Shown here: positions 1 to 64,000 of the stretch, one piece after another | Layout: each line of letters starts with the position of its first letter | Position numbering within the stretch: position 1 is the stretch's first letter | Source: Patescibacteria group bacterium | GTDB lineage: Bacteria > Patescibacteriota > UBA1384 > 2-12-FULL-50-11 | Length of the DNA stretch: 64,000 bases | NCBI GenBank assembly: GCA_016861245.1 | Contig: BOKZ01000001.1 | Span: forward strand, 13,107 to 77,106 | Reading direction: 5' to 3' | Program-made: the position numbers and the translations under genes | Notes under the pieces: model-generated | Seen by the model: the letters and a program-made list of their open reading frames with translations, nothing else | Databases searched by the model: none | What the model was told of the DNA's origin: nothing

Positions 1-82
1 CAATTGATGGACTTGTCCTAAAACCATAAAAATTCTGCTGGCCTGGTAAGAAAATTATACTACGTTTCGAGTTTTGCAAGAA

Positions 83-652
83 TTACCGACCGATAACGTA
101 ATTATACAACTTTTCAGGTGTGTCTACAGTATTGCCGTTTCTACAGCCGTCGTAGTGCGTGCCGCCGAACGTAGTTTCCCAAGTATTGCCTAACCGGCAG
201 CGATTCGTGTTTTCGTCTGCTGATAACGAACGCTCTAAACTAGCGGTAATTCGATAATGCTTACCAGACAGTCCTGTCGCTGATGAGATGTTGTAATAGT
301 AAGGGTTCGATTGCGGATCGGTCGGAATAGCGGATAAATAGTAATCGAAGCCGTTGCAGTCGTCGGGCAGTGCCGACAAGCTGTCGACCGTTTTCCAGTC
401 CCAACGACCGGTACCATTTTTTGCTTCTCTTGTCCCAGGATACTGTCCGACAGCTGAAGGATTCACGCAGGTTAAATCTAGAAACCGCGCCTCAAATCCC
501 TGAGCGATCGTAGCAACGTCTGACTTTCGCTTCGAATCTCGTGACTGTCTCAGGGCTTGAAGATACACAAAAGCAGCAAGGCTAGCCAGAATACTAATGA
601 TTGAGATCACGGATAACGCCTCAATTAGGGTGAAGCCTCGTCTAGTTGTCAT
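83..652 (-). CDS. Type IV pilin-like protein (prepilin-type N-terminal cleavage/methylation domain)
   Basis: The N-terminus MTTRRGFTLIEALSVISIISILASLAAF fits the class III signal pattern (G-F-T-L-I-E then a hydrophobic helix). The rest is a Cys-containing globular domain. Confidence 0.7.
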   Translation of the reverse strand: MTTRRGFTLIEALSVISIISILASLAAFVYLQALRQSRDSKRKSDVATIAQGFEARFLDLTCVNPSAVGQYPGTREAKNGTGRWDWKTVDSLSALPDDCNGFDYYLSAIPTDPQSNPYYYNISSATGLSGKHYRITASLERSLSADENTNRCRLGNTWETTFGGTHYDGCRNGNTVDTPEKLYNYVIGR

Positions 653-1911
653 TACTTTTCATAGCGTAACTCAAAGAAACGGTGCTTGCCAATTTGAAGA
701 GTTACATTTTTTTCTGCCAAGACAATTTTTTCGCGTGGATCGCTTTTAATCACACCTGCGATTCTTACACCATTTTGCGAGATTAAACGCTGAGCGTGCG
801 AACTACTTTCTTTGAGCGACTGCGTTACAGCTTGGATGAGCGTAATCTCGGGATCGCTAAACGTTATCGTTGTTCGTTCGGCCTGATCAATCTTTTTATC
901 TTTAAATGTTCCGTCGAATCGTTTTCGGCATTGGATCGCTTGTTCCTTACTGTAGTAGCGGGCAACGATCGCTTCCGCGACGTCTGCTTTCGCTTCGCGT
1001 GGATGTCGATGATTCAGAAGACGAATCTGTTCTTGATCCATCCACGCCGCTAATTCGCCAAAATTTGCGATCAGCTCGTCTGGAATACTCATAACCTTAC
1101 CGAACATTTGATCAGCTGTTTCGTTGATGGCGATGTAATTATCGTACGATTTACTCATCTTCCGAGTACCATCCAATCCAAGCAACGGCTTCATCATTAT
1201 TACGCCTTGGGGTGCTTGGCCGAGCTTCTTTTGTAGTTCTCTGGCCGTCAAGAAATTTAATCGTTGATCCCATCCGCCTAATTCGATATCCGCTTTTAAA
1301 TGAACTGAATCGATCCCCTGAAACAGCGGATAAAGTAGTTCGTGGAGCGAGACCGGATTACTCTGTGCTAAGCGGTTAGCGAAGTCTTCGCGTTCGATCA
1401 GTGAGTTAACTGAGATTTGCATCGTGTAGCCAACTAACTCCTTGATCGTCATCGAACTAAGCCATTCGGAGTTGTTGACGACGGTTGCCTTGTCGATATC
1501 GATAATCTTAGCAGCCTGGTCGAGGTAGCCTGCCATATTGGACTTTATCTCATCCTCGGAAAGTACCGGTCGGGTTTTGTTACTACCGGCCGGGTCGCCG
1601 ATCCCAGCAGTGAAATCGCCGATCACCAGTACTGCCTGATGCCCAAGGTCTTGGAGCTGACGCAGCTTCCGAAGTGGCAGCGCATGTCCGAGGTGCATGT
1701 CCGGGCTCGTTGGGTCAACGCCGAGTTTTACTATTAGTGGTTTGTCGGCCATCAATAAGCTCTTTACCTCGTCTTTGACAACGACTTCTGCGACGCCCTG
1801 CGTTAGTACAGTCTCTAACTTTTCTTCCATTGTTATAGCGTTAGTATGCGATACGCTCTCGAGAAACGCAACTGCTCTTATAGCGTTAAAGCGTGTATAA
1901 TTGAACGACAT
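652..1911 (-). CDS. tyrS: Tyrosyl-tRNA synthetase
   Basis: GVDPTSPDMHLGH (HIGH region), GDFTAGIGDPAG and KMSKS motifs, plus a C-terminal S4-like domain. The start may be the internal Met near 1830, because the listed start lies only 6 nt from the divergent PBP start. Confidence 0.8.
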   Translation of the reverse strand: MSFNYTRFNAIRAVAFLESVSHTNAITMEEKLETVLTQGVAEVVVKDEVKSLLMADKPLIVKLGVDPTSPDMHLGHALPLRKLRQLQDLGHQAVLVIGDFTAGIGDPAGSNKTRPVLSEDEIKSNMAGYLDQAAKIIDIDKATVVNNSEWLSSMTIKELVGYTMQISVNSLIEREDFANRLAQSNPVSLHELLYPLFQGIDSVHLKADIELGGWDQRLNFLTARELQKKLGQAPQGVIMMKPLLGLDGTRKMSKSYDNYIAINETADQMFGKVMSIPDELIANFGELAAWMDQEQIRLLNHRHPREAKADVAEAIVARYYSKEQAIQCRKRFDGTFKDKKIDQAERTTITFSDPEITLIQAVTQSLKESSSHAQRLISQNGVRIAGVIKSDPREKIVLAEKNVTLQIGKHRFFELRYEK

Positions 1912-1916
1912 CTACT

Positions 1917-4760
1917 ATGAAAAAGTTTCGCATTAGTTTGCCGAAGTTCCGCTGGCCACTGTCAAATCCTGTCCAAGTCACAAAATTGCACCAGAAGCTT
2001 TTCGGGAAGAACCGACGAAAACTAACGTGGAAGCGCGTCGGAGTTGTCTTTTTATGGGGCTTAGGAACGGTAATCCTCGGAATTGTTTTACTGTTTGCTT
2101 GGTTTGCTAAGGATTTACCGACGCCCGGTAAAATCCGAGCGCTTACATCTGAGAGCTCAACACGGCTATTTGATCGCAATATGAAGCCTCTTTACACCAT
2201 CTCGGGGGAGAAGAAGCGGATACTAGTTGAGAGTAACGAAATTCCCGACGTCGTTCGTCAAGCAACAATCGCGCTTGAAGATCATAATTTTTACGAACAT
2301 ATCGGCATCGACGCCAAAGGTTTAGCCAGAGCGGTAATTTACGGCGGCTCGCGTGGCGGCGGCTCGACGATTACCCAACAGTTTATTAGTAATAGTTTGC
2401 TCGATAAAAAGCGGACGATTGTTCGTAAAATCAAAGAAGCAATTCTTGCAGTAGAGCTTGAGGCGCTTTACGACAAAGACAAGATTCTTACTATGTACCT
2501 TAATGAGATTCCGTACGGCGGTAATAATTACGGAATCGAGGCGGCAGCTCGCTCGTTTTTCGGAAAATCGGCGATGGAGTTAACGCTCTCAGAGGCAGCG
2601 ACGCTCGCGGCGCTCCCCCAACAGCCGTCAACGCTCTCACCGTACGGACCAAACCAAGATAAGTTACTAGCCAGGCGTAATTTCGCGTTAGATGAGATGA
2701 CTGACCTTGGGTTTATCACAAAGGAACAGGCTGAGGCCGCTAAAAATGAGGTTCCTAAATTTGTAGCTAAACGCGAATCGATAACTGCGCCGCACTTTGT
2801 TATTTACGTTAAAGACTGGCTTGTTACTCACTTTGAAGAAGAATTAGGCGACAAGCAGCTAGCAGAGCAGAAAGTTGAAAGCGGCGGCTTAACTGTTATT
2901 ACAACGTTAGATTTAGACAAACAACGAATCGCCGAAGACGCTATCGCTAAAGTCCGTGACACCACACTCAAACGCGCCGGCGCTAGTAACGCCGCATTAG
3001 TGTCGATCGATCCGAAACGCGGCGAGGTTATCGCCATGGTCGGCTCGGTCGATTATTTCCAAGAGCAGTTTGGCGCGTTTAATATCGCTACTGCTAAACG
3101 ACAGCCAGGATCGTCGTTTAAACCGATCGTGTACGCCGCTGGTTTTAAAGAAAAGTATAACCCGGCGTACGTGCTCTACGACTTAAAGACTGATTTTGGT
3201 AATTACGAACCCGATAACTTCGATAACCGTTTCCGTGGTCCGGTTACAATTCGACAAGCGCTCGGAAACTCCCTGAATATCCCAGCAGTCAAGATGGCCG
3301 GGATGGTCGGTTTAGAGAAGGTGCTCAGTACTGCGAGCGATCTTGGCATTACAACACTTACCGATAAAGACCGGTACGGGCTTTCGGTAGCGCTCGGTGG
3401 CGGCGAGGTACGACTGCTCGATATGGCAACCGCCTACGGAGTGTTCGCCAATAAAGGTACGCTGGTACCAACGACACCGATTCTTAAGATTACCGATTCT
3501 TCAGAAAAGGAGTTATATAACCACGATCAGCCGAAAGACAGTCGAGAAGTGCTCAACCCACAAGCCGCCTACCAAGTTACAAGTATATTAGCTGATGTTG
3601 AGGCGAAGCGTCCGGTGTTCTCGGGCGTGATGAACGTGTTAACGCTGAGAAACCGACCAGTCGCTTCCAAGACTGGTACGACCAACGCCTATCGCGACGC
3701 TTGGACGGTCGGTTACACGCCGCAGTACGCTACTGCCGTTTGGGCCGGCAATAACGACCAGACAGCTATGAACCGCGCCGGCGGCTCAACTGCGGCTGCC
3801 CCAATTTGGGACGATTTTATGGAACGGGTTCACGCCGATCTACCTGTCGAGCAGTTCGAACGACCAGCTGGGATCGAAGAGATAACTGTCGATCGGCTCT
3901 CAAATAAGCTACCCATCGAAGGCTCAGAGCCGATTAAAGATATTTTCGCTAAATGGCAGATTCCGACCGAAAAAGACGACGTTCACGCGCGAGTACGAGT
4001 CTGTAAGGAAAACGGCTTACTCGCCGACGCCAGTATCCCTAACGAATTAGCTGAAGAACGGACGTTTTCATACGTTAAATCAGAAAAGCCGGAGAACCCG
4101 AATTGGGAGAATCCTGTTCGCGCTTGGGCGATCGCAAATGGCTACAATAACAAACCACCGACCGAGAAATGTTCTGGTGCTGGCGACGTCAAACCAACTA
4201 TTTCCATTACTACCCCCGGAAACGGTACAGAAGTTACTGGGGTGTTCGCCATCGCCGCGTCAGCGAGCGCACTGAGCGGCGTACGCCAAGTTGAGTTCCT
4301 TATCGATAACACTTCGATCGGAATCGATACCGGCGCGCCGTACGAAACCAGTTATAACGCAGCCAATTTATCGAACGGTTCTCATACGATCGGCGCGATC
4401 GTAACAAGTAACAACGGCGCGACCGCCTCGACGCAAGTTACGGTTACTGTAAGTAACGACACGACGCCCCCGGACAACGTTACCGGCTTTACCGGCTCAC
4501 CTGGACCAGGGTCCGGAAAAGTCTCGCTCCTCTGGGCATCAAACCCGCCGCAAAGCGACTTCAAACTAGTTCGGATTTACGTATATCTTGACGCGAGTAA
4601 CACCTTACTTCGAACTGTCGAAGTAAATAAGCCAAATAAATCGGTGGTAATTAGCGGGCTAACAAGTCTAATTGCTCACCGATTCGTTGCTAAAACCGTT
4701 GACGAAGTCGGTAACGAGAATAACACCAACAACCCGTTCGTTGTAATCACCCCGCCTTAA
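1917..4760 (+). CDS. Class A penicillin-binding protein (transglycosylase/transpeptidase) with C-terminal Ig-like extension
   Basis: N-terminal TM helix. GT51 motifs EDHNFYEH..GGSTITQQ. Transpeptidase SSFKP and SKTGT motifs. About 250 aa of C-terminal Thr/Ser-rich Ig/Fn3-like sequence. Confidence 0.88.
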   Translation: MKKFRISLPKFRWPLSNPVQVTKLHQKLFGKNRRKLTWKRVGVVFLWGLGTVILGIVLLFAWFAKDLPTPGKIRALTSESSTRLFDRNMKPLYTISGEKKRILVESNEIPDVVRQATIALEDHNFYEHIGIDAKGLARAVIYGGSRGGGSTITQQFISNSLLDKKRTIVRKIKEAILAVELEALYDKDKILTMYLNEIPYGGNNYGIEAAARSFFGKSAMELTLSEAATLAALPQQPSTLSPYGPNQDKLLARRNFALDEMTDLGFITKEQAEAAKNEVPKFVAKRESITAPHFVIYVKDWLVTHFEEELGDKQLAEQKVESGGLTVITTLDLDKQRIAEDAIAKVRDTTLKRAGASNAALVSIDPKRGEVIAMVGSVDYFQEQFGAFNIATAKRQPGSSFKPIVYAAGFKEKYNPAYVLYDLKTDFGNYEPDNFDNRFRGPVTIRQALGNSLNIPAVKMAGMVGLEKVLSTASDLGITTLTDKDRYGLSVALGGGEVRLLDMATAYGVFANKGTLVPTTPILKITDSSEKELYNHDQPKDSREVLNPQAAYQVTSILADVEAKRPVFSGVMNVLTLRNRPVASKTGTTNAYRDAWTVGYTPQYATAVWAGNNDQTAMNRAGGSTAAAPIWDDFMERVHADLPVEQFERPAGIEEITVDRLSNKLPIEGSEPIKDIFAKWQIPTEKDDVHARVRVCKENGLLADASIPNELAEERTFSYVKSEKPENPNWENPVRAWAIANGYNNKPPTEKCSGAGDVKPTISITTPGNGTEVTGVFAIAASASALSGVRQVEFLIDNTSIGIDTGAPYETSYNAANLSNGSHTIGAIVTSNNGATASTQVTVTVSNDTTPPDNVTGFTGSPGPGSGKVSLLWASNPPQSDFKLVRIYVYLDASNTLLRTVEVNKPNKSVVISGLTSLIAHRFVAKTVDEVGNENNTNNPFVVITPP

Positions 4761-4762
4761 GA

Positions 4763-6067
4763 TTACTTCTCAATCAGTACTGGTATTGCTCGGACCGAGC
4801 GGAGTTTTGGATTGACTATATAGCCAAGACGCTTCGCTTCCTTGATGCGACGTTCGTTATCGAACGGTGGCCTAACTTCGCCAAGCAGACCGATCTCACC
4901 CAAGAAAACCATCTTCGGCTGGAGAACTTTTTTAGTTAATCCAGAGATAATCGCTGCCGCGATCGCCAAATCGATTCCCGGGTCTTTCAAGCTAAATCCC
5001 CCGACTACATTTAAGTAAACGTCGTATTGTGAGAGCGGCAACTCTAGGCGGTTCTCCAGTACTGCTAATAGCACCATTAAACGGTTGGCTTCGATTCCTT
5101 GCGCCGTTCGTTTGGGATAACCGTAACTTGTTTTGGTAAGTAAGGCCTGGATCTCAACAACGAAGGCGCGAGTACCTTCTTGAGTGATGGTTAACGAGCG
5201 CCCCGGAATCTCTTCGCCAATCAGCTGCTCAAACAGCGCCCCAGGGTCTTTAACTGGGTCGAGACCGCTTTGGGTAATCTGCCAAATACCGACTTCATCG
5301 GTCGATCCGTATCGATTCTTTTCTGCTCGAAGCACCCTCAATCCGGTTTGTTTATCACCTTCTAAGTAGAGAACGACGTCGACGAGGTGCTCTAAGACTT
5401 TCGGGCCGGCAACTACGCCTTCTTTAGTAACGTGACCGACTACCAATATCGCGGTGCCAAGCTGCTTGGCTAATTGCTGGAGTCGCCACGTATTCTCGCG
5501 AACCTGCACTAGCGAGCCGGGAGTACCAGCGACCGTATCGTCAAACACCGTTTGAATCGAGTCGATAACCACTAATGGCGGTCGGTGTTGCTTAATTGTC
5601 GCGATAATCCGATTGATATCGCGTTCAGCTGCGATCGATAACTGACTTTTTGTTAATCCTAAGCGAGACGCACGAAGGTAGATTTGATTCGTTGATTCTT
5701 CAGCCGAAAAATAGAGCGTTCCTTTAATTGAGCTAGCAACCTGTAACAGCAGCGTGCTCTTACCAACTCCTGGCGTGCCGGCTAACAGCAGTACTGAACC
5801 TGGTACGATCCCTGGGTCTTCACCGCCGAGAACACGATCGAATTCAGCTAATTTTGAGAGGATTCGCTCCTGTTTTGAGATCGCGAGTGATGCGATTGGA
5901 GACAACTCGACTGATTCGGCGTTCTTCTCACTAAGCGCAATAGCTTCATGTTCTTCGGTAATGGTGTTCCACTCACCGCAAGTGCCACACCGGCCCGACC
6001 AGCTGGTAAACTTTGCGCCGCAGTTAGAGCAAGAGTATGTGACTTTATTTTTTGCCATGGAATTCAA
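4763..6067 (-). CDS. radA: DNA repair protein RadA/Sms
   Basis: N-terminal C4 zinc finger CSNCGAKF..CGTCGEW. Walker A GTPGVGKST. KNRYG motif. Lon-like C-terminal domain. Confidence 0.9.
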   Translation of the reverse strand: MNSMAKNKVTYSCSNCGAKFTSWSGRCGTCGEWNTITEEHEAIALSEKNAESVELSPIASLAISKQERILSKLAEFDRVLGGEDPGIVPGSVLLLAGTPGVGKSTLLLQVASSIKGTLYFSAEESTNQIYLRASRLGLTKSQLSIAAERDINRIIATIKQHRPPLVVIDSIQTVFDDTVAGTPGSLVQVRENTWRLQQLAKQLGTAILVVGHVTKEGVVAGPKVLEHLVDVVLYLEGDKQTGLRVLRAEKNRYGSTDEVGIWQITQSGLDPVKDPGALFEQLIGEEIPGRSLTITQEGTRAFVVEIQALLTKTSYGYPKRTAQGIEANRLMVLLAVLENRLELPLSQYDVYLNVVGGFSLKDPGIDLAIAAAIISGLTKKVLQPKMVFLGEIGLLGEVRPPFDNERRIKEAKRLGYIVNPKLRSVRAIPVLIEK

Positions 6068-7745
6068 TTATTTCTTTGCCGGCTGGATGATAGTCGACTA
6101 GCCGCACTTGCAATGAACGACGGTTATTCCAAACGTTCTCTTCTAAAGACCCGAGACAATCGATTACTGGTACGTCGCCAAAAAGTTCGTGAGTGTTGAT
6201 CATGTTAAAACCGATAATATCAAAACTGACCTCGCCGATCCTTCCGATCGTTTTAATATGATTTTGTTTGCGACCGAGTTTTTTGAGAGGCTCTATCTGC
6301 ACATTCTGGATAATGAACAACGGTTGTGGGTTCTGCAAGCCAAACGGTTCAAGTTGTTTAATACGACGCGCCGTTTCTAACGTTACTTCATCTGACTGCA
6401 AGATCGCATCGGCGCTGAAACTTGCCAATAAGTCTTGCTCGGAAAGCTGTTGGCTTGCGTGTTCTTTGATCGCGTCAACAAACTTCGTGTAGTTCTCCTT
6501 TTTTAACGCAAGCCCAGCTGCGGTCCGATGACCGCCGAAGCGTTCGAGCAGCGACGCTTGTGAAGTTAGGCCGTCGATTAATGAGTAGTTATCGCCTGAG
6601 CGGCCACTACCGGAATACTGTCCGTCGCTATAACTCAATACAACTACCGGACGGTTGTGTTGTTGGCAGATTTTACCAGCGGTAAGTCCAAGTAGCCCGG
6701 TGGGCCAAGACTCACCGCTTACGACAAAAAATTTATCGCTTGGGTCGTTTTGAAGGAATAACTCCTTCTCAACTAAGAGATACAACTCATTAACTAGGTC
6801 TTGCCGCTCTTTATTGAAGCGTTCGATCGTTCGAGCAAGCTTAAGTGCTTCGCGTGGATCCTCGGTCCTGAGTAAATCGTAAACAATTCGGTTATCACTG
6901 AGCCTGCCGCCAGCGTTAAATCTAGGACCGATCGCATACCCGATCGATGACGCATCGACGTTTTTCGGTTCGATCCCCGCTACTTCTAATAATGCCTTTA
7001 ACCCAACTCGCCGATTTTTTTGCAACACAATCAGGCCGTAATGAACCAGTGTTCGATTTTCGTCTCGCATTACCATCATGTCGGCTACCGTCGAGATGGC
7101 AACGATATCGAGTAACCATTTACGAAACGATTCTGGGAGACTGTCTGGAAAATCCTTCGAGAGTGCTTGGATAAACTTGTAAGCAACGGCGCAGCCGCAG
7201 ATATGTGGGAACGGGTACTTCGATGCCGGGACGAACGGATCGACAACCGCATCGGCCGGGGGGATTTCAGCTGCTGGCAAGTGATGATCTAGAATAATTA
7301 CTTGTAAACCTAACTCTTTTGCTCTTAAAACTTCTTTCGTTGATGTGATGCCGGTATCAACAGTTACGAGTACATCTGAGTGCTTTGCTGCCTGTTCAAC
7401 ATCCTCGAGTCGTAAACCGTACCCGGTTTCACGTGTCGGCAGCACGACCGTGTGCGGTACACCGAGTCGGTCGAATGAGAGTGAGAGGAGCGCCGCTGCC
7501 GGTGTTCCGTCGGCGTCGTAATCGCCGAATATTGTAACGTGTTTTTTTGCTCGTACTACTTCAGAGAAAACCCGACAAGCTTTTTCCATATCAGGTAATA
7601 GAAACGGATCGTGGAGATGACGCTCAAAATCGGGCGATAATTCTTCGGGGCGAATGGATCTAATGGCGCATAAATGCTCGACGATGTCATTGCTCTCACG
7701 TTGTCTCACCTGCCAACGCGGGCGTGAACTAGTAGAAATAGACAT
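6045..7745 (-). CDS. recJ: Single-stranded-DNA-specific exonuclease RecJ
   Basis: DHH motif (IILDHH), DHHA1 GGHRTAAG, length and domain order typical of RecJ. Confidence 0.85.
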   Translation of the reverse strand: MSISTSSRPRWQVRQRESNDIVEHLCAIRSIRPEELSPDFERHLHDPFLLPDMEKACRVFSEVVRAKKHVTIFGDYDADGTPAAALLSLSFDRLGVPHTVVLPTRETGYGLRLEDVEQAAKHSDVLVTVDTGITSTKEVLRAKELGLQVIILDHHLPAAEIPPADAVVDPFVPASKYPFPHICGCAVAYKFIQALSKDFPDSLPESFRKWLLDIVAISTVADMMVMRDENRTLVHYGLIVLQKNRRVGLKALLEVAGIEPKNVDASSIGYAIGPRFNAGGRLSDNRIVYDLLRTEDPREALKLARTIERFNKERQDLVNELYLLVEKELFLQNDPSDKFFVVSGESWPTGLLGLTAGKICQQHNRPVVVLSYSDGQYSGSGRSGDNYSLIDGLTSQASLLERFGGHRTAAGLALKKENYTKFVDAIKEHASQQLSEQDLLASFSADAILQSDEVTLETARRIKQLEPFGLQNPQPLFIIQNVQIEPLKKLGRKQNHIKTIGRIGEVSFDIIGFNMINTHELFGDVPVIDCLGSLEENVWNNRRSLQVRLVDYHPAGKEIIEFHGKK

Positions 7746-8514
7746 TGCCTGGGACTCTTAGATCAATTCGCTCTTTTATTTGTGCTGACCGTTCATCGAG
7801 TACCTTACTCAGAACCGTTACCTGAGACTCAACAGGATAGCTTGTAGTAAATAGCACAGTTATCGGACTTCCTGGGAACGTTTTATCAGCACGAGCGCTA
7901 ATTACAGCCCCAAATTGATAGAACGACTCTGTAATAAAAAGTTGAGAAACGGTAATGCCGTCTTTCAATAGCAACGCTACCAGCTGGTCGTAAGCCGCAA
8001 CCGTCTCCTCGCTCGTAACTTCTTCGCCGATCGAAACCGCCTTGCCTGCTCGGTCTTCCAGTATCGGCAGTTTTTCGTTAGTAAACTCAGTAAAGATGTA
8101 ACCAGATTTATCTAATAAGTACGATTTATCGCCTGTTTTCCACACGAACCGCGCCTCACGAGCTTTTGCTTCGCACCGTACTGTAGCCGGCAACCCACGA
8201 GTGCAACTAAACGACTCAAGTATCGGATATTCCTCGAGTGCCTTTCGCGCTAGTGTCTGTATTTTATTTGAAAATATTGACTGGCCAATTAGTGACTGTG
8301 CTAGTTCTGTAATTGCAATGGACGGACTATTGCGTACGTCAACGTGTTTTATCTGGAAAAAAGGTAAACGGCTAATTAACAGTCCGCCAACAAGCACAAC
8401 ACCTACAAATAATAACGGCCGGATCGGCCGATTGCTGCCGTTCGGTTGTGAGGCCTTCGGCGGTTTATAGATTGCATTAAAGACTTTCGGCGTTGGTGCT
8501 GTGTTTCTCATCAT
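7729..8514 (-). CDS. ftsQ: Cell division protein FtsQ/DivIB-like (POTRA domain)
   Basis: Single N-terminal TM helix, POTRA-like segment (SYLLDKSGYIF), position at the distal end of the dcw cluster. Confidence 0.6.
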   Translation of the reverse strand: MMRNTAPTPKVFNAIYKPPKASQPNGSNRPIRPLLFVGVVLVGGLLISRLPFFQIKHVDVRNSPSIAITELAQSLIGQSIFSNKIQTLARKALEEYPILESFSCTRGLPATVRCEAKAREARFVWKTGDKSYLLDKSGYIFTEFTNEKLPILEDRAGKAVSIGEEVTSEETVAAYDQLVALLLKDGITVSQLFITESFYQFGAVISARADKTFPGSPITVLFTTSYPVESQVTVLSKVLDERSAQIKERIDLRVPGNVYFY

Positions 8515-9472
8515 CCTCAGGCCAGTATCCCAGATAGGTTAGTCGAACATCAAGCGTGTTAGATCCGTTACTGAGAGTTCTCGAAACTTGTTCGATAAAA
8601 CTCCTTATCGCCGAACCATTAACGTCTTTTTTTCGTTGGATTGTGAGAATATTTGGGTTTTTCAGTGAGTATCTAACGCCGTCCGGCGGCTTCGGTAAGC
8701 GCAAGTCTCTGCGCTCAAATAGAGGAATGTCAGAGATGAAATTCGAAAATGTCACTCCTCGGTTTGCGTTAACTACCGATCGAAGCTGCTTAAGACGTTG
8801 AAATATCTCATATTGAGATAATTGAGCAAGCTGTAACCGTGCGGTTAGAATGATCGGCTGGAAACCTGCCTCAGAGGTAAAAATGCGCTGATACGGCGTA
8901 TCGGGTAGTTCGGTAATCGGTACGGTCATCGTTTTACCGCCGTCAGTGTCAGGAATAAATACCACAATTTCCTTTAGGCATTGGTTACGAAGCGTCTTGC
9001 CGTCGTACGCGGCGTTAGTTGCTAGCGCACCGCCTATTGAGCCTGGAATTGCTGTTAGAAATTCGATCCCACCGTACGAGCGGTTCGCCGCCGACATTAC
9101 CAACGTCGAGTTACTAACACCGCTATCAACGACAACTTGTCGCGACTCCTCCGCAAAAAATATCGAGTCGGCTTGGTTACTGATAATCAGTCCTGGAAAT
9201 CCGACGTCGCTCGGCAAGCAAGCCGTAGCGCCGGCAACCACTTGGTACGGCATTTTTAGTTCGATCGCCAACTTTGCAACGTCGACGAGTTGCTGGCTGG
9301 TAGTAGTTGTCACAAAATACTCAACCACTCCCCCGATTCCGATTGGCAGTAGTTCTGCTAACGAGCGGTTCACCGCCACGTGCTGATCGCCGACGATCTC
9401 AGAAAATCGCCGCCGATGCTCAGCTGTCGCTAGTGAGTTTGTCGTAAATTTTGTAGACATCCCCAGCTCCAA
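8477..9472 (-). CDS. Divergent MurB-like protein (UDP-N-acetylenolpyruvoylglucosamine reductase family)
   Basis: IPGSIGGALATNAAYDGK resembles the MurB IPGTVGGA..NAGAYG motif, but the GGGSN FAD-binding motif is absent. Sits at the murB/ddl position of the dcw cluster. A canonical murB is at 41957-42892. Confidence 0.55.
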   Translation of the reverse strand: MELGMSTKFTTNSLATAEHRRRFSEIVGDQHVAVNRSLAELLPIGIGGVVEYFVTTTTSQQLVDVAKLAIELKMPYQVVAGATACLPSDVGFPGLIISNQADSIFFAEESRQVVVDSGVSNSTLVMSAANRSYGGIEFLTAIPGSIGGALATNAAYDGKTLRNQCLKEIVVFIPDTDGGKTMTVPITELPDTPYQRIFTSEAGFQPIILTARLQLAQLSQYEIFQRLKQLRSVVNANRGVTFSNFISDIPLFERRDLRLPKPPDGVRYSLKNPNILTIQRKKDVNGSAIRSFIEQVSRTLSNGSNTLDVRLTYLGYWPEDDEKHSTNAESL

Positions 9473-10829
9473 CTAGTAGTACAACATCGTCCGGCGTTAT
9501 CAAGCTCCGCAGGAACGTCGCTGCTTCATCTAGTGAGGAGCGGTACTCGACATCTGGCTTACTCTTTTTCACTGCATCGATTAAATCCTTAATCGTAACG
9601 TAGCCGCTCTTCTCGCGAGCGGACGCCCAAATATTCAGGAGAATTAGTTTATCAGGTGACTGTAAGCTCTTCGCAAACTCGTGTAATAACTTTCCAGTTC
9701 GACTATAGGTATGCGGCTGAAAGACGGCCACTAAGCGCTTTCCGGGAAACCGTGCTCGCGTCGCCTCAAATAAGTACTCAAGCGCGCTTGGATGATGCGC
9801 GTAATCGTCGAAAATCTGAGCGCCGTTGAAGGTTCCAAGCAACTCAAACCGACGTTTCGGTCCGGAAAATTTACCAAGCGCTTTAATCGCGATTTTTTCT
9901 GAGACGCCAAGTTTTACCGCCATAACGAACGCCGCAGTTGTATTGAGGGCGTTGTGTTTGCCGGGCATCTTACAATGAAATGGTCCGATCTTGTGATCTT
10001 CAGTTTTCAGCCAGAACTCCGATTGAGTATCAGTCTCAGAGTAATCGATTACCTGGTAACTCGCTCCTGGTAGAAATCCGTAGGTTTCACACCCCCGGTC
10101 AACTAAACGCCCAACCAACCGACGAACAAGCGGCCAGTCGACGCAAGCAACGATCGTTCCGTTGCGCGGCAATTTGGTAGTTAGTTTGTAGAAGGCATCA
10201 TAGACTTGGGTGGCGCTTTGAAACACGTCGGGATGATCCAGCTCAATACTAGTAATAATAACGTGTTGGAGAGGATAGTCTAAGAATTTTGGTTGGAGTT
10301 CGGTATCCGATTTTTTATACTCGTCGGCTTCAACGATGAAATGACTGCCGTCGCCAAGGTGCGAGCTACCTTCAAGACCAGGAATATCGCTTGTGCCGAT
10401 CGCGTAGCTCGGTGAAAATCCGGCTTCTTTTAATGCGAACGCTAGCATCGAGGTAGTGGTTGTTTTACCGTGAACGCCCGCCACTCCAACGCCCTCGTAG
10501 CGACTGATAATTTTACCTAACATTTCAGATTGTGGGATCGTCGAGATTCGAGCAGATTTGGCGGCTTTTACTTCTGGGTTTTGTAGCCCGTACGCCGCGC
10601 TAACGATCACCAACTCTGGTTTAGTTTGAGTGATATGGTTCGCGTCAAAGCCTGAGAAATACTCAATACCGTGCTCGGCTAAAAGCGAGTCCGTAATAAA
10701 GACTTCTTCAACGTCGCTGCCAGTCACTTCGTAGCCTAACTGCTTTGCGATTACCGCCAACCCAGTCATCGCCACACCTTTAATACCGATAAAATACAAC
10801 GACTTCGGCTCGCCTTTAGTTTTTGCCAT
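9420..10829 (-). CDS. murC: UDP-N-acetylmuramate--L-alanine ligase
   Basis: YFIGIKGVAMTGLA N-terminus, GVAGVHGKTTTTSM P-loop, Mur ligase C-terminal domain. Confidence 0.85.
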   Translation of the reverse strand: MAKTKGEPKSLYFIGIKGVAMTGLAVIAKQLGYEVTGSDVEEVFITDSLLAEHGIEYFSGFDANHITQTKPELVIVSAAYGLQNPEVKAAKSARISTIPQSEMLGKIISRYEGVGVAGVHGKTTTTSMLAFALKEAGFSPSYAIGTSDIPGLEGSSHLGDGSHFIVEADEYKKSDTELQPKFLDYPLQHVIITSIELDHPDVFQSATQVYDAFYKLTTKLPRNGTIVACVDWPLVRRLVGRLVDRGCETYGFLPGASYQVIDYSETDTQSEFWLKTEDHKIGPFHCKMPGKHNALNTTAAFVMAVKLGVSEKIAIKALGKFSGPKRRFELLGTFNGAQIFDDYAHHPSALEYLFEATRARFPGKRLVAVFQPHTYSRTGKLLHEFAKSLQSPDKLILLNIWASAREKSGYVTIKDLIDAVKKSKPDVEYRSSLDEAATFLRSLITPDDVVLLVGAGDVYKIYDKLTSDS

Positions 10830-11928
10830 CGATCTCCTTAATTATTTCTGAAATTGTTGCTTGTGTTTTAAAGTACTCCTTTAGTCGATTGCCGATTTCC
10901 TGGAGTTTCTCTGGGTTTGAGATTAGTTTAAGTATGTCTTGAACAAAAACTTCCGTCGAGAGTTGATACTCCTGTCTCACAATTGCTGCGTTAGCCGAGT
11001 CTAACCTCAGCGCGTTTTCGTACTGGTGATTAGCCGCTGCAGTTGGTAGCGGCACGAGATACATCGCTTTCGCAAAGAGTGCTGCCTCAGCGATTGTGGT
11101 AGCGCTAGAACGCGCAACAACCAAATCAGCGCTCTGGAAGTACAGCGGCAATTCTCTATCGATAAAACTATACGGCTTATAATGCGAACGTTGTGAGGTG
11201 TTTAGAGACTCTTTAATCTTTATAAACTCTTGGTACTCGCGTTCTCCGGTTAAGTGAACCACATCCAACGTTTCTAATAATTTAGGCAGAGAGCTTCGAA
11301 TAAACGAATTTATGGCCGCGGAACCCTGGCTTCCAGGCAACACGAGTAGTAGTGGTCGTGATTTTTTCGGTGCTTTTAACGTGGCTGCCCGTCGTAAAAC
11401 AGCACGAACTGGAATACCGACCTGACGGTAACGATCGTTTCTATTCGGATAGCTCTCGAGCCCAAACGCAGTTAGTACTCGATCGGCAACCGCGGCGCTT
11501 AAACGATTTGTCATTCCCATAACTGCGTCGGATTCGTGAACAATAATTCGACAACCCAGTAACTTCGCGGCGAAGACAACCGGAAGGGCAACGTAACCGC
11601 CCTTACTAAATACTGTCCCAACTTTATTACGCCGAATAACTTTGATTGACTGAAAAAAACCGATCACAACCTTCACAGTATCAACAATATTTGAGACAAG
11701 CGATTTAAATGTTGAGTATCGTCTCCATTTTCCAGCTTGAATCGTTTCGAGTTTCCATCCCAAATTAGTTACTACCCGTTCTTCGAGACTCTCGGCAGAG
11801 CCGATGAATATAAACTCTCGCTTCTGTTGAGCCAATTCCTCAGCGACAGCAACAAGCGGAAAAACGTGACCACCCGTGCCACCACCGACCAGCGCAATTA
11901 CGTTATTATTTTGTTTCTCTTGAAGCAT
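10816..11928 (-). CDS. murG: UDP-N-acetylglucosamine--N-acetylmuramyl-(pentapeptide) pyrophosphoryl-undecaprenol GlcNAc transferase
   Basis: GGGTGGHVFP N-terminal motif, GT28 architecture, dcw context. Confidence 0.85.
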   Translation of the reverse strand: MLQEKQNNNVIALVGGGTGGHVFPLVAVAEELAQQKREFIFIGSAESLEERVVTNLGWKLETIQAGKWRRYSTFKSLVSNIVDTVKVVIGFFQSIKVIRRNKVGTVFSKGGYVALPVVFAAKLLGCRIIVHESDAVMGMTNRLSAAVADRVLTAFGLESYPNRNDRYRQVGIPVRAVLRRAATLKAPKKSRPLLLVLPGSQGSAAINSFIRSSLPKLLETLDVVHLTGEREYQEFIKIKESLNTSQRSHYKPYSFIDRELPLYFQSADLVVARSSATTIAEAALFAKAMYLVPLPTAAANHQYENALRLDSANAAIVRQEYQLSTEVFVQDILKLISNPEKLQEIGNRLKEYFKTQATISEIIKEIDGKN

Positions 11929-13036
11929 TAGTTAAAACACCCAACATTGCTAAGCTCACAATTAACGAAGTGCCACCGTAACTTACAAACGGAAGCGGAA
12001 TTCCGGCGAGCGGTAACAGCGCGAGCATCCCTCCTATATTTATCAGGGTCTGAAGAATAATCAAGGTAGAAATACCTACTGCCAAGTAACAAACGAACCG
12101 GCTATTGGCCCTTTGAGCGATTACTAGACCACGCCAAGCCAACAATACGTACGCAAGCAATAGCGCCGCTGCGCGGATAAAGCCGAGCTCCTCAGCGATA
12201 ACTGCGAAAATAGAATCGGTGTGCGCCTCGGGTAAATACGAATACTTACTAGTCCCTTGGCCGAAACCCACACCCCACAAGCCGCCGCTTCCTACGGCGA
12301 TCAAGGCTTGCTGGCTGTGATAGCCTCGATTCTGCGAATCAAACTCGGCGTTATTTTGTCGTTGATCCTGATACGACTGTAATCGGTTTAGTCGGTACGG
12401 TGTGGCAAAAATTAGCAGCAGCACCGCCCCAATCGCCAGTAATGTAATCGCCCCAACCTGCCAGACTTTGGCTTTGGCGACAAAGAAAATGACTACAGCA
12501 CTAACAAGCAGTACTACAGCCGTATCGAGATCTCGGCCGAGCGCTCCAACTAGTAACGCGATCATGGCCAGCAATAGCAGAAAGGGGATGAATCCTTTCT
12601 GGACGCTGCTAACGGCGTCGCCTTTCGAGGCAAACCAAGCCGAAAAATAAATAACAAGAAAAAGCTTAGCAACTTCAGACGGCTGGAATGAAAAACCACC
12701 GAACCCGACCCATCGGTATACACCAGCCGTTTCGCCGCCGATACCCGGCAGGAAAACCAGAATAAGTAGTATCAACGTTGCCCACAAAAAAGAAGCGCGC
12801 CTTTCGTAAAGTCGCTCCAGCGGTAATCGTAAAAAATAAAAGAACCCAACCAGACCAATTCCGAATGCGATCAACTGTCGGATAAAAAAATGATACGCAT
12901 CGGCGTATTTATCTGCTGCGGTTATCTGTGAGGCGGAAAGCACCATCACTAACCCAAGAACTGAGAGGCCGAAACCGATGATCGGAATAATCGGATCAAT
13001 CTTTTTTCGAAGTTTATAGTTACCGCTTTGCGACAT
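11906..13036 (-). CDS. ftsW: Peptidoglycan glycosyltransferase FtsW (SEDS family)
   Basis: About 10 TM helices, SEDS family similarity, located between murD and murG. Confidence 0.8.
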   Translation of the reverse strand: MSQSGNYKLRKKIDPIIPIIGFGLSVLGLVMVLSASQITAADKYADAYHFFIRQLIAFGIGLVGFFYFLRLPLERLYERRASFLWATLILLILVFLPGIGGETAGVYRWVGFGGFSFQPSEVAKLFLVIYFSAWFASKGDAVSSVQKGFIPFLLLLAMIALLVGALGRDLDTAVVLLVSAVVIFFVAKAKVWQVGAITLLAIGAVLLLIFATPYRLNRLQSYQDQRQNNAEFDSQNRGYHSQQALIAVGSGGLWGVGFGQGTSKYSYLPEAHTDSIFAVIAEELGFIRAAALLLAYVLLAWRGLVIAQRANSRFVCYLAVGISTLIILQTLINIGGMLALLPLAGIPLPFVSYGGTSLIVSLAMLGVLTNASRETK

Positions 13037-14411
13037 CTTGAAGGCGACTTCTAGTTAATAGAGTGAATTGTGTCCCACGGTCGGCGGCATCGATGAACAT
13101 ATCCTTACTCGCACAGGCTGGCGAAAGTAAAATCGTGTCGCCTGAGACAGCAATCTCAGTAGCTCGATTAACTACTTGCTCCAAGGTGTCCAATTTCTCG
13201 ACAATTCCCGAATAGTTTATTTCTTGTAACGATTTCTCAATCCGCGGCGCTTCTTGACCAATTAACAGCACGGCCTTTACTTTCCGACGGATAATTGCAT
13301 GAGCGAGTTCGGTAAAGTCCATGCCTTTAGACGAGCCCCCTGCTAGTAGGATTGTCGGCTGATCAAAAGCGGAGAGCGCCGCAATTGTCGCGTCGGGTGC
13401 GGTTGCGTAGCTGTCGTCGATAACTGTTATACCGTTAAAGACTCCGATATTTTCCATTCGGTGCGGCAGCGGCTTGAAGGTTTTTAGGCCGGGAATAACA
13501 TCTTCCGACTTAATACCGCACTGTACGGCTGTCACTGCTGCAAGTGCCGCATCGAGAAGTAAGTGATCCCCTTTAATTCCGGCTTTAGCTAATGAGATTT
13601 TCCGGCCTTGAAACACAAGTTCATCACCCGTAAGAACTGCAAATTCGGCCGATCTCCCAACGCCGTATTGTGTCGCTTTTGAGCTCTCCGCCATCTTTGT
13701 TGAAGTCGGGCTATCAGCAGCGTACACAACAACATCGTCAGCAGTCTGAAATGCCACTAACTGTCGTTTAGCTTCGATATAATCTTCCAGCGATCGATGG
13801 TAGTTAGGGCTACGCGCCGAGAGCGGCTGCAGATGTTCGGACGTCACTGGCAGTAACACGGCGACGTGCGGACTGTGTGAGATATCTTCGAGCTGAAAGC
13901 TGGATAATTCCATAACTACCCACGTCTCGTCGTCGATCTGATCGATGCTCTCAAAAATTGAATTGCCGATATTACCTGCCAGCTGTACCTTTTTTGAACC
14001 AGCTTTAAGTATCGAATGAATCATCGTGGAGGTCGTGCCTTTGCCTTTGGTTCCGGTGACGCCGATTACCTGTTTACCGTAATATTCTAGAAACAGATCG
14101 ACGGCTGACGATCTAATCGGAGATGGTTGCGACGAACCGATCGCGCGCTCCACGTCAATTACTGGCATCCCCGGCGTCCTGAAGACGTAATCAAATTGAG
14201 TTAGCTCGCTTAACGCATCCTCGCCGATCCGCAATCCGACCCCTTCTATCCGCTCAAGTCGCTCGATGTTTGACGGCTCACTATTTTGCTCGCAAATCAC
14301 CACATCGGCACCGTGTTTCACAAAAAACGGAATGAGGCTTAGGTTTTCTTTACCGGCACCGAGCAAACCAATTTTCTTCGAGCGAAATTTCTCCCAATCT
14401 ATCCGCGACAT
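13020..14411 (-). CDS. murD: UDP-N-acetylmuramoylalanine--D-glutamate ligase
   Basis: GLLGAGKEN Rossmann N-terminus, GVTGTKGKGTTSTM P-loop, dcw position. Confidence 0.8.
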   Translation of the reverse strand: MSRIDWEKFRSKKIGLLGAGKENLSLIPFFVKHGADVVICEQNSEPSNIERLERIEGVGLRIGEDALSELTQFDYVFRTPGMPVIDVERAIGSSQPSPIRSSAVDLFLEYYGKQVIGVTGTKGKGTTSTMIHSILKAGSKKVQLAGNIGNSIFESIDQIDDETWVVMELSSFQLEDISHSPHVAVLLPVTSEHLQPLSARSPNYHRSLEDYIEAKRQLVAFQTADDVVVYAADSPTSTKMAESSKATQYGVGRSAEFAVLTGDELVFQGRKISLAKAGIKGDHLLLDAALAAVTAVQCGIKSEDVIPGLKTFKPLPHRMENIGVFNGITVIDDSYATAPDATIAALSAFDQPTILLAGGSSKGMDFTELAHAIIRRKVKAVLLIGQEAPRIEKSLQEINYSGIVEKLDTLEQVVNRATEIAVSGDTILLSPACASKDMFIDAADRGTQFTLLTRSRLQDVAKR

Positions 14412-14443
14412 ACCTTAAGTATGCCGCAACACCTGGAGATTTT

Positions 14444-15466
14444 CTAGCGGCTTACGAGATAGACAAACAGTCCGAGCATCGCCGCTACCGCCGAGACTAC
14501 CCAAAAACGCATTGTGATTTTCGGCTCTTCCCAACCGATTGCCTGATAGTGGTGATGGATCGGGGCAGACAAAAATACTTTTTTACCGTTTCGCAGCTTC
14601 TTGGAAGCGATTTGGATAACGGCCGAAAAACCTTCGACGTACAACATCAGTGCGATTATCGGCAAGATCAAAACTGTGTCGGTAAGAAATGCTAAAATTC
14701 CAAGCGTCATGCCGAGCGCCATCGCACCAGTATCCCCCATAAAGAATCGGGCCGGATAAATATTGAACCACAAAAACGCCAGTAACGATCCAAGAATCGT
14801 TCCACAAAACGCTGCTAATTCTGTCTTACCTTGTATAAGCGCGATCATCCCGAACGCCGCAAACGAGCTCGCCATCATACCAGCGAGTAGTCCGTCCAGA
14901 CCGTCTGCTTCGTTGGCGCTGAAGGTTGTAAAGACAATTACCAGAATAAATAACGGAATATACCAGGCGCCGATCTCGACCGGTCCGATTCCGGGGATAG
15001 AGAGCACGTTCCAGCCAAGCTTGTAATAAAACCACCAAGCACCAACCATCGCGATTAACGCGTAAATAATCAGCTTCCAACGAAACCGTAGCCCGCCGCG
15101 ATTCGGCCCGATGCCGTTAATATTCATAATATCGTCGATCGCCCCAACAATGCCGGTGGCGACAAGAGCAAAGAGCGGCAACCATGTTTGAGCGCGCGAT
15201 AAGTTCATTAATAATGTTACTACTGCTGTCGTTATCCAAATTAACAGCCCTCCCATCGTTGGAGTGTTTTCCTTATGCTTATGCAGCGCGTAAAAAATTG
15301 GCGCTTTCTTCTCGTCAAAACCCGTCTGTCTAATTTTTTTACCTAAACGGTTTTTGTATAAGAAATCGGTAAACAACGGCGTCCAAAGAAACGCGACCAA
15401 AAATGATAGACTCGCCAGCCAGAAAGTTTTCGCTAACGCAAAATGCGAGGCTTCAAGCAGAGACAT
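14444..15466 (-). CDS. mraY: Phospho-N-acetylmuramoyl-pentapeptide transferase
   Basis: Polytopic membrane protein with MraY-like DDxxN-type loops, HHH motif region, dcw position. Confidence 0.85.
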   Translation of the reverse strand: MSLLEASHFALAKTFWLASLSFLVAFLWTPLFTDFLYKNRLGKKIRQTGFDEKKAPIFYALHKHKENTPTMGGLLIWITTAVVTLLMNLSRAQTWLPLFALVATGIVGAIDDIMNINGIGPNRGGLRFRWKLIIYALIAMVGAWWFYYKLGWNVLSIPGIGPVEIGAWYIPLFILVIVFTTFSANEADGLDGLLAGMMASSFAAFGMIALIQGKTELAAFCGTILGSLLAFLWFNIYPARFFMGDTGAMALGMTLGILAFLTDTVLILPIIALMLYVEGFSAVIQIASKKLRNGKKVFLSAPIHHHYQAIGWEEPKITMRFWVVSAVAAMLGLFVYLVSR

Positions 15467-16523
15467 GTTCCAAAGCTGAAATTATCTTTTCCATATGAAT
15501 TGATCGTGACCCCTTCACCAAGATACTATCTCCTTTTTTCAGATAAGAAAAGATCTCTTTAGCGGCCTGTTCACTGGTTTCAAATCGCGCGGCTGGTTGG
15601 TATTGATCGGTATGTTCACCAATGCCGATCACAACGTCCGCAATTGTGTGAGCCAAATCCCCTGTGTGCCTGTGAAGGATTTTCTCAGTATCACCGAGCT
15701 CGCGCATCGTCCCAAGAATCGCCACTTTACGACCCGGCATCTTTTTTAATCGATTAAGCGCCGCTTCCATTGAGGCGGGGTTCGCGTTATACGTATCGTC
15801 TAATACTAGCCAATCGCCGATCCGTCGCTCGGAAAACCGCTGCGGCGGCAATTTCATCTGCGTAAGCGAAGTTTCGATGTTCTCACTTGGAACATCGAAA
15901 AATTTTCCAACTAATCGAGCAAAGCCAACTGAGAGCTCTTCGTTTGGTAAGTCAGCTTCAATAACTGTTTGGGCGATAGTACGCTTTCTATGTTGAGCGT
16001 AATACGGATCTCGCTTGTTCAAAAACACAACTCCATCTTTAGGCACGGCTGCGACAAGCGCCCCTTCGTCTTCAGCTACCGCGTCGAGCGAGCCGTAATT
16101 CATTACGTGCGCCGGTGCAACAGTTGTCAAAACCGCAATGTGAGGCGGTAGCTTATTGGTTAGTTTCTTTATATCATCTGGCTGATCGGTGCCGTACTCC
16201 AACACGACGTACTTCGGCAGGGACGTAAATGAACGTACCCAAGCTTGTATAAGGATAATCGGCCACTGCCAACTAATTGATTGGCGGTGAAAATCTATCT
16301 TGAATTCCAGAATCGAAAGCGGCACGCCGAGATACGTATTCAAGTTTCCAAACCCGATTAATACGTTATTCTTGAAATGGTCAGACAGTACCGCTCCGAT
16401 CGCGTATTTAGTCGAGGTTTTAGCGATCCCGCCACCGATAGCAATAACGGTCGTATCCGTGCTTTGAACTCGGCGCAGCGCGCAGCGCCACAAAAATTCG
16501 TCTCTCCAAGCTTTCATGGGCAT
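15453..16523 (-). CDS. murF: UDP-MurNAc-pentapeptide synthetase MurF (short form lacking N-terminal domain)
   Basis: LVLDDTYNANPASM and LVKGSRS C-terminal motifs are typical of MurF. AIGGGIAKTSTK P-loop. Only 356 aa. No murE is present in the cluster. Confidence 0.7.
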   Translation of the reverse strand: MPMKAWRDEFLWRCALRRVQSTDTTVIAIGGGIAKTSTKYAIGAVLSDHFKNNVLIGFGNLNTYLGVPLSILEFKIDFHRQSISWQWPIILIQAWVRSFTSLPKYVVLEYGTDQPDDIKKLTNKLPPHIAVLTTVAPAHVMNYGSLDAVAEDEGALVAAVPKDGVVFLNKRDPYYAQHRKRTIAQTVIEADLPNEELSVGFARLVGKFFDVPSENIETSLTQMKLPPQRFSERRIGDWLVLDDTYNANPASMEAALNRLKKMPGRKVAILGTMRELGDTEKILHRHTGDLAHTIADVVIGIGEHTDQYQPAARFETSEQAAKEIFSYLKKGDSILVKGSRSIHMEKIISALEHVSA

Positions 16524-16533
16524 AGTGTATCAG

Positions 16534-18237
16534 TTATCGCAGTTTGTAGTAGTTCGTAATCCAGTTAGCTAGCTCACCGAAGATCGGAGCGGCTGAAGAT
16601 TCGGCGAACTTTACAGTTTTTGGGTTGTCGAGACGTACGACCATAACGAACTTTGGGTCGTCCGCCGGGAATAGTCCAGCGAAGTTACCGATATGTCTAT
16701 CTTCAGCGTAACCGCCTTGTGGGTCGGCCACTTGGGCCGTACCGGTCTTACCTCCAACCCTAATACCCTCGACTTTTGCTCTCTTACCGTGCCCAAGCTC
16801 CACTACAGACACTAACATTTCTCTAATTTTCTTAGCTGTTTCTTCACTGATTACCCGAGTGCCCGCTTTCGCACTGTACGGCGTTACAGCTGTGCCACGA
16901 ATCGTTTGCGCAATTAAATGCGGCGAGACAGTTACTCCGTTATTAGCGATAACTGCGTACGCCGTAGCTAATTGCAGCGGCGTGACTGAGATGCCTTGAC
17001 CGTACGCGGCAGTCGCGCTCAGTGTGTCGTTCCATTCCTTAGCGTCACGAAGCACCCCTGGCTGTTCGCCCACTAATTCGACACCGGTTTTGGCGCCGTA
17101 ACCAAATTTTTCCAAAAATTCACGCTGTTTTTCTTTGCCGATTTTTTGCGAGAGCCAGACCATCGCAACGTTATCGGAGTTTTCCAGTACTTGGGTCATC
17201 GTCTCTCTCCCGTATACCTTATCCTCCGCATTACGGATCTCAAACCCACCGACTTTTACCGATCCGCCAAAGACTTCCGTAGTGTCTGGTTGTACTAGAC
17301 CCATCTCAATCGCCATCGCCATAGTAATTGGTTTCATTACACTACCCGGTTCGTACGGTAAACTAGCGCCTGCTGGTAAGAAATTACGTTGAGCCTCGCC
17401 AGTAACCTCGTTGAAGATGTTTGGATCAAACGTCGGGTAGCCGGCCATCGCCAGTATTGCACCAGTTTTGGGATCGAGAATAACGATCGAGCCGCCTTCG
17501 GCTTGAAAACGTTCGGTCGCCTCCTTTAGCTTGGCTTCAACGGTAAATTGTAAATTGTAATCGATCGTTAACACGATATCGGCACCGGGCTCAGCACGCT
17601 TTGCACCTAATATATCGATCAATCTTCCGAGTGAATCCTTCTTAGCTTTTTCCGATCCAGAGACACCACGCAACACCTGATCGTTTGTTGCTTCAACGCC
17701 GTATTTACCTTGCCCATCTGAACCAACGAATCCCAAAAGTTGCGGCGCGATCGCCGATCCTTCCGGATACACTCGTACAAATTCTGGGCGGACGTACACG
17801 CCGACGTAGTTCTTTTTAAGTAATGCGTCCGCTTGAGCCGGAGTGAGATTGCGTGCGAGCGCGGGAATATACACTTTGTCGTTATTAATTTTTTCAAAAA
17901 TTTCTTCCTTTTTTAGCCCAATTTTTTCTTCTGCAATTAACTCGGCTAGTTTTTGTTTATTCTTGACTTGGCGAGGCGCGATAAATAATTGGTAACGCTC
18001 CTCGCTAGCCGCTAGTGTATAAAGTTTTCCGTCTCGATCCTTGGCTAGGATAACGCCGCGCTGAGCTTGTTCGGTTGCGGTACTGGTCGACTGAAGCTCC
18101 GCCGCTTCAACGTACTGCTCGTGGTCGAGAACTTGATAATTGAATAACTTGAATAAAAAATATCCACCTGCAAACGCCGCCAATAACAGTAGAAGCGTTG
18201 TTCGGATATGCAGCACCCGATCGCCCATCTGCGTCAC
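16534..18237 (-). CDS. ftsI: Class B penicillin-binding protein FtsI (transpeptidase)
   Basis: N-terminal TM helix, PBP dimerisation domain, SxxK/SDN/KTGT motifs (ENSDNVAM, GKTGTAQ). Confidence 0.85.
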   Translation of the reverse strand: MTQMGDRVLHIRTTLLLLLAAFAGGYFLFKLFNYQVLDHEQYVEAAELQSTSTATEQAQRGVILAKDRDGKLYTLAASEERYQLFIAPRQVKNKQKLAELIAEEKIGLKKEEIFEKINNDKVYIPALARNLTPAQADALLKKNYVGVYVRPEFVRVYPEGSAIAPQLLGFVGSDGQGKYGVEATNDQVLRGVSGSEKAKKDSLGRLIDILGAKRAEPGADIVLTIDYNLQFTVEAKLKEATERFQAEGGSIVILDPKTGAILAMAGYPTFDPNIFNEVTGEAQRNFLPAGASLPYEPGSVMKPITMAMAIEMGLVQPDTTEVFGGSVKVGGFEIRNAEDKVYGRETMTQVLENSDNVAMVWLSQKIGKEKQREFLEKFGYGAKTGVELVGEQPGVLRDAKEWNDTLSATAAYGQGISVTPLQLATAYAVIANNGVTVSPHLIAQTIRGTAVTPYSAKAGTRVISEETAKKIREMLVSVVELGHGKRAKVEGIRVGGKTGTAQVADPQGGYAEDRHIGNFAGLFPADDPKFVMVVRLDNPKTVKFAESSAAPIFGELANWITNYYKLR

Positions 18238-18599
18238 GGTGTCGGTGTTACAGTAATTGATTCAGTCGCGCCGGAAATCGGCACCAACCCTTGCGACGAC
18301 GCAGACTGCTGGAGGTTCTGCAGCGAACGAATACGACTATCGTTAACCTTCAACGTCGTCATTTCTTTTGTTAGCGAGTCCTTCGTGTCTTCAAGTTTGC
18401 GAAGCTCGATTAAGCCGTCAGATCCCTGAGCGGATTGGATTAAATAAAATAACGAAAAAACTGCCAGGAGCGTTAAAATAAAATACCGAGCCGCTGTTGG
18501 ACCAATACTAAAAACTCCTCCTGATTTGTAGACTTGTCTGCGCTGAATTCGGTTGTGTTGCATTTTCCTCCTTGAATTTCCCTGATTGCCAGGCACCAA
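18234..18599 (-). CDS. Cell division protein FtsL-like
   Basis: Small bitopic protein (TM plus coiled coil) between rsmH and ftsI. Start probably the internal Met (MQHNRI). Confidence 0.5.
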   Translation of the reverse strand: MVPGNQGNSRRKMQHNRIQRRQVYKSGGVFSIGPTAARYFILTLLAVFSLFYLIQSAQGSDGLIELRKLEDTKDSLTKEMTTLKVNDSRIRSLQNLQQSASSQGLVPISGATESITVTPTP

Positions 18600-18605
18600 T
18601 ATCGA

Positions 18606-19469
18606 TTATTCGATACTCGTGTCTGTCAGTCTCTTGCGCCCTGTGCGTAACTTTGCGCTCCGCGAGCTTGGGTTATTTTTAATCTCTTCCTGAGTCGGTT
18701 CGACCGGCTTTTTGGTTAACAATTCGTAATCGCTGCCACGAAAGAATTCTTTAACAATCTTATCTTCAAGCGAATGGAAACTAATGACAGCCAGCACCGA
18801 TCCTGGTCGCAATACCGATGACACAACTTCGAGTCCGCGCTTGATATTAACCAACTCGTCGTTAACGTGGATACGCAATGCCTGAAACAACGGTGCTAGT
18901 ACTTTCGGATTGTTAGTCCCGACGTATTCAACGAAATCTGTCGTGGTTCTAATCGGTCGGACACGTCGTTCGTTGACGATCTTAGCCGCAAGCTTTTTAG
19001 CGTACCGATCTTGAGCATATTCGCGAAACACTTGCTCGATCGCTGAAGCGCTGCTTTGTTGAAGAAACTGAGCGGCAGTCTGACCGGTAGTTTCAAATCG
19101 AAGATCTAATGGTTCGTTGCGCTGAAAGCTAAACCCACGCCACGAGCCAGTTAGTTGATCAGTCGACATACCAAGATCCAACACTGCACCGTCGAATTCG
19201 CGCTCTAATTGATCGCAATCGGCGTATTTTAAAACGTGGAACTCAAACCGATCGCCGTATTGCTTCGCAACTGCTTCAGCAAAAACCGTTACATTTTCGT
19301 CGCGATCCACCGCCACCACCCTCCCGTTGGGCGCCGATGTATCCAGTATCGCTCGCGCATGCCCGCCGCCGCCGAACGTTCCGTCTAGATACGTTTTGCC
19401 GGTTTCTGGCTGGAGCGCTGCGATCACTTCGTTGACGAGTACTGGTATGTGCTTTGACAGATTTTCCAT
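18606..19469 (-). CDS. rsmH: 16S rRNA m4C1402 methyltransferase RsmH (MraW)
   Basis: HIPVLVNEV..YLDGTFGGGGHA SAM-binding signature, mraZ-rsmH gene order. Confidence 0.9.
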   Translation of the reverse strand: MENLSKHIPVLVNEVIAALQPETGKTYLDGTFGGGGHARAILDTSAPNGRVVAVDRDENVTVFAEAVAKQYGDRFEFHVLKYADCDQLEREFDGAVLDLGMSTDQLTGSWRGFSFQRNEPLDLRFETTGQTAAQFLQQSSASAIEQVFREYAQDRYAKKLAAKIVNERRVRPIRTTTDFVEYVGTNNPKVLAPLFQALRIHVNDELVNIKRGLEVVSSVLRPGSVLAVISFHSLEDKIVKEFFRGSDYELLTKKPVEPTQEEIKNNPSSRSAKLRTGRKRLTDTSIE

Positions 19470-19745
19470 AGCTTTAGATTGTTTACACTCTTACGATTTG
19501 TTTGTGGTCGAAATAAATTGTTAGGTACATTTTTTGGCCGAGATGCAGGGGACCGTAATACGGCTCGTCTGCCGGGCAACGCGTCCCCTCTTAAAAAGAA
19601 GAGTAGGACAAAAACCCAACATCCCTCCCTAAAACCGAAGTTTAGGGCCCCAATACCTTGTTAATAAACTTAACCTGGCGGGCAACCCAATCACGATTTC
19701 CCCCGCATCTGGTCACACAAAATTGATTTTGAAACAAACTCGACA

Positions 19746-20177
19746 TCAGATCTCCCATTCTGTGAGTTTTTCGGCGTTATCGGACGCGTTCGCTTCAGCA
19801 TCCTTGCTGTAACGCGCCCAGCCTTGTTTGTCCCAGATCTCGACACGATTCAAGACACCAGTCATTACAACGGCGTCTTTCAGTCCAGCGTATTCCCGAA
19901 GATACCCGGGTAGTAACGCTCGTCCCTGCTTGTCGATCTCCACCTCCATCGCTCCCGATAGCATTAAACGACTAAATGCTCGAGCGCTGGAACTGGAGAC
20001 CGGCAAATTTGCTAATTTATCGGTCATCTTAATCCACTCTTCCTTCGGATAAACAAACAGACACGGATCCAGACCCTTGGTAATAATCGCCGAAGAGCCC
20101 AGTTCCGCGCGGAATTTCACCGGCACAGCAATCCGACCTTTTTGGTCCAAATTGTGATGATATTCGCCGATGAACAT
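19746..20177 (-). CDS. mraZ: Transcriptional regulator MraZ
   Basis: MFIGEYHHNLDQKGRIAVPVKFR N-terminus and duplicated MraZ domains. First gene of the dcw cluster. Confidence 0.9.
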   Translation of the reverse strand: MFIGEYHHNLDQKGRIAVPVKFRAELGSSAIITKGLDPCLFVYPKEEWIKMTDKLANLPVSSSSARAFSRLMLSGAMEVEIDKQGRALLPGYLREYAGLKDAVVMTGVLNRVEIWDKQGWARYSKDAEANASDNAEKLTEWEI

Positions 20178-20232
20178 TCTGTTTCTGTTTGTTTATGAAA
20201 GTAAGTTGTGTATTCATGTTGCCGTGAAGTTT

Positions 20233-20280
20233 CCACAGGGGTTTTCCACTTTTCCCCACTTTTCTCCACTTTTCTCCACG
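20233..20280 (-). promoter_or_regulatory. Putative MraZ operator / Pmra region: four 10-bp-phased GTGG(A/G)GAAAA direct repeats
   Basis: CCAC (GTGG on the coding strand) recurs at 20246, 20256, 20266 and 20276 with exact 10-bp spacing, plus one more at 20233. It lies 60-100 bp upstream of the mraZ start. MraZ proteins are known to bind phased GTG-containing direct repeats in their own promoter. Confidence 0.55.
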
Positions 20281-20386
20281 GACTGGAATTACACTACGGC
20301 TAGCCAGGAGCGTTGTCAAGCCCCACTAAAATCTGTCGATAAAGACCGAAAAATATGGGATAATATACAGGTATGGAGGACCTCGT

Positions 20387-20611
20387 ATGACAATGGAGTC
20401 TGCGGGCGCTAGCATCGTTGCTGGCCTCGAAAGAATCGAATCGCTAGTACGTCACATCATCCAGAGCCACGACGACGCTGACTTCTCGCAAGCTAGCGGT
20501 GAGCTGCGAGCTGAACTTGCAGCCATTCCGGCGCACCAGAGAAAATTCATCGTCGCGCTCGCCGTCGGCTCCAACCAAACCACTGCGCTTCTCCAACGGA
20601 TGGCGCTCTAA
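20387..20611 (+). CDS. Small hypothetical protein (74 aa), divergent from mraZ
   Basis: GGAGGACCTCGTATG Shine-Dalgarno plus ATG, predicted helical product, followed by a GC-stem terminator. Confidence 0.5.
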   Translation: MTMESAGASIVAGLERIESLVRHIIQSHDDADFSQASGELRAELAAIPAHQRKFIVALAVGSNQTTALLQRMAL

Positions 20612-20617
20612 CGACCC

Positions 20618-20642
20618 GCGCGGCACTGCCGCGCATTTTTTT
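20618..20642 (+). terminator. Rho-independent terminator
   Basis: GCGCGGC-ACT-GCCGCGC hairpin followed by ATTTTTTT. Confidence 0.6.
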
Positions 20643-20684
20643 AAATAACCCCCTTTCAGGGATTGCCGTAAACCAACCGAGATA

Positions 20685-21995
20685 TTACAACGATTCGAGC
20701 GCTATTCGCTCTTGTTCCATTGTGTCGCGGTGACGGACGGTAACGGTGTTTTTATTGTCGCCGACTTCAACTGTTTCAAAGTCCACCGTGTAGCAAAACG
20801 GCGTTCCGATCTCGTCTTGTCGACGGTAGCGACGGCCGATTGATCCCGATTCGTCGTAAAAAACATTCTTACCCTGACTGCGCAGTTTCTGTACTAACTC
20901 TTTAGCAACCTTTACGAGCGGTTCTTTTTTAACTAACGGTAAAACCGCCGCGTCGTAAGCGGCCAACTTAGGAGTAATTGATAGTAACGTCTCCGCCTCA
21001 CCATCAGCCTTGCGACCTTTCTCAAAGTGCTGCCACGAATCGAGTAAGATCGCTAACAACGCTCGATCAACACCGCCTGCCGGCTCGATCACCCATGGAA
21101 TAAATTTTGTTTTTGTTTCTTCGTCAAACACCGACATGTCTTTGCCGGAGTGTTTTTGATGAGCAGCTAAATCAAAGTCGCCGCGATTAGCGATACCTTC
21201 GAGCTCGCCCCACCCCCATGGAAATTTGTACTCGATATCGGTGGTTCCTTTTGAATAATGAGCTAAATCAGCCTTTGGATGTTTATAGAGACGCAGATTC
21301 TCTCTCTTAACACCTAAACTAACGTACCACTCCAATCGAGCGTCGATCCATTTTTGGTACCACTTGTCCGCCTCGTCCGGCTTAACAAAAAATTCCATCT
21401 CCATTTGCTCGAACTCACGTGTTCGATAGGTGAAGTTACCCGGGGTTATTTCGTTGCGGAAGCTCTTACCGATTTGAGCGATACCGAACGGAATTTTTTG
21501 GCGTGAGACTTCGTAAATCTGTTTAAAATTAACAAAAATTCCTTGGCACGTCTCGCCGCGCAGATACGCCACCGATTGCGAATCTTCGACTGGACCGATA
21601 AACGTTTTAAAAAGTAGGTTGAAACTTTTCGGTTCGCTGAGCGGATTACCATCAGGGCTTTTTGTCTGATCTTTAAGCTGATCAAGACGGTAGCGCTTTT
21701 GGGTAACAAGGTCTTCAACAAGCGGATCGGTAAAACTATCGGTGTGTCCTGATGCTTCCCAAACTTTTGGATTTAAAATAATAGCTGAGTCGAGTCCAAC
21801 GATATCGTCGCGCTCCTGCACCATCGTCTTCCACCACGCCGCTTTGAGCCGGTTTTTCATCTCCACTCCAACCGGACCGTAATCGTAGCTAGAACCTAAT
21901 CCGCCGTATATCTCGCTGGATTGCCAAATAACTCCTCGGCGTTTCGCCCAAGCAACAAATTCCTCCATGGATTTAACCGCCGATTTGTCTGACAT
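20685..21995 (-). CDS. glyQS: Glycyl-tRNA synthetase (alpha2 type)
   Basis: EIYGGLGSSYDYGPVGVEMKNRL N-terminal signature, class II aaRS core, anticodon-binding C-terminus. Confidence 0.9.
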   Translation of the reverse strand: MSDKSAVKSMEEFVAWAKRRGVIWQSSEIYGGLGSSYDYGPVGVEMKNRLKAAWWKTMVQERDDIVGLDSAIILNPKVWEASGHTDSFTDPLVEDLVTQKRYRLDQLKDQTKSPDGNPLSEPKSFNLLFKTFIGPVEDSQSVAYLRGETCQGIFVNFKQIYEVSRQKIPFGIAQIGKSFRNEITPGNFTYRTREFEQMEMEFFVKPDEADKWYQKWIDARLEWYVSLGVKRENLRLYKHPKADLAHYSKGTTDIEYKFPWGWGELEGIANRGDFDLAAHQKHSGKDMSVFDEETKTKFIPWVIEPAGGVDRALLAILLDSWQHFEKGRKADGEAETLLSITPKLAAYDAAVLPLVKKEPLVKVAKELVQKLRSQGKNVFYDESGSIGRRYRRQDEIGTPFCYTVDFETVEVGDNKNTVTVRHRDTMEQERIALESL

Positions 21996-22041
21996 ACTCT
22001 GTTACATGATACAGCTCAAAGAGTCTGTATCAAAGCCCTAC

Positions 22042-23067
22042 TTAACGATAGAAATCGAATACTGTCGAGAGACTGCTCTCGAGCGGTCCGAGTAAACTCG
22101 AATAATTCATGCCAATATACATAAACGCGGATAAGAGCAGAAATACAAAACCAATCAAAGTAATCGCGCTCTTGGCTTTACCAAATATCGCCATTACCGT
22201 TCCGAGTAGTAATGTGGCAGCAGTTGTTAACCAACCGACCGAGCGAATTACCTGGTATAGATCTTCGCCGATCATTTCTCTAAAGAGCGGCGTGCTAGCT
22301 AAGATTACGAATAAAATTGTGCCTAGAATAACCAACACTTCACCAATTACTGCTACGGCAGACGGATGCGGCGCTTGCTCTTGGACAGCCGGATCCATCG
22401 GCGGGCGCGGCTTGCCAATTGAGCTGTAGATATCCGTTACTGGACTAGCGGGCGTGGGCGTCGACGGAATTGGTGTTGGTGTAAATGCGGCTGGTTCAAC
22501 CTTTGGTGCGGGTTTTTCTTCTGGTTTTGTTATTTCTGTTCCTTTCTGGATCTCTGGCTCGGCTGGTTTATCTGGAGTAGGTGTTGGTTGAGTCTGCTCG
22601 TTAGACGCTGCGCTTGAACCGCTAGTTAGTCGCTCAATTTTTGCTTCCAGTGCCTGAATCTCGCCCGTCAGTGACTCGATCTGTTCCTGTAGACGCTCTG
22701 TATCTGGTGTAGCTGTCTGTACGTCTTCTGGCTTGAGCACTACTGGTTCGCTCGAAGACCCGGCAGGAGTCTCGGGCGTGGATACTGCGGATAGATCTGG
22801 TTTAACGCTCTCTTCGACTGTCGGCGCATCAACTTGTTCGGCTGGTTTATTAATGGAAATATTGCCGTCGTTTGCCGTTGTCGTCTCAAGCGTTGCAGGA
22901 TCAGCTTCTGGCTTTTGATCGGTTTTAACTTCAACCGATACTGCGTCTGTTTTATCTGTTTGATTAGCCTCTTTCGGTGAGACTGTTTTGTCGTTGATTG
23001 CTTCTGCTGGTGTTTTTGTATCGTCTGCCATTTTATTCAGTGTAACAAAAAGTCTAATCTCACCCAA
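22042..23067 (-). CDS. Hypothetical membrane protein with Pro/Thr/Glu-rich region and coiled coil
   Basis: Low-complexity PT-rich segment, coiled coil (QEQIESLTGEIQALEAKIERL), three C-terminal TM helices. Confidence 0.45.
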   Translation of the reverse strand: MGEIRLFVTLNKMADDTKTPAEAINDKTVSPKEANQTDKTDAVSVEVKTDQKPEADPATLETTTANDGNISINKPAEQVDAPTVEESVKPDLSAVSTPETPAGSSSEPVVLKPEDVQTATPDTERLQEQIESLTGEIQALEAKIERLTSGSSAASNEQTQPTPTPDKPAEPEIQKGTEITKPEEKPAPKVEPAAFTPTPIPSTPTPASPVTDIYSSIGKPRPPMDPAVQEQAPHPSAVAVIGEVLVILGTILFVILASTPLFREMIGEDLYQVIRSVGWLTTAATLLLGTVMAIFGKAKSAITLIGFVFLLLSAFMYIGMNYSSLLGPLESSLSTVFDFYR

Positions 23068-23092
23068 AATATCGCTTTAATATCGCGATTCA

Positions 23093-24187
23093 TTACCCAT
23101 AATAGCGCTTCGGCAGTGCCGTACCCAACCGAGTAATGATCTCATGATGTCGTAACGCACAGCGCTTAGCGATATCGGTAATTTTAATTGTTTTAGTTTC
23201 ACCGGCGCTGTTTTTCTGTGAGCCGATAATTACGACTTCGTCGCCGCGTTTTGCCGTAATGCCAGTAACATCGGCGATTATCATATTCATGCAAATCTGC
23301 CCGATCACCGGTACCTCGCTGCCCTGAATTAAAACCGTCAGTTTATCGCGCATCACTTGAGACAAGCCGTCTGCGTACCCGATCGCTATCACCGCAATTT
23401 TTGTGTCGCGTTTCGTCTTATATAGATGGCCGTAACTTACGCCTTCACCAGCTGCCACATCTTTAACTTGCATCACCACCGACTTACAAGTAAACGAACT
23501 TTCTAAACCAGGCAGAACTTCGTCGATACCGTACAACGCTAAGCCGATCCGAACGGCATCTAAATAGCCTTGCGGGAAGTTTGTCAGCGCGTAACTGCTA
23601 TCGAAGTGAATTGGCAGAAGCGGGATCTTGCCTTCGATATCGATCAAGATATCTTGAATAACCCGCAGTTGCTGCTCGTTCTTCTCGGCGCTTGATGCGT
23701 CCGCCAAATGCGAAAAAAGCGCCTCGACCCGGATGTTCGGATAACGTCGCTGGCCAAGAAGAAAATCGACGGTTTGTTCAGCGCTAAAACCCAGCCGGTT
23801 TAAACCAGTCTCCACTTTTAAGTGAACTGAGATTGTTTTTCCAAGACGTTCCGCTGCGCGCTGGTAGAGCGCAATCTGTTCAACGTCGTATAAACTAACT
23901 CGGTAACCTTCCTCGATTGCGTCGATTAATTCTTTCGTATCGAGGTAACCCAAAATTAAGATCGGCTTTTTCGAAACTCGACGGACGCGATCGGCTTCTT
24001 CAATGGATATCACTGCAAACATCTCAACATCTTTTTTATCGAGCGTCTCGACCACTTTTTCTAACCCGTGACCGTATGCGTTGCTTTTTACCACAGCGAT
24101 CACTCCAACGGTTTTGCCGATCTTCTGCTTAACACGATCAACATTTCGGCTAATCGCGCCTAAATCAACTTCAATCCACGCCTGCAT
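23093..24187 (-). CDS. alr: Alanine racemase
   Basis: PLP-binding motif AVVKSNAYGHG, TIM barrel plus C-terminal beta domain. Confidence 0.9.
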   Translation of the reverse strand: MQAWIEVDLGAISRNVDRVKQKIGKTVGVIAVVKSNAYGHGLEKVVETLDKKDVEMFAVISIEEADRVRRVSKKPILILGYLDTKELIDAIEEGYRVSLYDVEQIALYQRAAERLGKTISVHLKVETGLNRLGFSAEQTVDFLLGQRRYPNIRVEALFSHLADASSAEKNEQQLRVIQDILIDIEGKIPLLPIHFDSSYALTNFPQGYLDAVRIGLALYGIDEVLPGLESSFTCKSVVMQVKDVAAGEGVSYGHLYKTKRDTKIAVIAIGYADGLSQVMRDKLTVLIQGSEVPVIGQICMNMIIADVTGITAKRGDEVVIIGSQKNSAGETKTIKITDIAKRCALRHHEIITRLGTALPKRYYG

Positions 24188-24915
24188 TAGCTTTGATTAC
24201 CGAGTCCGCGGTAGCTTGTCCAGGGACGATTAAACCATTCCGTAATTTCTCTTAACAGCACTTCTTCAACTTCGCTTGCGACTTGCTGGTTCAACTTTGC
24301 TCGCTGAACAACCACGTACTGCTGCTTTGAAAGTAGAAACAGCACCTTGATAGCCTGGACACTCAGCTGCCGCCCAATCTTTGCCGGGCAACTCGTGCAG
24401 GTGAAACCTCGCTCTAGCTGATCCCAATAGGCCGTGTCAGTAATTTTCTTGCCACAGATTCGACACGTAAAATCGCCTAACTGTAAACCCAGCTGCTTCG
24501 TAACCTCACCGAGGTAACGAAGCCAAACGTTTGGCCACGCCACACCTTCGTCGATTCGCGATAACGCATCAACAGTAATACGAAACATCGTTTGCTGCGG
24601 CACATCTTCGAGGATGACGCGCTCGGTAATCTTAGAAATTGCGTACGCCTGCTCAACTAGCGGCAACGAGGCGCGAAGCGACTCAAACGACTCGACTAGT
24701 ACCGCGCTTGTTACCTTCGGCAGCTCGTTCTCGTCGGTTAGTATTAACTGGGAAATCATAAACGTATCGAGATGGCCCGATAGTTTCGAGAGTGGCTTTC
24801 TAACAGCTCGAGCTACTACTCGTTTTTTCCCCAAGCTCGGGCTGAGGATCGTAATAATTCGATCGGTTTCACCGATGCTCTGTTTTTTTAAAATTAGGCC
24901 GAGCGTCTTAATCAT
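24187..24915 (-). CDS. recO: DNA repair protein RecO
   Basis: N-terminal OB fold (MIKTLGLILKKQSIGETDRIITIL), C-terminal Cys4 zinc motif CRICGKK..CTSC. Confidence 0.75.
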   Translation of the reverse strand: MIKTLGLILKKQSIGETDRIITILSPSLGKKRVVARAVRKPLSKLSGHLDTFMISQLILTDENELPKVTSAVLVESFESLRASLPLVEQAYAISKITERVILEDVPQQTMFRITVDALSRIDEGVAWPNVWLRYLGEVTKQLGLQLGDFTCRICGKKITDTAYWDQLERGFTCTSCPAKIGRQLSVQAIKVLFLLSKQQYVVVQRAKLNQQVASEVEEVLLREITEWFNRPWTSYRGLGNQS

Positions 24916-24956
24916 TACTTGCTAGAATTCATAGTTACTTTAGTATTTTACTTATA

Positions 24957-25607
24957 ATGCGTCGCGCTGGATATTCGTTGATAGAACTTTTAGTCGTCAT
25001 CGCTATATTAGGCATATTAGCCGGAATTGGAACATACACCTTCGGCGCTGCTGGCGCCAAATCGCGAGACAACACCCGCAAAACCGATCTCGCCCGGATC
25101 AGCAACGCACTGCAACAATACTACGTCGATAACCGACAGTATCCGAATTTCGATTATGTCTACGGCGGCAGTGCCGGCACCAGGATGTACAGCGCTGTTT
25201 GGCAACTTAGCGCGAGCGCTCAGGCCGGTTCGTGCCAGCACACCAATTCTGATTTAGCCCGACGTCTAACGCCGACATACCTCGAGAAAATACCAGAGGA
25301 CATGCGCCAATCCGTCAACTTTCGAACCCATCCTTGTGACGTTGAATTTCTCGAAAGCCAAACTGATCGCTATTACTACTTAAGCGGCCCGTCTGAGACA
25401 ACGGGGCCGAAACGGCCAGCGACTGCCTTTGCATTGATGGCACACCTCGAGCGTCCGACTACAGCCGATCAAATCTTACCCCAAGACAATCCGCTCGTTA
25501 TCGGTAACCGAACATTTCTTGGTGCGTACTACACTGCTGTCGACAACTACGGCGGCGATATCGCCGCAGACGTTAATTACTTAGTTACTGGCCGACTTGG
25601 TCGATAG
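24957..25607 (+). CDS. Type IV pilin-like / pseudopilin protein
   Basis: MRRAGYSLIELLVVIAILGILAGIG prepilin N-terminus (G-Y-S-L-I-E plus hydrophobic helix). Confidence 0.7.
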   Translation: MRRAGYSLIELLVVIAILGILAGIGTYTFGAAGAKSRDNTRKTDLARISNALQQYYVDNRQYPNFDYVYGGSAGTRMYSAVWQLSASAQAGSCQHTNSDLARRLTPTYLEKIPEDMRQSVNFRTHPCDVEFLESQTDRYYYLSGPSETTGPKRPATAFALMAHLERPTTADQILPQDNPLVIGNRTFLGAYYTAVDNYGGDIAADVNYLVTGRLGR

Positions 25608-25649
25608 CTACTCTGCGCTAGCAGAGATACTCATTACGTTCGTTTAGTG

Positions 25650-25856
25650 CTACTCCGCTGACGCACTAATAAACAAAAAGGCGCTAACAACGAGCGCGCC
25701 GACACCGCTCCAGATTAAAAATTTACTAACGTCAAAACCCGCTTCCGCGACGCCACCAGCTTTAAGGTCGGTACCACCTACAAACGAAGTAATCATCAGA
25801 AATCCCCCTAGTACCATAAACACGGTAGCGCTAATTACCCGTGTACGTTTGTTCAT
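25650..25856 (-). CDS. Small membrane protein (68 aa)
   Basis: Two predicted TM helices. No recognisable family. Confidence 0.35.
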   Translation of the reverse strand: MNKRTRVISATVFMVLGGFLMITSFVGGTDLKAGGVAEAGFDVSKFLIWSGVGALVVSAFLFISASAE

Positions 25857-25888
25857 ACAATGAATATCTCAAAATTGCCTCAAACAAA

Positions 25889-25914
25889 AAAGACCCATGG
25901 GGGTCTTTTTTTAT
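25889..25914 (-). terminator. Rho-independent terminator downstream of 5S rRNA
   Basis: AGACCCATGGGGGTCT palindrome flanked by A-run and T-run. On the minus strand it sits right after the 5S 3' end. Confidence 0.65.
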
Positions 25915-25928
25915 TTAAACTCTTTATC

Positions 25929-26045
25929 TTGGCGTCGGCCTACTTTCCCGAGGGCTGTTAGCCCTGAGTATCATCGGCGCTGGCAGGCTTAACTTCTCTG
26001 TTCGAAATGGGAAGAGGTGTACCCCTGTCGCTCGAGACACCAAGA
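25929..26045 (-). rRNA. rrf: 5S ribosomal RNA
   Basis: The reverse complement reads CTTGGTGTC...CACCTCTTCCCATTTCGAACAGAGAAGTTAAGCCTGCCAGCGCCGATGATACTCAGGG...GACGCCAAG, which matches the 5S consensus helices. Confidence 0.75.
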
Positions 26046-26130
26046 TAAAAAGTTCAAACGCTTAACTTCAATTACAAATCTGATTATAACGTGCTCGGAT
26101 AGAGTGGCGAGCGAGCTCGCCGAGGTAGGT

Positions 26131-26373
26131 CTAGTAGCGCTGAGGGGTGATCGAACCCTCGGCAATACATTTCTCCGATGAGAACAGTCGCTTACAGCGA
26201 TAGACCTTGTACTGACCATCGGTGAGTGAGTGTGCAGAGATTAATGCGTCAACATGACCGCCGGCGAGTTTGATCGCATCGGCATCGTTTTTCGCGTCGA
26301 ATTCCGGGCTGTTCACCCGCTTGGATTTGTGTTGGTTGTCTGATGCTGAGCATTTCACGATATACTTCGCCAT
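26131..26373 (-). CDS. Hypothetical 80-aa protein encoded in the 23S-5S spacer
   Basis: ATG preceded by GGAGGTGAGCA. Same strand as the rRNAs. No recognisable family. Confidence 0.45.
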   Translation of the reverse strand: MAKYIVKCSASDNQHKSKRVNSPEFDAKNDADAIKLAGGHVDALISAHSLTDGQYKVYRCKRLFSSEKCIAEGSITPQRY

Positions 26374-26489
26374 TGCTCACCTCCATCCGAGAACGTTATA
26401 TTGTTGTGGTTTCCAAACCAAAGTCGAAGACAATTCAGGCGACGTTCCTTCTTTCCTGCGTAGAAATTACGCGCAGAAAAGAAGTAGTA

Positions 26490-29775
<3,286 letters not shown>

Positions 29776-30038
29776 TTGCTTCAAATATGATTAAGGAACC
29801 ATATTTGAAGTTGTGCTGTCGTCGAATTGTCTTCGACTTCAGCTTGGAAACCTAGTTGTTAAGCATTCATCAGAGGTAAGAAAAAACCGCTTTGGCGAGC
29901 GGCTTCTAAGGTGACCCCAAAATAGTGGTCTCTTATAAACCGACGCCTCCTTGTGTTTTTCCTAACATGTACCTGGTGATTGTCCCATATTTGCGCATAT
30001 TGCGTCAAGACTCTGCCTGAGCGCTTGAAGAGCAATAA

Positions 30039-30476
30039 TTATGATGCGCCAGTTGAGCCGAAACCGCCGCGAGATTCGGGTGCGAGCTCGTCTTTTGAGA
30101 CTTCTTTCCAGACCACTCGCGGTACCTCTACAAAGAATCCTTGCGCTATTCTTTGTCCTTGTTCAATTTCAATCGGTTTCTCGGTTCGGTTTTGAACTTG
30201 AATTAAGATCTCGTCCTCGGGTCCGCAATAGGTTGGGTCGATAATCCCAAACGAGTGCGGCATGCTAATGCCGTATTTTGGAGCGCTCGAACGCGGGGCG
30301 ATCCCTAACATATAACCTGGCGGGACATGAACAATTAATCCAGAGGGAATTTTTGCTACTTCGTTTGGCTGAATGGTCGTCGCAACCGCTGCCTGTAAGT
30401 CAAAACAAGCTGCTGATTCGGGCACATATTTTGGCATATCTATACCATCACGGATTCGGGCAATTTTTATTTCCAT
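30039..30476 (-). CDS. dut: dUTP diphosphatase
   Basis: Motifs GIIDPTYCGPE and RGGFGSTG. Start taken at the internal Met MEIKIARI. The track ORF extends to 30560 with an implausible 28-aa extension. Confidence 0.75.
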   Translation of the reverse strand: MEIKIARIRDGIDMPKYVPESAACFDLQAAVATTIQPNEVAKIPSGLIVHVPPGYMLGIAPRSSAPKYGISMPHSFGIIDPTYCGPEDEILIQVQNRTEKPIEIEQGQRIAQGFFVEVPRVVWKEVSKDELAPESRGGFGSTGAS

Positions 30477-30554
30477 CGTTCTATATAGAAGTATTTGCTC
30501 GTTTTGTTCAAGAATGCTTGAATAGAGCAACGCCCTATTGGGCGAGGTGACAGT

Positions 30555-31379
30555 ATGCACTTCTCAGTATTAGCAACAACCGCGCGCTTTGCGCTCCTTC
30601 TCCTTCTATGCGGATGCGCCACTCCAAAGACCAGTTCGGCGTCGTCTGACGAGGCGCTGATCAAGCAGTTGGTCGCCTTTAGTCCGATCAACGGACACTG
30701 GGTTACTAACGGCTTTGCCGGGCAGTTCGACGATCTGCGATTCGTGCAGGAGTCTGAACGTGAAAACGGCAAGATCGTGTATCGGTTAGACGGCCGCGGG
30801 GCGCTTTGGACAAAAGACGGCTTAAAACCGTTCGCACTCAGCGGAAGATCGGTCGGGTCCACGCTCCAACCGGTTCTAAAGTTCGCCGACGGCGAGATTA
30901 TTGCGACCGGCGAAGTTGTTCGAGACGACAGCGGCTGGCCAGCTTGCACGATGGTGTTCGTCCACGGTTCGAGGCAGTATCAAGCAAGTCTCGACTGTGT
31001 CGGGGATCGCGCTACCGCCAAGGAGAAATTTTTGGCTCAACTGTCGTTTATTGCTGCCTGGAAAGGTAAGTACGTATTAACAGGCACCGATCACCCGATC
31101 GAGTTCACGATCAGCGACAAGTATCGGATTCTTGGCACCTACGACGACGGGGATTGGCGCAAAGGCAAAGTTCACGGTAACGCCAGTAAAGACGGGAAAT
31201 TCAAATTCCTGCTCAAGTACGGTAGCAATCCGTCGTTTGCCCAAATCCTTGGCACGTTCACATTGAGCGCCGATGGCAAAGAACTTCGCTCAGACGACGC
31301 TCGCTACGAGTACAACACCACCGACCCCGACGAAAAGCGGCCGCAGAAAACGACTGTTCTCATGACTCGGATCAACTAA
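30555..31379 (+). CDS. Hypothetical lipoprotein/secreted protein
   Basis: Signal peptide with a Cys-containing lipobox-like LLLLCGCA. GC about 58% against a local background of about 50%. Confidence 0.5.
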   Translation: MHFSVLATTARFALLLLLCGCATPKTSSASSDEALIKQLVAFSPINGHWVTNGFAGQFDDLRFVQESERENGKIVYRLDGRGALWTKDGLKPFALSGRSVGSTLQPVLKFADGEIIATGEVVRDDSGWPACTMVFVHGSRQYQASLDCVGDRATAKEKFLAQLSFIAAWKGKYVLTGTDHPIEFTISDKYRILGTYDDGDWRKGKVHGNASKDGKFKFLLKYGSNPSFAQILGTFTLSADGKELRSDDARYEYNTTDPDEKRPQKTTVLMTRIN

Positions 31380-31400
31380 CCCCTTCGGGGGTATTTTTTT
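31379..31400 (+). terminator. Rho-independent terminator
   Basis: CCCCTTCGGGGG hairpin followed by TATTTTTTT. Confidence 0.65.
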
Positions 31401-31507
31401 ACCTTAAAATAACGCCTCAACCTATTGATTTTCTGTTGCGGTTAAGGTATTATTCCCCGCGACTCAAAAAGAGTTGACCCGACTCGTCGGGAGGATCGAA
31501 CCTGAAC

Positions 31508-32683
31508 ATGAAGAAAGTTACGCAATCCGTCGCGGCAATTCTTATTGCCCTGCTCGTCGTCGGCTGCGGAGGCAACGGTGCTGGTACCGGAAGCGGTTCC
31601 AACACCAACGTCGCCTTTCGCGACGTCCCCCTCACCATTACCCAGATCAACGCCCTCAAGGCCGGCGATCGCGCGTTCGCCATGGTCGAACGTGAGAGCG
31701 GGATCGTCTTCGTTCCGATCACGCTCGGCAACCGCTACACAGCGGGCGCCAACGACTACCTGACCTTCAAGGACTCAGACGCCAAGTTCGGCTTCGGCGA
31801 TTCGGGATCTCCGATCCTGACGCCAGACGGCCACACTATCGGAGCCCTCTCCGGCTCCTACGGTGGGGACAACGTCCTCATCACGCCGATAGACAAGATG
31901 CTCAACGCAGTCGGCCGTCAAGCCAGCGCTTCGAACCAGTCCTTCCAGACGAAGTTGGCATGGTTCGGTGTTGGGGTGTCGGATCGCGCAATCAACGAGT
32001 TCAAGGAGAGCAACATCCACTTCATCGACGCTGGTCCGACCAGTCAAGCTCATGCAGCCACTCGTGGCGGACCGGGTTTTGAGCTGATCGCCGGCAGATC
32101 AATGGCAGTTGTGCCGTTCGACGGCCCGCTAGTGAAGATGTTCGCGATCGGAACACTGACGCACGATCCCAACAAGAACGAATCGCTTGGCTTTGGTCAT
32201 CCGCTCAACTGGGACGGCTCACCGTTCAACGGTATGCCGGTTTCACCAGCCCGCGTGGTTGCCTTCGTCAGAGATCCGTTCTGGGGTAGCTTCAAGTTGG
32301 CAGTCCCGGCTGGGGAATTTCAGGGCGGTATCGCTCAAGATCGGAACACGGGCATCCTCGTCGAGCGAACTCGCGAAACGCAGTGGATCAACCTCGTCGT
32401 CAACGCCAATGGGCGCTCGACAACTCACCGTGTTTGTCGTCTCGACGACATGAACTTCCAATCGCTATTCGTAGCCAACGGGCTCGATAGTGTGGCACAG
32501 TTGATGTTCGACAGCGGCAACCCGGGATGGCACGAGACCAACATCACACTGACCTTCGCCAACAACGAGACGATGACGCTCGAACCCGGTTTCTACAACT
32601 GGGCGTTCGCCGGCTACGACGTTTGGTCGGCGATCGCGGACCACTGGCTCCACACCGTCAGGGTCGAGATCACCATCAACTAG
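31508..32683 (+). CDS. Hypothetical lipoprotein with GDSGSP serine-peptidase-like motif
   Basis: Lipobox LLVVGCGG. FGFGDSGSPIL resembles the S1 peptidase active-site Ser motif. GC about 60%. Confidence 0.45.
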   Translation: MKKVTQSVAAILIALLVVGCGGNGAGTGSGSNTNVAFRDVPLTITQINALKAGDRAFAMVERESGIVFVPITLGNRYTAGANDYLTFKDSDAKFGFGDSGSPILTPDGHTIGALSGSYGGDNVLITPIDKMLNAVGRQASASNQSFQTKLAWFGVGVSDRAINEFKESNIHFIDAGPTSQAHAATRGGPGFELIAGRSMAVVPFDGPLVKMFAIGTLTHDPNKNESLGFGHPLNWDGSPFNGMPVSPARVVAFVRDPFWGSFKLAVPAGEFQGGIAQDRNTGILVERTRETQWINLVVNANGRSTTHRVCRLDDMNFQSLFVANGLDSVAQLMFDSGNPGWHETNITLTFANNETMTLEPGFYNWAFAGYDVWSAIADHWLHTVRVEITIN

Positions 32684-32763
32684 CGCTTCGGCGCATGGGC
32701 GGCACGCAGACAACTGCGAGCCGCCCTATTTTTTTACCCTCGTTTTTGCCACAATCCCCTCAA

Positions 32764-33627
32764 ATGCCAGAACTACCAGAGGTTGAAACAATCCGAGCTG
32801 GTTTAAAAAGGATGCTAATCGGACATCGAATTTGTTCGATAAATGTTCGGGACAAAAAACTATTCATTGGCGATCCTGAAACCATTAAAAATCAAGCTGT
32901 TATCGAGATCGCGCGGCGCGCCAAAATTCTTATTATTAGGCTTGAACGCTCATACCTACTTATCCACTTAAAAATGACTGGGCAGCTGATATTTGTTCCT
33001 AACGGCGCTACCGAACAAGATATGGTAGTCGGCGGTCACCCAGACCCGGCGTACTCGTTTTCCCTACCACATAAACACACACACGTAATTTTTGAATTAG
33101 ATCACGGCAAACTTTATTTCAACGATCTCCGTAAGTTCGGTTGGATCAAAGTGGTGGAATCTGCCGAACAAATTGAGCCGCACGTTCATACGCTAGGACC
33201 AGAGTACAACTGGCCTGAGTTTTCACTTGAGTATTTTACGAAAAAACTGGCTCGCAAAAAAGCAATCACCGTCAAACAATTACTTCTAGATCAAACGATC
33301 GTGGCTGGGATCGGAAATATATACGCCGACGAAACGCTATTCTTATCGAAAGTTCATCCCCAAACGAAAGTAAATGAATTAAAACCGAACGAAATCCAAA
33401 TAATTTTCAAAAATATCCCAACAATATTTAACAAAGCCCTAAAACACGGCGGCACCAGCAGCCAACACTACCGACAAGCAGACGGCAAAATGGGAACCTA
33501 CCTAGCCGTCGCCAACGTTTATAAAAGAGAAGGGATGCCTTGCACCGTCTGTGGTACACCGATCGAACGGATTAAAATCGCCGGCCGATCAAGTCATTTT
33601 TGCCCGAGCTGTCAAAAAAAGCGCTAG
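32764..33627 (+). CDS. mutM: Formamidopyrimidine-DNA glycosylase
   Basis: Canonical MPELPEVE N-terminus (catalytic Pro2), H2TH domain, C-terminal zinc finger CTVCGTPI..CPSCQKK. The track ORF starts 79 codons upstream within the preceding GC-rich gene. Confidence 0.88.
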   Translation: MPELPEVETIRAGLKRMLIGHRICSINVRDKKLFIGDPETIKNQAVIEIARRAKILIIRLERSYLLIHLKMTGQLIFVPNGATEQDMVVGGHPDPAYSFSLPHKHTHVIFELDHGKLYFNDLRKFGWIKVVESAEQIEPHVHTLGPEYNWPEFSLEYFTKKLARKKAITVKQLLLDQTIVAGIGNIYADETLFLSKVHPQTKVNELKPNEIQIIFKNIPTIFNKALKHGGTSSQHYRQADGKMGTYLAVANVYKREGMPCTVCGTPIERIKIAGRSSHFCPSCQKKR

Positions 33628-33634
33628 GCGATGC

Positions 33635-34516
33635 CTAGCGCAACTGAACGGAAAGCGCACGGAGCTTCGTCGAAGCGTCGCGAACGGCGTAGATATCTGC
33701 CTCATGACCAGCGCACCGAGATTTAACGCTCCCGGCGAATAGATGGGTGCCGTCGCAGAGAAAACTCAGCGCGCCAAGCAGATCTTGCGCCCGGTGCAGC
33801 AGCATTCGTTCTCGAAACTGCTCAACACCGAGTTGCTTAACCCAGCCGATCGATTGAGACTTTCTTGGAAGCAAAGCTCGCGCTGGCCAGTAGAGCCAGT
33901 GTGGCAACCCGACGGTGTTTGCCTGTAGAATTTCCATCAGCAAATCATCGTTTGGCAGTGAGAGCTCTTTACTGAACTTGCCGAGTTCCCCAGGAAAGTC
34001 GCACTCGATGTTGATCTGTAGCATCGAGCTATCCCCGGGCCAGATCTCAACCCCCCATCGCTCTTGCCTTTTTTGAGGGTAAATCCAGTCACAAAGACCG
34101 GTAACCGTGCGGTGTGAAACTTTCTCGGATTTTACAACCGCTGCTCCTCGCAGCCGTTCGTAATAGAATAGCGCTCCGCCGCAAAACGGCGGCCAACCAT
34201 TGGCTTCAATCACGAGGTTATTAAACCCCATCCAGCGCAGAAATCCGATATGCTCGAACACGTGGAGCTGCTTGGTAAAGCTCATCTCCAACACGATCCG
34301 GCGTTTTTTCGTCGTCGCCATGACGCTAGTAATCGGCACAAGTCGGCCGCAATCTAGCCAATACCAGCCCGGGTTATCGAGCGGTCCCGGATGAAAGGTA
34401 ATGCTTGACGGCAAGCCGAACAAGTTTCGACCCTTGATGGTTACTGAATGAGTCAGCGTGAGATTGTTCATTCCACTCCTATTAATGTGCTCAGGCATTC
34501 TAGCGAGAACTAACAA
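33635..34516 (-). CDS. LpxC-like (UDP-3-O-acyl-GlcNAc deacetylase family) protein, probably catalytically divergent
   Basis: Aligns by eye to E. coli LpxC along its length (TLTHSVTIKG..ITFHPGP vs TLKRIVQATG..LTLRPAP, FEHIGFL..NLVIEANG vs VEHLNAAL..NIVIEVNA). The GLHTG His and the HKxxD zinc ligands appear replaced. Confidence 0.5.
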   Translation of the reverse strand: MLVLARMPEHINRSGMNNLTLTHSVTIKGRNLFGLPSSITFHPGPLDNPGWYWLDCGRLVPITSVMATTKKRRIVLEMSFTKQLHVFEHIGFLRWMGFNNLVIEANGWPPFCGGALFYYERLRGAAVVKSEKVSHRTVTGLCDWIYPQKRQERWGVEIWPGDSSMLQINIECDFPGELGKFSKELSLPNDDLLMEILQANTVGLPHWLYWPARALLPRKSQSIGWVKQLGVEQFRERMLLHRAQDLLGALSFLCDGTHLFAGSVKSRCAGHEADIYAVRDASTKLRALSVQLR

Positions 34517-34603
34517 GAAAATCCAGAGTATTTAGTGTAAAACCGGTGACATACCGACTAGAATTAGGTAAACTATGCACAACGCTTCGGCGTGAGGTAA
34601 AAA

Positions 34604-35053
34604 ATGCTCCTTTGCATCTTGAGATTCTTTCAGAACTTGTTCGCCGCAGTACCCCAACAAGCGGCGCAGTCAGTTAATCACAGCGACATCCTTGTGCGCG
34701 AACTGACTCGAACCGACAAACTCGGGCAACACCTGTGCGGCGCCTGCCACGCGCTCATCAATATGCGCACCGAGCTCGAACAGCGAGGCAGGGGGTTAAG
34801 AGGCCAAGACGCGGTCATCCTCTTCAATTTCCTGAAACTGATTGACGCGCAGCTGACAAGGCTCTACTCAATCTTAAGTTCGGGCTGTCGCGAAATTAGC
34901 TTCAGCGAGCAGGCCGAGATCAGAGCAATACTGAACGACTACCGCCTCGTTTACGCGGCATCGGAGGTCAAGCCTCCCAACGACGACCATCTCTGGTATG
35001 TTCGTGAACTGCAAGATCTCACAAACGTGCCAGACCAGACCCACCGCCCGTAA
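34604..35053 (+). CDS. Hypothetical protein
   Basis: 149-aa ORF followed by a GC hairpin terminator (CCGCCCGTAAGGGCGG plus TTTCTTTT). Confidence 0.35.
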   Translation: MLLCILRFFQNLFAAVPQQAAQSVNHSDILVRELTRTDKLGQHLCGACHALINMRTELEQRGRGLRGQDAVILFNFLKLIDAQLTRLYSILSSGCREISFSEQAEIRAILNDYRLVYAASEVKPPNDDHLWYVRELQDLTNVPDQTHRP

Positions 35054-35135
35054 GGGCGGTTTCTTTTATACTCATTGATATTCAGCTACTAACAGATATA
35101 CTGTCGGCAGTGCAGTCGCACATCACAACTAGGAG

Positions 35136-36104
35136 ATGACCATGACAAATTCCGTGCCTGTTGTTAAATATAAACCGCTTTCAGAGCGGGTCGCCGACAC
35201 TCAGTTTCAAGATCTGGTAAGAAGGATCCTTTTCGCCGACCGTTGGAACATGCCCGTACAAGGCGTGGCCAGCTGTCAGATCGCTGGCGCCGAACTCCGG
35301 TTCAACATGTCGAACGGTTTTCCTTTGATGACCGAGCGCGACATGATTTGTCCGATTCCCCGAAAGGGAAAGGAAGACTGGCCATCGATCTTTTCACAGT
35401 CAATCGCTGAAATGGTCGCATTCGTTAACGGCGCCCGAACTCAAGATGAGTACGAGGCTCACGGATGTTTCTGGTGGCGACGCTGGCTCACAAAAGCCAA
35501 ATGCGAATACAACCACCTGGAAGAGGGCGACAACGGCGTCGGCTCGTACGGCGCGGTGCTAACCAACTTCCCGACGCATCAAGGCGAGCCGCACAACGGC
35601 AAGCCGTTCGACCAAATTGATGCGGTGTTCGAAGAGATGAAGCGCTACCCTGGATACCGAACACACGTGATCACGACTTGGTGCCCGCCGTATACTTACG
35701 CCGGAGACAACCGCAAAGTCGTTGTCGCGCCGTGCCACGGTACGGTCGTTCAGTTTCAGCTAGACGAAGAGCGCAAAGAGCTCACACTCGTTCACGTTCA
35801 GCGTAGCTGCGACATCTTAGTTGGTGGAATCGGCAACATTTGCCAGTACGCCGCCATCTTCGGTCTCGCAGCCGCCAAGATACTGGGCTACACCTTCGTG
35901 GAATACATCCACTACATGGTTCAACCCCACATCTACGAGAACCAACTCGAGGGGACGAAAGAAGTGCTTGGTCGAAGTCCTAGAGCGTTCCCTACGGTTA
36001 CGCTAGTGGGCGAAATCGCCAGCATCAAAGATCTCAGACCCGAGCACTTTGTTGTTGAAGAATACGACCCCCACCCCTACTTCAACATCCCAACCCCTAT
36101 CTAG
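35136..36104 (+). CDS. thyA: Thymidylate synthase
   Basis: LRFNMSNGFPLMTERD, active-site APCHGTVVQF, QRSCDILVG and EYDPHP motifs match ThyA. Confidence 0.88.
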   Translation: MTMTNSVPVVKYKPLSERVADTQFQDLVRRILFADRWNMPVQGVASCQIAGAELRFNMSNGFPLMTERDMICPIPRKGKEDWPSIFSQSIAEMVAFVNGARTQDEYEAHGCFWWRRWLTKAKCEYNHLEEGDNGVGSYGAVLTNFPTHQGEPHNGKPFDQIDAVFEEMKRYPGYRTHVITTWCPPYTYAGDNRKVVVAPCHGTVVQFQLDEERKELTLVHVQRSCDILVGGIGNICQYAAIFGLAAAKILGYTFVEYIHYMVQPHIYENQLEGTKEVLGRSPRAFPTVTLVGEIASIKDLRPEHFVVEEYDPHPYFNIPTPI

Positions 36105-36111
36105 GAGAACT

Positions 36112-36639
36112 ATGAGCGCAACAATTATCGTCGCTACTGACCGCAACTGGCTGATCGGAGATCGGCCAGACGGTCAACTTATCGGCCGGACACCTTGGCA
36201 AGGCCAACTGCCGGCGGATATGGAATATTTCATGGATCAAACAATGGGAAAGGTTGTGGCGATGACCCGACCGACTTACCTGACGATTCCAAAGAAGTTC
36301 CGTCCGCTTCGTGGCCGAACCAACGTTGTCCTCACAACCCGTCACGACTTCACAGAAGACGGCTGTGTCGTTGTCAACTCAACGGAACAACTATTTCGCG
36401 AATTCGGAGCGAAAGAATTGATGATTGCTGGCGGAGGCATGCTCTACGAGCAGTCGCTTCATAACGAACAGGTTGACCGAGTTCTACGAACGAAGGTCAA
36501 TGCCGAATTCGAAGGCAACATCTACTTTCCAGAGCTCCTTATTACGGAGTGGGAGTTGATTCGATCAGTTCCGTTTCAAGCTGACAAGCTTAACAGCTAC
36601 GACTACATCTTCGAGACGTATGTCAGAATCCAAATCTAG
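36112..36639 (+). CDS. folA: Dihydrofolate reductase
   Basis: IVATDRNWLIGDRPDGQLIGRTPW..LPADMEYF DHFR signature. AGGAGA SD 4 nt before the ATG, immediately after the thyA stop. Confidence 0.85.
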   Translation: MSATIIVATDRNWLIGDRPDGQLIGRTPWQGQLPADMEYFMDQTMGKVVAMTRPTYLTIPKKFRPLRGRTNVVLTTRHDFTEDGCVVVNSTEQLFREFGAKELMIAGGGMLYEQSLHNEQVDRVLRTKVNAEFEGNIYFPELLITEWELIRSVPFQADKLNSYDYIFETYVRIQI

Positions 36640-36704
36640 CCGGCTCACGCCGGCTCTTTATTTACAACAAAGCTATCTACAACTAATGTTAGCCCAATAG
36701 TAGT

Positions 36705-37226
36705 ATGGCAATAAGTAAAATGAATACTCACGAAAATATCGACAAACCTAAGATAGTTGATCCAAGGAATGCTCGCAATCCCGAGTACCAGCAACAACTA
36801 TTAGAAATTGAAAAATCTGGAAAATGCCCATTCTGCCCAGGTGGACAAACGTTTATAGATGAATCCGATATGTTTATTACTGACAATGAGCAATGGTTAG
36901 TTAAACAGAGTAAAGCTCCGTACGCTAACAGCGCCGTTCACTTAGTTTGTATTCTACGTACACACAAAATTAGACTGGGAGAAATGACTGAAGCCGAGTG
37001 GACAAGCCTAATGCCTTTAATTGAGCAGGCGCTACTTAAGCTGAACATCAACAACGACGGTGGCAGTCTTTTTGTTCGCGAAGGTGCGACCGAATTAACT
37101 GGTGCCACCGTTTGCCATCTGCATTTCAATTATGTTATTCCCGAATCATCAGAAAACGATACCAAAATTGTAACTGTACGTTTCGGAGGCTGGAACGGAG
37201 CTCCTGAATGGGAGAGACCAAACTAA
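36705..37226 (+). CDS. HIT-superfamily-like protein
   Basis: CPFCPGG motif and C-terminal CHLHFNYV histidine-triad-like motif. The third His is not conserved. Confidence 0.5.
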   Translation: MAISKMNTHENIDKPKIVDPRNARNPEYQQQLLEIEKSGKCPFCPGGQTFIDESDMFITDNEQWLVKQSKAPYANSAVHLVCILRTHKIRLGEMTEAEWTSLMPLIEQALLKLNINNDGGSLFVREGATELTGATVCHLHFNYVIPESSENDTKIVTVRFGGWNGAPEWERPN

Positions 37227-37248
37227 AACCTAATTTATAATTGCAATT

Positions 37249-38073
37249 TTACTGCACTAAAATTACTTCAACCCCAAACGCCTTTAACTCCCGCTCGCCG
37301 TCTAACGACGAGTAGCCAGAGCTGTAATAGCATTTTTTTATGCCGCTGTTAGCAATAAGCTGCGCGCAATCCGGACACGGAAAAGTTGTAACGTAGATAC
37401 TGGCACCATCCAGCGAAATTCCCTCTTTTGCTGCCTCAACTATTACAGCTTGTTCGGCATGAAGTGTGGTTCTGAGTTCTGTATTAACTCCTAACGGCAA
37501 GAAATTTCGCGGATCTCCGTCGATATATGGAGAATGAGCAGTTGGTTGACGTTGGTTGAACGACTGCAATATCTTTGTTCCATTCTTTACTACTACTGCA
37601 CCAACTTGCCGATACCAATCAGAGCTACGGTTCGCTTCATGCTCGGCTGATCTTATCATCTCTTGGTCAAATTTCTTCTTGGATATTGTCCGATCCGGCG
37701 AAACTTCGTTTACCGTTTGCACATTTTTTGTGTCCCAGCGCAAAAACGGACTAACTTTTTTAACCTTCTTGAATGAGTACGTCTTTATCAGCTGGTCAGA
37801 GATATCTTCGTCAGCCATTAATAGATCGTCCGTGGTTAGCCCCCTAATTTGTTTCTTATTAACAAGTACCACTTCTTTAAACAATGCCGTGGAATCAATA
37901 ATTTGTTTTATTAACGCTGGTTTAACCGCTCGAACTTCTCTAGCGAGTTCAGGAAAGTCGTTGATAATGTCTAAATCAATAATTGCCAAACGATCGACGG
38001 TCGACGCAACTTTATCAAATAAACTTATATAGCCCTGATGAAGCACTGGAATATAGAGCAACAACGTTTTCAC
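37249..38073 (-). CDS. dCMP deaminase (cytidine/deoxycytidylate deaminase family) with N-terminal extension
   Basis: Zinc-binding HAEQAVIVEA..PCPDCAQLI motifs in the C-terminal half. About 120 aa of unrecognised N-terminal sequence. Confidence 0.8.
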   Translation of the reverse strand: MKTLLLYIPVLHQGYISLFDKVASTVDRLAIIDLDIINDFPELAREVRAVKPALIKQIIDSTALFKEVVLVNKKQIRGLTTDDLLMADEDISDQLIKTYSFKKVKKVSPFLRWDTKNVQTVNEVSPDRTISKKKFDQEMIRSAEHEANRSSDWYRQVGAVVVKNGTKILQSFNQRQPTAHSPYIDGDPRNFLPLGVNTELRTTLHAEQAVIVEAAKEGISLDGASIYVTTFPCPDCAQLIANSGIKKCYYSSGYSSLDGERELKAFGVEVILVQ

Positions 38074-38627
38074 TCTAACTCAGCCAACGCTTCTAGGGTT
38101 TTCTTTGCTTTTTCAACAAAATCGAGCGTCATTAAACGGATTTTGGCAGAAGTCGAAGTTTCGGCCTGACTCGGCAGTACAACTACCTTTATTCCATGTT
38201 TTTCAATTTCTTTAATTTGCTTTGGTGAGTAGCTTCTTTCAGTTGCTACTAGGATGTCCGGCTTAAAAACATTAATTAACCCATCTTGATAATACTCATC
38301 AGCGATCGTAACGTAGTCGACGTGGCGCAAATGTGCGAGTGTTTCGATCCGCTCTTGCTCGGGAACGATTGGACGTCGAGGCCCTTTGCGGCTTTGCACC
38401 CATTTGTCACTGTCAACAGCGACGATCAATACGTCTCCTTGTTGTTTTGCTTTTTCGATATATCTTGCGTGACCAATATGAAGTAAATCGTACGTTCCAA
38501 GTACTAATACAACTTTCAAATTAAGCTTCTTGAGCGCATCTGTAATCTCACCAAGTTTCTCGTGTTTTTTAATAAACTTCTTATCGAAATTTGCACCGGG
38601 TCCAAAGACATCGCTAAGGTTTGCCAT
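38070..38627 (-). CDS. Cytidylyltransferase-like nucleotidyltransferase (HldE domain II / TagD family)
   Basis: GTYDLLHIGH HxGH motif. LIVAVDSDKWVQSRKGPRRPIVPEQERIETLAHLRHVDYV matches RfaE/HldE domain II (LIVAVNSD..KGDSRPVNPLEQR). Overlaps the dCMP deaminase stop by 4 nt. Confidence 0.65.
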   Translation of the reverse strand: MANLSDVFGPGANFDKKFIKKHEKLGEITDALKKLNLKVVLVLGTYDLLHIGHARYIEKAKQQGDVLIVAVDSDKWVQSRKGPRRPIVPEQERIETLAHLRHVDYVTIADEYYQDGLINVFKPDILVATERSYSPKQIKEIEKHGIKVVVLPSQAETSTSAKIRLMTLDFVEKAKKTLEALAELE

Positions 38628-38690
38628 CTTGGTTGTATCCTAATCGAATCTTTAACTTCGTCAAGAAAATTTGCGGGTGACCCGCAATGT

Positions 38691-39494
38691 TTATGCTATG
38701 AGACGCTCGTATTCACTTGCTTGTTTCAACAGCTCGTCATTAGTAAACCGCCGCTTGAGGATCGGTTGCCAGCTGCCGTCCGTGATCGACAGATCCCAGG
38801 GACAAACTGTACGCCACCAACGTACGCCTTCATGAATAGTCCCAGAAATTGGGTCGCGTCTGGAGAAGTGAATTATTTGGCAGTTGTGGATTTTTGTCGC
38901 TTCGTCGTTGGCTTCTTTCCATCTACAAAACTCCTCAACGGTCCAATGTAATCGTCTAATCATCCCAGCTTCAATTAGCGTTTCGTGCGCTACGATAATA
39001 ACCCGATGATCGTGATGTCGGTCAGATAACGAGTGCATTATCCGATCCCACCGCAGCCCCGCATCAAGGCGGGTTTCGCCGTTAGGTGGTCGCCAATAGA
39101 ACTCCTGCATTGCTCTTCGCGCTAGATTATCGCCAAACTTCTTGTCTTTTTGAGCTTGGGTCATCCCGTCTAGATCACCATGATCACGTTCGATCAAATA
39201 CGGGTCGATTTCCCATTCGGCTCCAGGCAATCCAAGATATCCGGCGGTTTCTCTGGCCCTAACATAGGCAGAAACCAAGCAATGATCGAACTGGCCGTGA
39301 ATGTTCTCTAGTATCCAGTTGCCAGCAGATTTTGCCTGTTTGACTCCGAGATCGGTTAATCGCCATGTTGAGTTATGCCGGTTGCGATGTTCGGGAGTTA
39401 GTAGGCTCGGATCACCGTTTCGGTCTCGTTTATTAGCAATATTGCCTTCGGACTCGCCGTGACGTACTAACACTAAGTCAATTGGTAGTGGCAT
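38691..39494 (-). CDS. Histidine phosphatase family protein (phosphoglycerate mutase-like)
   Basis: LVLVRHGESEGN catalytic RHG motif. Confidence 0.75.
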   Translation of the reverse strand: MPLPIDLVLVRHGESEGNIANKRDRNGDPSLLTPEHRNRHNSTWRLTDLGVKQAKSAGNWILENIHGQFDHCLVSAYVRARETAGYLGLPGAEWEIDPYLIERDHGDLDGMTQAQKDKKFGDNLARRAMQEFYWRPPNGETRLDAGLRWDRIMHSLSDRHHDHRVIIVAHETLIEAGMIRRLHWTVEEFCRWKEANDEATKIHNCQIIHFSRRDPISGTIHEGVRWWRTVCPWDLSITDGSWQPILKRRFTNDELLKQASEYERLIA

Positions 39495-39580
39495 TAAGCC
39501 TAATGTATGTTTGAGTCAAAAAAGGATCAAGTCTAAAAAAATTGAGTAAAATTACCCACCATCAGGTGGGTATTTATCAG

Positions 39581-39653
39581 TGGACCGTTGGGGATTCGAA
39601 CCCCACACCTCCGCAGTGCAAATGCGGCGCTCTACCAAATGAGCTAACGGCCC
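39581..39653 (-). tRNA. tRNA-Ala (anticodon TGC)
   Basis: Cloverleaf GGGCCGT/ACGGTCC acceptor, anticodon loop TTTGCAC, T-loop GGTTCGAATCC. No encoded CCA. Confidence 0.85.
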
Positions 39654-39804
39654 TCACTTCGTTCGGGCCTTGCTCTATCTCAACATAAAGTTTCGATATG
39701 AGCTAACTCCCGAGCTAGCACTCGGGCCGTTACTCTCGCTCGCTTATGCTCGCGATGATCAAACGGCCCAAAAGTCTTATGTATTATATCTAATCCGAAG
39801 GAGA

Positions 39805-40167
39805 TTATCGAGTGATTACAATACCTAATCCAACAATGGCGATCAGTATAAAAAGCACCGATACACCAATGTTGTACCAAATTGCAGCCGAAAATATTTT
39901 GGACATCATGGGCTTAGCGCTGTTTGGAACCTCTGTACCGTCCCAGATCTTTGGGGTCTTTGCTTCGTGCCAAAAATCAATTTTTTGAGCAAGCGAGAGC
40001 AACGAGATTAACAATACAAGGACGAAGAAAATAATGTACGGTCCATCCCCAGTTGTTAACGGCAGTGCCCAGCTAAAAATTGGGAAAACAGGAGTCACAA
40101 ACATCAATAAGACGAACGTAATGAACGCTACAAATACTATCCAAGTCAGTACTCTTCTAAAAAACAT
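39805..40167 (-). CDS. Hypothetical membrane protein
   Basis: Four predicted TM helices. Confidence 0.35.
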   Translation of the reverse strand: MFFRRVLTWIVFVAFITFVLLMFVTPVFPIFSWALPLTTGDGPYIIFFVLVLLISLLSLAQKIDFWHEAKTPKIWDGTEVPNSAKPMMSKIFSAAIWYNIGVSVLFILIAIVGLGIVITR

Positions 40168-40357
40168 ATAAAACGGCTCCTATTATCGTCAGCGCGCCGA
40201 GGATCTTCCACATCGAGTAAGTTCCACCCGTACCAAGGTAGCGTTCAGCGAGCGAGTTATAACCGAATAGATGTGTTAGTTGATAACTATGTGTCAGCAT
40301 CGCTACTCCCGCTGCCAGCCCGACAATCAGTACAATTATTTTGAGAATTATCCCCAT
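40157..40357 (-). CDS. Small hypothetical membrane protein
   Basis: Two TM helices. Overlaps the neighbouring gene by 11 nt. Confidence 0.3.
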   Translation of the reverse strand: MGIILKIIVLIVGLAAGVAMLTHSYQLTHLFGYNSLAERYLGTGGTYSMWKILGALTIIGAVLYVF

Positions 40358-40382
40358 ATCGTCAGTCTAGCAGAAGCGCCGA

Positions 40383-40895
40383 TTACGCGGCGAAAATAAT
40401 AAACAGACTAATAACAACAACTGCTACTTGTGTTAGCAGCCCTAAAATTTTTGGCACTTGTCGCTGCGTTTCTTCGTTAATATGAATCGAGTCGTGAAAT
40501 TTCTGTTCTTGCGAGAAAAACGGTAAACGGCGAAGCGTTCTATTCCAAAACGGTACGTTGTCCAGCAAATCCGGTAACACAGCACCCACCGCGCCCCAAA
40601 GCATCACGCTCCCAACTTCAGTTCTACTTTGATAAATCCACATAATTAGCCCAGTAGCTATGAGTACGTCTAAGACTGCTTGGACGAAGATGTGCTTTGG
40701 CCAATCGCGCGCCGATTGATCCGTATCAAATTTAATTTCGTCGTGCGGTCGGTACAAACGCTCCCAGTGCGGGATTGTATCGAGCACATAATGTGACGCC
40801 CAGCCGACACTAAAGGCAATAAGCGGCGCAACTGTAGCGTCTTTTACTAGCGCGCCAATCGCAGCTCCAGTAAGCGCGTGGGGAACGGTAAGCAT
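40383..40895 (-). CDS. Hypothetical membrane protein (possible membrane-bound metal-dependent hydrolase family)
   Basis: Polytopic, His-rich loops (HYVLDTIPHWE). Confidence 0.35.
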   Translation of the reverse strand: MLTVPHALTGAAIGALVKDATVAPLIAFSVGWASHYVLDTIPHWERLYRPHDEIKFDTDQSARDWPKHIFVQAVLDVLIATGLIMWIYQSRTEVGSVMLWGAVGAVLPDLLDNVPFWNRTLRRLPFFSQEQKFHDSIHINEETQRQVPKILGLLTQVAVVVISLFIIFAA

Positions 40896-41384
40896 ATCCG
40901 TATCTTACTATAAAAAATCCCCCGAGACCGGATGGTTCGGGGGGAGCTCGGCTCCACAAGGAGGTTCAAGCTTTGGAAGGGGTGCCCCCAGCGTGCCCAT
41001 TCCTGGACTTCTGGGGGCACCGTCAAGTGCCGGGCACCTCGTAGGTGATCACTCTTCCCTGAGACGGTCTCGTCCTGGGAATAGTCGAAGCACGGATCTG
41101 GCGGCGAGGTCCGATAACGGCGGCGTTTTGTGGACGCCGGTCGCTCGAAAGTGCACTCGAGCCGCTTGGTAGAACAGCCTCCGTACTGTTTCTGGTCGCG
41201 ATCACTTGACGAGGTGCGGAAGTGGTGAGATTCGGCAATGCTGCCGGTACGACGAACTGAATCGCCACTGCAACAGTTAAAGTCGCTATCATACCCTCGA
41301 CTCCCGCATCGGTGAAAGAACACAGTTCATGTCGTGAACCGTGAGAAAATAATACACCCTCTCGTCAAGTATTGGCAATAAAAA

Positions 41385-41410
41385 AGCCCGGGCCGAAGCC
41401 CGGGTGGAGG
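41385..41410 (-). terminator. Rho-independent terminator downstream of L,D-transpeptidase gene
   Basis: On the minus strand, CCCGGGCTTCGGCCCGGGC hairpin followed by TTTTTT. Confidence 0.65.
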
Positions 41411-41428
41411 TGGAACGGAGGACGGAAA

Positions 41429-41893
41429 TCAACAGATCGGCACCGTGTCGTGCACCCAAACTGGGACACCGACTTCAGCCCAATCGAACAGCTTCTTGGC
41501 ATCAGGCTTTTTGAGCCGGATACAGCCGCTCGATGCCGGAAAGTCCGGCACGTCGTGATAGGCGTGAAAGCCGATTCGACGGACCCGTTTTTGTTTCGGG
41601 TCGTACATCGGCACCCTCATCTGCCAGTACAACGTGGCGCCGCCGAGCTCCGGCAAGGCTTTGCCGACCGGAATCTTCGCGGTGATCTTGTACGGCTCGC
41701 CCGTGGAGATCGGCGTCTCGAGTCCCTTGCGGCCAGTCGAGCACTTTAACTCGAAGACAAGCTTGTCGCCTTCGAAGGCGTAGACCTTCTGCAGGTCGAG
41801 GATCACCAGAATTCGTTTCTGGTAAACCGACGCCGAGACGGGTTGGGCTTGGCCAACGCCAAGCAACGCGAGAAGCAGAAATGCTGTGTTCAT
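41429..41893 (-). CDS. L,D-transpeptidase (YkuD domain)
   Basis: Signal peptide MNTAFLLLALLGVGQA. Catalytic motif GFHAYHD..SSGCIRL. GC about 60%. Start taken at the internal Met. The track ORF extends to 41941. Confidence 0.75.
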   Translation of the reverse strand: MNTAFLLLALLGVGQAQPVSASVYQKRILVILDLQKVYAFEGDKLVFELKCSTGRKGLETPISTGEPYKITAKIPVGKALPELGGATLYWQMRVPMYDPKQKRVRRIGFHAYHDVPDFPASSGCIRLKKPDAKKLFDWAEVGVPVWVHDTVPIC

Positions 41894-41956
41894 AGTGTCG
41901 TCCTTGATTTGATGTGCGCGAAACGAGAGCAATACTATCACAGATGAACCTAAGAA

Positions 41957-42892
41957 TCAAGTGTCAAACCCGAGAAATTCCGGCTCAGTCTCGAGCGTTA
42001 TCCCAAATTTATCGTGTACTTGTTTTTTAATCTCGAGCACCAACTGGTGTATATCCTCTCCACTGGCGTTACCGCGGTTAACGATGTAATTACAGTGTTT
42101 TTCTGAAACTTGCGCTCCCCCAACTTGGTAGCCTTTCAGCCCCGCGTCTTGAATAATCTTGCCCGTCGGGACTACTGGAAACGGATCGATTTTTACAAAG
42201 TCTTTGAATAATTCCATCGTTGCTGTTGGGATCGTCTGGATCGGAACATTCTTGAACATCGACCCAGCGTTAGGATATTCGAGTGGGTGTCTGGTTTTAC
42301 GAAACTCGATATGTTCGTCAGCGATCGATCGTAGTTGTTCAGTGTTACCAGAACTCAACAATAACTCTGCGTTAAGAATCACCCATACCGGATGACGTTT
42401 AAAGTAACTTTCCCGATACTCAAACTCGCACGCGGGGTTATCGAAAATCTTTATCTCGCCAGTTGCAGTAGAGAACGCTGTTACGAATTGGATAGTATCC
42501 TTAATTTCACCCTTAAATGCGCCGGCGTTACCGCGAATCGCTCCGCCAAACGTTCCGGGCAGTCCTCCCGCCCATTCCAGGCCAACTAACCCAGCCGTAA
42601 CTGCCGTGTCAACTAAATCGTACATCTGGCTTCCAGAACCAGCGCGGATAACCCTGCCGTCTACTTCAATTGAGTTGAAATCGATGTGAATAACAAGCCC
42701 ATCGAAACCAGCTGTCGAGGCAATCACGTTACTCCCGGCGCCAAGAACAAAGATCGGGCAGTTTTTAGAATTGGCAAAATCACGCGCCGAACGCAACTCT
42801 TCGATCGTTTCGACATTACAGAAATATCTTGCCGGACCACCCACTTTAAACGTTGTGTAGTTAGCAAGTGAGACGTTCTCCTGAATATTCAT
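41957..42892 (-). CDS. murB: UDP-N-acetylenolpyruvoylglucosamine reductase
   Basis: LANYTTFKVGGPARYF, FVLGAGSNV and GLPGTFGGAIRGNAGAFG motifs match the MurB FAD-binding domain. Confidence 0.85.
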   Translation of the reverse strand: MNIQENVSLANYTTFKVGGPARYFCNVETIEELRSARDFANSKNCPIFVLGAGSNVIASTAGFDGLVIHIDFNSIEVDGRVIRAGSGSQMYDLVDTAVTAGLVGLEWAGGLPGTFGGAIRGNAGAFKGEIKDTIQFVTAFSTATGEIKIFDNPACEFEYRESYFKRHPVWVILNAELLLSSGNTEQLRSIADEHIEFRKTRHPLEYPNAGSMFKNVPIQTIPTATMELFKDFVKIDPFPVVPTGKIIQDAGLKGYQVGGAQVSEKHCNYIVNRGNASGEDIHQLVLEIKKQVHDKFGITLETEPEFLGFDT

Positions 42893-42935
42893 CAGACCAA
42901 CCGTAGCAACGCATCGTTTCGGTTACAATACGATC

Positions 42936-44351
42936 ATGCATCGGTTATTCCAACCAATTTCGAACGAGCTTCATAGCCATAAGTGGCGTGGCATATCGCT
43001 GATCGTAACGTTTTTAATAATTATCGCTTCACTGCAAGCTCAGAGCGTGCTGCAGAAACAGCAAAGCGATCGCCTCGATCAGCAGTTGGCTGTTGAGCTG
43101 GAGCATAACTCACAATTACAATTAGTCGCCGCAATCAAGACACTTCAGGAAAAAGTTGACGCTGCTAAGGCAATCGGAGCTGACACCACGGCGCTTGAGA
43201 AAGTAATTGTTGAAATTAAATCACGGATTTCTGATCCGACTAAAACGATTGAAAATTTTAACACTATTCGCGATCAAGTCGCCGTGGTTGAGACGCTCAT
43301 TACTACGCAAACGGAGATAAATCGAGTCGCTGAGTTACAGCGCCAATCGGGAATTCTTATTGGAGTGGTAAAAGAAGGCGAACAACTCCTCTCAGGAGTG
43401 TCACTAACACTTACAGATGGCACAGCAACGACTAGCACAACAAGCGCCGCCGACGGCGCTTATACTTTTACGATTACGGCCGGGACATACACACTCACAG
43501 CATCAAAGAGCGGTTACAATTCGGTTAAAAAAACCGGCGTTAGTATTACAGCTCAGCAAACAACAACGCTTAATTTGGCACTTACAAAGACGCAAGCAAA
43601 AACCAGTACGACCACCACGACCTCCACCACTAACGGCGACAGTAAGTATGAGAAAATATCGATCGCAACCAGTCGCGGTAGCTTCAGTATCCATCTCTCA
43701 ACCTTTAACTTAGCTAGCGGTCAGTTTGCTGTTAGCACCGATACCGCTAACGACAACGATTGCACCGATAACTGCCCGACCAAAAGCTTAAGTAGTTACG
43801 TCAGTGGTAACGGCGGCTTTGCCGGCATGAACGGTACCTATTTTTGCCCCGCCGATTACTCAGCGTGCGCCGGCCAAGTCGGCTCGTTCTTCTGGAAAGT
43901 GCTCAATACTCGTCTCAGTAAAATGATTAACGCTAACAACGGCTTAGGCGAAAACGACCCGTTTATCGCTTTTAACTCCGCCGGTACCGCTAGATATTTT
44001 TCATCCTGGAGCAGCTACGCCGGTTCGGGGTTTGCTGGAGTCGCCGGTATCAACTGTAAACCAGCGTTAATTAGTAACGGCAACAACATTCTCGACGAAG
44101 GCTCGCTTGACGATAAACAACGCACAACCAAATCGAATCGCGGCGCGATCGGGCTAAGGGGGCAAACCCTTTATTTAGTTATCGCTACTAGCGCTACTGT
44201 CCCTGATTTAGCGGCGGTTATGGACGCACTCGACGTCGATTACGCGCTCAACGTCGACGGTGGCGGATCGAGTGCGATGATGTTTAATAGTAGTTACAAA
44301 ATTGGCCCGGGCCGGAGCTTGCCTAACGCCATTATTATTAAACGCCGCTAA
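42936..44351 (+). CDS. Secreted/membrane-anchored protein with carboxypeptidase-regulatory-like domain and phosphodiester glycosidase (DUF2233)-like C-terminal domain
   Basis: N-terminal TM helix. SGVSLTLTDG..GAYTFTITAGTYTLTASKSGY CarbopepD_reg-like fold. Thr-rich linker. NVDGGGSSAMMF resembles the DUF2233 DGGGS motif. Confidence 0.45.
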   Translation: MHRLFQPISNELHSHKWRGISLIVTFLIIIASLQAQSVLQKQQSDRLDQQLAVELEHNSQLQLVAAIKTLQEKVDAAKAIGADTTALEKVIVEIKSRISDPTKTIENFNTIRDQVAVVETLITTQTEINRVAELQRQSGILIGVVKEGEQLLSGVSLTLTDGTATTSTTSAADGAYTFTITAGTYTLTASKSGYNSVKKTGVSITAQQTTTLNLALTKTQAKTSTTTTTSTTNGDSKYEKISIATSRGSFSIHLSTFNLASGQFAVSTDTANDNDCTDNCPTKSLSSYVSGNGGFAGMNGTYFCPADYSACAGQVGSFFWKVLNTRLSKMINANNGLGENDPFIAFNSAGTARYFSSWSSYAGSGFAGVAGINCKPALISNGNNILDEGSLDDKQRTTKSNRGAIGLRGQTLYLVIATSATVPDLAAVMDALDVDYALNVDGGGSSAMMFNSSYKIGPGRSLPNAIIIKRR

Positions 44352-44929
44352 CGTTGGATGACAGCGTAAACGAACAGGACTCGGTACGCGATCGCAAGTA
44401 GCAATGTTCCGATAGTTTTTCGATAGCCAATTTTCCCAACACCTCCAACGAACGCCATTAGTTCTGCGTTGATGATCGGAATCATAGTGATAATGAAAAA
44501 TTGTTTCCAGCTCACGGCGTTCGAGACACCCTCGACAAAATCGTAATTTTTTCTCGATAGCCATCGCTTTAATAGCGGTCGGCCGTAGTTATAGGCCAAA
44601 TAATAGCTAATACTCCCTCCAGCCACCCCACCGAGAACTCGAGCGACAATAACGCTTGTCGGGTCAACGTATTCAAAAAACAACAAATCTACCGGCAGTG
44701 TTGGAATCGGTACAAACACCGAGGCGATCATGACAAATAGAAAGTATCCGGCCAACGCTCGGAACGGATGGTACGAAATAATATCGGTTAACGGTTCGAT
44801 GTGTGGCGCAAGAAACTTATTCATAATTGCCGAGATTCCACCAACAAAAAGACCAAACAACAGAATAAATCCGACCAACTGTAGCGCCTGTTTATGTGAA
44901 AATTTTTTCTTGGCGTCTTCGGCAACCAT
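44348..44929 (-). CDS. DedA/TVP38 family membrane protein
   Basis: Polytopic, with a conserved glycine-rich re-entrant region (RVLGGVAGGSISYYLAYNYGRP). Confidence 0.55.
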   Translation of the reverse strand: MVAEDAKKKFSHKQALQLVGFILLFGLFVGGISAIMNKFLAPHIEPLTDIISYHPFRALAGYFLFVMIASVFVPIPTLPVDLLFFEYVDPTSVIVARVLGGVAGGSISYYLAYNYGRPLLKRWLSRKNYDFVEGVSNAVSWKQFFIITMIPIINAELMAFVGGVGKIGYRKTIGTLLLAIAYRVLFVYAVIQR

Positions 44930-45065
44930 ATCGGTAGTATGCCATATTATTTACCCCAACTGAACCTGGATAGAACGACAATTATTCGGTACAATTGTTT
45001 GGTAACTTGCCACCAGCAGCAGGTTAGGGCGATAACGCGGACAGCGTTACAACCGAGCGAAGCGA

Positions 45066-45139
45066 GGGCGATTAGCTCAGCTGGTTAGAGCGCGTCACTG
45101 ATAATGACGAGGTCACTGGTTCGAGTCCAGTATCGCCCA
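45066..45139 (+). tRNA. tRNA-Ile (anticodon GAT)
   Basis: GGGCGAT/ATCGCCC acceptor, anticodon loop CTGATAA, T-loop GGTTCGAGTCC, discriminator A. Confidence 0.85.
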
Positions 45140-45149
45140 CGAATATGCA

Positions 45150-45180
45150 ACAAAAAAGAGGCTTTAGCCTCTTTTTTGTT
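45150..45180. terminator. Bidirectional hairpin terminator between tRNA-Ile (+) and 16S (-)
   Basis: AAAAAAGAGGCTTTAGCCTCTTTTTTG palindrome with flanking A-run and T-run. Confidence 0.6.
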
Positions 45181-45270
45181 TTCAAACACTTTGCGGTTAC
45201 AAGAACGTTTTCGCTACCTATATTGGTAGCATCTCTCCGATATAGATCGGAGTCGACATCTAGATTCCTC

Positions 45271-46718
<1,448 letters not shown>

Positions 46719-47161
46719 CATAAAAATTCCTGTAGGGATTTTTATGAGAGTTTGTCTTCGCACTCTTCAGAAGAATTGTGCTCAGATCAAACTCTTACCT
46801 TTTGGTAAGAAATTTGTGTCCGACGGCCGAAACCGTCTTCGTCAAACTCTTTGAGATTTAACTCACATAAAAGCCTACTGAACCTTACGAGCGAAATGAT
46901 AAATCATTTCAGCTGACATACTGTTTTGTTTTTTTGGAATTGTTTGGCACTCTCTCGTTTTACCGAGAAAGGGATGGAAATTTGCCAGTCCATCGGCTGG
47001 TTTGTTCTTGTAACCGCGAAATGTTCGCGATTACGCTCCTTTGTTCCCGTGGTAGGTAAAACAAAGGTCCCGCTTGTTAAAGCAGCAAAGTACGTCTGTA
47101 ATTGTACCTATTAGGTTTCCTTGCGTCAACGGCTGCGCAGCGGGTAGGCTAGAAGAAGATT

Positions 47162-48898
47162 ATGAAACTCTTTGAGAACCCTCGACAAGCGTTCTTACTC
47201 CTTGGATTTCTTGTGCTTTCCGCGGCGTTCTACGTAGCAACATACAGTAATAACGCTGAATTTCAGGCCGAAAATGACTTCACACAATACCAGCCCAAAA
47301 CCGCTCAGAGCTTTGTTGAAAGTATCGGGGTTGTAACCCACTTAACCTATAACGACTACAAATCTAACGCCCACTTTGCCGACGTCTATAATAGTCTAGT
47401 TAAGCCGAAAATTCGCGAGCTCGGCGTTCACCACGTCCGACAAAATCTCGCTCACGGCGGTGCTGGGTTTGTTAGCTATTTACAGAAACTACACGAGCTG
47501 AGTAACCCTCCGAATAATTACCCACCAATTCAGTTCTCGCTTAGCGCCACAATTAATCCTACCGACTCGACCAGCCCGATGAACACCTGTTTTTTGCCGA
47601 AAGTTAAATTGCACCTGGTTCCAGGGGTCGTTCCTTGTGGTAACGAGGTCGGACAACCAGTGAGTGTGTCCGTCAAACTCTCAAATATTGAAAACCCAAA
47701 TGAGCCCGATCACTGCTTCAGTTTCGTCTGTAACTACTCGCCATCACCATCCAACTGGTACAAGTACTCACTACAGCAAAACTCCGATTGGCCAGATGAC
47801 GTGCTCGGTGCGGCTTCAAACGCTAAAAGTAAGCTGCTCTCAGATCCGGCAACTGCCAATATCATCACCGTGGCACCGTCGTTCGTTTGGTTACAGTATC
47901 ACCAAAATGAGACGTACAACGGCACAAACTTACGGACGTACCTCAACCCCATTAACGCTAATATCTCGTACGGGAATTCACACCCCTATTGCGGCCTTAA
48001 CTCTGTTTCAACTTGTTTTGCTAACACCGTTCAACACGCCGTCAATCGCTACGCACCTAAGCCGGTTTTCGTTACCGAAACCGGACATTCAACTCATGAA
48101 TATTCAGAAACTCAGCAGGCAAAGTATCTTCTTCGTATCCTTTTCGATTTTTTTGAGCGCGGAATTCCGCGAACGTACATTTACGCTTTTCTTGACGAGC
48201 CATCGGCAGCAACACTTAAAGAACAGAATTTCGGCCTACTAAACGAAGACGGTCGTGAGAAGCCGGCGTATGTGTGGCTTAAAAACACGATCGCATTACT
48301 AAAAGATAGTGGCAGCGTTGGTTTAAAAGCGTTATCGATGCAAATTAGCGGTAATGGCTTGCGTCACTCCCTGCTTCAAAAAAGCGACGGCAGCCACTGG
48401 CTGGCTCTCCAATACGACAAAAGCAACACAACTGACGCTGACGCCACAACTGCGGCAACTATTACCTTCGCTTCTCCAAAGAACGTTGAGTACTACTCAC
48501 CAGCTAGTACAGCCGCGTACAAAACCGAGAGCAGTATTACGACACTCTCAATCTCTGTACCAGATAAAATCACGCTACTGAGAATTAGCGATCCAGTCGC
48601 ACTAAATAGCGGTTCAAACTCTAGTACAACTTCGAATTCCACTACTAACTCAACAACCAAACAATCTACTACCAAGAATTCCGGCAAGGCGAATGATCAG
48701 CCGAACCAGACCGGTCAGACTGAAACAGAGACGGATAGTACCGGATTCGAGCTGAAAGACAACGAGATCCAGCTGACGAAAAACTTAGCTGTAAGTAAAA
48801 ATCTGTTTGCGACAATCTTAATTGTTGCACTTCTCTTCGTTACGGTTGTTATTAGTTGGCTTCGATTGCGCCGAGAACTGCATCAAAAAAAGCCCTAG
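47162..48898 (+). CDS. Putative cell-surface glycoside hydrolase-like protein with C-terminal Ser/Thr-rich stalk and TM anchor
   Basis: N-terminal signal anchor. FVTETGHST resembles a retaining-GH TExG nucleophile motif in a TIM-barrel-like region. ST-rich low-complexity segment then C-terminal TM helix. Confidence 0.35.
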   Translation: MKLFENPRQAFLLLGFLVLSAAFYVATYSNNAEFQAENDFTQYQPKTAQSFVESIGVVTHLTYNDYKSNAHFADVYNSLVKPKIRELGVHHVRQNLAHGGAGFVSYLQKLHELSNPPNNYPPIQFSLSATINPTDSTSPMNTCFLPKVKLHLVPGVVPCGNEVGQPVSVSVKLSNIENPNEPDHCFSFVCNYSPSPSNWYKYSLQQNSDWPDDVLGAASNAKSKLLSDPATANIITVAPSFVWLQYHQNETYNGTNLRTYLNPINANISYGNSHPYCGLNSVSTCFANTVQHAVNRYAPKPVFVTETGHSTHEYSETQQAKYLLRILFDFFERGIPRTYIYAFLDEPSAATLKEQNFGLLNEDGREKPAYVWLKNTIALLKDSGSVGLKALSMQISGNGLRHSLLQKSDGSHWLALQYDKSNTTDADATTAATITFASPKNVEYYSPASTAAYKTESSITTLSISVPDKITLLRISDPVALNSGSNSSTTSNSTTNSTTKQSTTKNSGKANDQPNQTGQTETETDSTGFELKDNEIQLTKNLAVSKNLFATILIVALLFVTVVISWLRLRRELHQKKP

Positions 48899-48909
48899 TT
48901 TCCTAGGGC
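48885..48909 (-). terminator. Rho-independent terminator for Nudix gene
   Basis: On the minus strand, GCCCTAGGAAACTAGGGC hairpin followed by TTTTTTT. It overlaps both convergent stop codons. Confidence 0.5.
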
Positions 48910-49436
48910 TTGGCGAATAGGTCGTGGCGGGCTCGTTTGTGCAAGTGTCCTTCTCGACAGAAAATCTTGCCGTCGCATTTGCGAAAGTGCATCTCGGCCG
49001 TGAACTCATTTCCAGCCAGCAACTGAGCGAACCACAACTCTTCGCACGGCATCATTTCGTGATACGGGATCTCGTCGACGGGGAAGAAACTCGGATCGCT
49101 GAAAACATCTGTGGCGATCGGGATTCCTTCCCATAGGTCAGAGCGGTAGACGTGAACTTCCACATCCGTACAGCGCTCGACGCTAAGACCAGGAACATCC
49201 TGTTTGCTGCCCCAGTGGAAGGTTACTACTCCTCGTTTATCGAGCTCTAAAACCCGAATCCCACCCGACTCTTCTTTCGTTTCTCGGATTGCGCACTCGC
49301 GAATTGTCTCGCCCGACTCTTGCTTGCCGCCGTAACCGCTCCGCCTACCCTTCGTTGGGCCCGATAACGATTTCGGCAGACAGACGACGTTGCCACTGAA
49401 AAGATAGACCAGAGAACAAACTGTTGTAACGTGCAT
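48903..49436 (-). CDS. Nudix hydrolase
   Basis: Nudix box GGKQESGETIRECAIRETKEESGG. Start taken at the Met of MHVTTV. The track ORF extends to 49469. Confidence 0.75.
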   Translation of the reverse strand: MHVTTVCSLVYLFSGNVVCLPKSLSGPTKGRRSGYGGKQESGETIRECAIRETKEESGGIRVLELDKRGVVTFHWGSKQDVPGLSVERCTDVEVHVYRSDLWEGIPIATDVFSDPSFFPVDEIPYHEMMPCEELWFAQLLAGNEFTAEMHFRKCDGKIFCREGHLHKRARHDLFAKP

Positions 49437-49547
49437 CGGTATTCCTCCGTCAGAGCGATTGTTGCTCATTTTTTCCTTCTGTCAAATCTCTCGACTTACC
49501 GAGGAATCTTCGGTACAATTCTCGAGACTCAAGGAGTACCTTACGAT

Positions 49548-49916
49548 ATGAAGAAACGCTGGTCGATCATCTTCGCCAACTCTGTTACCGCCGAAGAGAA
49601 GGCTCAACTCACCAACGAACTCGCCGAACGCCTCAAAGCCGTTCCCGATTCCTACAACAACAATGCCGAGCTCAGATTCTCGGAGGGAGCCTTGCCGTTC
49701 ACGCTCACGGACGTCGTCAACGTTATTCCCGCTTCGAAAATCCGAGCAATCACGCTCGACACTCGACACGACGGACCCCAACTTTCTTTACAGGGCGGTG
49801 TGAAGATCTGTTGGGCAAAGGGCGCCATCATCGAGTGCGAATTCGACGGTAACGACAACGAAGCACTGGTTCGAGAATTCGATTCCACCGTCAAGTTGTC
49901 CGAAAACTGCGGCTAG
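49548..49916 (+). CDS. Hypothetical protein (122 aa)
   Basis: AAGGAG SD 8 nt before the ATG at 49548. The track ORF starts at 49431 without an SD. Followed by a terminator. Confidence 0.4.
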   Translation: MKKRWSIIFANSVTAEEKAQLTNELAERLKAVPDSYNNNAELRFSEGALPFTLTDVVNVIPASKIRAITLDTRHDGPQLSLQGGVKICWAKGAIIECEFDGNDNEALVREFDSTVKLSENCG

Positions 49917-49937
49917 CTTTCCGCCTCGTCCTCTCTT

Positions 49938-49960
49938 GCGCCCACCCGGGCGCTTTTTTT
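49938..49960 (+). terminator. Rho-independent terminator
   Basis: GCGCCCACCCGGGCGC hairpin followed by TTTTTTT. Confidence 0.65.
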
Positions 49961-52900
49961 ATTGTAGGACTTCTGGTTTTCGACGTAGTATTAGCCAGAG
50001 TGAGACACTAGTAACCGTAAGAAGCGTTGCGAGAATCCCGATCCGAACCCAAAGATCAACCTTTTTTTGTTCAGCTGCCGTCTCTTCTTTTGTAGTATTC
50101 TTAATAATTAAGTCTGTCACGCTGGAAACGACGCTACCGTTCAGCTTCCAGCTCGGCCCGCCGCCCTGATTCCCGCCTTGGTTGCCCGATCCACCGCCAC
50201 CCGTGTTTTTTTGGAAAGTAAATGTTAGCTGTTTTTCGACAACATTGCCGGCAGCGTCACGAGCTTCAGCTTTGAGATTGTGACTGCCGTTAGTGAGTTT
50301 CAAGTTTTTTGTGTTCATATTTACCGTACAGGTACCGCTTGTGATCGCACTGCTGTATGTGCAACCACCAAATCGAACACCGTCAACATAATAGTCAGCT
50401 CTGGTTACACCGACATTATCAGCGACGGCGCTAATAACCTTAATAGTGTTACCCGAGTAAATCGAACCGGCCACTGGTTGTGAAATCGTAAGCGTCGGGG
50501 CGGTCTGATCGGCCTGGGAATTACCAGAACCAGGATCGTTATTTGTGGCGACAGCGTAGGTGACTGGAGTCGTACAGCTCTCATTACTCCACAACGCCTC
50601 ACTCGCGAGCGACTCAAGATTTAAACTATCCAGCATCGATCTGACGCAGACAATATACTTCGTGTTATTTACCGGAGAGCTAATTCCAATCGTTGGGCTT
50701 AGTGTTTGAGTATCTGTCCAGCCCCCAATTGCTGTTTGCGCCCCAGTGGAACTAACGCTTCGCAGTTGATACTGTAGCGCTGCCTGATAGCTAAAGTAGT
50801 CGGTATTCGTAGTAATCGTTACTGAGAGCTCGGGAGTTATTACAGAATCGGTGCTGGCAAGCACGGTCGGTTGTGTTGCTTTGATCGTACGAACACCTGC
50901 AGCAGATGGGTTAAGTTGGACGATACCGCTTGAGGCGGCCGCCGATGACGAAGAAATTGTGTAACTATTAGGTTCAAAAAGCGGTTCGGTGGCTGAAATC
51001 TGGAGTAAATCAGCGTCGTAGCCGAGCGCTTGCCAAGCTGTTAAATCCAGATCAGAAAAAGCCGATGAGTTCGGATCTGGAGGCTCGTATGTTACTTTAA
51101 ACGTCTGACCGGGCAGGTATTTTATAACATTCTGAGTGAACACTTGGGTGCCACCGCGATGAAACTTATACGCACGCACTGTACCGCCTGTAGTGGTTTT
51201 CGGAGCAATGATGTTTTTTTCAAAGACATTTTTAATCATCGTCTCACCCTCAACTGGATTCTCTTTAAGCTCTACAATGTGCGGATACCGTTGGTTGTAC
51301 AACGCAACGTCGTAGCCCTGAGCAGCCATGTTCTGTACCTGTTGGTACATCTGATCATAAAGCGGAGCGAAAAAGCCTGATGTCGTGATCGGTTCGTCAA
51401 AGAACACCGACTCTCGACAGGTTAAGTAGTTATTGGTGTAGCGATTATACATACCACCGTGGTTAGAGATACAGGTACCTACCGGGTTTTCTATAACGTT
51501 ATTACGCACCTGCAAACCCGAAACCCAATCGTCCGCCATAATTCCCATAAACGGGGAGAATGCCGGCACTGTAGAATTTTTTGTTACCAACTCCCAAATA
51601 CCGTAAGAGCGCTCAAAATACATCTGCGGACTGTGGAGATAGTTCTCCTCGATGATGTGGCCGCTTTGCAAAACGCTCCTTCCACCAAGGTTAATCAAAC
51701 CCGTATCTCGGTGAAGCCAGCCCGAATTGTAGATAGTATTTTTTCGGATGATGTGATCGTTACCGCTTACAATTACGCCATGACCAGCAAAATCCCTAAT
51801 TGTATTTCCCTCAACCAGTATCCCGACCTGCTCTTTATCTAGCCACAAGGTGGTTCGCCCTCGTCCGGCGTACAGGTCGATATTTTCGATTAAATTATTT
51901 TTAATAACATTATTAGTTGGTGCGAGCGTCTTCATAAAATTACCGCCGTTGATCGCGATCGCTGACGACGCCACTGGCGCGTCTAAATCATGTAGATAGT
52001 TGTCGAGAATTTGTAGTTTTGTATTCGGTCGGTATTCGGTAGTAAAGGCGTTACCTCCCCAGCGAACTTCATTACCACGAAATACGACGTTACTAACAGT
52101 AAGATTGACGTGGAAGGCTCGACTTTGAAATTTCTCCATCGTAAAACCTTGCCAGATAAAATTACTTGCCCCGGCCAATACAACTTCATTAACAACGGGA
52201 ATGTAAATTGTATCGGAGGAGTTAAGCGCCGCACCTAAATTAACTTTTAGCTGCTTAGTGGTCTTGTCAAAATGGAACTCTTTTTCAGATAGAAGTTTAC
52301 TCGAACCCTGGATCCAAAAGAGCTCGCCAGCGGCGACGTTGTTTGGTAATGGCGTCGAAAGGCGAATTTCGCGCGAATCTGTATCGATAGATAATACATC
52401 CTTATTTTCCAACCAGCGCCAAAGACCTGCTTTATCATAAATCGATACCTTAAGTCCCGTTTCTCCTGCAAGTTGGTTAATCGCACTAGCGTCTTCGACG
52501 CGATATTTAATAACGTCTTTGACCGCCGCTTGATCGGCTGCTACGTACATAAACCGCCCCGCGTACGGATCGGCTACATTCTTTGTTGGTGGAGTCCAGT
52601 TTGGATAACGGGCAGGTACGAGACGGGTGTTGTTGTGATAAATAAAGTCAAACGTAGCGTTCTCTGCTGGAGTGCCGACTAAACTGGTTTGGTACGTCGT
52701 GCCGGATTCAAGTGTTAAATCTTTCAGCGCCAAGCTTCCAGTGATAATCGGCTTCTCACCAGGGAAGTTGGTAACCATGTTCGGCGCCTCGACGGTACCA
52801 CTGTCCTCGGCTGAAAACGACAACGAATTAGTTAAATTATATTCGCCGCCACGCACCAGGATCTTTGAGCCGGGCAAACCAGCAGCGCGTACCGAATCGC

Positions 52901-53096
52901 GAGCTTTTTCGATAGTTCTAAACGGTGCGTCGATCGTGCCTGTGTTACTATCGCTCCCCGTCGGAGAAACAAAGAATACCGGGCCCACCCCACTTGCGTT
53001 GAATCCACCGCTAAACCAAACAAAAGCCGCAAGGACTGCGCCTATTAAGCCGACGAGCATTGCTTTGTAATAGTGCTTTTTTAAGAGCATGTCCAC
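49959..53096 (-). CDS. Large (1045 aa) cell-surface protein with right-handed parallel beta-helix and Ig-like domains
   Basis: N-terminal TM/signal anchor. PbH1-like repeats (GNTIRDFAGHGVIVSGNDHIIRKNTIYNSGW, NNVIENPVGTCISNHGG). Ig-like Thr/Ser-rich domains. Gly-rich linker then C-terminal TM helix. Confidence 0.5.
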   Translation of the reverse strand: MDMLLKKHYYKAMLVGLIGAVLAAFVWFSGGFNASGVGPVFFVSPTGSDSNTGTIDAPFRTIEKARDSVRAAGLPGSKILVRGGEYNLTNSLSFSAEDSGTVEAPNMVTNFPGEKPIITGSLALKDLTLESGTTYQTSLVGTPAENATFDFIYHNNTRLVPARYPNWTPPTKNVADPYAGRFMYVAADQAAVKDVIKYRVEDASAINQLAGETGLKVSIYDKAGLWRWLENKDVLSIDTDSREIRLSTPLPNNVAAGELFWIQGSSKLLSEKEFHFDKTTKQLKVNLGAALNSSDTIYIPVVNEVVLAGASNFIWQGFTMEKFQSRAFHVNLTVSNVVFRGNEVRWGGNAFTTEYRPNTKLQILDNYLHDLDAPVASSAIAINGGNFMKTLAPTNNVIKNNLIENIDLYAGRGRTTLWLDKEQVGILVEGNTIRDFAGHGVIVSGNDHIIRKNTIYNSGWLHRDTGLINLGGRSVLQSGHIIEENYLHSPQMYFERSYGIWELVTKNSTVPAFSPFMGIMADDWVSGLQVRNNVIENPVGTCISNHGGMYNRYTNNYLTCRESVFFDEPITTSGFFAPLYDQMYQQVQNMAAQGYDVALYNQRYPHIVELKENPVEGETMIKNVFEKNIIAPKTTTGGTVRAYKFHRGGTQVFTQNVIKYLPGQTFKVTYEPPDPNSSAFSDLDLTAWQALGYDADLLQISATEPLFEPNSYTISSSSAAASSGIVQLNPSAAGVRTIKATQPTVLASTDSVITPELSVTITTNTDYFSYQAALQYQLRSVSSTGAQTAIGGWTDTQTLSPTIGISSPVNNTKYIVCVRSMLDSLNLESLASEALWSNESCTTPVTYAVATNNDPGSGNSQADQTAPTLTISQPVAGSIYSGNTIKVISAVADNVGVTRADYYVDGVRFGGCTYSSAITSGTCTVNMNTKNLKLTNGSHNLKAEARDAAGNVVEKQLTFTFQKNTGGGGSGNQGGNQGGGPSWKLNGSVVSSVTDLIIKNTTKEETAAEQKKVDLWVRIGILATLLTVTSVSLWLILRRKPEVLQ

Positions 53097-53116
53097 CCTT
53101 CAGTTTAGTAAACGGT

Positions 53117-53913
53117 CTAGTTGCAATACGGGCAACGGTTTTTAATCAGGAGACCCGAGCTAACGTCTAACACCTTATTTGACTGACAGTACAACTCTAA
53201 GTTGAATAAACTCTTGATCTCGTCAATACTTTCCTCAAGTCGTTCAACAGTCTCGTTACCGAACATGAATATACCGCTCCCCTTGAATCTTTTGGAGTAG
53301 CTAACTGTGCTATTGCAGTCGTCATCAGGGTTGAACCTCTCTATGGTAACGGTAAAATCCCAGGAACCAACCCAAAAATCAGTTGCACCAATAAGATGGT
53401 GAAATCCGTTATCCCTAAAGTATTGCTCATCATATTTCGGTTCGGCGGAAAATACCTCTGAGTTAATCGTGCCATCAAGTTCGTACTTAACGCAAAAAAT
53501 CTCTAGCTGCTCATCACCTTCTGCCAGTATTTGACCTAGGATCCCGCTTCCATCTGGTAAGTAGCAAGCTGGTAGGGTATTCCCACCCTTGGTAACGATG
53601 AGCCAAGTTGGGCGTGTGCGCTGGGAAAAAGGTAGCCCATAAGTCTATTATATTTAGAACGATTCAAGGAAGTAGTTACTGCACTTTCTTGGACTTGTTT
53701 TTCTACATATTCACTAAGAAATTCCTCGCCAAGACGGTCAGCAAACGTCTCTAAATCAACCGAGCCACTTTCGTCAAATGCGCGATAATCAGCAACCTTA
53801 GCAAGGTTACCAACGACCATGCCTGTTATAAACGCAATCGCGACAGCAACTACGACCCATTTCCTAGCCATCATTCTTACAATTAAGGATACACTATTTA
53901 TACTCGGCGGCAA
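53117..53913 (-). pseudogene. Frameshifted gene for a membrane-anchored hypothetical protein (or sequencing error in a T5C3 homopolymer)
   Basis: The track ORF 53536-53913 has a plausible signal-anchor N-terminus, but its last ~30 aa look non-protein-like. A second frame, offset by one nucleotide, opens right after a TAG near 53640. It runs ATG-less for ~175 codons of protein-like sequence (…PTWLIVTKGGNTLPACYLPDGSGILGQILAEGDEQLEIFCVKYELDGT…NRCPYCN) to a stop at 53117. The frames switch near a CCTTTTTCCC run at about 53620. Confidence 0.45.
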
Positions 53914-53922
53914 TAATACGTA

Positions 53923-54252
53923 TTATCCAGACCCGCCAAACCATTTATCAGTCCCCGGGATGATCGATACTAACCACGTCAAGACGTAAGCCCCTATACA
54001 AAAGAATATCCAAAAGTATAAATGGTACAACAGGTAGCGCTTAACTTCTGGGTCTATCGCATGATTTAGAAGAAAGTGACCAAACAAACTAGCTATGGTA
54101 ATTGGTGCGACGTAAAATAAATAAAACGCAAATATAACAAAACCGACAGTAGATGAGTTCTCGTGTTTACCAAAGCTTGAGATTAATAGATATAGCGCTA
54201 ATACACCTAGATTCCAAAGACCAAGCTTAAGCAGGAAAATAGTCATGTCCAA
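53923..54252 (-). CDS. Hypothetical membrane protein
   Basis: Three to four TM helices. Confidence 0.35.
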   Translation of the reverse strand: MDMTIFLLKLGLWNLGVLALYLLISSFGKHENSSTVGFVIFAFYLFYVAPITIASLFGHFLLNHAIDPEVKRYLLYHLYFWIFFCIGAYVLTWLVSIIPGTDKWFGGSG

Positions 54253-54337
54253 AACCAGTCAAGCCGAAACTGATAATTAATACAATCTATCTGACTGTAA
54301 AAACTTACTTTTACCCCTTCGCGCGGCAGCCACACAG

Positions 54338-54931
54338 CTACAGCACTTTGTCGACTAAACCGTAGTTCTTAGCTTCTTCTGGGTTCATCCAGAAATCTCG
54401 CTCGGTATCGGCTTGGACTTTGTCGAATCTCTGGCCGGTGTTTTCGGCTAAAATCTCGTTCATAAGTTTCTTGAGCCGAAGAATCTCTTTGGCTTGAATT
54501 TCGATATCGGTTGCTTGCCCCTCAGCGCCGCCCATTAACTGATGAAGCATTACCCGGGCGTTTGGCAGCGCGAAGCGCTTGCCTTTCTCGCCTCCGGCCA
54601 AAAGAAATGCGCCCATCGACGCCGCCATACCGATACAAATCGTCGAGACATTCGGCTTGATGTGCTTCATGGTGTCGTATATTGCGAGACCGGCAGAGAC
54701 AGAGCCGCCGGGACTATTGATATACATCTGGATATCTTTTGCTGAGTTTTCGGATTCCAAGAATAGTAGTTGCGCCATAATTAAGTTAGCAACGTTGTCG
54801 TCGATCGGACCGCCTAAGAAAATAATACGATCACGCAGTAATCGTGAGTAAATATCAAAAGCTCGCTCGCCGAACTGCGATTTTTCAACCACCATCGGAA
54901 CTAGGTAATTGTTCTGAGGTTCTTTTTGCAT
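54338..54931 (-). CDS. clpP: ATP-dependent Clp protease proteolytic subunit
   Basis: Ser-His-Asp triad context ([17 protein letters not shown]), full-length ClpP homology. Confidence 0.93.
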
Positions 54932-54971
54932 ATGAGTAATGTAAAGTTTGCTTTACAAAAAGTCAATGTAA

Positions 54972-56153
54972 CTACTTTGTCTTTTCGATCAACTCACCAA
55001 GATACTCTTGAAAGTCGTCGTTAGTTGAGAGTTCCCTGCCTTGCTCTTTCGCAAGTTGCGACAAGCCCAGCCCAACACGAACGGAAGCTTCCGCGGCTTT
55101 ACGCCAGTCTTTTTCCATCTGTTCCATCGTGATTTTTCGGCGCTTTAACCAATCTTCAGCCGAGAGATGCCGCTCTTCTAGAAACGTCTGCCAAGCGTTT
55201 TTAGAACGTTCGATCTCCGAGTGGAGTAGCGTCTCCGGCACTTCAACCGTAATACATTTATCAAACTCGGCTAGCCATTCGGCGCGACGCGATTGTTCGT
55301 ATTCGGTCAGGCGTTCTGTTTCTAGCTCAGAACGAATCGCTTGCTTTAGTTGCTCAAGCGTATCGTGACCAAACTTTTTACCAAATTCGTCGTCCAATTT
55401 CGGCAATGTGACTTTATAAACTTCGTCGACTTTCAAAGAAAAATCTACAGTCTTACCGGCCAGCTCTTCATCGTAGTGATCTTTGGGAAATGGTACGGAA
55501 AATTTCTTTTCATCACCCTTCTTCACCCCCGGCAGCTCTTTTTCAAATCCGGGCAAAACACTAGCTTCGCCGAGCATCACCGGAAACTTAGCAGCGCTGA
55601 GTTTATCTTTACGTACTCCACCGATCGATCCTTCGAACGTAATATCGACGCGATCGCCTTTTTGCGCTTTCTCTAACGTTACCGCTTGCTGGGCGTGACC
55701 TTTCCCGAGCGATTCAAGAACCTTATCAATGTCGGCATCGGTAACTGGTTCAAGTTTCGCTTTGCCAAGCTTAATCTTTTCCCAGCCTTTCACCGTAATT
55801 TCAGGACGAATATCAAATGAGAACTGGAGGGTAGAAGGCTTATCTTCCTCAAAGTCGATAATCTCAACTTCTGGATCTTGGATCGGCACAACTTTTAATT
55901 CCTTAACAATCGCATGCCAAGCGTCGTGAACCGCAAGCGAATACGCCTCTTCGCGTAGAGCAGCGGCGTCGATTTGTTTTCGAATAAGCTCCGCTGGAGC
56001 CTTTCCTGGTCTGAAACCTGAAATTTTTACGTTTTTAGATAGCCGCTGCAAGGCATCAGTAAAGAAATCGCCGGTTTCGACCCCGGTTAGTTTAACCTGA
56101 TACTGAATACGAGTTTTTGAGAGAGTTTTGTGAGTTATTTCCATTACAACCAA
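54972..56153 (-). CDS. tig: Trigger factor
   Basis: N-terminal ribosome-binding GFRPGKAP motif, FKBP-like middle domain, tig-clpP gene order. Start may be the Met of MEITHK at 56144. Confidence 0.82.
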   Translation of the reverse strand: MVVMEITHKTLSKTRIQYQVKLTGVETGDFFTDALQRLSKNVKISGFRPGKAPAELIRKQIDAAALREEAYSLAVHDAWHAIVKELKVVPIQDPEVEIIDFEEDKPSTLQFSFDIRPEITVKGWEKIKLGKAKLEPVTDADIDKVLESLGKGHAQQAVTLEKAQKGDRVDITFEGSIGGVRKDKLSAAKFPVMLGEASVLPGFEKELPGVKKGDEKKFSVPFPKDHYDEELAGKTVDFSLKVDEVYKVTLPKLDDEFGKKFGHDTLEQLKQAIRSELETERLTEYEQSRRAEWLAEFDKCITVEVPETLLHSEIERSKNAWQTFLEERHLSAEDWLKRRKITMEQMEKDWRKAAEASVRVGLGLSQLAKEQGRELSTNDDFQEYLGELIEKTK

Positions 56154-56230
56154 GTATAACGATTTAACAGAGAAAAAGGAACCCTCTGAAGAGTTGATTT
56201 CCTTCTGTTATTTTGGCATTTTAAATATAC

Positions 56231-59200
56231 ATGGAGGGGAAAACTTTTCATCGCCTTGATGGAGTCTATCGATTGGTAGCGGATCCTGTTATCCGCCAAC
56301 GGGTTGGACGTGCCGGATTATTTACGACGGTACTACTGGTAGTTTTTGGGCTGGTTACTTCGGCTGCACTGCCACAATTTACGCTTGGTGAAACCGGCTC
56401 CGCTTCGGCCAACCGCTTATGGTCCAGCGGCGCCGAGCTTAATACAACAACAGCTAATGTGGAAATAACAAGCACTTCCGGTACAGTGTCGATTAATAGT
56501 TCAACCAAGCGTTCGGGTGACTATTCGTTTCGTGCTAATCCGACATCAAGTACCGGTATTTTTACAAAGATATTTGCTAACTCAAACCAGTCGAATAAAT
56601 TTTGGTTTCGAACGTACGTCCGTATCGCTGATGACCCAAGCGCCGATACATATATCGTTCGTATTGGTAATAGCGGCGGCGGCAAGATAAGCGTTCGGCT
56701 AACAACTACGAGTACGCTCCAGCTACGCAACGAGGAAGATAATACCAATATTGGCTCCGCTTCTTCTGCTCTTTCGGTTAATACTTGGTACCGTGTTGAA
56801 GTTTACGTTGACACAACGACACTTTCTTCGACCGATGCCGAACTACGGCTCGACGGTACGTCTATCTCCTCTTCAACAGCAGAAAACCTAGCTTCCGGTA
56901 TTGATCGTCTAACTTGGGGCTCAACTGCAACCGGCACAACAGATCTGTACTTTGACGATATCGCGATCAACGACTCGACCGGGCGGGCCGTAGATAACTG
57001 GCCGGGTGAAGGTCGTATTGTCCATATGCACCCGAACGCTGACGGCAGCAACACCGCCTGGATCGGCGATCCGAGCGATACCAACGATTACGACGATGTT
57101 GACGAAGTTACGCCTAACGACGATACAGATTTTATTCGCTCTCAAACCAACAACCAACTCGACGACAATAATCTAGAAGCTGCAACGAGTGCCGGTATCG
57201 GCGCTAACGACGCCATTAAGCTTGTCTCAGTGGGAGTTCGTATTCGTCCGTGTGGAAACGCCTCAGGCGGTGGACCTGCCTGCCCTCCAGCAGAAATTGA
57301 TATTAACTGGGAGGCACGTATTACTGGTGGGGGTAACACCGAACAAAGCGGTTCGATCGCTATCTCCGATGCGAGCGGCTGGATAACAAACGACGATGAT
57401 TCGGCAAAATTGAACAAAATCACACTTTACGATCTGCCTGGTGCTAGTACAGCGCCGTGGACAGTTGCAGAACTCGATTCAGCTCAAATCGGTGTTGCTA
57501 ACCGTGATTCCAGCGGTACCGGTTTTCGAGTCAGTACGACGTGGCTACAAGTCGAATACGTCGACCGCAGCGGCGGGAGGCTTATTTCAAGCGGATTTGA
57601 GCTGAACTCGGCAACAGCCGGAATGGAAGTTTCGGCAGTTACCAACACTCCAGCTATTAACAGCACCACATTCAGAAGCGGCGCCTACGCACTTCAAACT
57701 GAAAACGGCGGCGGTCAAGAATACGCTCGCTTTTACTTTGAATCAGCCAACACCAACGGCGACTATTACTTACGAGCGTATCTAAACATCGCCACTTCCT
57801 TTAACAACTCAACCGCAACAGTTCTGTCGCTGCTTGATACTAGTAACTTACGGCGAGCCTACCTGAAGCTTACGACCACAAATACGCTCGAATTATGGGA
57901 CGAAGACGGCCAGATCGGCTCCGCTTCATCGGCGCTCAGCACTAGTACTTGGTACCGGATCGAGCTTCGTCTTAACACCGTCCCTAGTGGTGGCTCGCAT
58001 GTTGTTGATGGGCGTATCGACGGCGTATCGTTTGCTAGTAGTAGTACTCGAAACGTCGGTACCGGTGTAGCCAGGATCGGTCTTGGCGTAAACGCTAGCG
58101 ACAATATGGAAGCAAGCGCCAATACCCAAGGCAGTTTAATTTGGGACGATATTGCCTTAAATAAAGGTATCGGCGCCACACAAAACACCTGGCCAGGCGC
58201 GGGTTCGATTATCCATTTACGACCAGACGCCGTCGGTGTTTCGACTAGTTGGACACAAAACGGGTCGTGTGCGGTGAGTAACTTCGGTTGTGTATTAGAA
58301 GTGACCCCGAATGACGGAACAAACTATGTTTCCGAGACTACTTCTGATGATGTTGACGATTATAATATCGACAACTCACCCCTATCTGGTTCGGATGTAG
58401 TCAACCTAGTTTCAGTTGGGGTACGATTCCGAACCAGTTCGGCCACCCAGGAGGATTTCAGAGTTCGCCTAAGAGAAGCTTCGACTGGTATAGCTATCGA
58501 AAGTAATACTCTCTCGCCAGCCTCTACAACTTGGACGACTAATGCCACTGCCGATCCAAAACTCTACCCACTCACGGCATATACTCGACCAGAACTCCCA
58601 ACTATTTGGACTGATACCCAGCTCGACACTGCACAGATAGGTATTCGCGATGTATTAAGCAGCTCCGGAACTGTACAGGTAACAGCAATGTGGCTACTCG
58701 TTGATTACAGCCCCCCAGCAACGATCGTTATTTCTGGCACCTGCGACCAGTATAACCGCACAACCGATTGTACCGACGACGGCTCGAATCAAATACGAGT
58801 AGCTGTTAACGGATCGCTACAAGCGCAAGTTGATACCACTGTTGACGGTGCCTGGGCGATCTCCGGCGTAACCCAACCATCAAGCGGCGATATTATTACC
58901 GTCTTTATTGACGGCAACGCCGATACGAATGAAGCGGTGGCCGTAACTAAATACGACGGTACGGGAGATATCAGCGGGATTGTTCTTTACCAACGACATT
59001 TGACGCTTGGCTCGGACGACAACCCAACGTTAAGTAACGCAGACATCGATGCCTACGATAACTCGGTGTCGGGCGACGAAGATATCTTTTTTGATGTCGA
59101 CGCCAACGACGACTTAACCGTTGATGCAGTAAGTACCTACACAGACGAGTATTTGTATGTGAAATCTGGAACAACGTACCGACCGGGTTCTGGTGGTAGT

Positions 59201-62200
59201 GCCAACGTTAATACTACGCATATCGAGATAGACGGTACGCTGCAGGCTGATAGTAATGCTCTGAACATTAACGGTAATTGGCAAAATGATGGGACGTTCA
59301 CGTCTAACACAAGTACGGTTACTATGAATTCAACTTCGACCGGCCGGACGCTAGCCGGGGCGATGACCGGAAGCTCTGCGTTCTACGACTTAACATTCAA
59401 CGGTTCTGGCGGCGCCTGGAGTTTCTCGGCAGCCGCAGAAACCGATCGAGACTTTATCATTACTGCTGGTAGTGTTACCGCTCCGAGCGGAAATTTAACA
59501 GTTGCTCGCAACTTTACCAATAACGGCACATTTACGCACAACTCCGGCACAGTCGTTCTCGATACAACAACCACCGCCACCATCACGAGCGCGTCCGGCG
59601 GTACAACCTTTAATAACTTCACCTCAACGGCGGCAACTAAAACAATTCAGTTCACGAAGCATACCACCGGCACTCCAGTGTTCACATTTGCCGGCACGTT
59701 CACCATTACCGGAACCAGCGGTAACTTAATCAACGTCTATTCGGATACTAATGGTACGCAGTGGAAAGCTCACTTCAATAGCAACCAGACCAGTGTCACG
59801 TACGCCAATATTCGAGACGGGGGCTGTAACACCGGTACGGCCAACGTGTTTCTCGGCACGGATTCGACCAGCGCCGGTAACAACGATACTTGTTGGGTCT
59901 TCCCGATTAACCGCCTTTGGTCAGGCGGCGCTGAACTGCAATCAGCAACGGCCGGAGTGGAAACTAACTTTAACGACGGGTCGTCACAATCAATTAGTAC
60001 GAGCATCAAGCGATCCGGTGAGGCGTCATGGCGAGTTAATACTACTTCATCGCTCTCGGCGTTTAATAAGTATTTCGTTAATACACCAACTCAAGGTAAA
60101 TATTGGGTGAGAATATATCTTTATATCGCTACTTCTCCGAGCGCTCGCCACAACATTCTTAACCTAAACGGCGCAGCTAGACGTATCGGTGTTCGGTTAA
60201 ATACGAGCAACCAATTAGAACTGTGGAATGAAGAAGATAACTTGCAAATTGGTAGCGCTAGCTCAGCCCTCTCTACCGCAACTTGGTATAGAATCGAGCT
60301 GCACGCCGATACCACAACACTATCCTCCACTTCGGCAGAATTACGGTTAAACGGTTCAACGACTGCAAGCGGAACTGCCAACCTTGCTGCAGCATTTGAC
60401 CGTATCCAGTTTGGTGTGATGGATACGAGTTCAACATCCGACTTATACTTTGATGATATCGCCATAAACGGACCGTCAAGTGCTAGTAATAACTGGCCTG
60501 GCGAAGGCAAGATTGTCCATATGCAGCCGAACGCCGATGGCGATAACGTCGCATGGGCCGATTCGGGTGGTAACTCTATTGACTATGACGAAGTTGACGA
60601 GATACCCCCCGACGACGACTCAACGTACATTCATAGCTCGTCGGCAGGAAACCTAGAAGACCTTAATCTAGAATCTGCGTCGAGTGCTGGAATTGGCGCT
60701 AGCGATACAATTACCGCAGTCAGCGTCGGCTTACGTTTTCAGGCCTGCAATTCAGGAGGACCCGCTTGTCTTGTAGGCGCGGGCGACAACTATAAAGCAC
60801 GGCTTAAGGCGACGGGTGGCGGAACCGTCGAAGAGTCGGCATCGATTAACGCCGATAACGGCGCTGGTTACGCGACAAACCGAAATAGCGCCTCAGCGAA
60901 TGCGAACCTTTACCCACTCACACTCTTAGATCTGCCCGGCTCGAGCGTAACCAAATGGACACCATCTGATCTCGATACCGCCCAGATCGGCATGCGACAC
61001 GACACGTACGAGAACGGATTTCGAACAACAACGATGTGGCTCTTGGTCGAGTATATCCCTGTTACCAATGTTACTGGTACCTGTGATCAGTACGACCGAA
61101 CGACTGACTGCGTCGATGATGGATCGAACCAAATAAAAGTCGCTGTTAACGGAACACTCCAACCCGGCGCAGATACAACCGTCGACGGTTCGTGGTCGGT
61201 TGGTATCACACAGCCAAATACCGGCGACATCATTACGGTTTTCATCGACGGTAACGCCGATAATAACGAAGCGGTAGCCGTTACTAAATACGACGGTACT
61301 GGTGATATTACTGGCGTTCTTCTATACCAACGCCACTTAACGATCGGTTCAGACGATAATCAAACAATTACTAACGCCAACCTTGCTAGCTACGACAACT
61401 CAGTGTCTGGCGATGAAGATATATTCTTTGACGTCGATGGAAATAACGACTTAATAGTAGATGCGGTTGGAACATACACCGACGAGTATTTGTTTATTAA
61501 GACAGGAAACATATATCGCCCTGACTCTTCTAGCAGTGGGAACGTTTCGGTAACGCACCTGGAGATAGACGGAACTATTACAGCCGACGGCAACGCATTC
61601 TCAATTAATGGCAACTGGCAAAACGACGGAACGTTTAGCGCGGGGACCAGCACTACAACTTTCACATCCACGACCACCGGCCGAACAATTGCTGGCACCA
61701 TTAGCGGTACCACCGGCAAATTCTACAACTTAATATTTAACGGCACAGGCGGTGAATGGACAAATTCCGCGGCGCTAGAAGTAGCGAACGATTTAACGAT
61801 GACAGCAGGAACGTTAGCCGGAACTAATAACGTCACTGTCGTCGGCCACACACAAGGTACAAGCGGCGTAATAAACCGAACCGGCGGTACTTTCAAACAA
61901 GGGGCAACAGCATCAAAGAACTTCGGCACAACGAGCGGCACTACCGCTTGGACGTTTAGCGATCTCACCTTCGCAAATGATCTCGGGATCTGTACGGGTA
62001 TCACTTATACCACTCAAACTGGCGGAACCGGCGGTATTACCGTGTCTGGGATTCTACGAGTCGGCGAATCTGGTGACGGCGTTGGTTGTACTACTACACT
62101 TAACGCTGGTGACCGGACCTGGACCCTCTCTGGTATTACCGGTGATCCGTTCCAACTATTAGCTTCACCAGCCGGAAGCCTGACGGCAGCCACTTCTACG

Positions 62201-64000
62201 TTTTCCTACACCGGCAACGATGGGTTAGGTAATACGACTATCCAATCAACTACGTACTACAATCTAACGATTAATAACTCTGCCGAAACCTTTGTGCTCG
62301 AAGGTACAACTAATGTGGGCAATGATTTAATGATCACCAACGGCACTCTTGACACCACTACAAGTAACCACAGTATGAGTATCACCAGAGACGTGTTAAT
62401 CGCTAATACGGCAACCGCCACTTTTCGAGCTCGGGGCTCAACGATCACCGTCTCGCGGCATTGGTCAAAAGGTTCGAGCGGCGTCTTCACTAGAGATAGT
62501 TCAACGGTTCAGTTGAACGGCGATGGTGAAATTCAGACGGTCGGCGGCGGACAGACACAATTTGAGCATTTGGTAGTTGCCTACTCTGGCAAGACCACGA
62601 CGATGGCGACCTCAACAACGCACGTATTTGGTACCCTGACGGTGAACGAGGGAACCCTAACCTGTAGTATTACCTGTACATTCCAGTTGTTTAGAACCTC
62701 TGGAGCAGATCTCTCTATTAACACTTCGGCTACGTTGACTGGTTCGAATGCGACGTTTCACTTACGCAAGCAGAGCGCCTCAACGGTCACGATCGCAGGC
62801 GCGACTAACTACGGTACGTGGAATATTCTGGCAGAGGCGGATACAACTGGGGTTGTAACGTTTAACGTTGGCGGGGCTATCACTACCAGCGGTTACCTAT
62901 GGGTACGAGCTAATACCAGTGGAACGGGCTCGAACTTCAACACCCAAAACTACGCTGTCAGCGCCAAATATTTCCTACTGGGTGACGCTACGGACAACAC
63001 CGCTATCGCGGCTAACTTCGGATCAAGCAACACAACATTCAATAACGGTACCGGAGATGGGTTCTACGTTGCTTCGAACGGCGGAGCGCACACCCTCAAC
63101 TTAAGTACGTCGTCCACAACCGTCACTGGTAATGTTAAATTTGGAAACGGGACCGGGACAATCACAGTAGACGACGGCAGCTCCACTTTCACCTTTGCGC
63201 CATCTTCAGGTACCGCGACGTACTCACCAGATGGGGAGACGCTCTACAATGTCATCGTCAACGGCGGCGCCACCGTTTCGCCAGACGGGGCAGTAATTAT
63301 CGCTAACGACTTAACGATGACCGCTGGCACTCTTTCAGGAACACAAAACATCACTGTTAACGGGACAGTTCAGGGTACGGCTGGGATAATCAATTTAACC
63401 GGGGGAACCTTCGAGCAAAGAGTGCTAACGGGCGGTACAAGCAAAAATTTCGGTACTACGTCTGGATCTAACGCGTGGAGTTTTAACGACCTAATTTTCT
63501 CAAACGGCTGCAGTATCTGTGGGTCAGGTGGCCAAATAACAACACAAACAGGTGGGGATGGAGACATCAATGTATCTGGAATTTTAATGGTTGGTAAATC
63601 AGGCGATGGTGATGATATGATACTTGATGCCGGTAACCGAACCTGGAATCTTACCAACGCAAACCATGCCGATCCGTTCCAATTAGTTGGGCCGGCGCCC
63701 AACTTAGTGCCTGCCACATCAACATTTCGTTACATCGGCGACAACGACACCGGATCTGTTACAGTGCAATCGGAAACGTATTGTAATTTAGTGGTTGGTA
63801 ACGCCACAGCTGGCGAAACGTATGTATTAGAGGGAGCGACTAGCACAACTGCGGAGGCATCTTGTGGAGACTTAACAATCAATACAGCTGCGATTGGCTC
63901 AAATACCCTAGATGTCGTTTCCGGCTCTAATTACGCCTTAAACATCGGTGGATCATACACTAATAACGGTAATTTTAACTCACAAAACGGAACAGTTACG
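56231..64000 (+). CDS. Giant repeat-rich cell-surface protein with multiple LamG/ConA-like lectin modules (3' end beyond window; >2590 aa)
   Basis: Manual translation from the ATG at 56231 gives an uninterrupted frame to the window edge (2590 codons, no stop). This is why it is missing from the ORF track. N-terminal signal anchor (GLFTTVLLVVFGLVTSAAL). Recurrent TWYR(I/V)E(L/V)…DLYFDDIAIN laminin-G-like blocks. GT-rich beta-solenoid-like repeats. Internal diverged duplications. Confidence 0.7.
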   Translation, partial: MEGKTFHRLDGVYRLVADPVIRQRVGRAGLFTTVLLVVFGLVTSAALPQFTLGETGSASANRLWSSGAELNTTTANVEITSTSGTVSINSSTKRSGDYSFRANPTSSTGIFTKIFANSNQSNKFWFRTYVRIADDPSADTYIVRIGNSGGGKISVRLTTTSTLQLRNEEDNTNIGSASSALSVNTWYRVEVYVDTTTLSSTDAELRLDGTSISSSTAENLASGIDRLTWGSTATGTTDLYFDDIAINDSTGRAVDNWPGEGRIVHMHPNADGSNTAWIGDPSDTNDYDDVDEVTPNDDTDFIRSQTNNQLDDNNLEAATSAGIGANDAIKLVSVGVRIRPCGNASGGGPACPPAEIDINWEARITGGGNTEQSGSIAISDASGWITNDDDSAKLNKITLYDLPGASTAPWTVAELDSAQIGVANRDSSGTGFRVSTTWLQVEYVDRSGGRLISSGFELNSATAGMEVSAVTNTPAINSTTFRSGAYALQTENGGGQEYARFYFESANTNGDYYLRAYLNIATSFNNSTATVLSLLDTSNLRRAYLKLTTTNTLELWDEDGQIGSASSALSTSTWYRIELRLNTVPSGGSHVVDGRIDGVSFASSSTRNVGTGVARIGLGVNASDNMEASANTQGSLIWDDIALNKGIGATQNTWPGAGSIIHLRPDAVGVSTSWTQNGSCAVSNFGCVLEVTPNDGTNYVSETTSDDVDDYNIDNSPLSGSDVVNLVSVGVRFRTSSATQEDFRVRLREASTGIAIESNTLSPASTTWTTNATADPKLYPLTAYTRPELPTIWTDTQLDTAQIGIRDVLSSSGTVQVTAMWLLVDYSPPATIVISGTCDQYNRTTDCTDDGSNQIRVAVNGSLQAQVDTTVDGAWAISGVTQPSSGDIITVFIDGNADTNEAVAVTKYDGTGDISGIVLYQRHLTLGSDDNPTLSNADIDAYDNSVSGDEDIFFDVDANDDLTVDAVSTYTDEYLYVKSGTTYRPGSGGSANVNTTHIEIDGTLQADSNALNINGNWQNDGTFTSNTSTVTMNSTSTGRTLAGAMTGSSAFYDLTFNGSGGAWSFSAAAETDRDFIITAGSVTAPSGNLTVARNFTNNGTFTHNSGTVVLDTTTTATITSASGGTTFNNFTSTAATKTIQFTKHTTGTPVFTFAGTFTITGTSGNLINVYSDTNGTQWKAHFNSNQTSVTYANIRDGGCNTGTANVFLGTDSTSAGNNDTCWVFPINRLWSGGAELQSATAGVETNFNDGSSQSISTSIKRSGEASWRVNTTSSLSAFNKYFVNTPTQGKYWVRIYLYIATSPSARHNILNLNGAARRIGVRLNTSNQLELWNEEDNLQIGSASSALSTATWYRIELHADTTTLSSTSAELRLNGSTTASGTANLAAAFDRIQFGVMDTSSTSDLYFDDIAINGPSSASNNWPGEGKIVHMQPNADGDNVAWADSGGNSIDYDEVDEIPPDDDSTYIHSSSAGNLEDLNLESASSAGIGASDTITAVSVGLRFQACNSGGPACLVGAGDNYKARLKATGGGTVEESASINADNGAGYATNRNSASANANLYPLTLLDLPGSSVTKWTPSDLDTAQIGMRHDTYENGFRTTTMWLLVEYIPVTNVTGTCDQYDRTTDCVDDGSNQIKVAVNGTLQPGADTTVDGSWSVGITQPNTGDIITVFIDGNADNNEAVAVTKYDGTGDITGVLLYQRHLTIGSDDNQTITNANLASYDNSVSGDEDIFFDVDGNNDLIVDAVGTYTDEYLFIKTGNIYRPDSSSSGNVSVTHLEIDGTITADGNAFSINGNWQNDGTFSAGTSTTTFTSTTTGRTIAGTISGTTGKFYNLIFNGTGGEWTNSAALEVANDLTMTAGTLAGTNNVTVVGHTQGTSGVINRTGGTFKQGATASKNFGTTSGTTAWTFSDLTFANDLGICTGITYTTQTGGTGGITVSGILRVGESGDGVGCTTTLNAGDRTWTLSGITGDPFQLLASPAGSLTAATSTFSYTGNDGLGNTTIQSTTYYNLTINNSAETFVLEGTTNVGNDLMITNGTLDTTTSNHSMSITRDVLIANTATATFRARGSTITVSRHWSKGSSGVFTRDSSTVQLNGDGEIQTVGGGQTQFEHLVVAYSGKTTTMATSTTHVFGTLTVNEGTLTCSITCTFQLFRTSGADLSINTSATLTGSNATFHLRKQSASTVTIAGATNYGTWNILAEADTTGVVTFNVGGAITTSGYLWVRANTSGTGSNFNTQNYAVSAKYFLLGDATDNTAIAANFGSSNTTFNNGTGDGFYVASNGGAHTLNLSTSSTTVTGNVKFGNGTGTITVDDGSSTFTFAPSSGTATYSPDGETLYNVIVNGGATVSPDGAVIIANDLTMTAGTLSGTQNITVNGTVQGTAGIINLTGGTFEQRVLTGGTSKNFGTTSGSNAWSFNDLIFSNGCSICGSGGQITTQTGGDGDINVSGILMVGKSGDGDDMILDAGNRTWNLTNANHADPFQLVGPAPNLVPATSTFRYIGDNDTGSVTVQSETYCNLVVGNATAGETYVLEGATSTTAEASCGDLTINTAAIGSNTLDVVSGSNYALNIGGSYTNNGNFNSQNGTVT

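Follow-up and report, generated by a model that had tools for sequence, protein, structure and literature searches.

A degenerate MurB homologue and a two-domain MurF-like ligase in the dcw operon of a Berkelbacteria-type bacterium

In a Berkelbacteria-type CPR (Patescibacteria) bacterium whose genome measures about 0.7 Mb, the dcw operon holds, in the slot between murC and ftsQ, a MurB-like gene whose product has lost the catalytic residues of MurB. We consider it likely that this protein is a pseudoenzyme, that a canonical MurB encoded 32 kb away is the active enzyme, that the operon's short ligase is a minimal MurF, and that murE and ddl are encoded elsewhere in the genome.

The dcw operon and its relatives

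The window, i.e. the entire 64-kb stretch of DNA analysed, represents about 9% of a roughly 685-kb genome, and a contig of about that length agrees with the original prediction of a reduced genome. It contains a conserved dcw operon in which, according to Pfam and NCBIfam assignments, the genes follow the order mraZ-rsmH-ftsL-ftsI-[356-aa MurF-like]-mraY-murD-ftsW-murG-murC-[MurB-like]-ftsQ, all on the minus strand. The operon begins with mraZ (19746-20177; PF02381 MraZ, E 1.6e-39), followed by the 16S rRNA methyltransferase gene rsmH (mraW; 18606-19469; PF01795, E 4e-75), a gene for a small FtsL-like division protein (18234-18599), whose match to NF053549 FtsL_Actino (26 bits, E 6e-6) is below the cutoff and whose position is kept in all relatives in the synteny comparison, and ftsI, encoding a class B PBP (16534-18237; PBP_dimer and Transpeptidase, E 7e-80). 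The short MurF-like ligase gene (15453-16523; Mur_ligase_M and Mur_ligase_C only) precedes mraY (14444-15466; Glycos_transf_4 and MraY_sig1), murD (13020-14411; TIGR01087, 327 bits versus a cutoff of 212), ftsW (11906-13036; FTSW_RODA_SPOVE, E 2e-95), murG (10816-11928; N-terminal and C-terminal Glyco_transf_28 domains) and murC (9420-10829; TIGR01082, 408 bits versus 335). Beyond the MurB-like gene (8477-9460, with the open reading frame extending to 9472) lies the last division gene of the operon, an ftsQ/divIB-like gene (7729-8514; FtsQ_DivIB_C, 23 bits versus a cutoff of 21) with conserved synteny, after which come recJ and radA. Just upstream of the operon, the alanine racemase gene alr (23093-24187, minus strand; Ala_racemase_N and Ala_racemase_C) occupies the same position as in L010, L012, L015, L017 and L022.

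Because the arrangement recurs in independent assemblies, namely several Logan contigs, a 685,065-bp NCBI contig and a 670,539-bp JGI contig, mis-assembly of the cluster is excluded. The gene order is common to more than 10 distant Berkelbacteria-type MAGs (among them L010-L013, L015, L017, L020, L022, L025 and L027). In a further relative, L018, ftsQ directly follows murC; this clean loss indicates that at least one relative can do without the MurB-like gene.

The MurB-like protein and the canonical MurB

The MurB-like gene almost certainly begins at the ATG at 9460, which has a GGAG 6 nt upstream, is the start used by public gene calls and yields a protein of 327 aa; from this start, the gene shares 41 nt with murC and 38 nt with ftsQ. 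As originally described, the protein carries IPGSIGGALATNAAYDGK; it has VAGATACL where GxGSN is expected. It remains below the curated MurB cutoffs (NF010480, 83.5 bits versus 259; TIGR00179, 54.9 bits versus 144.5), and in Pfam it gave no MurB_C match, FAD_binding_4 (43 bits) being the sole domain detected. Its AF2 model (pLDDT 83.2, pTM 0.83) aligns in Foldseek with the type II MurB of Staphylococcus aureus (PDB 1HSK) over 310 columns with an E value of 6e-22 and TM values of 0.78/0.84, and the 18 best PDB matches are all MurB. The protein is thus predicted to possess the full-length three-domain MurB fold, comprising two FAD-binding subdomains and a C-terminal substrate domain, and it shares the glycine-rich FAD motifs of the S. 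aureus enzyme. These matches bear out its earlier description as a degenerate MurB relative and led us to reject an unrelated FAD-oxidase identity.

Unlike 1HSK, the protein lacks Arg159, Ser229 and Glu325 (numbered as in E. coli), which are catalytic in MurB, together with the motifs GSxFKN, YRxS and KxHxN, and Asn51. At the three catalytic positions the window protein has Tyr, Val and Arg, and the corresponding retention across its family is 8%, 8% and 0%. There were 181 matches at E <= 1e-30; among the top 49, which were inspected, 45 are devoid of both GSxFKN and KxHxN. The family comprises about 45 clusters at 50% identity, with identities down to about 33%. An Arg replaces Glu325 in 11 of 12 orthologues and in 37 of the 45 family clusters without the two motifs. 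The losses are unevenly distributed: 65% of the canonical conserved columns are kept in the FAD part versus 20% in the substrate part, where most to nearly all residues that bind the substrate, enolpyruvyl-UDP-GlcNAc, have disappeared, 20-30 residues of the C-terminal domain are deleted and only I289, Y309, L310 and G311 are invariant. In the FAD domain, G14, G15, G57, G60, G103, E105, P111, G112, G115, G116 and A117 are kept at 92-100%, and PG[ST]xGGA and the remaining glycine motifs are equally well retained, with G109 and G123 mostly lost. The Asn of the FAD pyrophosphate loop (Asn51 in GxGSN) is retained in 0% of the members, and FAD binding is uncertain owing to the absence of this invariant residue. 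New conserved features are an N-terminal MSTK and a C-terminal acidic tail, R-x-x-[YF]-[LIV]-G-Y-W-P-[DE] (YLGYWP[DE]). Since the catalytic and most substrate-binding residues are gone, the protein would be a pseudoenzyme that preserves the fold and the glycine-rich FAD cradle and has exchanged the catalytic Glu for a conserved Arg. The paralogue subfunctionalisation originally suggested is too mild a description of such losses, which speak for a pseudoenzyme or for neofunctionalisation.

The comparison with outgroups suggests that the gene descends from an in-cluster MurB and still sits in the ancestral murB slot. In L023 and L024, the same murC-ftsQ slot is occupied by a canonical MurB with R159, S229 and E325; in P0007 (L114, same slot), the catalytic triad is lost and the MurB_C domain is still detectable. 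The slot therefore appears to display a gradient of degeneration with P0007 as an intermediate. Decay, the other process originally invoked, is at odds with the conservation observed: the MurB-like gene and the short MurF gene keep their position and length in relatives down to 33-40% identity, and both are under purifying selection, with dN/dS values relative to the DTUPAT3 MAG of 0.070 and 0.128, respectively (neighbouring genes, 0-0.19).

The textbook MurB originally reported at 41957-42892 (minus strand; 'type B') does exceed the curated cutoffs (NF010480, 272 bits versus 259; TIGR00179, 224 bits versus 144.5) and has FAD_binding_4 and MurB_C domains, R159, S229, E325 and a GxGSN loop in the form GAGSN. 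Judged by these residues and domains, it is presumably active and would carry out UDP-MurNAc synthesis. More than 120 homologue clusters with 48-94% identity are named Berkelbacteria, Patescibacteria or Saccharimonadales; across the clade, the protein is 48-62% identical, and in another species it is encoded together with a short MurF on one 46.7-kb contig with conserved neighbours. Directly downstream of it in the window lies a gene for a YkuD-type L,D-transpeptidase (41429-41941, minus strand; PF03734, E 2e-15). The two MurB proteins of the window are 20% identical, and in a tree with weak deep support the copy from the operon clusters with CPR MurBs that are likewise encoded in-cluster, the distant one falling into a separate, well-conserved lineage. 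They thus appear to stem from different MurB lineages rather than from a recent duplication.

The short ligase, murE and ddl

On the strength of its motifs, the 356-aa ligase appears to be a two-domain MurF, consisting of the central ATPase and C-terminal domains with the catalytic motifs intact. It scores 213.6 bits with TIGR01143, below the cutoff of 288.6, and Pfam gave no match to PF01225, the N-terminal domain through which MurF binds the UDP portion of its substrate; residue 20 aligns with residue 96 of E. coli MurF. The ATG of the ligase gene is located 10 nt past the ftsI stop, so that no frameshift can hide an N-terminal domain, and the earlier observation of a truncated MurF holds. 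The family comprises about 45 clusters of 349-382 aa with invariant K35, T36, GNLN, E109, H139, R229, DDxYNxxP, GxMxELG and KGS. The AF2 model has a pLDDT of 93, and its 10 best PDB matches are all MurF. Like the MurF enzymes that are its best matches in sequence and structure (PDB 4QF5, 3ZL8 and 1GG4), the ligase contains DDxYNANP, GxMxELG and KGSR, and its gene sits between ftsI and mraY. Unlike them, it lacks not only the UDP-binding domain but also the antiparallel-sheet subdomain (a deletion of about 60 aa), contains some 30 additional residues behind GVPLSIL, and has an A-K-T instead of a G-K-T P-loop and, as in nearer relatives, a Glu at the carbamyl-Lys position. In view of the odd P-loop and the missing domain and subdomain, it could act on a substrate other than the usual one of MurF. 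As all catalytic motifs are conserved, however, the minimal MurF most likely still adds D-Ala-D-Ala to UDP-MurNAc-tripeptide; its MurF-type C-terminal motifs, its operon position and the adjacent alr, which would supply D-Ala, point to the same activity. Loss of the MurF N-terminal domain and absence of murE from the operon are likewise seen in four other CPR-type loci, so these two traits are less special than originally assumed.

Searches of the six-frame translation of the window with E. coli MurE and DdlB (phmmer --max) yielded no homologue of either protein, the queries matching only MurC and MurD, in line with the original report of a cluster without murE and ddl. In 16 related genomes, neither gene was found at a distance of up to 10 kb from the cluster, and ddl is kept in the cluster of the outgroup L024. 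No member of the clade has murE or ddl in this operon, and we assume that both are most likely encoded elsewhere in the genome, as is the active murB.

Possible roles and alternative explanations

We propose that the dead MurB persists because it binds to, or provides a scaffold for, the Mur proteins of the cytoplasm and the divisome without catalysing a reaction, and that its translation may be coupled to that of murC on the upstream side and of ftsQ on the downstream side. Natural MurC-MurB fusions exist in Verrucomicrobia (PMC10214165), which makes a physical association of MurC with MurB plausible.

The near-complete retention of the glycine motifs in the FAD domain, the specific Glu-to-Arg change and the strong purifying selection could alternatively indicate a neofunctionalised FAD-dependent oxidoreductase that uses the new Arg to act on another, probably anionic, substrate of cell-envelope synthesis. 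We regard this as unlikely, given that Asn51 is lost in all members, that conservation of the C-terminal substrate domain is poor even among family members and that the C-terminal deletion is unlike a defined new active site. More improbable is a role of the open reading frame purely as a relic of operon architecture, serving translational coupling or ftsQ expression with a functionless protein. The overlaps with both neighbours and the clean loss in L018 would fit such a relic, and work by Real and Henriques from 2006, cited in PMC10214165, reportedly shows that the position of murB within the dcw cluster of Bacillus subtilis matters. A purely cis-acting role, however, would not constrain the amino-acid sequence to this extent (dN/dS 0.07, protein motifs conserved over about 45 clusters with identities as low as about 33%), and the predicted fold is confident; we therefore give this explanation almost no credence.

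With respect to the ligase, the clade might truly be devoid of MurE and Ddl, in which case the two-domain enzyme would extend UDP-MurNAc-L-Ala-D-Glu with some other peptide, or with one that is preformed (scavenged), as part of a non-canonical route to the stem peptide. The absence of both genes from the window and from the surroundings of the cluster in the 16 related genomes is compatible with this scenario, as are the loss of the UDP-binding domain and of another subdomain, the altered P-loop, and other CPR-type loci in which murE is lacking and ftsI or ddl is directly followed by a gene for a MurF that has no N-terminal domain. However, the window covers only a small part of the genome, the position of the active murB outside the cluster demonstrates dispersal of the peptidoglycan pathway, and the adjacent alr and the intact MurF-specific C-terminal motifs fit normal D-Ala-D-Ala addition. 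Moreover, PBPs and the YkuD L,D-transpeptidase, both of which are present, require a diamino acid at position 3, and ddl is still found in the cluster of L024. We thus consider the scenario highly unlikely. Very little probability is also assigned to its extended form, in which non-canonical completion of the stem peptide, for example with a scavenged or preformed peptide, would be combined with a dead MurB acting as a dedicated non-catalytic subunit of the altered pathway.

The favoured interpretation, a MurB pseudoenzyme beside an active MurB, resembles the dead paralogues ('prozymes') that partner trypanosomatid AdoMetDC and deoxyhypusine synthase (PMC5201418, PMC3663545) in that a dead paralogue is under selection beside an active one of the same pathway. 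In contrast to the prozymes, there is no sign of binding or activation of the active MurB by the dead copy, and the two copies are highly divergent. MurB is normally monomeric. The operon itself follows the E. coli-type dcw cluster (mraZ ... ftsZ) in the order mraZ-rsmH-ftsL-ftsI ... mraY-murD-ftsW-murG-murC ... ftsQ. It differs from that cluster in the absence of murE, ddl, ftsA and ftsZ, in the presence of recJ and radA after ftsQ, and in containing a murB-derived gene, whereas murB of E. coli lies outside its dcw cluster.

Gene content and conservation of the dcw cluster

Between 7.7 and 20.2 kb every ORF lies on the minus strand, and searches with Pfam and NCBIfam models identified mraZ, rsmH, an FtsL-like gene, ftsI, a short Mur ligase gene, mraY, murD, ftsW, murG, murC, a gene whose product matches FAD_binding_4 only and an FtsQ-like gene, after which come recJ and radA. 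MurC and MurD score above the NCBIfam equivalog cutoffs, and the product of 41957-42892 (-), outside the operon, scores above the MurB equivalog cutoffs and carries both MurB domains. A phmmer --max search of the six-frame translation of the window with E. coli MurE and DdlB (NC_000913.3) returned matches to MurC and MurD only. The gene order, the missing murE and ddl and the separate canonical murB of the original prediction are thus borne out, and the motifs it quoted were found in the window proteins. The MurB-like gene in the murB slot is also present, but its extent, given as 8477-9472, has to be corrected to 8477-9460 (-), since the most likely start codon is the ATG at 9460, which has a GGAG 6 nt before it and is used by the public gene calls; the product then has 327 aa. 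The overlaps of this gene with its neighbours measure 41 nt (murC) and 38 nt (ftsQ). A scan for promoters and terminators gave counts no higher than chance.

Identical proteins in the same order are encoded on a 685,065-bp NCBI contig, a 670,539-bp JGI contig and several independent Logan assemblies, which excludes the mis-assembly within the cluster that the original prediction had allowed for. The relatives are labelled as Candidatus Berkelbacteria, Patescibacteria group and Saccharibacteria/Saccharimonadales MAGs. Scanning the GTDB species genomes with the short-MurF family yielded 16 loci, and in the 10 distinct genomes that cover the murC-ftsQ slot the full order is alr-unknown-class II aaRS-mraZ-rsmH-ftsL-ftsI-short MurF-mraY-murD-ftsW-murG-murC-MurB-like-ftsQ-recJ-radA, kept even where short-MurF identity falls to 40-50%. 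Neither murE nor ddl occurs in the clusters of these genomes or within 10 kb of them.

Three variants of the slot are informative. In one MAG (L018; ERP119705_co24_1046, 12544-14799) only a 36-bp gap separates murC from ftsQ; this clean loss of the MurB-like gene shows that the protein is not universally essential. Two more distant loci, L023 and L024, have a canonical MurB between murC and ftsQ, in L024 with ddl between murB and ftsQ. At a further CPR locus, the slot (murC-[P0007]-ftsQ-recJ-radA-PBP1a) is occupied by the MurB P0007 (L114:7729-8610), in which the catalytic triad is gone and the MurB_C domain is still detectable. Judged from their sequences, these loci form a graded series leading from an active in-cluster MurB to the MurB-like family. 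P0007 (all three catalytic residues gone), P0013 and P0356 are CPR MurBs with partial loss of catalytic residues, which suggests that MurB degeneration in CPR may have been gradual or recurrent.

The MurB homologue between murC and ftsQ

The AlphaFold2 model of the MurB-like protein, built from an 18-sequence alignment, has a pLDDT of 83.2 and a pTM of 0.83. Its best 18 Foldseek matches in the PDB are all MurB, with S. aureus MurB (1hsk) matching at E 6e-22 and TM 0.78/0.84 over 310 columns, whereas other PCMH flavoenzymes and oxidases reach a TM of only about 0.45. Since only MurB matches over the full length, the protein is a full-length MurB homologue, and membership of an unrelated FAD-oxidase family, raised in the original prediction, is rejected.

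The catalytic residues R159, S229 and E325 (E. coli MurB numbering) are kept in the canonical MurB of the window, in the in-cluster MurBs of L023 and L024 and in most other aligned CPR MurBs. The MurB-like orthologues carry various other residues in place of Arg159 and Ser229 (in the window protein, Tyr and Val), and 11 of 12 have Arg instead of Glu325. In a census of columns with at least 85% conservation across 19 canonical MurBs, the MurB-like proteins retain 65% of 33 columns in the FAD part, with the glycine motifs at 92-100%, and only 20% of 17 columns in the C-terminal substrate part; N51, Y158, K164, K232, H288 and E325 are retained in none, and the C-terminal domain is 20-30 residues shorter. 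A family profile searched against 1.84 billion representatives gave 181 matches at E ≤ 1e-30. Of the 49 top-scoring matches inspected, 45 have neither GSxFKN nor KxHxN, and 37 of these 45 carry Arg at the Glu position, within the signature R-x-x-[YF]-[LIV]-G-Y-W-P-[DE] followed by an acidic tail. An MSTK start is common among family members.

That the gene is decaying, as originally suggested, or is a pseudogene is rejected by this deep conservation together with a dN/dS of 0.070 against the closest species-level relative (L012, a DTUPAT3 MAG), compared with 0-0.19 for neighbouring housekeeping genes. On the evidence of sequence and model, the protein is a selected, expressed and catalytically dead MurB derivative; it lacks the catalytic residues and the HMM matches that define MurB, and these losses show that it would be unable to perform MurB chemistry as known. 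Our literature search found no paper describing a MurB pseudoenzyme.

The MurB-like protein and the canonical MurB of the window are 20% identical and belong to separate lineages, which rejects a recent tandem-type duplication. Homologues of the canonical, out-of-cluster form ('type B') comprise more than 120 clusters at 48-94% identity, named Berkelbacteria, Patescibacteria or Saccharimonadales, and are monophyletic with 94% NJ bootstrap. The MurB-like proteins stand beside the in-cluster CPR MurBs ('type A') in the NJ tree, although support for its deep nodes is weak. Another species encodes a type B MurB (P0233) and a short MurF (P0029) on one 46.7-kb contig, and the neighbours of this murB, a VTT-domain protein and a divergently transcribed NAGPA-domain protein, match those in the window. 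The most economical account is that a second MurB, encoded outside the cluster, has long been present in the clade, and that the orthologue at the original operon position subsequently lost catalysis and was kept. In the window, canonical murB is followed by a gene for a YkuD L,D-transpeptidase (41429-41941, -), and a gene for a NAGPA (phosphodiester glycosidase) and CarboxypepD_reg protein diverges from it (42936-44351, +); NAGPA and VTT neighbours recur in the relative L031.

With the canonical MurB elsewhere in the genome available for the MurB step, we propose that the dead MurB acts as a non-catalytic partner, scaffold or regulator in Mur/divisome assembly. This would be consistent with a gene that is strictly linked and translationally coupled to murC and ftsQ, with conserved motifs of surface type (the Arg and an aromatic-acidic tail at the C-terminus) and with the natural occurrence of MurC-MurB fusions elsewhere (PMC10214165). 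The protein could instead have a new flavoenzyme activity. It could also be a purely cis-acting relic, a reading that fits poorly with the dN/dS, which speaks for selection on the protein. That the dead MurB supplies in trans the domain which the short MurF has lost is unlikely, because L018 has a short MurF and no MurB-like gene, other CPR have MurFs without this domain and without a MurB-like gene, and the dead MurB lacks the UDP-sugar-binding residues. As a dead MurB maintained by selection across a lineage within the dcw operon, a non-catalytic partner of this kind would point to a structural or regulatory role of MurB in the Mur and divisome machinery.

The short MurF and the absence of murE and ddl from the operon

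The 356-aa MurF-like ligase encoded between ftsI and mraY (15453-16523, -) starts at an ATG 10 nt past the ftsI stop. Alignments place its residue 20 at residue 96 in E. coli MurF and its residue 13 at residue 71 in T. maritima MurF; the entire N-terminal domain is thus missing. Two further differences from canonical MurF are an insert of about 30 aa behind GVPLSIL and the absence of about 60 aa of the antiparallel-sheet subdomain. The family comprises about 45 clusters of 349-382 aa at 40-98% identity, followed by a jump to ordinary MurFs at ≤36%. Invariant features are the P-loop Lys-Thr, GNLN, Glu109, His139, Arg229, DDxYNxxP, GxMxELG and KGS; the P-loop reads A-K-T, not G-K-T. At the position of the carbamyl-Lys (K202 in E. 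coli MurF, matching K198 in MurD and K224 in MurE), the window protein and its closer relatives have Glu, and the remoter half of the family has Lys; we infer that the Glu carboxylate could stand in for the carbamate. The AlphaFold2 model has a pLDDT of 93.3, its best 10 PDB matches are MurF with a TM of 0.80 on query length, and the dN/dS is 0.128. The ligase falls short of MurF in domains and cutoff scores, yet the catalytic core is kept, and it is most likely an active, minimal MurF. No paper describing such an enzyme was found in the literature search. A two-domain MurF helps to delimit what a Mur ligase minimally needs in order to function.

MurB and MurF are essential, near-universal enzymes and antibiotic targets. 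By descent, the parts described here are known ones, namely MurB, MurF and the dcw cluster. Their public names are misleading, the JGI annotation naming the dead copy an active MurB and the NCBI annotation naming the short ligase 'cyanophycin synthetase' or 'hypothetical protein', so that metabolic reconstructions of CPR could miscount the MurB and MurF steps.

The absence of murE and the truncated murF are less particular to this cluster than the original prediction took them to be. Many other MurFs of 385-437 aa among the matches listed also lack PF01225. In two unrelated CPR contigs, L028 (a noisy assembly with fragmented genes) and L032, ftsI is directly followed by a MurF without the N-terminal domain and the cluster has no murE; among the matches listed, the CPR-like metagenome loci L037 and L043 show alr-ddl-MurF (406-409 aa)-mraY, again without murE. 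In view of these N-domain-less MurFs of 391-437 aa, both a MurF that has lost its N-terminal domain and an operon without murE seem to be more general CPR traits. The matches listed from a metagenome scan with a Ddl alignment were mostly non-CPR loci.

We infer a normal stem peptide, with murE and ddl elsewhere in the genome, on several grounds: alr adjoins the operon, the short ligase has kept its MurF-type C-terminal motifs, there are two PBPs, the neighbour of canonical murB encodes a YkuD L,D-transpeptidase, and murB itself shows that pathway genes are dispersed. True absence of both genes from the genome is very improbable; if it were established, peptidoglycan precursor synthesis in the clade would be non-canonical. 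A search of the literature on peptidoglycan genes of Berkelbacteria and CPR and on murE loss returned nothing relevant. The 341-aa protein encoded between alr and the class II aaRS gene (22042-23067, -) was considered as a hidden Ddl and rejected, since it shows neither an ATP-grasp signal nor similarity to E. coli DdlB. Its only Pfam matches are weak ones of coiled-coil and transmembrane-like type. Throughout the clade the gene stays in this place, and it is fast-evolving (dN/dS 0.19), with distant orthologues at 53-118 bits.

Other features of the window

The 23S rRNA gene (26484-29743, -) measures 3260 nt against a model of 2925 positions, corresponding to about 335 nt of insertion(s); rRNA insertions are known in CPR (title of PMC11270868). 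The 5S gene (25927-26044, -) adjoins it, and the 16S gene (45274-46725, -) lies about 15.5 kb off, with protein genes between. Unlinked 16S and 23S genes are consistent with a CPR genome. A compact block for nucleotide metabolism and repair (30039-38627) encodes a dUTPase, Fpg, thymidylate synthase, DHFR, dCMP deaminase and a cytidylyltransferase-like protein; its ORFs at 30555-31379, 31508-32683 and 33635-34516 have no Pfam match. Two products are probably surface proteins, one of 578 aa with no Pfam match (47162-48898, +) and one of 1045 aa with beta-helix and Big_7 domains (49959-53096, -). A single ORF of at least 2591 aa, with no Pfam match at E ≤ 0.001, occupies 56225-64000 (+) and runs off the end of the window.

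Follow-up and report, generated by a model that had tools for sequence, protein, structure and literature searches.

A small open reading frame within a stem-closed insertion of the 23S-5S rRNA spacer in a Patescibacteria group bacterium

Protein genes expressed from within an rRNA operon are rare. The known rRNA insertions that carry an open reading frame (ORF), namely IVSs and introns, lie inside the rRNA genes, and a tested IVS ORF, that of Coxiella, appears silent. In a window of 64,000 nt from a Patescibacteria group bacterium (GCA_016861245.1, BOKZ01000001.1:13107-77106), which is the whole stretch of DNA analysed here, an 80-aa ORF lies in the spacer between the 23S and 5S rRNA genes, raising the question of whether it is a gene at all and, if so, of what kind. 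A first-pass annotation of the sequence had suggested that its product might be a ribosome-associated factor, a small nucleic-acid-binding protein or the relic of a mobile element. The evidence set out below suggests that the ORF is probably the cargo of an IVS-like insertion of the 23S-5S spacer, that is, a lineage-specific small gene which is co-transcribed with the rRNA.

The reading frame and the structures around it

The ORF is a real reading frame, located inside a hairpin-bounded insertion (Table 1). Its placement in the 23S-5S spacer on the rRNA strand agrees with the Rfam coordinates and its translation is exactly as first quoted, while the distances originally given as about 115 nt from the 23S gene and about 85 nt to the 5S gene are 110 nt from the 23S end to the ATG and 86 nt from the end of the ORF to 5S. 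Since the Rfam match to 23S covers the whole covariance model (1-2925), the ORF is not part of that gene. No promoter-like site is present between the 23S gene and the ORF, so that co-transcription with the rRNA, also proposed in the first-pass annotation, is the natural reading. The encoded product is small, hydrophilic and basic, with a net positive charge and no membrane helix as read from its sequence, and it includes the tryptic peptides VNSPEFDAK and LAGGHVDALISAHSLTDGQYK.

The sequence upstream of the ORF is GGAGGTGAGCAATG, with GGAGGTGAGCA directly preceding the ATG and an in-frame TGA 6 nt upstream of it. As the 3' end of the 16S rRNA reads GGATCACCTCCTTTCT, the Shine-Dalgarno (SD) sequence GGAGGTGA is a perfect complement of it over 8 nt, with a 6-nt gap to the ATG, which bears out the anti-SD match reported earlier. 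This octamer occurs twice in the 64 kb, before the spacer ORF and as the complement of the 16S tail, with 1.3 occurrences expected by chance. SD motifs are sparse in the window, a 4-nt core being found before the first start codon in 7 of 48 real genes and before 7.3% of internal control triplets. The SD of the spacer ORF is by far the best in the window and atypical of genes in this genome. The 16S tail retains CACCTCCTTTCT, although few genes of the window have an SD motif.

Table 1. Features of the 23S-5S locus in the window and of the corresponding spacers in three related lineages (L015, L014 and L019, in the coordinates of their own contigs).
Feature	Coordinates	Strand	Remarks
80-aa ORF	26131..26373	-	ATG 26373-26371, TAG 26133-26131; loop content of the cassette
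SD-like GGAGGTGA	26377..26384	-	6 nt ahead of ATG, within 5' arm of enclosing helix
5' arm of enclosing helix, TATAACGTTCTCGGATGGAGGTGAGC	26375..26400	-	contains the SD
3' arm of enclosing helix, GCTCGCCACTCTATCCGAGCACGTTATA	26085..26112	-	CCACTCT stretch pairs with the SD
Small G+C-rich hairpin, GGCGAGC-TC-GCTCGCC	26106..26121	-	just past the stop codon; read directly
23S processing stem, 3' strand	26408..26443	-	ends 7 nt before the cassette 5' arm
23S processing stem, 5' strand	29818..29851	-	in the leader upstream of 23S
Hairpin at 23S 3' end, 12-13 bp	26448..26484	-	inverted repeat and fold
23S rRNA	26484..29743	-	Rfam, model 1-2925 of 2925; 3260 nt
Second cassette, 336-nt insertion in 23S helix 45	28044..28379	-	arms about 45 nt; GAGGTG-cgta-ATG
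58-aa ORF, MYQWLQLLKLIILVGLLTLFVMCLVVGAWIPKGDPHERWIVILALLCLVAVSLIIRFC	28134..28310	-	within the helix-45 cassette; two hydrophobic (transmembrane) helices
5S rRNA	25927..26044	-	Rfam
Terminator-like hairpin, AGACCCCCATGGGTCT then T run	25886..25906	-	past 5S; read directly
68-aa predicted membrane protein gene	25650..25856	-	right after the 5S terminator
tRNA-Ala	39580..39653	-	5.6 kb beyond tRNA-Ile
tRNA-Ile	45066..45140	+	adjoins 16S, opposite strand
16S rRNA	45274..46725	-	Rfam
L015 cassette arms	11482-11499 / 11880-11897		94% complementary; dUTPase 76% identical; spacer 481 nt; ORF GGGAGGTGGCCTTGTG, 107 aa
L014 cassette arms	10560-10575 / 10835-10850		88% complementary; dUTPase 81% identical; spacer ~600 nt; ORF GAGGAGGCTGATGATG, 73 aa
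L019 cassette arms	2595-2615 / 2867-2887		81% complementary; RecO 52% identical; spacer ~600 nt; ORF TAAGGAGGTGGTACATG, 78 aa

The whole ORF is enclosed by a long-range helix that begins just past the 23S processing stem. An inverted repeat (26381-26400 / 26085-26104) of 20 nt with 90% complementarity is lengthened in both the MFE and the centroid folds to about 26 bp, and the spacer folds with a z-score of -3.8, none of 100 shuffles folding as well. In this predicted fold the SD has an unpaired probability of 0.02. Both arms of the helix are invariant among 21 population sequences, and the spacer has no match to an Rfam family, even at E <= 1. In the hairpin located just past the stop codon, the 3' half is the very GCTCGCC to which GGTGAGC of the 5' arm is paired, and an alternative pairing is therefore possible; its counterpart in the L015 cassette, GGCGAGCGATTCGTTCGTTCGCC and then ACCC, occupies the corresponding position. 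It may be speculated that GCTCGCC acts as a switch between two partners, the local GGCGAGC and the GGTGAGC that adjoins the SD.

The 23S processing stem is formed by complementary strands on both sides of the 23S gene (26443-26408 / 29851-29818), with 3 mismatches in an 18-nt core for which 0.03 matches are expected by chance. Beyond the 5S gene, the terminator-like hairpin is likely the end of the 23S-ORF-5S transcript, and a consensus scan did not list it. The transcript would consequently be ordered as a leader, the 23S rRNA closed by its stem, the ORF closed by its own stem, the 5S rRNA and the terminator-like hairpin. The gene that follows encodes a 68-aa membrane protein which is 48-55% identical to its orthologues in L014 and L015, with a C-terminus that is always ...SASAE; no Pfam family matches it, and it seems to represent a genuine, as yet unnamed, family of small genes in the clade.

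The same 23S gene carries a second cassette, in helix 45, which is a classical IVS site. This 336-nt insertion, owing to which the 23S gene is 3260 nt long, is of the same design (stem, SD, small ORF) and in the same operon as the spacer cassette. It is found in L001, at 99.7% identity, and is absent from L009, which is otherwise 94-96% identical, while its 58-aa ORF has no Pfam match. The helix-45 cassette, as well as the enclosing helix that pairs with the SD, had been missed in the first-pass annotation.

With regard to the organism, the 16S gene lies 15.5 kb from the 23S-5S pair, so that the rRNA genes are unlinked, and the interval is occupied by protein genes. Among named organisms, the neighbouring dUTPase is most similar to proteins of 'Patescibacteria group' and Berkelbacteria, at ~48% identity. 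A scan of genome contigs with the dUTPase gave only one close and one distant genome, and L009 ('MAG: bacterium isolate DTUPAT3') is the sole close species representative in the genome collection, at 94-96% nucleotide identity. Identity as a Saccharibacterium was considered and excluded by the test that Saccharibacteria-specific 16S primers do not match.

The same spacer in related lineages

Relatives were taken as contigs with homologues of the dUTPase or of RecO, on each of which the rRNA genes were mapped; several other dUTPase-bearing contigs ended before the spacer. The gene order dut-23S-5S-(small membrane protein)-RecO-Alr is kept in these relatives. Four lineages of this Patescibacteria-like clade, including that of the window, have a common spacer design, composed of a helix, a GGAGG placed 6-7 nt before the start codon and a loop-filling ORF of 73-107 aa. 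The arms in L015, L014 and L019 are 16-21 nt long and 81-94% complementary, with the ORF on the same strand within. The SD is predicted to be paired in all four cassettes, with unpaired probabilities of 0.21, 0.04 and 0.001 in the other three, and in L019 the 3' arm, CACTTCCTTTCT, is almost identical to the 16S tail CACCTCCTTTCT. Comparison of the homologous arms of L014 and L019 reveals one compensatory change from G-C to A-T, three one-sided changes that preserve pairing and none that disrupts it, which may be taken as modest covariation support for the stem.

In two further lineages, L024 and L018, the spacer is short and lacks the insertion. The L024 spacer is ~95 nt long and has a small hairpin, TTACTAC-gagcaatc-GTAG, where L015 has 411 nt. 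L024 and L015 are 92.6% identical over dut plus 23S, and the L015 spacer corresponds to the L024 backbone with 411 nt in place of 12 nt in the loop of the small hairpin, whose stem the L015 arms extend. Similarly, L014 corresponds to the L018 backbone with 319 nt in place of 2 nt. In all cases the cassette is followed closely, at its 3' boundary, by the conserved 5S leader (A)GATTTGTATG...TTGGTG. Other parts of the spacer vary as well: the hairpin at the 23S 3' end is common to the window and L019 (2303..2345) and absent in L014, L015, L018 and L024, and a structured domain of ~140 nt is present in L014, L018 and L019 and absent in the window, L015 and L024. The processing-stem element CTTCRACTTTGGTTTGGA is conserved in the alignment of L014, L015 and the window, with small changes in L018, L019 and L024. 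The spacer is thus a patchwork of helix gains and losses.

The products of the four ORFs have no significant similarity to one another, nor are the cassette interiors similar at the DNA level between lineages, while the flanking non-coding backbone is 76-87% identical. The neighbouring 68-aa gene serves as a control: over this evolutionary distance it retains 48-55% identity, so that a small protein under conservation should still be recognisable, and the spacer ORFs are not such proteins. The window and about 250 kb of related sequence contain no second copy of any cassette, nor do mobility genes accompany the cassettes, so that mobility is inferred only from presence and absence. The 5' arm and SD of the window align to the ordinary spacer backbone of L014 and L018, which means that the left end may be recruited spacer and not imported DNA. 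This alignment favours evolution in place for the left end at least, whereas the clean presence and absence of the cassette and the unalignable interiors argue for replacement of the cargo.

Several resemblances between these spacers were also noted. A similarity, with p = 0.007 before correction for about 10 tests, exists between the 3' arm of the window at 26085..26108 (GCCACTCTATCCGAGCACG...) and the opening codons of the L014 ORF at 10586..10614 (GCCACTCTATGTGCACG...). In L019, a small hairpin at 2530..2565, AGGTGGGCGGTGAGCAAATGTGCGCTCCACCTCT, is located about 50 nt upstream of the cassette. It shares GGTGAGCAA(A)TG with the SD-ATG segment of the window (26366..26393), and its 3' half resembles the 3' arm of the window; in local alignments the resemblance to the 3' arm has p = 0.01 and that to the 5' arm is not significant. 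This hairpin may be an emptied cassette site or an ancestral hairpin. The 23S genes of two of the relatives have insertions of their own: a LAGLIDADG_1 ORF near the 3' domain in L014 (9413..9991), as a result of which the Rfam 23S match ended early, and a group I intron (RF00028) in L019 (375..563).

Coding potential of the frame and its rival explanations

The product of the ORF has no usable match in Pfam, NCBIfam, PHROGs, PADLOC or PDB sequences, in keeping with the original remark that it resembles no recognisable family; a Pfam scan at E <= 10 gave a chance match only (CDCA, E = 0.11). A word-indexed search of 5.8 billion protein clusters returned its own cluster alone, with seven alleles at 96-99% identity, all of 80 aa. 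Six further matches from an exhaustive HMMER search were rejected, being long WD40, EGF-like, Cys-repeat and Ig-like repeat proteins that summed weak repeats. A profile built from the four spacer ORFs retrieves only those four, and each of the L014, L015 and L019 ORFs is without a database relative beyond its own entry on a single contig. As gene callers also place ORFs inside the 23S gene on contigs of members of the window's own cluster, the occurrence of an ORF product in protein databases does not in itself indicate a gene. A shared motif, [A/G]-[H/K/Y]-x-L-[S/T]-[D/N]-G, was considered and rejected, since it is not significant by Smith-Waterman alignment with shuffling and has two placements in the window protein. 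Structure prediction, which the first-pass annotation had put forward as a check, gave AlphaFold models of low confidence, with a pLDDT of 44 for the window protein and of 59 for that of L019, both too uncertain for fold searches. Literature searches for ORFs in 23S-5S spacers yielded nothing relevant.

Taken alone, the open frame of the window is not remarkable. A stop-free run of equal length is found on the sense strand in 25% of cassette shuffles, and when the frame is fixed by the SD-proximal ATG it is as long in 5.5% of them. The case beyond chance comes instead from recurrence in the relatives and from codon usage. Using dinucleotide shuffles with the frame set by the SD-proximal start, the p values of the open frames are 0.055 in the window and 0.010, 0.060 and 0.030 in the other three, with a Fisher combined value of 5.6e-4; the spacing of 6-7 nt between GGAGG and the start codon, seen in all four cassettes, is additional to this value. 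The log-odds codon-usage score of the window ORF is 0.176, compared with 0.217 +/- 0.079 for real genes, a value that exceeds those of 59 of 60 wrong-frame ORFs and corresponds to the 30th percentile among real 80-codon windows, and ten ORFs of at least 60 aa located wholly inside rRNA genes score 0.008 or below. Scores of 0.208, 0.222 and 0.056 were obtained for L014, L019 and L015, respectively. Codon usage is gene-like in three of the four cassettes, and in each of the four the frame set by the SD scores highest among the six. In the 21 population sequences, the ORF has 12 variable sites, six of them synonymous, all third-position transitions, and six non-synonymous (S11L, N13S, Q14H, A47E, F64L, S74P), with every allele intact at 80 aa and none truncated. 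This corresponds to a pN/pS of about 0.3, a suggestive but borderline signal of constraint, with a binomial p of 0.05-0.12 from the 6 + 6 counts.

The strongest rival reading, unlikely in our judgement, holds that the cassette encodes no protein and is a structured, non-coding enlargement of the spacer that provides a further processing helix, the ORF and SD arising as by-products of an RNA with balanced G+C content and few stops. With its SD buried in the stem, as is predicted for all four lineages, the ORF might never be translated, and arms that are more conserved than the interior, together with interiors that cannot be aligned where the flanking non-coding backbone still can, speak for this reading as well. 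Shuffled segments of this short length contain stop-free runs of 57-72 codons on average, and L019 also has an antisense ORF of 122 aa (2494..2862, minus strand), which scores 0.156 against 0.159 for the sense frame under an own-locus codon model. The low AlphaFold confidence points in the same direction, as does the Coxiella IVS ORF, which is apparently not made in vivo (PMC4990558). On the other hand, a GGAGG at the proper distance from the start of the loop-filling frame in all four lineages, with its combined p value, speaks against it, as do gene-like codon usage in three of four cassettes, a best-of-six frame defined by the SD in each and population variants of which half are synonymous third-position transitions. 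Moreover, SD motifs are little used in this genome, so that a perfect 8-mer is not background.

It is also conceivable, though improbable, that the act of translation matters and not the peptide, with ribosome loading at the SD unwinding the cassette or timing the maturation of the 23S and 5S ends. We know of no precedent for such a role. It would explain why the frame, the SD and the length are kept while the sequence drifts, given that the stem, SD, start, loop-filling frame and a stop just inside the 3' arm are conserved among amino-acid sequences that are unrelated, and pairing between the SD and the anti-SD-like arm would compete with 16S tails. However, the two related lineages without a cassette indicate that it is not needed for rRNA maturation, and the excess of synonymous changes over expectation, as well as the gene-like codon usage, suggest some constraint on the product.

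Still less probable is an addiction module resembling type I toxin-antitoxin systems, in which the mRNA would be silenced by a 5'-3' fold-back over the SD and activated by processing. The long-range pairing that hides the SD, as in hok mRNA, is in keeping with this, and the helix-45 sister cassette encodes a toxin-looking 58-aa peptide with two hydrophobic helices; the spacer ORF product, in contrast, is a hydrophilic, basic protein that lacks a membrane helix, a promoter scan gave no sign of an antisense promoter or RNA, and there is no match in PADLOC, Pfam or PHROGs. Finally, a conserved ribosome-associated or nucleic-acid-binding factor with its gene kept in the rRNA operon for co-regulation, a reading close to two of those suggested in the first-pass annotation, would fit the operon position, the strong SD and the net positive charge of the product, yet it is highly improbable, since the protein is confined to one species-level cluster at >= 96% identity and the spacers of relatives with the same synteny, whose conservation the annotation had proposed to check, hold unrelated ORFs or none, at a distance where the neighbouring 68-aa gene is still readily recognised.

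Proposed expression of the cassette and comparison with known systems

If the ORF is the cargo of an IVS-like spacer insertion, the cassette would have no promoter of its own and would be transcribed from the rRNA promoter within a 23S-ORF-5S precursor. A double-strand-specific RNase (RNase III) would cut the cassette stem, as it does the adjacent 23S stem and the stems of classical IVSs, thereby freeing 23S and 5S for maturation and releasing an essentially one-gene mRNA of ~300 nt. In the precursor, the SD would be paired with a segment of the 3' arm that resembles the anti-SD, which would keep translation off. Once the stem is cut, or the local GGCGAGC/GCTCGCC hairpin forms in its place, the SD would become accessible, and production of the small basic 80-aa protein would follow that of rRNA. 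We infer this course of events from the anatomy of the locus, which, like the comparative pattern, is observed directly, and from knowledge of RNase III. Hypervariable cargo and a cassette that is dispensable in relatives point to an accessory or selfish role and not to one in ribosome biogenesis; the cassette looks accessory, possibly selfish, judging by these comparisons. Among the first guesses at its nature, the relic of a mobile element came closest to the data.

A bolder proposal, which we regard as doubtful, is that the spacer of this clade is a cargo slot, in which a one-gene mRNA within its own processing stem is matured from the pre-rRNA like a third rRNA. The SD would be held by an intramolecular mimic of the 16S tail and freed by processing or through competition from free 30S subunits, and the slot would be quickly refilled or rewritten, giving each lineage an orphan protein of its own that is made in fixed linkage with ribosomes. 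Irrespective of this proposal, a clade with small genomes repeatedly retains an SD-led, codon-adapted frame in a stem-closed 23S-5S loop, with cargo that is entirely different in each lineage. If these frames are translated, protein dosage would follow rRNA transcription, and the spacer would constitute a case in nature of mRNA maturation through the machinery that processes rRNA, as well as a site of quick orphan-gene turnover. There are also consequences for annotation, as masking between rRNA genes would hide such ORFs, while blind ORF calling inside rRNA yields many false genes.

Insertions in rRNA genes have been described in CPR/Patescibacteria, the same kind of organism, with the rRNA operon likewise crowded with insertions; these comprise group I/II introns with LAGLIDADG or GIY-YIG genes, and some that are uncharacterised (PMC11270868). 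The spacer cassette differs from them in being located outside the rRNA genes, and the main text of that survey does not contain 'spacer' or '23S-5S' (PMC11270868). A group I/II intron with a homing endonuclease was rejected for the spacer cassette, as there is no Rfam match (gathering score or E <= 1) and no endonuclease domain. An origin from a MITE or transposon was likewise rejected: although the cassette has inverted ends, its junctions show no target-site duplication, and a second copy is lacking in the window and in about 250 kb of related loci.

Messenger RNAs matured by RNase III include phage T7 early mRNAs, lambda and E. coli adhE. As in these and in rRNA processing stems, the cassette has a helix formed from both sides of a functional RNA, and this helix adjoins the 23S stem; the putatively cleaved RNA is in this case an mRNA in an rRNA operon, and not an rRNA or a phage transcript. 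The hok mRNA is inhibited by a fold-back in which long-range pairing hides the SD. The cassette SD is similarly masked by long-range pairing, which processing could relieve.

The closest resemblance is to the IVSs of 23S helices 9, 25 and 45 in Salmonella, Leptospira, Coxiella and others. IVSs are bordered by stems, excised by RNase III and sporadic, replacing the loop of a small hairpin, and they are transcribed within the pre-rRNA, with some carrying an ORF (PMC4990558). The spacer cassette has the same complementary ends forming a long stem (26375-26400 / 26085-26112 in the window), it replaces a hairpin loop, as seen from the small hairpin that L024 has at the site, it would be transcribed within the rRNA precursor, and it is sporadic in close relatives, with L024 and L018 lacking it and L015 and L014 having it on the same backbones. 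Its ORF, however, does not belong to the S23p / 23S_rRNA_IVP family, with no match in Pfam or NCBIfam, and has a strong, correctly spaced SD where that of the Coxiella IVS ORF is poor; furthermore, its cargo differs completely between lineages, unlike that of IVSs. The location is also distinct, since the cassette lies outside the mature rRNA, past the end of the 23S model and before the 5S gene, and its excision would fragment no rRNA. As all features of an IVS apart from a location in mature rRNA are present, with a probable excision by RNase III, the insertion is best described as an IVS-like cassette and not as an IVS proper.

What the first reader, a model, noticed from the sequence alone, without database searches (positions are those of the whole stretch)
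33635..34516. LpxC-fold protein that appears to lack the zinc-binding residues
The 293-aa product can be aligned by eye with E. coli LpxC across both domains, but the HKxxD zinc-ligand motif and the GLHTG His are not recognisable. LpxC is the committed step of lipid A synthesis. In a lineage with a Gram-positive-like envelope it would have no canonical substrate. A catalytically altered LpxC-fold protein here could be a repurposed deacetylase, such as a peptidoglycan or polysaccharide deacetylase, or a pseudoenzyme.
Basis: partly seen in the sequence, partly recalled or inferred. Interest (0 to 1): 0.6.

Follow-up and report, generated by a model that had tools for sequence, protein, structure and literature searches.

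The report
Orphan LpxC-like deacetylase in CPR bacterium

Summary
The ORF is real, but the protein is 278 aa, not 293 (ATG at 34471 behind an AGGAG ribosome-binding site). Alone it hits no LpxC model. Its family profile matches LpxC over the full length (hhalign 98.3% to E. coli LpxC), and a confident AlphaFold model (pLDDT 95.6) matches only LpxC structures (TM ~0.75, 14-18% identity).

The zinc ligands (H74, H226, D230 = E. coli H79, H238, D242), the general base E73 and the general acid H256 are present and 138-139/140 conserved across a clade of >=207 clusters at 50% identity. HKxxD is simply HRxxD. Only the GLHTG histidine is missing (Phe/Trp).

What differs is the periphery: D246->Ala, K262->Cys, and acyl-tunnel positions tentatively mapped to Arg/His/Trp. 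Every member with a taxonomic assignment is from CPR. No lpxA/B/D, fabZ or bamA was found in the window or the 16 related loci held, and Pfam listings of 11 neighbourhoods show no lipid A or outer-membrane genes. dN/dS is 0.07-0.11. Members fall far below NCBI's LpxC equivalog cut-off.

Best reading: an active metal-dependent LpxC-superfamily deacetylase, orphaned from the lipid A pathway and re-specified, probably to a phosphorylated or nucleotide-linked N-acetyl sugar. It is a new variant of a known kind. The substrate is unknown.

The parts
33635..34471 (-). Coding sequence of the LpxC-like protein (278 aa plus TAG stop). Predicted to be soluble and cytoplasmic.
   Evidence: ORF. The start is set by homolog lengths and N-termini and by the RBS. 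AF2 pLDDT is 95.6. The fold is LpxC. hhalign to E. coli LpxC gives 98.3%. dN/dS is 0.07-0.11. There is no hydrophobic segment.
34472..34516 (-). It is probably 5' UTR and not protein.
   Evidence: None of the homologs has these residues. The RBS lies inside this stretch.
34476..34480 (-). Shine-Dalgarno AGGAG, 4 nt before the ATG at 34469-34471.
   Evidence: Sequence read directly.
34250..34255 (-). Codons E73-H74 = E. coli E78 (general base) and H79 (zinc ligand).
   Evidence: hhalign mapping. E in 138/140 and H in 139/140. Coordinates.
33782..33796 (-). Codons H226-R227-A-Q-D230 = E. coli H238 (Zn), K239 (diphosphate/6-OH contact) and D242 (Zn). This is the 'HKxxD' motif in the form HRxxD.
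   Evidence: H 139, R 138 and D 139 of 140. Coordinates.
33695..33709 (-). Codons G255-H256-E-A-D259 = E. coli G264-H265 (general acid), plus the clade-specific invariant Asp (GHxxD).
   Evidence: H 139/140 and D259 138/140. Coordinates.
33902..33916 (-). Codons T186-V-G-L-P190 = E. coli T191 (oxyanion), F192, G193, F194 and M195. The Thr is kept here. The F194 position is mostly aromatic in the clade.
   Evidence: hhalign confidence is high in this stretch. T63/S33 of 140 at T186, and W81/Y20/F6 at position 189.
34298..34303 (-). Codons R57-R58, a clade-typical Arg-Arg pair at the tip of the Insert I hairpin. They map tentatively to E. coli L62 and C63 (acyl tunnel / glucosamine contact).
   Evidence: R in 93 and 97 of 140. 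The hairpin is strands 52-55 and 58-64 in the model. hhalign confidence is low here.
34184..34195 (-). Codons W93-P-P-F96, the clade signature 'WPPY' that replaces the canonical LpxC 'IPIMDGS' segment. P95 is invariant.
   Evidence: P95 in 140/140, Y/F in 128/140 and W in 93/140.
33842..33844 (-). Codon W210, invariant in the clade, with no counterpart in E. coli LpxC (remodelled Insert II region).
   Evidence: 140/140.
33614..33641 (-). Intrinsic terminator: a 9-bp GC-rich hairpin (GCGCTAGGC-ATC-GCCTAGCGC) followed by T7. It overlaps the stop codon and is shared with the convergent fpg gene (A7 on the other strand).
   Evidence: Sequence.

Best explanation
The gene encodes a catalytically competent, cytoplasmic, metal-dependent amide hydrolase of the LpxC superfamily. 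It belongs to a large clade that so far appears CPR-specific and has become detached from lipid A synthesis.

Chemistry (inferred from the conserved residues): a Zn2+ (or Fe2+) ion held by H74, H226 and D230 activates a water molecule. E73 acts as general base. T186 helps stabilise the tetrahedral intermediate. H256 protonates the leaving amine. This is the mechanism described for LpxC.

Substrate (inferred, not shown): not UDP-3-O-acyl-GlcNAc. The diphosphate/6-OH contact (K239 -> invariant Arg) and the aromatic sugar platform (F194 -> Trp/Tyr/Phe) are kept. Positions that line the acyl-chain tunnel in LpxC are mostly Arg, His or Trp, and an Arg-Arg pair sits on the Insert I hairpin. I therefore think it removes the N-acetyl group from a phosphorylated or nucleotide-linked N-acetyl-hexosamine that carries no long acyl chain. 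Candidates are UDP-GlcNAc or a relative, GlcNAc-phosphate, or a cytoplasmic wall precursor.

Origin (inferred): it may be a survivor of an ancestral lipid A pathway, retained and re-specified after the outer membrane was lost.
For: Shown:
- LpxC homology and fold, with a model at pLDDT 95.6.
- All five core catalytic residues are 138-139/140 conserved in a family whose members are only ~23-45% identical to the window protein.
- Purifying selection on this copy: dN/dS 0.07-0.11, like the neighbouring thyA, folA and fpg.
- Intact expression signals: RBS and terminator.
- The clade is large and discrete. 207 clusters at 50% identity score E<=1e-30. Clade members score 147-446 bits against the clade profile, while E. 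coli LpxC scores 39 bits against the same profile. Clade members score 28-54 bits against PF03331, where E. coli LpxC scores 370. Against the TIGR00325 equivalog they score 13-33 bits, with a cut-off of 187.
- Every member with a taxonomic assignment is from CPR.
- No lipid A or outer-membrane gene appears among the window ORFs scanned (nearly all of those >=150 aa), in 11 distinct neighbourhoods, or by tblastn of E. coli BamA, Skp, LpxD, FabZ, LpxA and LpxB against 298 kb.
- No signal peptide or TM segment.

From the literature:
- LpxC residue roles (PMC13342928).
- CPR lack lpxC, kdsA and fatty-acid synthesis (PMC5220378; PMC9938205), so the acyl-ACP-dependent LpxA step has no obvious source.
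- CPR sit in a monoderm clade, and the bacterial ancestor is inferred to have been a diderm with LPS.

Inferred: the pocket remodelling, from the residue mapping.
Against: - No biochemical data exist, and the substrate proposal rests on sequence mapping alone.
- hhalign confidence is low in the Insert I and Insert II regions, so the L62->Arg, F212->His and G210->Trp equivalences are tentative.
- I could not inspect model coordinates, so neither the metal-site geometry nor the loss of the tunnel is verified.
- The window protein's own sub-branch lacks the clade's 'GWPH' loop through a 4-residue deletion, so clade-level inferences may not fully apply to it.
- D246, the partner of the general-acid His in E. 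coli LpxC, is Ala in 98/140, which could lower activity unless the clade-specific D259 compensates.
- The whole source genome could not be scanned for lpxA, lpxD and lpxB.
- No conserved gene neighbour points to a pathway.
- The annotation tables of the cultivated Saccharibacterium S. epibionticum contain no LpxC entry, so the clade is not universal in CPR.
Confidence: 0.6

Rival explanations
1. It is a genuine but fast-evolving LpxC. It deacetylates UDP-3-O-acyl-GlcNAc in a cryptic lipid A-like pathway whose other genes lie elsewhere in the genome or are unrecognisably divergent, or it works on acylated precursors taken from a Gram-negative host.
For: The full catalytic machinery is kept, together with the K239-equivalent Arg and the Thr in the window protein. 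NCBI has auto-named one member (MBZ9577595.1) UDP-3-O-acyl-N-acetylglucosamine deacetylase. Only 64 kb of a genome of roughly 0.68 Mb was visible; close cluster members sit on contigs of 670-685 kb.
Against: No lpxA/B/D, fabZ or bamA in 298 kb of window and clade loci or in 11 neighbourhoods. Scores lie far below the LpxC equivalog cut-off. Tunnel positions are mostly charged or aromatic, and H19, D246 and K262 are replaced. CPR are reported to lack fatty-acid and LPS synthesis.
Confidence: 0.1
2. It is a pseudoenzyme or pure binding protein that has lost metal binding.
For: The single sequence is too divergent for any LpxC model to detect it. H19 and D246 are lost.
Against: The three metal ligands and both acid/base residues are 138-139/140 conserved in a family at ~23-45% identity to the window protein. 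That pattern is expected only if catalysis is under selection. dN/dS is 0.07-0.11.
Confidence: 0.03
3. It is an extracytoplasmic peptidoglycan or polysaccharide de-N-acetylase acting on the assembled wall.
For: The lineage depends on a peptidoglycan wall: the window holds a full dcw/mur cluster, penicillin-binding proteins and an L,D-transpeptidase. One relative sits after mreC and PBP2.
Against: There is no signal peptide, lipobox or TM segment, and LpxC is cytoplasmic. Wall deacetylation is normally done by CE4/NodB enzymes, and a cultivated Saccharibacterium has one. The mreC/PBP2 adjacency is seen in only 1 of 11 contexts.
Confidence: 0.05
4. It is a decaying remnant or a recent horizontal acquisition with no current function.
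For: Orphan lpx genes regarded as vestigial are known in monoderm Bacillota (PMC11448272).
Against: The clade has hundreds of sequence clusters across Parcubacteria, Saccharibacteria and other CPR. The reading frame is intact with no internal stops, selection is strongly purifying, and the catalytic residues are conserved.
Confidence: 0.03

Closest known systems
LpxC, UDP-3-O-acyl-N-acetylglucosamine deacetylase (Pfam PF03331; NCBIfam TIGR00325; structures such as 4MDT and 1P42)
   Same: The same two-domain fold (Foldseek TM ~0.75). The same zinc ligands, general base and general acid. The Lys239 position is a conservative Arg. Thr191 is kept in the window protein. Similar size, single domain and cytoplasmic.
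   Different: Only 14-18% identity. The window protein is invisible to PF03331 and TIGR00325, and relatives score 28-54 and 13-33 bits where E. coli LpxC scores 370 and 544. H19->Phe/Trp, D246->Ala and K262->Cys. The 'IPIMDGS' segment is replaced by WPPY. The Insert II segment is 6 residues shorter in the window protein, with the GGS(F/L)D motif replaced (GWPH in most of the clade, deleted here). Acyl-tunnel positions map tentatively to Arg/His/Trp. No partner genes of the Raetz pathway were found.
Orphan 'lpxC2' paralogs in monoderm Bacillota (Desulfotomaculum acetoxidans, Peptococcaceae DCMF), PMC11448272
   Same: An LpxC homolog standing alone in a bacterium without an LPS outer membrane. 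The authors interpret it as a remnant of a diderm ancestor with possibly new roles.
   Different: Those proteins cluster with ordinary Terrabacteria LpxCs in the authors' tree and occur in a few genomes with a syntenic lpxC2 region. The CPR clade is far more divergent, comprises hundreds of clusters, and has no conserved neighbourhood. No CPR sequence is mentioned in that study.
Functional analogues from other folds: NagA (GlcNAc-6-P deacetylase), the PIG-L/LmbE family (MshB, BshB) and CE4/NodB peptidoglycan deacetylases (own knowledge)
   Same: Metal-dependent removal of the N-acetyl group from GlcNAc-containing metabolites. This is the kind of reaction proposed here.
   Different: These are unrelated folds. 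No sequence or structural similarity was found: all 50 top structural matches are LpxC. The analogy is only about what it may work like.

Membership tests
LpxC superfamily (fold / Pfam domain PF03331) | [quoted passage not shown] | tested here: met
   The AF2 model has pLDDT 95.6 and pTM 0.93. The top 50 Foldseek PDB hits are all LpxC, with E down to 4.9e-18 and TM 0.69-0.76.
LpxC superfamily (fold / Pfam domain PF03331) | Sequence match to PF03331 above the gathering score (27 bits) | tested here: inconclusive
   The window protein gives no hit at E<=10. Eight clade relatives score 28.6-54.2 bits, just above the cut-off, where E. coli LpxC scores 369.6. At profile level the match is clear: hhalign 98.3%, E 2.4e-14.
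LpxC superfamily (fold / Pfam domain PF03331) | Zinc ligands His79, His238 and Asp242 (E. coli numbering) | tested here: met
   H74, H226 and D230 are each conserved in 139/140. The geometry in the model could not be inspected because coordinates are not returned.
LpxC superfamily (fold / Pfam domain PF03331) | General base Glu78 and general acid His265 | tested here: met
   E73 in 138/140 and H256 in 139/140.
LpxC proper (equivalog: UDP-3-O-acyl-GlcNAc deacetylase) | Score above the NCBIfam TIGR00325 equivalog cut-off (187.25 bits) | tested here: not met
   The window protein gives no hit. Relatives score 13-33 bits. E. coli LpxC scores 543.9.
LpxC proper (equivalog: UDP-3-O-acyl-GlcNAc deacetylase) | Oxyanion-stabilising Thr191 | tested here: met
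   T186 in the window protein. The clade has T63/S33/A23/P16 of 140, so this residue is only partly conserved.
LpxC proper (equivalog: UDP-3-O-acyl-GlcNAc deacetylase) | His19 of the GLHTG motif and Asp246, the partner of His265 | tested here: not met
   H19 -> F18 (F69/W37/L14, with no His among the seven commonest residues). D246 -> A234 (Ala in 98, Asp in only 6 of 140).
LpxC proper (equivalog: UDP-3-O-acyl-GlcNAc deacetylase) | Hydrophobic acyl-chain tunnel formed largely by Insert II (E. coli L18, L62, I198, C207, F212, V217; PMC13342928) | tested here: inconclusive
   The mapped positions are F/Y/L, Arg (93/140), L/R, a gap, His (112/140; Lys in the window protein) and T/V/A. This suggests a polar, partly filled tunnel. 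hhalign confidence is low in these segments, and no coordinates were available to measure a cavity.
LpxC proper (equivalog: UDP-3-O-acyl-GlcNAc deacetylase) | Basic patch for UDP (K143, K239, K262) | tested here: inconclusive
   K239 -> Arg in 138/140. K262 -> Cys in 83/140. K143 -> Ala/Arg/Gly, and Trp in the window protein.
LpxC proper (equivalog: UDP-3-O-acyl-GlcNAc deacetylase) | Co-occurrence with the rest of the Raetz pathway (lpxA, lpxD, lpxB and others) and outer-membrane biogenesis genes | tested here: not met
   None among the window ORFs scanned with Pfam, which covers nearly all of those >=150 aa. None in 11 distinct neighbourhoods. tblastn with E. coli BamA, Skp, LpxD, FabZ, LpxA and LpxB against 298 kb found nothing significant. 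This covers only part of each genome; the whole-genome test is listed separately.
LpxC proper (equivalog: UDP-3-O-acyl-GlcNAc deacetylase) | Absence or presence of lpx genes in the complete source genome | not testable with these tools
Contigs of 670-685 kb that carry near-identical proteins exist, but only 10-kb flanks can be fetched.
LpxC proper (equivalog: UDP-3-O-acyl-GlcNAc deacetylase) | Deacetylation of UDP-3-O-(R-3-hydroxyacyl)-GlcNAc, or complementation of an lpxC mutant | not testable with these tools
   This requires biochemistry or genetics.
Bacillota 'lpxC2' orphan paralogs (PMC11448272) | Groups with the lpxC2 / Terrabacteria LpxC clade in a tree and shares the lpxC2 synteny | not tested
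That paper mentions no CPR members.

The most novel reading that the evidence does not exclude
A CPR-wide, catalytically intact descendant of LpxC survived the loss of the outer membrane and was re-specified to a non-lipid substrate. That would make it the first LpxC-fold enzyme with a function outside lipid A synthesis. It would also be a molecular fossil supporting a diderm, LPS-bearing ancestry for the CPR/Chloroflexota monoderm clade.
Probability: 0.4. Interest if true: 0.7.

Novelty: new variant of a known kind. Interest (0 to 1): 0.5.

Why it matters
LpxC is treated as a marker of lipid A synthesis and of Gram-negative envelopes, and as an antibiotic target specific to them. CPR genome papers list lpxC as absent (PMC5220378).

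If a large CPR clade of LpxC-fold enzymes is active in cells without a lipid A pathway, three things follow:
- Counting PF03331 hits as evidence of LPS is unsafe in these lineages. One member is already auto-named as LpxC in GenBank, while most are 'hypothetical'.
- The LpxC scaffold has at least one further, unknown substrate, which adds a piece to the poorly understood envelope or sugar metabolism of ultra-small symbiotic bacteria.
- The gene is a candidate relic for testing whether the CPR ancestor had an outer membrane.

Tried and rejected
- **Single-sequence searches.** Pfam, NCBIfam and PDB searches with the window protein alone gave nothing. The link to LpxC needed family profiles.
- **Nucleotide-metabolism link.** The gene lies next to thyA, folA, dCMP deaminase and dUTPase here, nrdDG in L008, and phosphoribosyltransferases plus a nucleoside phosphorylase in L010. 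I rejected this as evidence. The 4.4-kb thyA-to-His_Phos block is absent from the strain with the 95%-identical protein and is bounded by a tRNA. Further contexts show tRNA synthetases, recO, nuo genes, peptidases and the like, with no recurring partner.
- **Profile search with the word-index tool.** Using the 140-sequence alignment added only two proteins.
- **Literature.** Searches for LpxC in CPR, Patescibacteria or Saccharibacteria, for 'LpxC-like' or 'LpxC homolog', and for the MAG name DTUPAT3 found no description of this clade.
- **Essentiality data.** The Tn-seq and annotation tables for the cultivated Saccharibacterium S. epibionticum contain no LpxC or PF03331 entry, so no essentiality data could be borrowed.
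- **Direct tblastn.** E. coli LpxC does not detect the clade in a direct tblastn, which confirms how divergent it is.
Full report
**1. The observation**

An ORF of 293 aa from a TTG lies at 33635-34516 on the minus strand. The real start is almost certainly the ATG at 34471. AGGAG sits 4 nt upstream, and all homologs are 272-280 aa and begin at the equivalent Met. A 9-bp GC-rich hairpin followed by T7 overlaps the stop codon and is shared with the convergent fpg gene. The gene is therefore a compact monocistronic unit encoding 278 aa. The protein has no hydrophobic segment or signal peptide.

**2. Is it an LpxC relative?**

On its own the protein hits nothing. Pfam and NCBIfam gave no family at E<=10, and the PDB search gave only chance matches. 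Its homologs make the link:
- Four of the six first homologs carry PF03331 hits.
- A 7-sequence profile matches A. aeolicus LpxC (E 6.8e-11) and E. coli LpxC (5.7e-9) over the full length.
- A 140-sequence alignment aligns to E. coli K-12 LpxC, taken from the annotated genome, with hhalign probability 98.3%, E 2.4e-14, residues 2-276.
- AlphaFold2 with that alignment gives pLDDT 95.6 and pTM 0.93.
- The top 50 Foldseek PDB hits are all LpxC: E down to 4.9e-18, TM 0.69-0.76, 14-18% identity.

**3. Are the zinc residues missing?**

No. I used the hhalign mapping and counted residues in 140 family members. Numbering is for the 278-aa protein.

| Window residue | E. coli LpxC | Role | Conservation (of 140) |
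|---|---|---|---|
| E73 | E78 | general base | 138 |
| H74 | H79 | zinc ligand | 139 |
| H226 | H238 | zinc ligand | 139 |
| R227 | K239 | diphosphate / 6-OH contact | Arg in 138 |
| D230 | D242 | zinc ligand | 139 |
| H256 | H265 | general acid | 139 |

- The 'HKxxD' motif is present as HRAQD (window 33782-33796).
- T186 = T191 is present in the window protein, and the clade has T or S in 96/140.
- The residue roles are those summarised in PMC13342928.

**4. What really differs from LpxC**

- D246, the partner of H265, is Ala in 98/140.
- K262 is Cys in 83/140.
- The canonical 'IPIMDGS' segment is replaced by WPPY, with P95 invariant.
- W210 and D259 (GHxxD) are clade-specific and nearly invariant.
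- The segment between T191 and H238 (Insert II, which forms the acyl tunnel) is 6 residues shorter in the window protein and lacks the GGS(F/L)D motif.
- Positions mapped to tunnel residues are mostly not hydrophobic: L62->Arg 93/140, C63->Arg 97/140, F212->His 112/140 and G210->Trp 120/140.
- The sugar-platform position F194 stays aromatic in 107/140.
- Caveats: hhalign confidence is low in the two insert regions. The Arg-Arg pair does fall at the tip of the hairpin formed by strands 52-55 and 58-64 in the model, which fits Insert I. The window protein's own sub-branch (P0001-P0003) has a 4-residue deletion that removes the clade's 'GWPH' loop. I could not inspect coordinates.

**5. How big is the family, and whose is it?**

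An exhaustive profile search of 1.84 billion representatives found 207 clusters at 50% identity with E<=1e-30, 315 with E<=1e-10 and 818 with E<=1e-3. Nearly all are single-domain proteins of 260-300 aa.

The clade is well separated from canonical LpxC:
- Members score 147-446 bits on the clade profile, while E. coli LpxC scores 39 bits on the same profile.
- Members score 28.6-54.2 bits on PF03331, where E. coli scores 369.6.
- Members score 13-33 bits on the TIGR00325 equivalog (cut-off 187.25), where E. coli scores 543.9.

Every member with a taxonomic assignment is from CPR/Patescibacteria: Patescibacteria group, Ca. Saccharibacteria, Parcubacteria and Ca. Vogelbacteria. The window's nearest genome, isolate DTUPAT3 (95% identical protein), is labelled only 'bacterium'. 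Most are annotated 'hypothetical protein'. One (MBZ9577595.1) is auto-named UDP-3-O-acyl-N-acetylglucosamine deacetylase.

The window itself shows CPR hallmarks: 16S and 23S rRNA genes that are unlinked, and a 23S gene with an insertion.

**6. Is there a lipid A pathway?**

Pfam scans of nearly all the window's ORFs >=150 aa show these genes and no lpx, kds, lpt or bam genes:
- a complete dcw/mur cluster, penicillin-binding proteins, alanine racemase and an L,D-transpeptidase;
- pilin-like proteins;
- nucleotide-salvage genes.

Eleven distinct neighbourhoods of clade members contain none either.

tblastn of E. coli BamA, Skp, LpxD, FabZ, LpxA and LpxB against all 298 kb held (the window plus 16 CPR loci) found nothing significant.

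The literature reports the following:
- CPR lack lpxC, kdsA and fatty-acid synthesis (PMC5220378; PMC9938205).
- CPR sit in a monoderm clade with Chloroflexi (bioRxiv 10.1101/2021.05.31.446380).
- The bacterial ancestor is inferred to have been a diderm with LPS (bioRxiv 10.1101/2020.07.15.205187).

The complete source genome could not be scanned, so the absence is shown only for the parts examined.

**7. Is the gene functional?**

Against two close relatives dN/dS is 0.074 and 0.106. Neighbouring genes give comparable values: thyA 0.06, folA 0.07 and fpg 0.13-0.18. Together with the near-invariance of the catalytic residues in a family at ~23-45% identity to the window protein, this argues for an active enzyme and against a pseudoenzyme or a decaying relic.

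**8. Context and pathway**

No partner gene recurs. A possible link to nucleotide metabolism was rejected. The thyA-folA-dCMP-deaminase block next to the gene (35136-39580) is absent from the strain with the 95%-identical protein and is bounded by a tRNA. Other contexts are unrelated housekeeping genes.

**9. Mechanism proposed**

- Shown: the fold, the full set of catalytic residues, purifying selection, and a sequence with no export signal.
- Inferred: a Zn/Fe-bound water activated by E73 attacks an acetamide. T186 stabilises the intermediate, and H256 protonates the amine leaving group.
- Inferred with less confidence: the substrate is a phosphorylated or nucleotide-linked N-acetyl-hexosamine without the 3-O-acyl chain. 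The Arg at the K239 position and the aromatic platform are kept, while tunnel positions become Arg/His/Trp.
- Rivals are listed separately with probabilities: canonical LpxC with hidden partners or host-derived substrate (about 0.1), a wall deacetylase (0.05), a pseudoenzyme (0.03) and a functionless remnant (0.03).

**10. Comparison with what is known**

The closest family is LpxC itself. The protein belongs to the LpxC superfamily: fold and catalytic residues were tested and met. It fails tests for being LpxC proper: the equivalog score, H19 and D246, and pathway partners in the sequence examined were tested and not met, and the tunnel test was inconclusive.

The closest precedent for an orphan is the 'lpxC2' remnant in a few monoderm Bacillota (PMC11448272). 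Those proteins are ordinary-looking LpxCs. No CPR clade is described there or in any paper my searches found. The annotation and Tn-seq tables of the cultivated S. epibionticum contain no LpxC entry, so the clade is widespread but not universal in CPR.

**11. Verdict**

What remains is a real and moderately interesting object: a large, apparently CPR-specific, catalytically intact LpxC-fold clade in organisms regarded as lacking lipid A synthesis, with a remodelled substrate pocket and unknown substrate. I rate it a new variant of a known kind, with interest 0.5.

Noticed in passing
window 28044-28379 (inside the 23S rRNA gene, 26484-29743, minus strand): A ~336-nt segment of the 23S rRNA gene is absent from the otherwise 94-99% identical DTUPAT3 contig (L002). 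It accounts for the 23S match being ~335 nt longer than the Rfam model. It is probably an optional intervening sequence or intron that differs between strains.
   Followed up: partly
window 35136-39580, bounded by the tRNA at 39581-39653: A 4.4-kb block (thyA, folA, a 173-aa hypothetical, dCMP deaminase, a cytidylyltransferase-like gene and a histidine phosphatase) is replaced by ~1.16 kb in L002 (8222-9382). It looks like a strain-variable nucleotide-metabolism cassette inserted next to a tRNA gene.
   Followed up: partly
window 56225-64000 (+ strand): One open reading frame of at least 2,592 codons runs off the end of the window, so the ORF lister omits it. It is probably a giant surface protein. 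Its tail is rich in Asn/Gly/Ser/Thr repeats.
   Followed up: partly
window 45274-46725 (16S) versus 25927-29743 (5S and 23S): The rRNA genes are unlinked. About 15.5 kb of protein-coding genes, including the LpxC-like gene, lies between the 16S and the 23S-5S genes, all on the minus strand.
   Followed up: no
window 34604-35053 (+), the 149-aa hypothetical divergent from the LpxC-like gene: This ORF (89% nt identity to L006) and the LpxC-like gene (95.6%) are clearly more diverged than the flanking fpg, thyA and folA genes (98-99%). That suggests a local recombination patch or a fast-evolving gene. There is no Pfam hit, and dN/dS is 0.16-0.49.
   Followed up: partly
window 8477-9472 (-) and 41957-42892 (-): There are two MurB-like genes. 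One sits in the dcw cluster and has only the FAD-binding domain detected. The other is a full MurB (FAD_binding_4 + MurB_C) next to an L,D-transpeptidase.
   Followed up: no
window 83-652 (-) and 24957-25607 (+): Two proteins carry the N-terminal methylation (type IV pilin / T2SS pseudopilin) motif, consistent with the type IV pili typical of CPR.
   Followed up: no
window 31508-32683 (+): A 391-aa predicted lipoprotein (signal sequence ending LVVGC) with no Pfam match lies two genes away from the LpxC-like gene. The related JGI contigs L006 and L007 list only a 150-aa gene at the corresponding position.
   Followed up: no
L010/L011 1968-4358: In a related CPR contig the DnaX (DNA polymerase III gamma/tau) gene carries an intein with a LAGLIDADG endonuclease domain.
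   Followed up: no

Follow-up and report, generated by a model that had tools for sequence, protein, structure and literature searches.

In ordinary strain-specific frameshift pseudogenes, an indel of one base in a short homopolymer leaves an N-terminal stub and a remainder that has lost its start codon, while sister strains carry the gene intact and no secondary decay is seen. The poly-G/C contingency loci of Neisseria, Haemophilus and Campylobacter are also silenced by a G-run indel in an envelope-associated gene, and contingency tracts are usually at least 7 nt long. In dnaX and in the transposases of the IS3 family, two overlapping frames offset by −1 are joined by one slip into one sensible protein. 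Here we describe a locus from a Patescibacteria group bacterium, found within a stretch of 64,000 nt (hereafter the window), which can be set beside all three systems.

The locus has all the traits given above for the ordinary frameshift pseudogene and differs from it in that the affected gene belongs to an uncharacterised and extremely narrow family. With the contingency loci it shares the G-run indel in a gene for a predicted envelope protein, as well as a neighbouring surface gene that was independently silenced by a C-run indel in another strain. However, with 4 nt the run falls short of the 7-8 nt or more of such loci, more distant orthologues do not share it, and a single lineage has departed from four Gs. 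The overlapping frames resemble those of dnaX and the IS3-family transposases, but the orthologues of our gene are in one frame and the site has neither a canonical slippery heptamer nor a stimulatory structure. We conclude that the locus is very probably a genuine and very recent loss-of-function frameshift allele of a lineage-restricted gene for a predicted signal-anchored envelope protein. It adds one more example to a familiar class, the frameshift null alleles specific to single strains, here in an uncharacterised orphan gene, and it reveals no new mechanism.

The disrupted gene occupies positions 53117..53874 of the minus strand. An earlier note, made from the window alone, had described a 125-aa ORF at 53536-53913 followed by a second frame offset by one nucleotide, and both are present. 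The 125-aa ORF (minus strand) opens with a TTG; its true start is more likely the ATG at 53874, which gives a protein of 112 aa (53536..53874) opening with MMARKW and ending at the TAG at 53536-53538. Residues 1-98 of this protein are native: a hydrophobic anchor (W6-L24) is followed by a linker that is helical or of low complexity. The out-of-frame part is confined to the 14 residues at the C-terminus (IPYQLATYQMEAGS), a shorter stretch than the roughly 30 junk-like residues that had been suspected.

The second frame, offset by −1, begins at 53644, right after a TAG at 53645-53647, and stays open as far as its stop at 53117-53119. As had been noticed, it reads as good protein for about 175 residues; we counted 175 codons, and codons 1-126 contain no ATG, GTG or TTG. 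The window has 103 open frames of 100 codons or more; their median start-less prefix is 7 codons, and the prefix found here ranks second in length. The only longer prefix belongs to a frame at 49430-49852 on the plus strand, which by its position we judged to be a shadow frame in the region of a NUDIX gene and a 121-aa gene. The part of the second frame that was once coding, residues 99-252 of the intact protein, is stranded at 53117..53581 (minus strand). In this frame the ATG at 53266 is the first start codon; from it runs a remnant ORF of 49 aa (53117-53266), and this ATG-initiated remnant is all that could be translated from the downstream part on its own. The stop codon lies 20 nt before a GTG at 53096, the distance given in the earlier note; the ATG at 53090, with which the next gene starts in the relatives, follows the stop at 26 nt.

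When the two frames were fused and used as a query, two protein clusters were found at 100% coverage, one of 252 aa (P0001) and one of 262 aa (P0002, 74% identical). The first is essentially from the species of the window. A third intact orthologue, 71% identical, is encoded in the GTDB genome JAJTYJ010000002.1 ('MAG: bacterium isolate DTUPAT3'; locus L016). Both frames of the window are collinear with a single intact protein in all three, as expected from the earlier proposal of one disrupted gene with intact orthologues of about 265 aa. Putting one G back restores a protein of 252 aa that is identical over its whole length to P0003, a protein found on 13 contigs from many unrelated runs.

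With two 90% clusters in 5.8 billion proteins, the family is extremely narrow. When 1.84 billion representatives were searched exhaustively with phmmer, nothing was returned beyond the protein's own single 50% cluster. One GTDB species representative has an orthologue, and no relative of the protein was found in the JGI metagenomes searched. Exact-pattern scans for both alleles gave 0 matches in the GTDB genomes and the JGI metagenomes; the alleles were recovered solely through Logan and ENA protein look-ups.

The DNA alignments place the lesion at a run of three Gs (G3) at 53582..53584 on the minus strand, where every intact allele has four (G4). The window thus carries a deletion of 1 nt, a discrete indel that is not a multiple of three. 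The relatives read CCA AGG GTG GGG AAT ACC and the window reads CCA AGG GTG GGA ATA CCC; in their context, near-identical loci have GGGTGGGGAAT and the window has GGGTGGGAAT. In the protein alignments, the orthologues keep to the frame of the short ORF through ...MGYLFPSAHAQLGSSLPRVG and then continue in the second frame as NTLPACYLPDG... (NTLPACYLPDGSGILGQ). Over about 790 nt, the DNA of the window differs from four of the closest loci (L001, L003, L004 and L005) by one SNP (V66A) and the one missing G. G4 was present in 15/15 near-identical loci that were searched for the motif (L001-L005 and L017-L026), and G3 was found only in L014 and L015. A further four near-identical loci (L027-L030) encode an intact product, P0005, which brings the near-identical loci with G4 to 19.

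The switch had previously been mapped to a homopolymer at about 53620, the CCTTTTTCCC tract. This tract (53623..53632, minus strand) lies about 40 nt upstream of the true lesion. We ruled out its T5 run as the slip site, as the tract is the same in the window and in the intact alleles of L001, L003, L004 and L005, and the orthologues are still in the frame of the short ORF at this point.

The intact protein begins with a short, positively charged N-terminus followed by its sole hydrophobic segment at residues about 6-24, with a Kyte-Doolittle maximum (19-residue window) of 2.36 at residues 7-25. A variable helical or low-complexity linker connects this anchor to a conserved C-terminal domain of about 150 residues; the part lost in the window has 154 residues. 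In the alignments, the domain has six invariant cysteines (C104, C128, C187, C230, C248 and C251), the last two of which form a C-terminal CxxC. From these features we infer a signal-anchored or secreted envelope protein stabilised by disulfides. Because of the six invariant cysteines, including the terminal CxxC, the lost domain would presumably be extracytoplasmic and disulfide-bonded. Profile searches with Pfam, NCBIfam, PHROGs and PADLOC and a sequence search of the PDB gave no significant match to the protein. An AlphaFold2 model built from an alignment of 2 sequences reached a pLDDT of 42.5. Foldseek comparison of this model with the PDB returned weak SecB- or LptE-like matches (best E = 0.018, TM <0.3), which we dismissed as noise.

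The selective history of the two parts was read from a comparison of the G-restored window lineage with its relatives of 71-74% identity (L006 and L016). Downstream of the lesion dN/dS was 0.12, and in the N-terminal anchor and linker it was 0.45-0.54. Since a dN/dS of 0.12 indicates former purifying selection, the lost domain, judged by its substitutions, was clearly functional and constrained in the past. When the downstream part was compared with L001, zero substitutions were found, which means that the deletion is very recent and that no further decay has followed.

The gene sits at the end of a conserved block made up of tig (54972-56153), clpP (54338-54931), a small multi-pass membrane protein and the disrupted gene itself. 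The small membrane protein (53923..54252, minus strand) has 109 aa as an ORF in the window and 103-107 aa in the relatives, and it has no family match. On the other side lies a surface protein gene (49959..53090, minus strand). Its product, 1043 aa long when read from the ATG at 53090, combines a Pel9A-like right-handed beta-helix with a Big_7 Ig domain and a TM segment at the C-terminus. No terminator-like site was found between the disrupted gene and its same-strand neighbours, and promoter-like matches were no commoner than expected by chance. As the gap to the beta-helix gene is 26 nt and has no terminator-like site, the two genes probably form one transcription unit.

The earlier note had stressed the tie to the beta-helix gene, but this adjacency is limited to the species of the window. 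In the lineage of the 74%-identical protein P0002, a second clpP follows the orthologue and the beta-helix gene (831 aa) is found beyond a NUDIX gene. In the DTUPAT3 MAG, the next same-strand ORF is NUDIX-like by its size and position, and no beta-helix gene comes after it. The second clpP paralogue (198 aa; L006:7115-7711 and other loci of this type) stands at the position that the beta-helix gene has in the window species.

A second frameshift was found in the neighbouring gene of a sister strain. Loci L017 (SRR32295233) and L027 (SRR32295234) come from sibling runs and have 0 SNPs relative to the window over 12.8 and 16.8 kb. Near codon 74 of the beta-helix gene, both lack 1 nt of a C3 run, a deletion of their own that changes TTTGCCCGGC to TTTGCCGGC (L017:~7001, equivalent to 52872-52874 of the window). 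The deletion splits the beta-helix gene into pieces of 85 aa and 939 or 965 aa. The probability that two frameshifts fall into two adjacent genes by chance, considering length alone, is roughly 0.02-0.05. That two neighbouring genes with a link to the surface have each been frameshifted on a clonal background hints at relaxed or negative selection on the module, with the small numbers to be kept in mind. A bolder reading would be that the two genes are a dispensable or counter-selected surface module which loses its function again and again through deletions of one base in short G/C runs, in an ultra-small and probably host-dependent bacterium. We consider this unlikely. If true, it would mean fast adaptive remodelling of the surface (escape from phage or host, or adaptation to enrichment culture) and not neutral decay.

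Since a change of 1 nt in a homopolymer is a classic type of error, we considered that the true genome could have G4 and an intact gene, the missing G having been dropped in base-calling, polishing or assembly. The source is seemingly a single contig of 685 kb, so long reads are possible. The 90% cluster that holds the truncated 112-aa product also contains pieces of 111 aa and 49 aa called on a 685,065-nt NCBI contig, which is presumably the window's own. However, the exact truncated product of 112 aa was also recovered by a different assembler (Logan) from two other runs, on contigs DRR258782_33546 (11.5 kb, L014) and DRR258780_18861 (10.6 kb, L015). Over 6339 nt and 5152 nt, respectively, they match the window at 100% identity, including G3. 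Both contigs run across the site unbroken, and no intact allele was recorded from either run. The three observations of G3 (the NCBI genome with the window, DRR258780 and DRR258782) have neighbouring accessions and may come from one study, culture or community, so that all of them could stem from one project. The DRR runs may even be the very reads behind the window, and the evidence for G3 is therefore one of reproducibility and not of full independence. The length of the G-run was read from assembled contigs throughout.

A run of four Gs is also short for a systematic homopolymer error, and the rest of the assembly showed no sign of such errors. In the comparisons with L022 (6820 nt, 0 SNPs), L026 (1591 nt, 0 SNPs), L019 (12759 nt, 1 SNP) and L028 (16757 nt at 46660-63417, 3 mismatches), the missing G was the only indel. 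The alignments with L031 (3020-24411, 4 mismatches) and L038 (32936-45095) had 0 gaps. The missing G is thus the single indel in about 50 kb of the window compared with the nearest independent assemblies. G/C runs of 4, 5 and 6 nt occur 135, 33 and 5 times in the window, and no indel was observed at any other such run in the 50 kb compared. Because G3 was reproduced, near-identical loci have G4 and about 50 kb has no other indel, a one-off assembly or base-calling error, which the earlier note had allowed for, is improbable.

We also looked for other frameshifted genes among the overlapping same-strand ORF pairs of the window and found none. The pairs checked turned out to be complete and separate genes (dUTPase, Fpg, ThyA and DHFR). 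One pair of overlapping ORFs on the minus strand (40383-40895 and 40847-41323, 170 aa and 158 aa) has no clear family and may be a split gene or a case of alternative starts; its second ORF is called as 89 aa or 158 aa in relatives.

The missing base belongs to a G-run in a gene that is predicted to encode an envelope protein and adjoins the gene of a large surface protein, and with the C3 deletion of the sister strain this two-gene module has been knocked out twice. Such a pattern would be expected of a phase-variable contingency gene, in which reversible slipped-strand mispairing turns an envelope protein ON (G4) and OFF (G3). Phase-variable loci have a long hypermutable tract, typically a homopolymer of at least 7-8 nt, and vary in length among close relatives, with ON and OFF states both common. 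Here the tract is 4 nt, which is the longest G/C run of the gene, and the whole 64-kb window contains no homopolymer of 8 nt or more. G4 was present in 19/19 near-identical loci from other runs and G3 was confined to one lineage. No sample contained G3 and G4 together. More distant orthologues do not conserve the tract; L006 reads GGGTTGGAGAA at this position. Phase variation, another of the causes first offered, is for these reasons very improbable, and the third, a recent pseudogene, is the one that fits the evidence.

The full-length protein could in principle still be made from the G3 template by programmed −1 ribosomal frameshifting or by transcriptional slippage. After GGA, a −1 slip of tRNA-Gly onto GGG would put AAU in the A site and give exactly ...PRVG-NTLPAC.... 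Against this, all orthologues are in one frame, so there is nothing programmed or conserved. The sequence G GGA AUA does not fit the pattern of a slippery heptamer, X XXY YYZ, and the downstream 106 nt fold no better than shuffled sequences (z = 0.21). A run of 3 nt is also far too short for slippage of RNA polymerase. We find recoding hardly credible. It is a matter of speculation whether the same slip of tRNA-Gly from GGA to GGG, at a low level, regenerates traces of the wild-type protein. Gene callers divide the region into 111/112 aa and 49 aa, but we give practically no credence to two separate features (a membrane protein of 112-125 aa and an independent downstream gene or non-coding spacer), since both frames are collinear with single intact proteins in all relatives and the downstream frame has no start codon for 126 codons.

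The comparisons also gave a view of the population and of the rest of the window. Near-clonal DNA, with 0-4 SNPs per 12-21 kb (3020-24411 and 46660-63417), was found in runs with many unrelated accession prefixes: SRR7051043, SRR23332755, SRR28201750, SRR32295234, SRR12234142 and DRR258780/DRR258782. Other segments from these samples differ by about 1% (L038, for example). These patterns suggest a strain that is widely dispersed or has been sequenced repeatedly, in a mosaic, recombining population.

On the plus strand, a giant gene starts at about 56240 and runs past the end of the window at 64000; it is called as 3678 aa in L027 and L028. The scarcity of long ORFs in this region is explained by the giant gene that occupies it. 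The window matches these two loci as far as 63417, beyond which it diverges. An internal repeat links 61071-61760 to the region around 58.7-59.4 kb, with about 69% identity between the copies.

The rRNA genes are unlinked, with the 16S gene (45274-46725, minus strand) about 15.5 kb away from the 23S gene (26484-29743, minus strand) and the 5S gene (25927-26044, minus strand). The length of the 23S gene exceeds that of the Rfam model by about 335 nt. A tRNA-Ile gene (45066-45140) adjoins the 16S gene on the opposite strand, and a tRNA-Ala gene (39580-39653, minus strand) stands alone. Beside tRNA-Ala, one cassette has been replaced by another (35136-39579 in the window versus L037:3734-6701 and L040). 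The window, L036, L038 and L039 have thyA, DHFR, a 173-aa ORF, dCMP deaminase, a CTP_transf_like protein and a His_Phos_1 protein. In its place, L037 and L040 have a stretch of about 3 kb that comprises two small ORFs and the genes for a 372-aa dCTP-deaminase-like protein and a DUF3644 protein. The two cassettes look like alternative nucleotide-metabolism modules at one locus.

Coming back to the recent frameshift allele, the most likely route is an ordinary replication slip in the short GGGG run, by which one G would have been lost from the gene of 252 aa. Translation would start at the ATG at 53874 and proceed normally through the membrane anchor and the linker (residues 1-98). At GTG GGA the ribosome would enter the wrong frame, add 14 foreign residues and stop at the TAG at 53536. 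The conserved C-terminal domain of 154 residues would no longer be made, as its open frame has no usable start for 126 codons, and the truncated product is probably non-functional.

For annotation, this means merging the CDSs of 111/112 aa and 49 aa into a single gene that is flagged as frameshifted. As the family is an orphan and extremely narrow, homology-based pipelines would not recognise the disruption, and the intact P0003 of 252 aa can serve as the reference sequence for the family. The allele also provides a clean natural knock-out of a lineage-specific, Cys-rich, predicted envelope protein in an isogenic background. Together with the knock-out of the beta-helix gene in the sister strain, it could help to probe the role of this surface module.

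Follow-up and report, generated by a model that had tools for sequence, protein, structure and literature searches.

A giant modular secreted protein of a Patescibacteria group bacterium carries ConA-like modules shared with phage virion proteins and has relatives encoded beside a WxLIP homologue

The closest described counterparts of the gene reported here are the Csc/WxL clusters of Firmicutes, which encode a membrane-anchored WxLIP (CscA) protein together with small WxL proteins (PMC1534035; PMC10599100; PMC9772566). Their large WxL protein ends in a C-terminal WxL domain of 130–140 aa and carries N-terminal adhesive domains, often ConA-like (PMC1534035; PMC10599100; PMC9772566), and the membrane-anchored WxLIP is its peptidoglycan-binding partner. 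For WxL–WxLIP pairs, insertion of a DUF916 beta-hairpin beside the N-terminal strand has been predicted (PMC10599100). WxL systems have been described almost only from Lactobacillales and Bacillales (PMC10599100), and in the literature searched we found no paper linking WxL or WxLIP systems with Patescibacteria. How the ultrasmall CPR/Patescibacteria recognise and hold their hosts is largely unknown. Beyond type IV pili, the only other structures implicated so far are a few adhesins that carry domains for glycan binding, in one Saccharibacterium (PMC10633639; PMC12206443).

The stretch of DNA analysed here (64,000 nucleotides from a Patescibacteria group bacterium, hereafter the window) ends within a very long open reading frame. 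Translation of the plus strand from the ATG at 56231 to the last base produced 2590 codons and no stop; this is the uninterrupted frame that the initial annotation had described, with no overlooked in-frame stop. The stop-to-stop frame opens at 56225, which makes this ATG the earliest possible start. Given the base composition of the window, the probability of a stop is 0.047 per codon (about one per 21 codons), and that of 2590 stop-free codons is approximately 1e-54. The product is 100% identical to a protein of 3820 aa in NCBI (P0001), encoded on a 685-kb contig and predicted as a nameless ‘hypothetical protein’. The window accordingly holds the 5′ 2590 of 3820 codons (68%) of the P0001 gene, in agreement with the earlier statement that the frame exceeds 2590 aa and runs past the window. 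The gene had also been called unannotated, which is right in that it has no name, but it was already predicted in NCBI. Its absence from the track of open reading frames has one reason only, namely that listing programs skip frames running off the end of a sequence. We conclude that a genuine gene for a giant modular secreted protein, with its first two-thirds inside the window, accounts for the frame; no other open reading frame in the window carries its modules.

Homologues were looked for in related genomes, as had been proposed, and 69 were recovered in iterative searches. Patescibacteria were the source of all named homologues and of 14 of the 15 GTDB loci, and a GTDB scan for the giant protein returned relatives of at most 67% identity. 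Modules were delimited by self-comparison (self-BLAST) and by iterative jackhmmer searches among the 69 homologues (Table 1).

Table 1 Features on and around the giant gene, in window coordinates (aa, residues of the giant protein)
Feature	Position	Strand	Basis and remarks
1045-aa Beta_helix/Big_7 protein	49959-53096	-	beyond tig-clpP
clpP	54338-54931	-	divergent, upstream of the giant gene, beyond tig
tig	54972-56153	-	divergent, upstream of the giant gene
Divergent intergenic region, tig (-)/giant gene (+), 77 nt	56154-56230	.	presumed promoter region
Giant secreted modular protein, 5′ part	56231-64000	+	no stop; 100% match to P0001; orthologues in L003, L018, L019
N-terminal region, aa 1-60	56231-56410	+	hydropathy; N-terminus conserved in 24 homologues; homologue consensus
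Module A1, aa 60-446	56408-57568	+	Aa, aa 60-262 (ConA-like jelly roll); Ab, aa 263-446 (beta-sandwich)
Module A2, aa 449-827	57575-58711	+	A1 paralogue; self-BLAST 29-38% to A1; jackhmmer; phrog_14065 E 1.1e-57
B1 head, aa 826-1010	58706-59260	+	conserved domain in 53 homologues, often several copies
B1 tail, aa 1010-1226	59258-59908	+	T/G/S/N-rich repeat unit, conserved ‘GNN..CW.F’ cap at end; putative solenoid; jackhmmer, alignment
Module A3, aa 1227-1610	59909-61060	+	third module copy; 46-55% identical to A1
B2 head, aa 1612-1789	61064-61597	+	65-68% identical to B1 head
T/G/S/N-rich repeat region, aa 1789-2590 in the window, on to aa 3484	61595-64000	+	B-tail-like units of about 180 aa; presumed stalk; repeat matches, composition

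The protein opens with a basic n-region and a hydrophobic segment (aa 24–53, the sole one in the protein by hydropathy), followed by a conserved ‘ETGSASA’ directly before module A1. This leader has the appearance of either a Sec signal peptide or a signal anchor; its putative cleavage would leave a mature N-terminus near Asn61. Two copies of module A and a B head come next, the B head always preceding T/G/N-rich repeats; the B1 head had no sequence match in PDB. The segment comprising A3 and B2 is an internal duplication, and the third copy of A is confined to the closest relatives (P0001–P0006 and P0012). Beyond the end of the window the protein continues into Cterm1 (aa 3480–3690), a rare domain, and finishes with Cterm2 (aa 3690–3820), a conserved Ig/pilin-like domain of 135 aa. 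The ground plan of the family is leader, A, A, B, repeats and Cterm2, with the A modules of many homologues lying 300–1500 aa into the protein instead of at its N-terminus.

By sequence, the translated fragment as a whole matched nothing in Pfam, NCBIfam or PDB. The initial annotation had proposed at least three ConA/LamG-like modules and had staked the proposal on significant LamG or beta-helix matches; at face value, the Pfam and NCBIfam searches of the translation, which gave no such match, went against it. Three paralogous modules with a ConA-like fold are nevertheless present and contain the motifs that had been quoted; it is the assignment to Laminin_G_3 (PF13385) that falls short of its gathering threshold (27.6 bits). 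Only A1 scored at all against this family, at 18–19 bits, with no match in A2 or A3, and a wider set of 29 diverse A modules gave two matches, all below threshold. Some homologues do contain genuine Laminin_G_3 domains, which sit elsewhere in those proteins, outside module A; the likeness of the module to this family lies at the level of superfamily fold.

The Cip1-like family (PF21340, gathering threshold 27 bits) came closer, with sub-threshold scores of 22.1 bits for A1 and 24.6 bits for A2, none for A3, and matches in 6 of the 29 modules (best E 7e-6), while a profile of the module family matched the sequence of Cip1 (3zyp) with E 6e-5. When the Aa sub-domain was scanned alone, Polysacc_lyase appeared at 18 bits, again sub-threshold, and all sub-threshold matches fell within the ConA-like clan. 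Aa has the two-sheet jelly-roll fold of this clan. The residues invariant across module A are E10, an ‘RSG’ loop (G37) and D183/D184, which match by position the Ca2+ grip of Cip1 (Glu7, the Ser37 loop and Asp206), the HMM alignment spanning the loop only. Aa is a ConA-like jelly roll nearest to Cip1 and PL20, with a putative Ca2+ ‘grip’. It differs from both Cip1 and the PL20 glucuronan lyase (2zzj) in scoring below the Pfam gathering thresholds, in its unconserved cleft and in being fused to a second beta-sandwich, Ab, which those proteins do not have and for which no relative was recognisable by sequence.

These comparisons bear on the kind of activity to be expected. It could be supposed that the ConA-like domains act as glycanases or lyases of polysaccharides and that the protein, instead of being primarily an adhesin, is a giant weapon with which walls or capsules are degraded in feeding or predation. 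We consider this improbable. Among the Cip1 cleft residues within the aligned stretch, the equivalent of Arg100 is mostly kept, but those of His83, Thr85, His98 and Gln104 vary; the residues that are invariant fall, by position, at the structural Ca2+ grip and not in the cleft; and Cip1 itself has no convincing activity (PMC3764139). For these three reasons Aa would act in binding, in the manner of a lectin, and not as an enzyme. Nor did any glycoside hydrolase or lyase family score above threshold for the modules.

Searches with a profile of the whole module revealed a much wider distribution, with matches in 20,336 representative clusters from a set of 1.84 billion proteins; E was below 1e-30 for 2,117 of these clusters. 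Of the 126 top representatives lying outside the homologue set of the giant protein, 42 were stand-alone proteins of at most 460 aa; most of the 42 begin ‘MARL...’, with the module starting at residue 2, and four have a hydrophobic N-terminus. PHROG 14065 matched A1 (E 1.2e-63) and A2 (E 1.1e-57) over profile positions 2–381, which take in both sub-domains, and BLASTP aligned A1 with residues 3–384 of gp11 of Streptomyces phage Galactica (34% identity over 384 aa, E 7e-59). Whole phage proteins of 316–365 aa superpose on Aa plus Ab (TM up to 0.78/0.83; BFVD, 0.6–0.8), and relatives of the module with 28–44% identity are encoded on 17 IMG/VR contigs. Over its full length of 380 aa, the two-domain module is homologous to PHROG 14065, Galactica gp11 and Hiyaa gp13 (‘minor tail protein’) and to proteins of the PHROG 2448 type (320–365 aa), all members of a family that is widespread among phage virions.

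The genomic setting of the phage versions is that of virion modules. The Galactica gp11 gene sits between the genes for the major capsid protein and the head-to-tail adaptor, and on L002, a 44.7-kb contig whose content is clearly that of a phage, the module gene lies directly upstream of a gene for an SU10-type adaptor. A small partner gene upstream of the phage module gene recurs in four IMG/VR contigs. The phage versions examined are leaderless, with the module starting at residue 2, whereas the window gene is chromosomal, has tig-clpP on one side and a cluster of surface-protein genes on the other, has a hydrophobic leader and carries the module in triplicate inside a secreted cellular protein. 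Sharing of a module between phage virions and cellular adhesins is thereby indicated.

Homology of module A to virion proteins could also mean that the gene is a tail-fibre-like remnant of an integrated or degraded prophage and no cellular surface protein. This explanation is hardly credible, as the gene is flanked by tig, clpP, NUDIX and rRNA genes in an order that other genomes share, no phage genes lie nearby, a secretion leader is present where phage versions have none, and the architecture is kept in at least 15 Patescibacteria MAG loci. On gene context, a prophage origin of the locus was rejected. The initial annotation had correctly placed the gene divergently from tig and clpP, both on the minus strand, and close to other surface-protein genes, of which the Beta_helix/Big_7 protein in Table 1 is one. 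The same tig-clpP synteny accompanies the orthologues in three related loci (L003, L018 and L019). In the 77 nt that separate tig from the giant gene, a search for sigma-70-like sequences gave one weak match, on the minus strand, which was not above shuffle expectation.

Since the window ends within the giant gene, the genes beyond it were read in relatives. One of these (L018) has a DNA identity of approximately 95% to the window and agrees with it in upstream gene order; the orthologues in L019 and L003 are 77% and 67% identical, respectively. Six loci (L003, L018, L019, L004, L009 and L014) have, after the giant gene, one to three genes for small secreted proteins of about 365 aa that also end in Cterm2, and in a seventh (L007) small Cterm2 genes lie upstream of it on the opposite strand. 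Four cluster genes of a Berkelbacteria genome bear consecutive locus tags. Cterm2 was terminal in 45 of 45 instances, and the Cterm2 domains of giant and small proteins were matched to each other by hhalign at 99.3%; a search with the C-terminal domain alone returned unnamed fragments only.

A WxLIP homologue was found in or near the cluster in most loci with enough flanking sequence (L003, L004, L007, L009, L012, L014 and L019). In L018 the three small genes are followed by an unrelated open reading frame, after which the contig stops; no WxLIP gene was seen up to that point. The WxLIP-like proteins are roughly 300–340 aa long and consist of a signal peptide, two Ig-like domains (DUF916-DUF3324), a transmembrane helix and a basic tail. 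Like the giant and the small proteins, they show a hydrophobic leader at the N-terminus. The Pfam family WxLIP_PGBD matched eight of nine of them (best E 3.5e-10), and hhalign of their profile against Firmicute DUF916-DUF3324 proteins gave 98.2% (E 4e-14, 244 columns). A search of PDB sequences with the same profile did not recover the solved E. faecium WxLIP, so that the homology is established through Pfam and hhalign; on this evidence the cluster proteins are true homologues of Firmicute WxLIP.

The correspondence with Csc/WxL clusters therefore extends over several elements. CscC and other large WxL proteins (Siezen 2006, PMC1534035; Hassan & Williamson, PMC9772566, PMC10599100) are likewise large, multidomain and secreted, with a domain of 130–140 aa at the extreme C-terminus as their sole invariant element, and their N-terminal domains of the ConA-like lectin/glucanase type resemble those of the giant protein. 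Csc/WxL clusters also contain one to four small secreted proteins with the same C-terminal domain as the large one, and an adjacent DUF916-DUF3324-TM gene (WxLIP/CscA) that is homologous in the Patescibacteria relatives. The proposed role, display of adhesive domains from the wall, is similar as well. There are also differences. The giant protein is 4–7 times larger; the small partners measure 190–280 aa in Csc/WxL clusters but about 365 aa, with an extra N-terminal domain, in Patescibacteria; CscD (LPxTG) is often present in the former, whereas no credible open reading frame for such a CscD-like partner was found in the giant-gene loci; and the hosts are Lactobacillales and Bacillales in one case and Patescibacteria in the other. 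Modules A, B and Cterm2 were absent from the four Firmicute large WxL proteins tested.

A further difference concerns the putative docking domain. The terminal motif had given rise to a hunch that Cterm2 might itself be a WxL domain. At the level of detectable homology this was rejected: Cterm2 has no match to Pfam WxL (PF13731) and no W-x-L motif, and hhalign against WxL profiles gave at most 1.5% (E ≥ 0.03), compared with 99.8% in a control of small against large WxL domains. The profiles were built from five plasmid clusters, with one alignment fragment of Siezen 2006 as the seed. By eye, the terminal strand and the spacing of motifs in Cterm2 do resemble those of WxL domains, a resemblance that is unproven.

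Taken together, we favour, with a probability of roughly 0.6, a reading in which the giant protein serves the Patescibacterium as the large subunit of a surface complex akin to Csc/WxL, exported by Sec, docked through Cterm2 and holding phage-type lectin modules on a stalk to bind the glycans of another cell. We infer that Sec would export the protein with cleavage of its leader, and that Cterm2, along with the small proteins, would attach to the WxLIP-like anchor at the wall, a mode of docking also proposed for large WxL/CscC proteins. The T/G/S/N-rich repeats would form the stalk, and the phage-type lectin modules at its far end may bind glycans on the surface of a second cell; as the bacterium is presumed to be an episymbiont, that cell is probably its host.

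An Ig/pilin-like terminal domain shared by giant and small proteins also invites comparison with fibres built by donor-strand exchange (TLP-1 pond fibrils, chaperone-usher pilins and TasA). On that account Cterm2 would be a pilin-like unit of this kind, the small proteins would assemble into a thin fibre that incorporates the giant protein, by the same domain, as an adhesin at its tip or side, without docking to WxLIP. We regard such an arrangement as unlikely. The giant-gene system shows no sequence similarity to those subunits, no assembly genes and no sign of an incomplete fold.

The Csc/WxL-like reading further depends on the fate of the leader, as its retention as an anchor would reverse the orientation of the molecule. 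An uncleaved N-terminal signal anchor would hold the A modules near the cell’s own membrane or wall, where they might bind, for example, its own glycans, and would make the C-terminal domain the distal, partner-binding end. The unusually long n-region (27 aa) and the 13 residues separating the hydrophobic core from the putative ‘ASA’ site are in keeping with this, but the ‘ETGSASA’ directly before the module start is conserved, many homologues carry their A modules far from the N-terminus, and Cterm2 is a strictly positional element that co-occurs with a membrane-anchored WxLIP homologue. The reversed arrangement thus seems to us an improbable one.

The repeat region proposed as the stalk is composed of T (19%), G (13%), S (10%) and N (10%), together 52% of its residues. 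The Gly/Thr/Asn-rich stretches reported earlier had been likened to beta-solenoids, and a beta-solenoid is a plausible structure for the region. Searches of the region against Pfam and of the B1 tail alignment profile against PDB sequences gave no match, hhalign of the repeat profile with the neighbouring beta-helix protein gave 0.1%, and the autocorrelation (periodicity) of the region was weak.

Comparison with the orthologue of the ~95%-identical genome revealed that the giant gene has not diverged evenly. Residues 660–2300 are 100% identical between the two proteins, while A1 is 87–89% identical, the part after aa 2300 approximately 60%, Cterm2 38%, and Cterm1 is missing. In the same pair of genomes, tig and clpP are 99% identical and the neighbouring surface protein 97–98%. 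A mosaic of this kind between near-identical genomes indicates cassette recombination, and under the Csc/WxL-like reading intragenic exchange of cassettes would diversify the tip module and the C-terminal third. The pattern is as expected for a protein under diversifying pressure.

A broader generalisation can be put forward tentatively, and we hold it to be rather doubtful at present: a display system spread through the Patescibacteria lineage, in which a WxLIP homologue and a non-WxL docking domain, carried by small ‘platform’ proteins and giant proteins alike, would present receptor-binding lectin modules that phages also have and from which they may have been acquired, with cassette recombination setting host range. 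If true, episymbionts would be using phage-type hardware to identify their hosts. Giant modular surface proteins and display clusters of the WxL type are kinds already known; what appears to be new is that, in a distant phylum, a WxLIP homologue is paired with another type of C-terminal docking domain and with modules shared with phage virion proteins. The favoured reading would extend the Csc/WxL-type surface complex to that phylum, and offers a concrete candidate for host recognition and attachment by these bacteria. A ‘hypothetical protein’ can now be broken down into testable parts, namely a tip module that is modelled with confidence and has numerous relatives in phages, a defined docking domain in Cterm2, and candidate partners in the small proteins and the WxLIP homologue. 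As a minor observation, the rRNA genes are unlinked, which is consistent with the assignment to Patescibacteria.

The A module, a ~380-aa unit comprising a ConA-like fold and a β-sandwich and shared with phage virion proteins, was also found in proteins laid out differently from the giant one. In P0093, a metagenomic protein of 797 aa, the A module stood alone, and behind it came ~35 copies in tandem of the 11-residue unit TSDTRNARTKG. Among the homologues of the giant protein, seven (P0048, P0050, P0051, P0056, P0057, P0063 and P0064) carried A modules in other settings. Among these seven, the module was preceded by MerR/HTH-type N-termini, occurred alongside Pfam matches to glycosyltransferase and transposase-HTH, or started from residue 15 in proteins named 'ankyrin repeat protein', indicating that its use extends beyond the giant-protein architecture. 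The N-terminal architecture was seen in 15 loci, a single one of which, from an Anaerolineae MAG (DAIDTM010000476.1), lay outside Patescibacteria; this occurrence could reflect either genuine spread or a binning error.

Despite the annotation of the phage Galactica homologue gp11 (L001, 8522-11833) as a 'minor tail protein', its gene is located between those for the major capsid and head-to-tail adaptor proteins, and the homologue on another phage contig (L002, 10001-11173) is directly followed by a SU10-type adaptor gene. Such a location points to association of the product with the head or neck, not with the tail. A ~160-aa gene immediately 5' of the phage homologue recurred in four IMG/VR contigs.

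In L019, a relative's locus with a 77% identical orthologue of the giant gene, a second giant gene followed the cluster of giant gene, small secreted proteins and WxLIP-like gene; the part seen had the B head, the conserved domain preceding T/G/N-rich repeats, and lacked the A module. Past its WxLIP-like gene, this locus also encodes a membrane protein of 494 aa with Big_1/CarboxypepD_reg, and conservation of this protein extends to L003 (67% identical orthologue). In the window itself, the 1045-aa protein was 97-98% identical in L018 (~95% at DNA level) and L019, a conservation far above that of the giant gene, and the 471-aa protein is likely another envelope or glycan-related protein.

Positions of genes and RNA features (window coordinates unless a locus is named)
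Feature	Coordinates	Strand	Remarks
Second giant gene, L019	26236-30313		3' of cluster; 3051 residues called, runs off locus
1045-aa protein	49959-53096	-	N-terminal hydrophobic segment; Beta_helix/Pel9A-like and Big_7 domains; C-terminal TM helix and basic tail
471-aa protein	42936-44351	+	CarboxypepD_reg/PEGA domain and NAGPA phosphodiester glycosidase domain
578-aa ORF	47162-48898	+	
16S rRNA	45274-46725	-	
23S rRNA	26484-29743	-	
5S rRNA	25927-26044	-	
tRNA-Ile	45066-45140	+	adjoins 16S, opposite strand
187-aa ORF	29292-29855	+	overlaps 5' part of 23S

The 578-aa ORF, which had no Pfam match, was only 76% identical to its counterpart in L018, yet 97% identical to that in L019, unlike tig and clpP (98-99% in both loci). 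Judged by these identities, it is a second mosaic or hypervariable gene close to the giant-gene locus.

In one Firmicute WxL comparison locus (B. anthracis pXO1, L020), the ORF in the large-WxL position (8631-10379) is probably a pseudogene, since it ends within the WxL domain, retaining the first GW-x-L motif only, and is absent from the plasmid gene table.

The 16S and 23S rRNA genes of the window were unlinked, being separated by ~15.5 kb of protein genes. The 23S match spanned 3260 nt versus 2925 nt in the model and thus contains ~335 extra nt, possibly an insertion or an intron.
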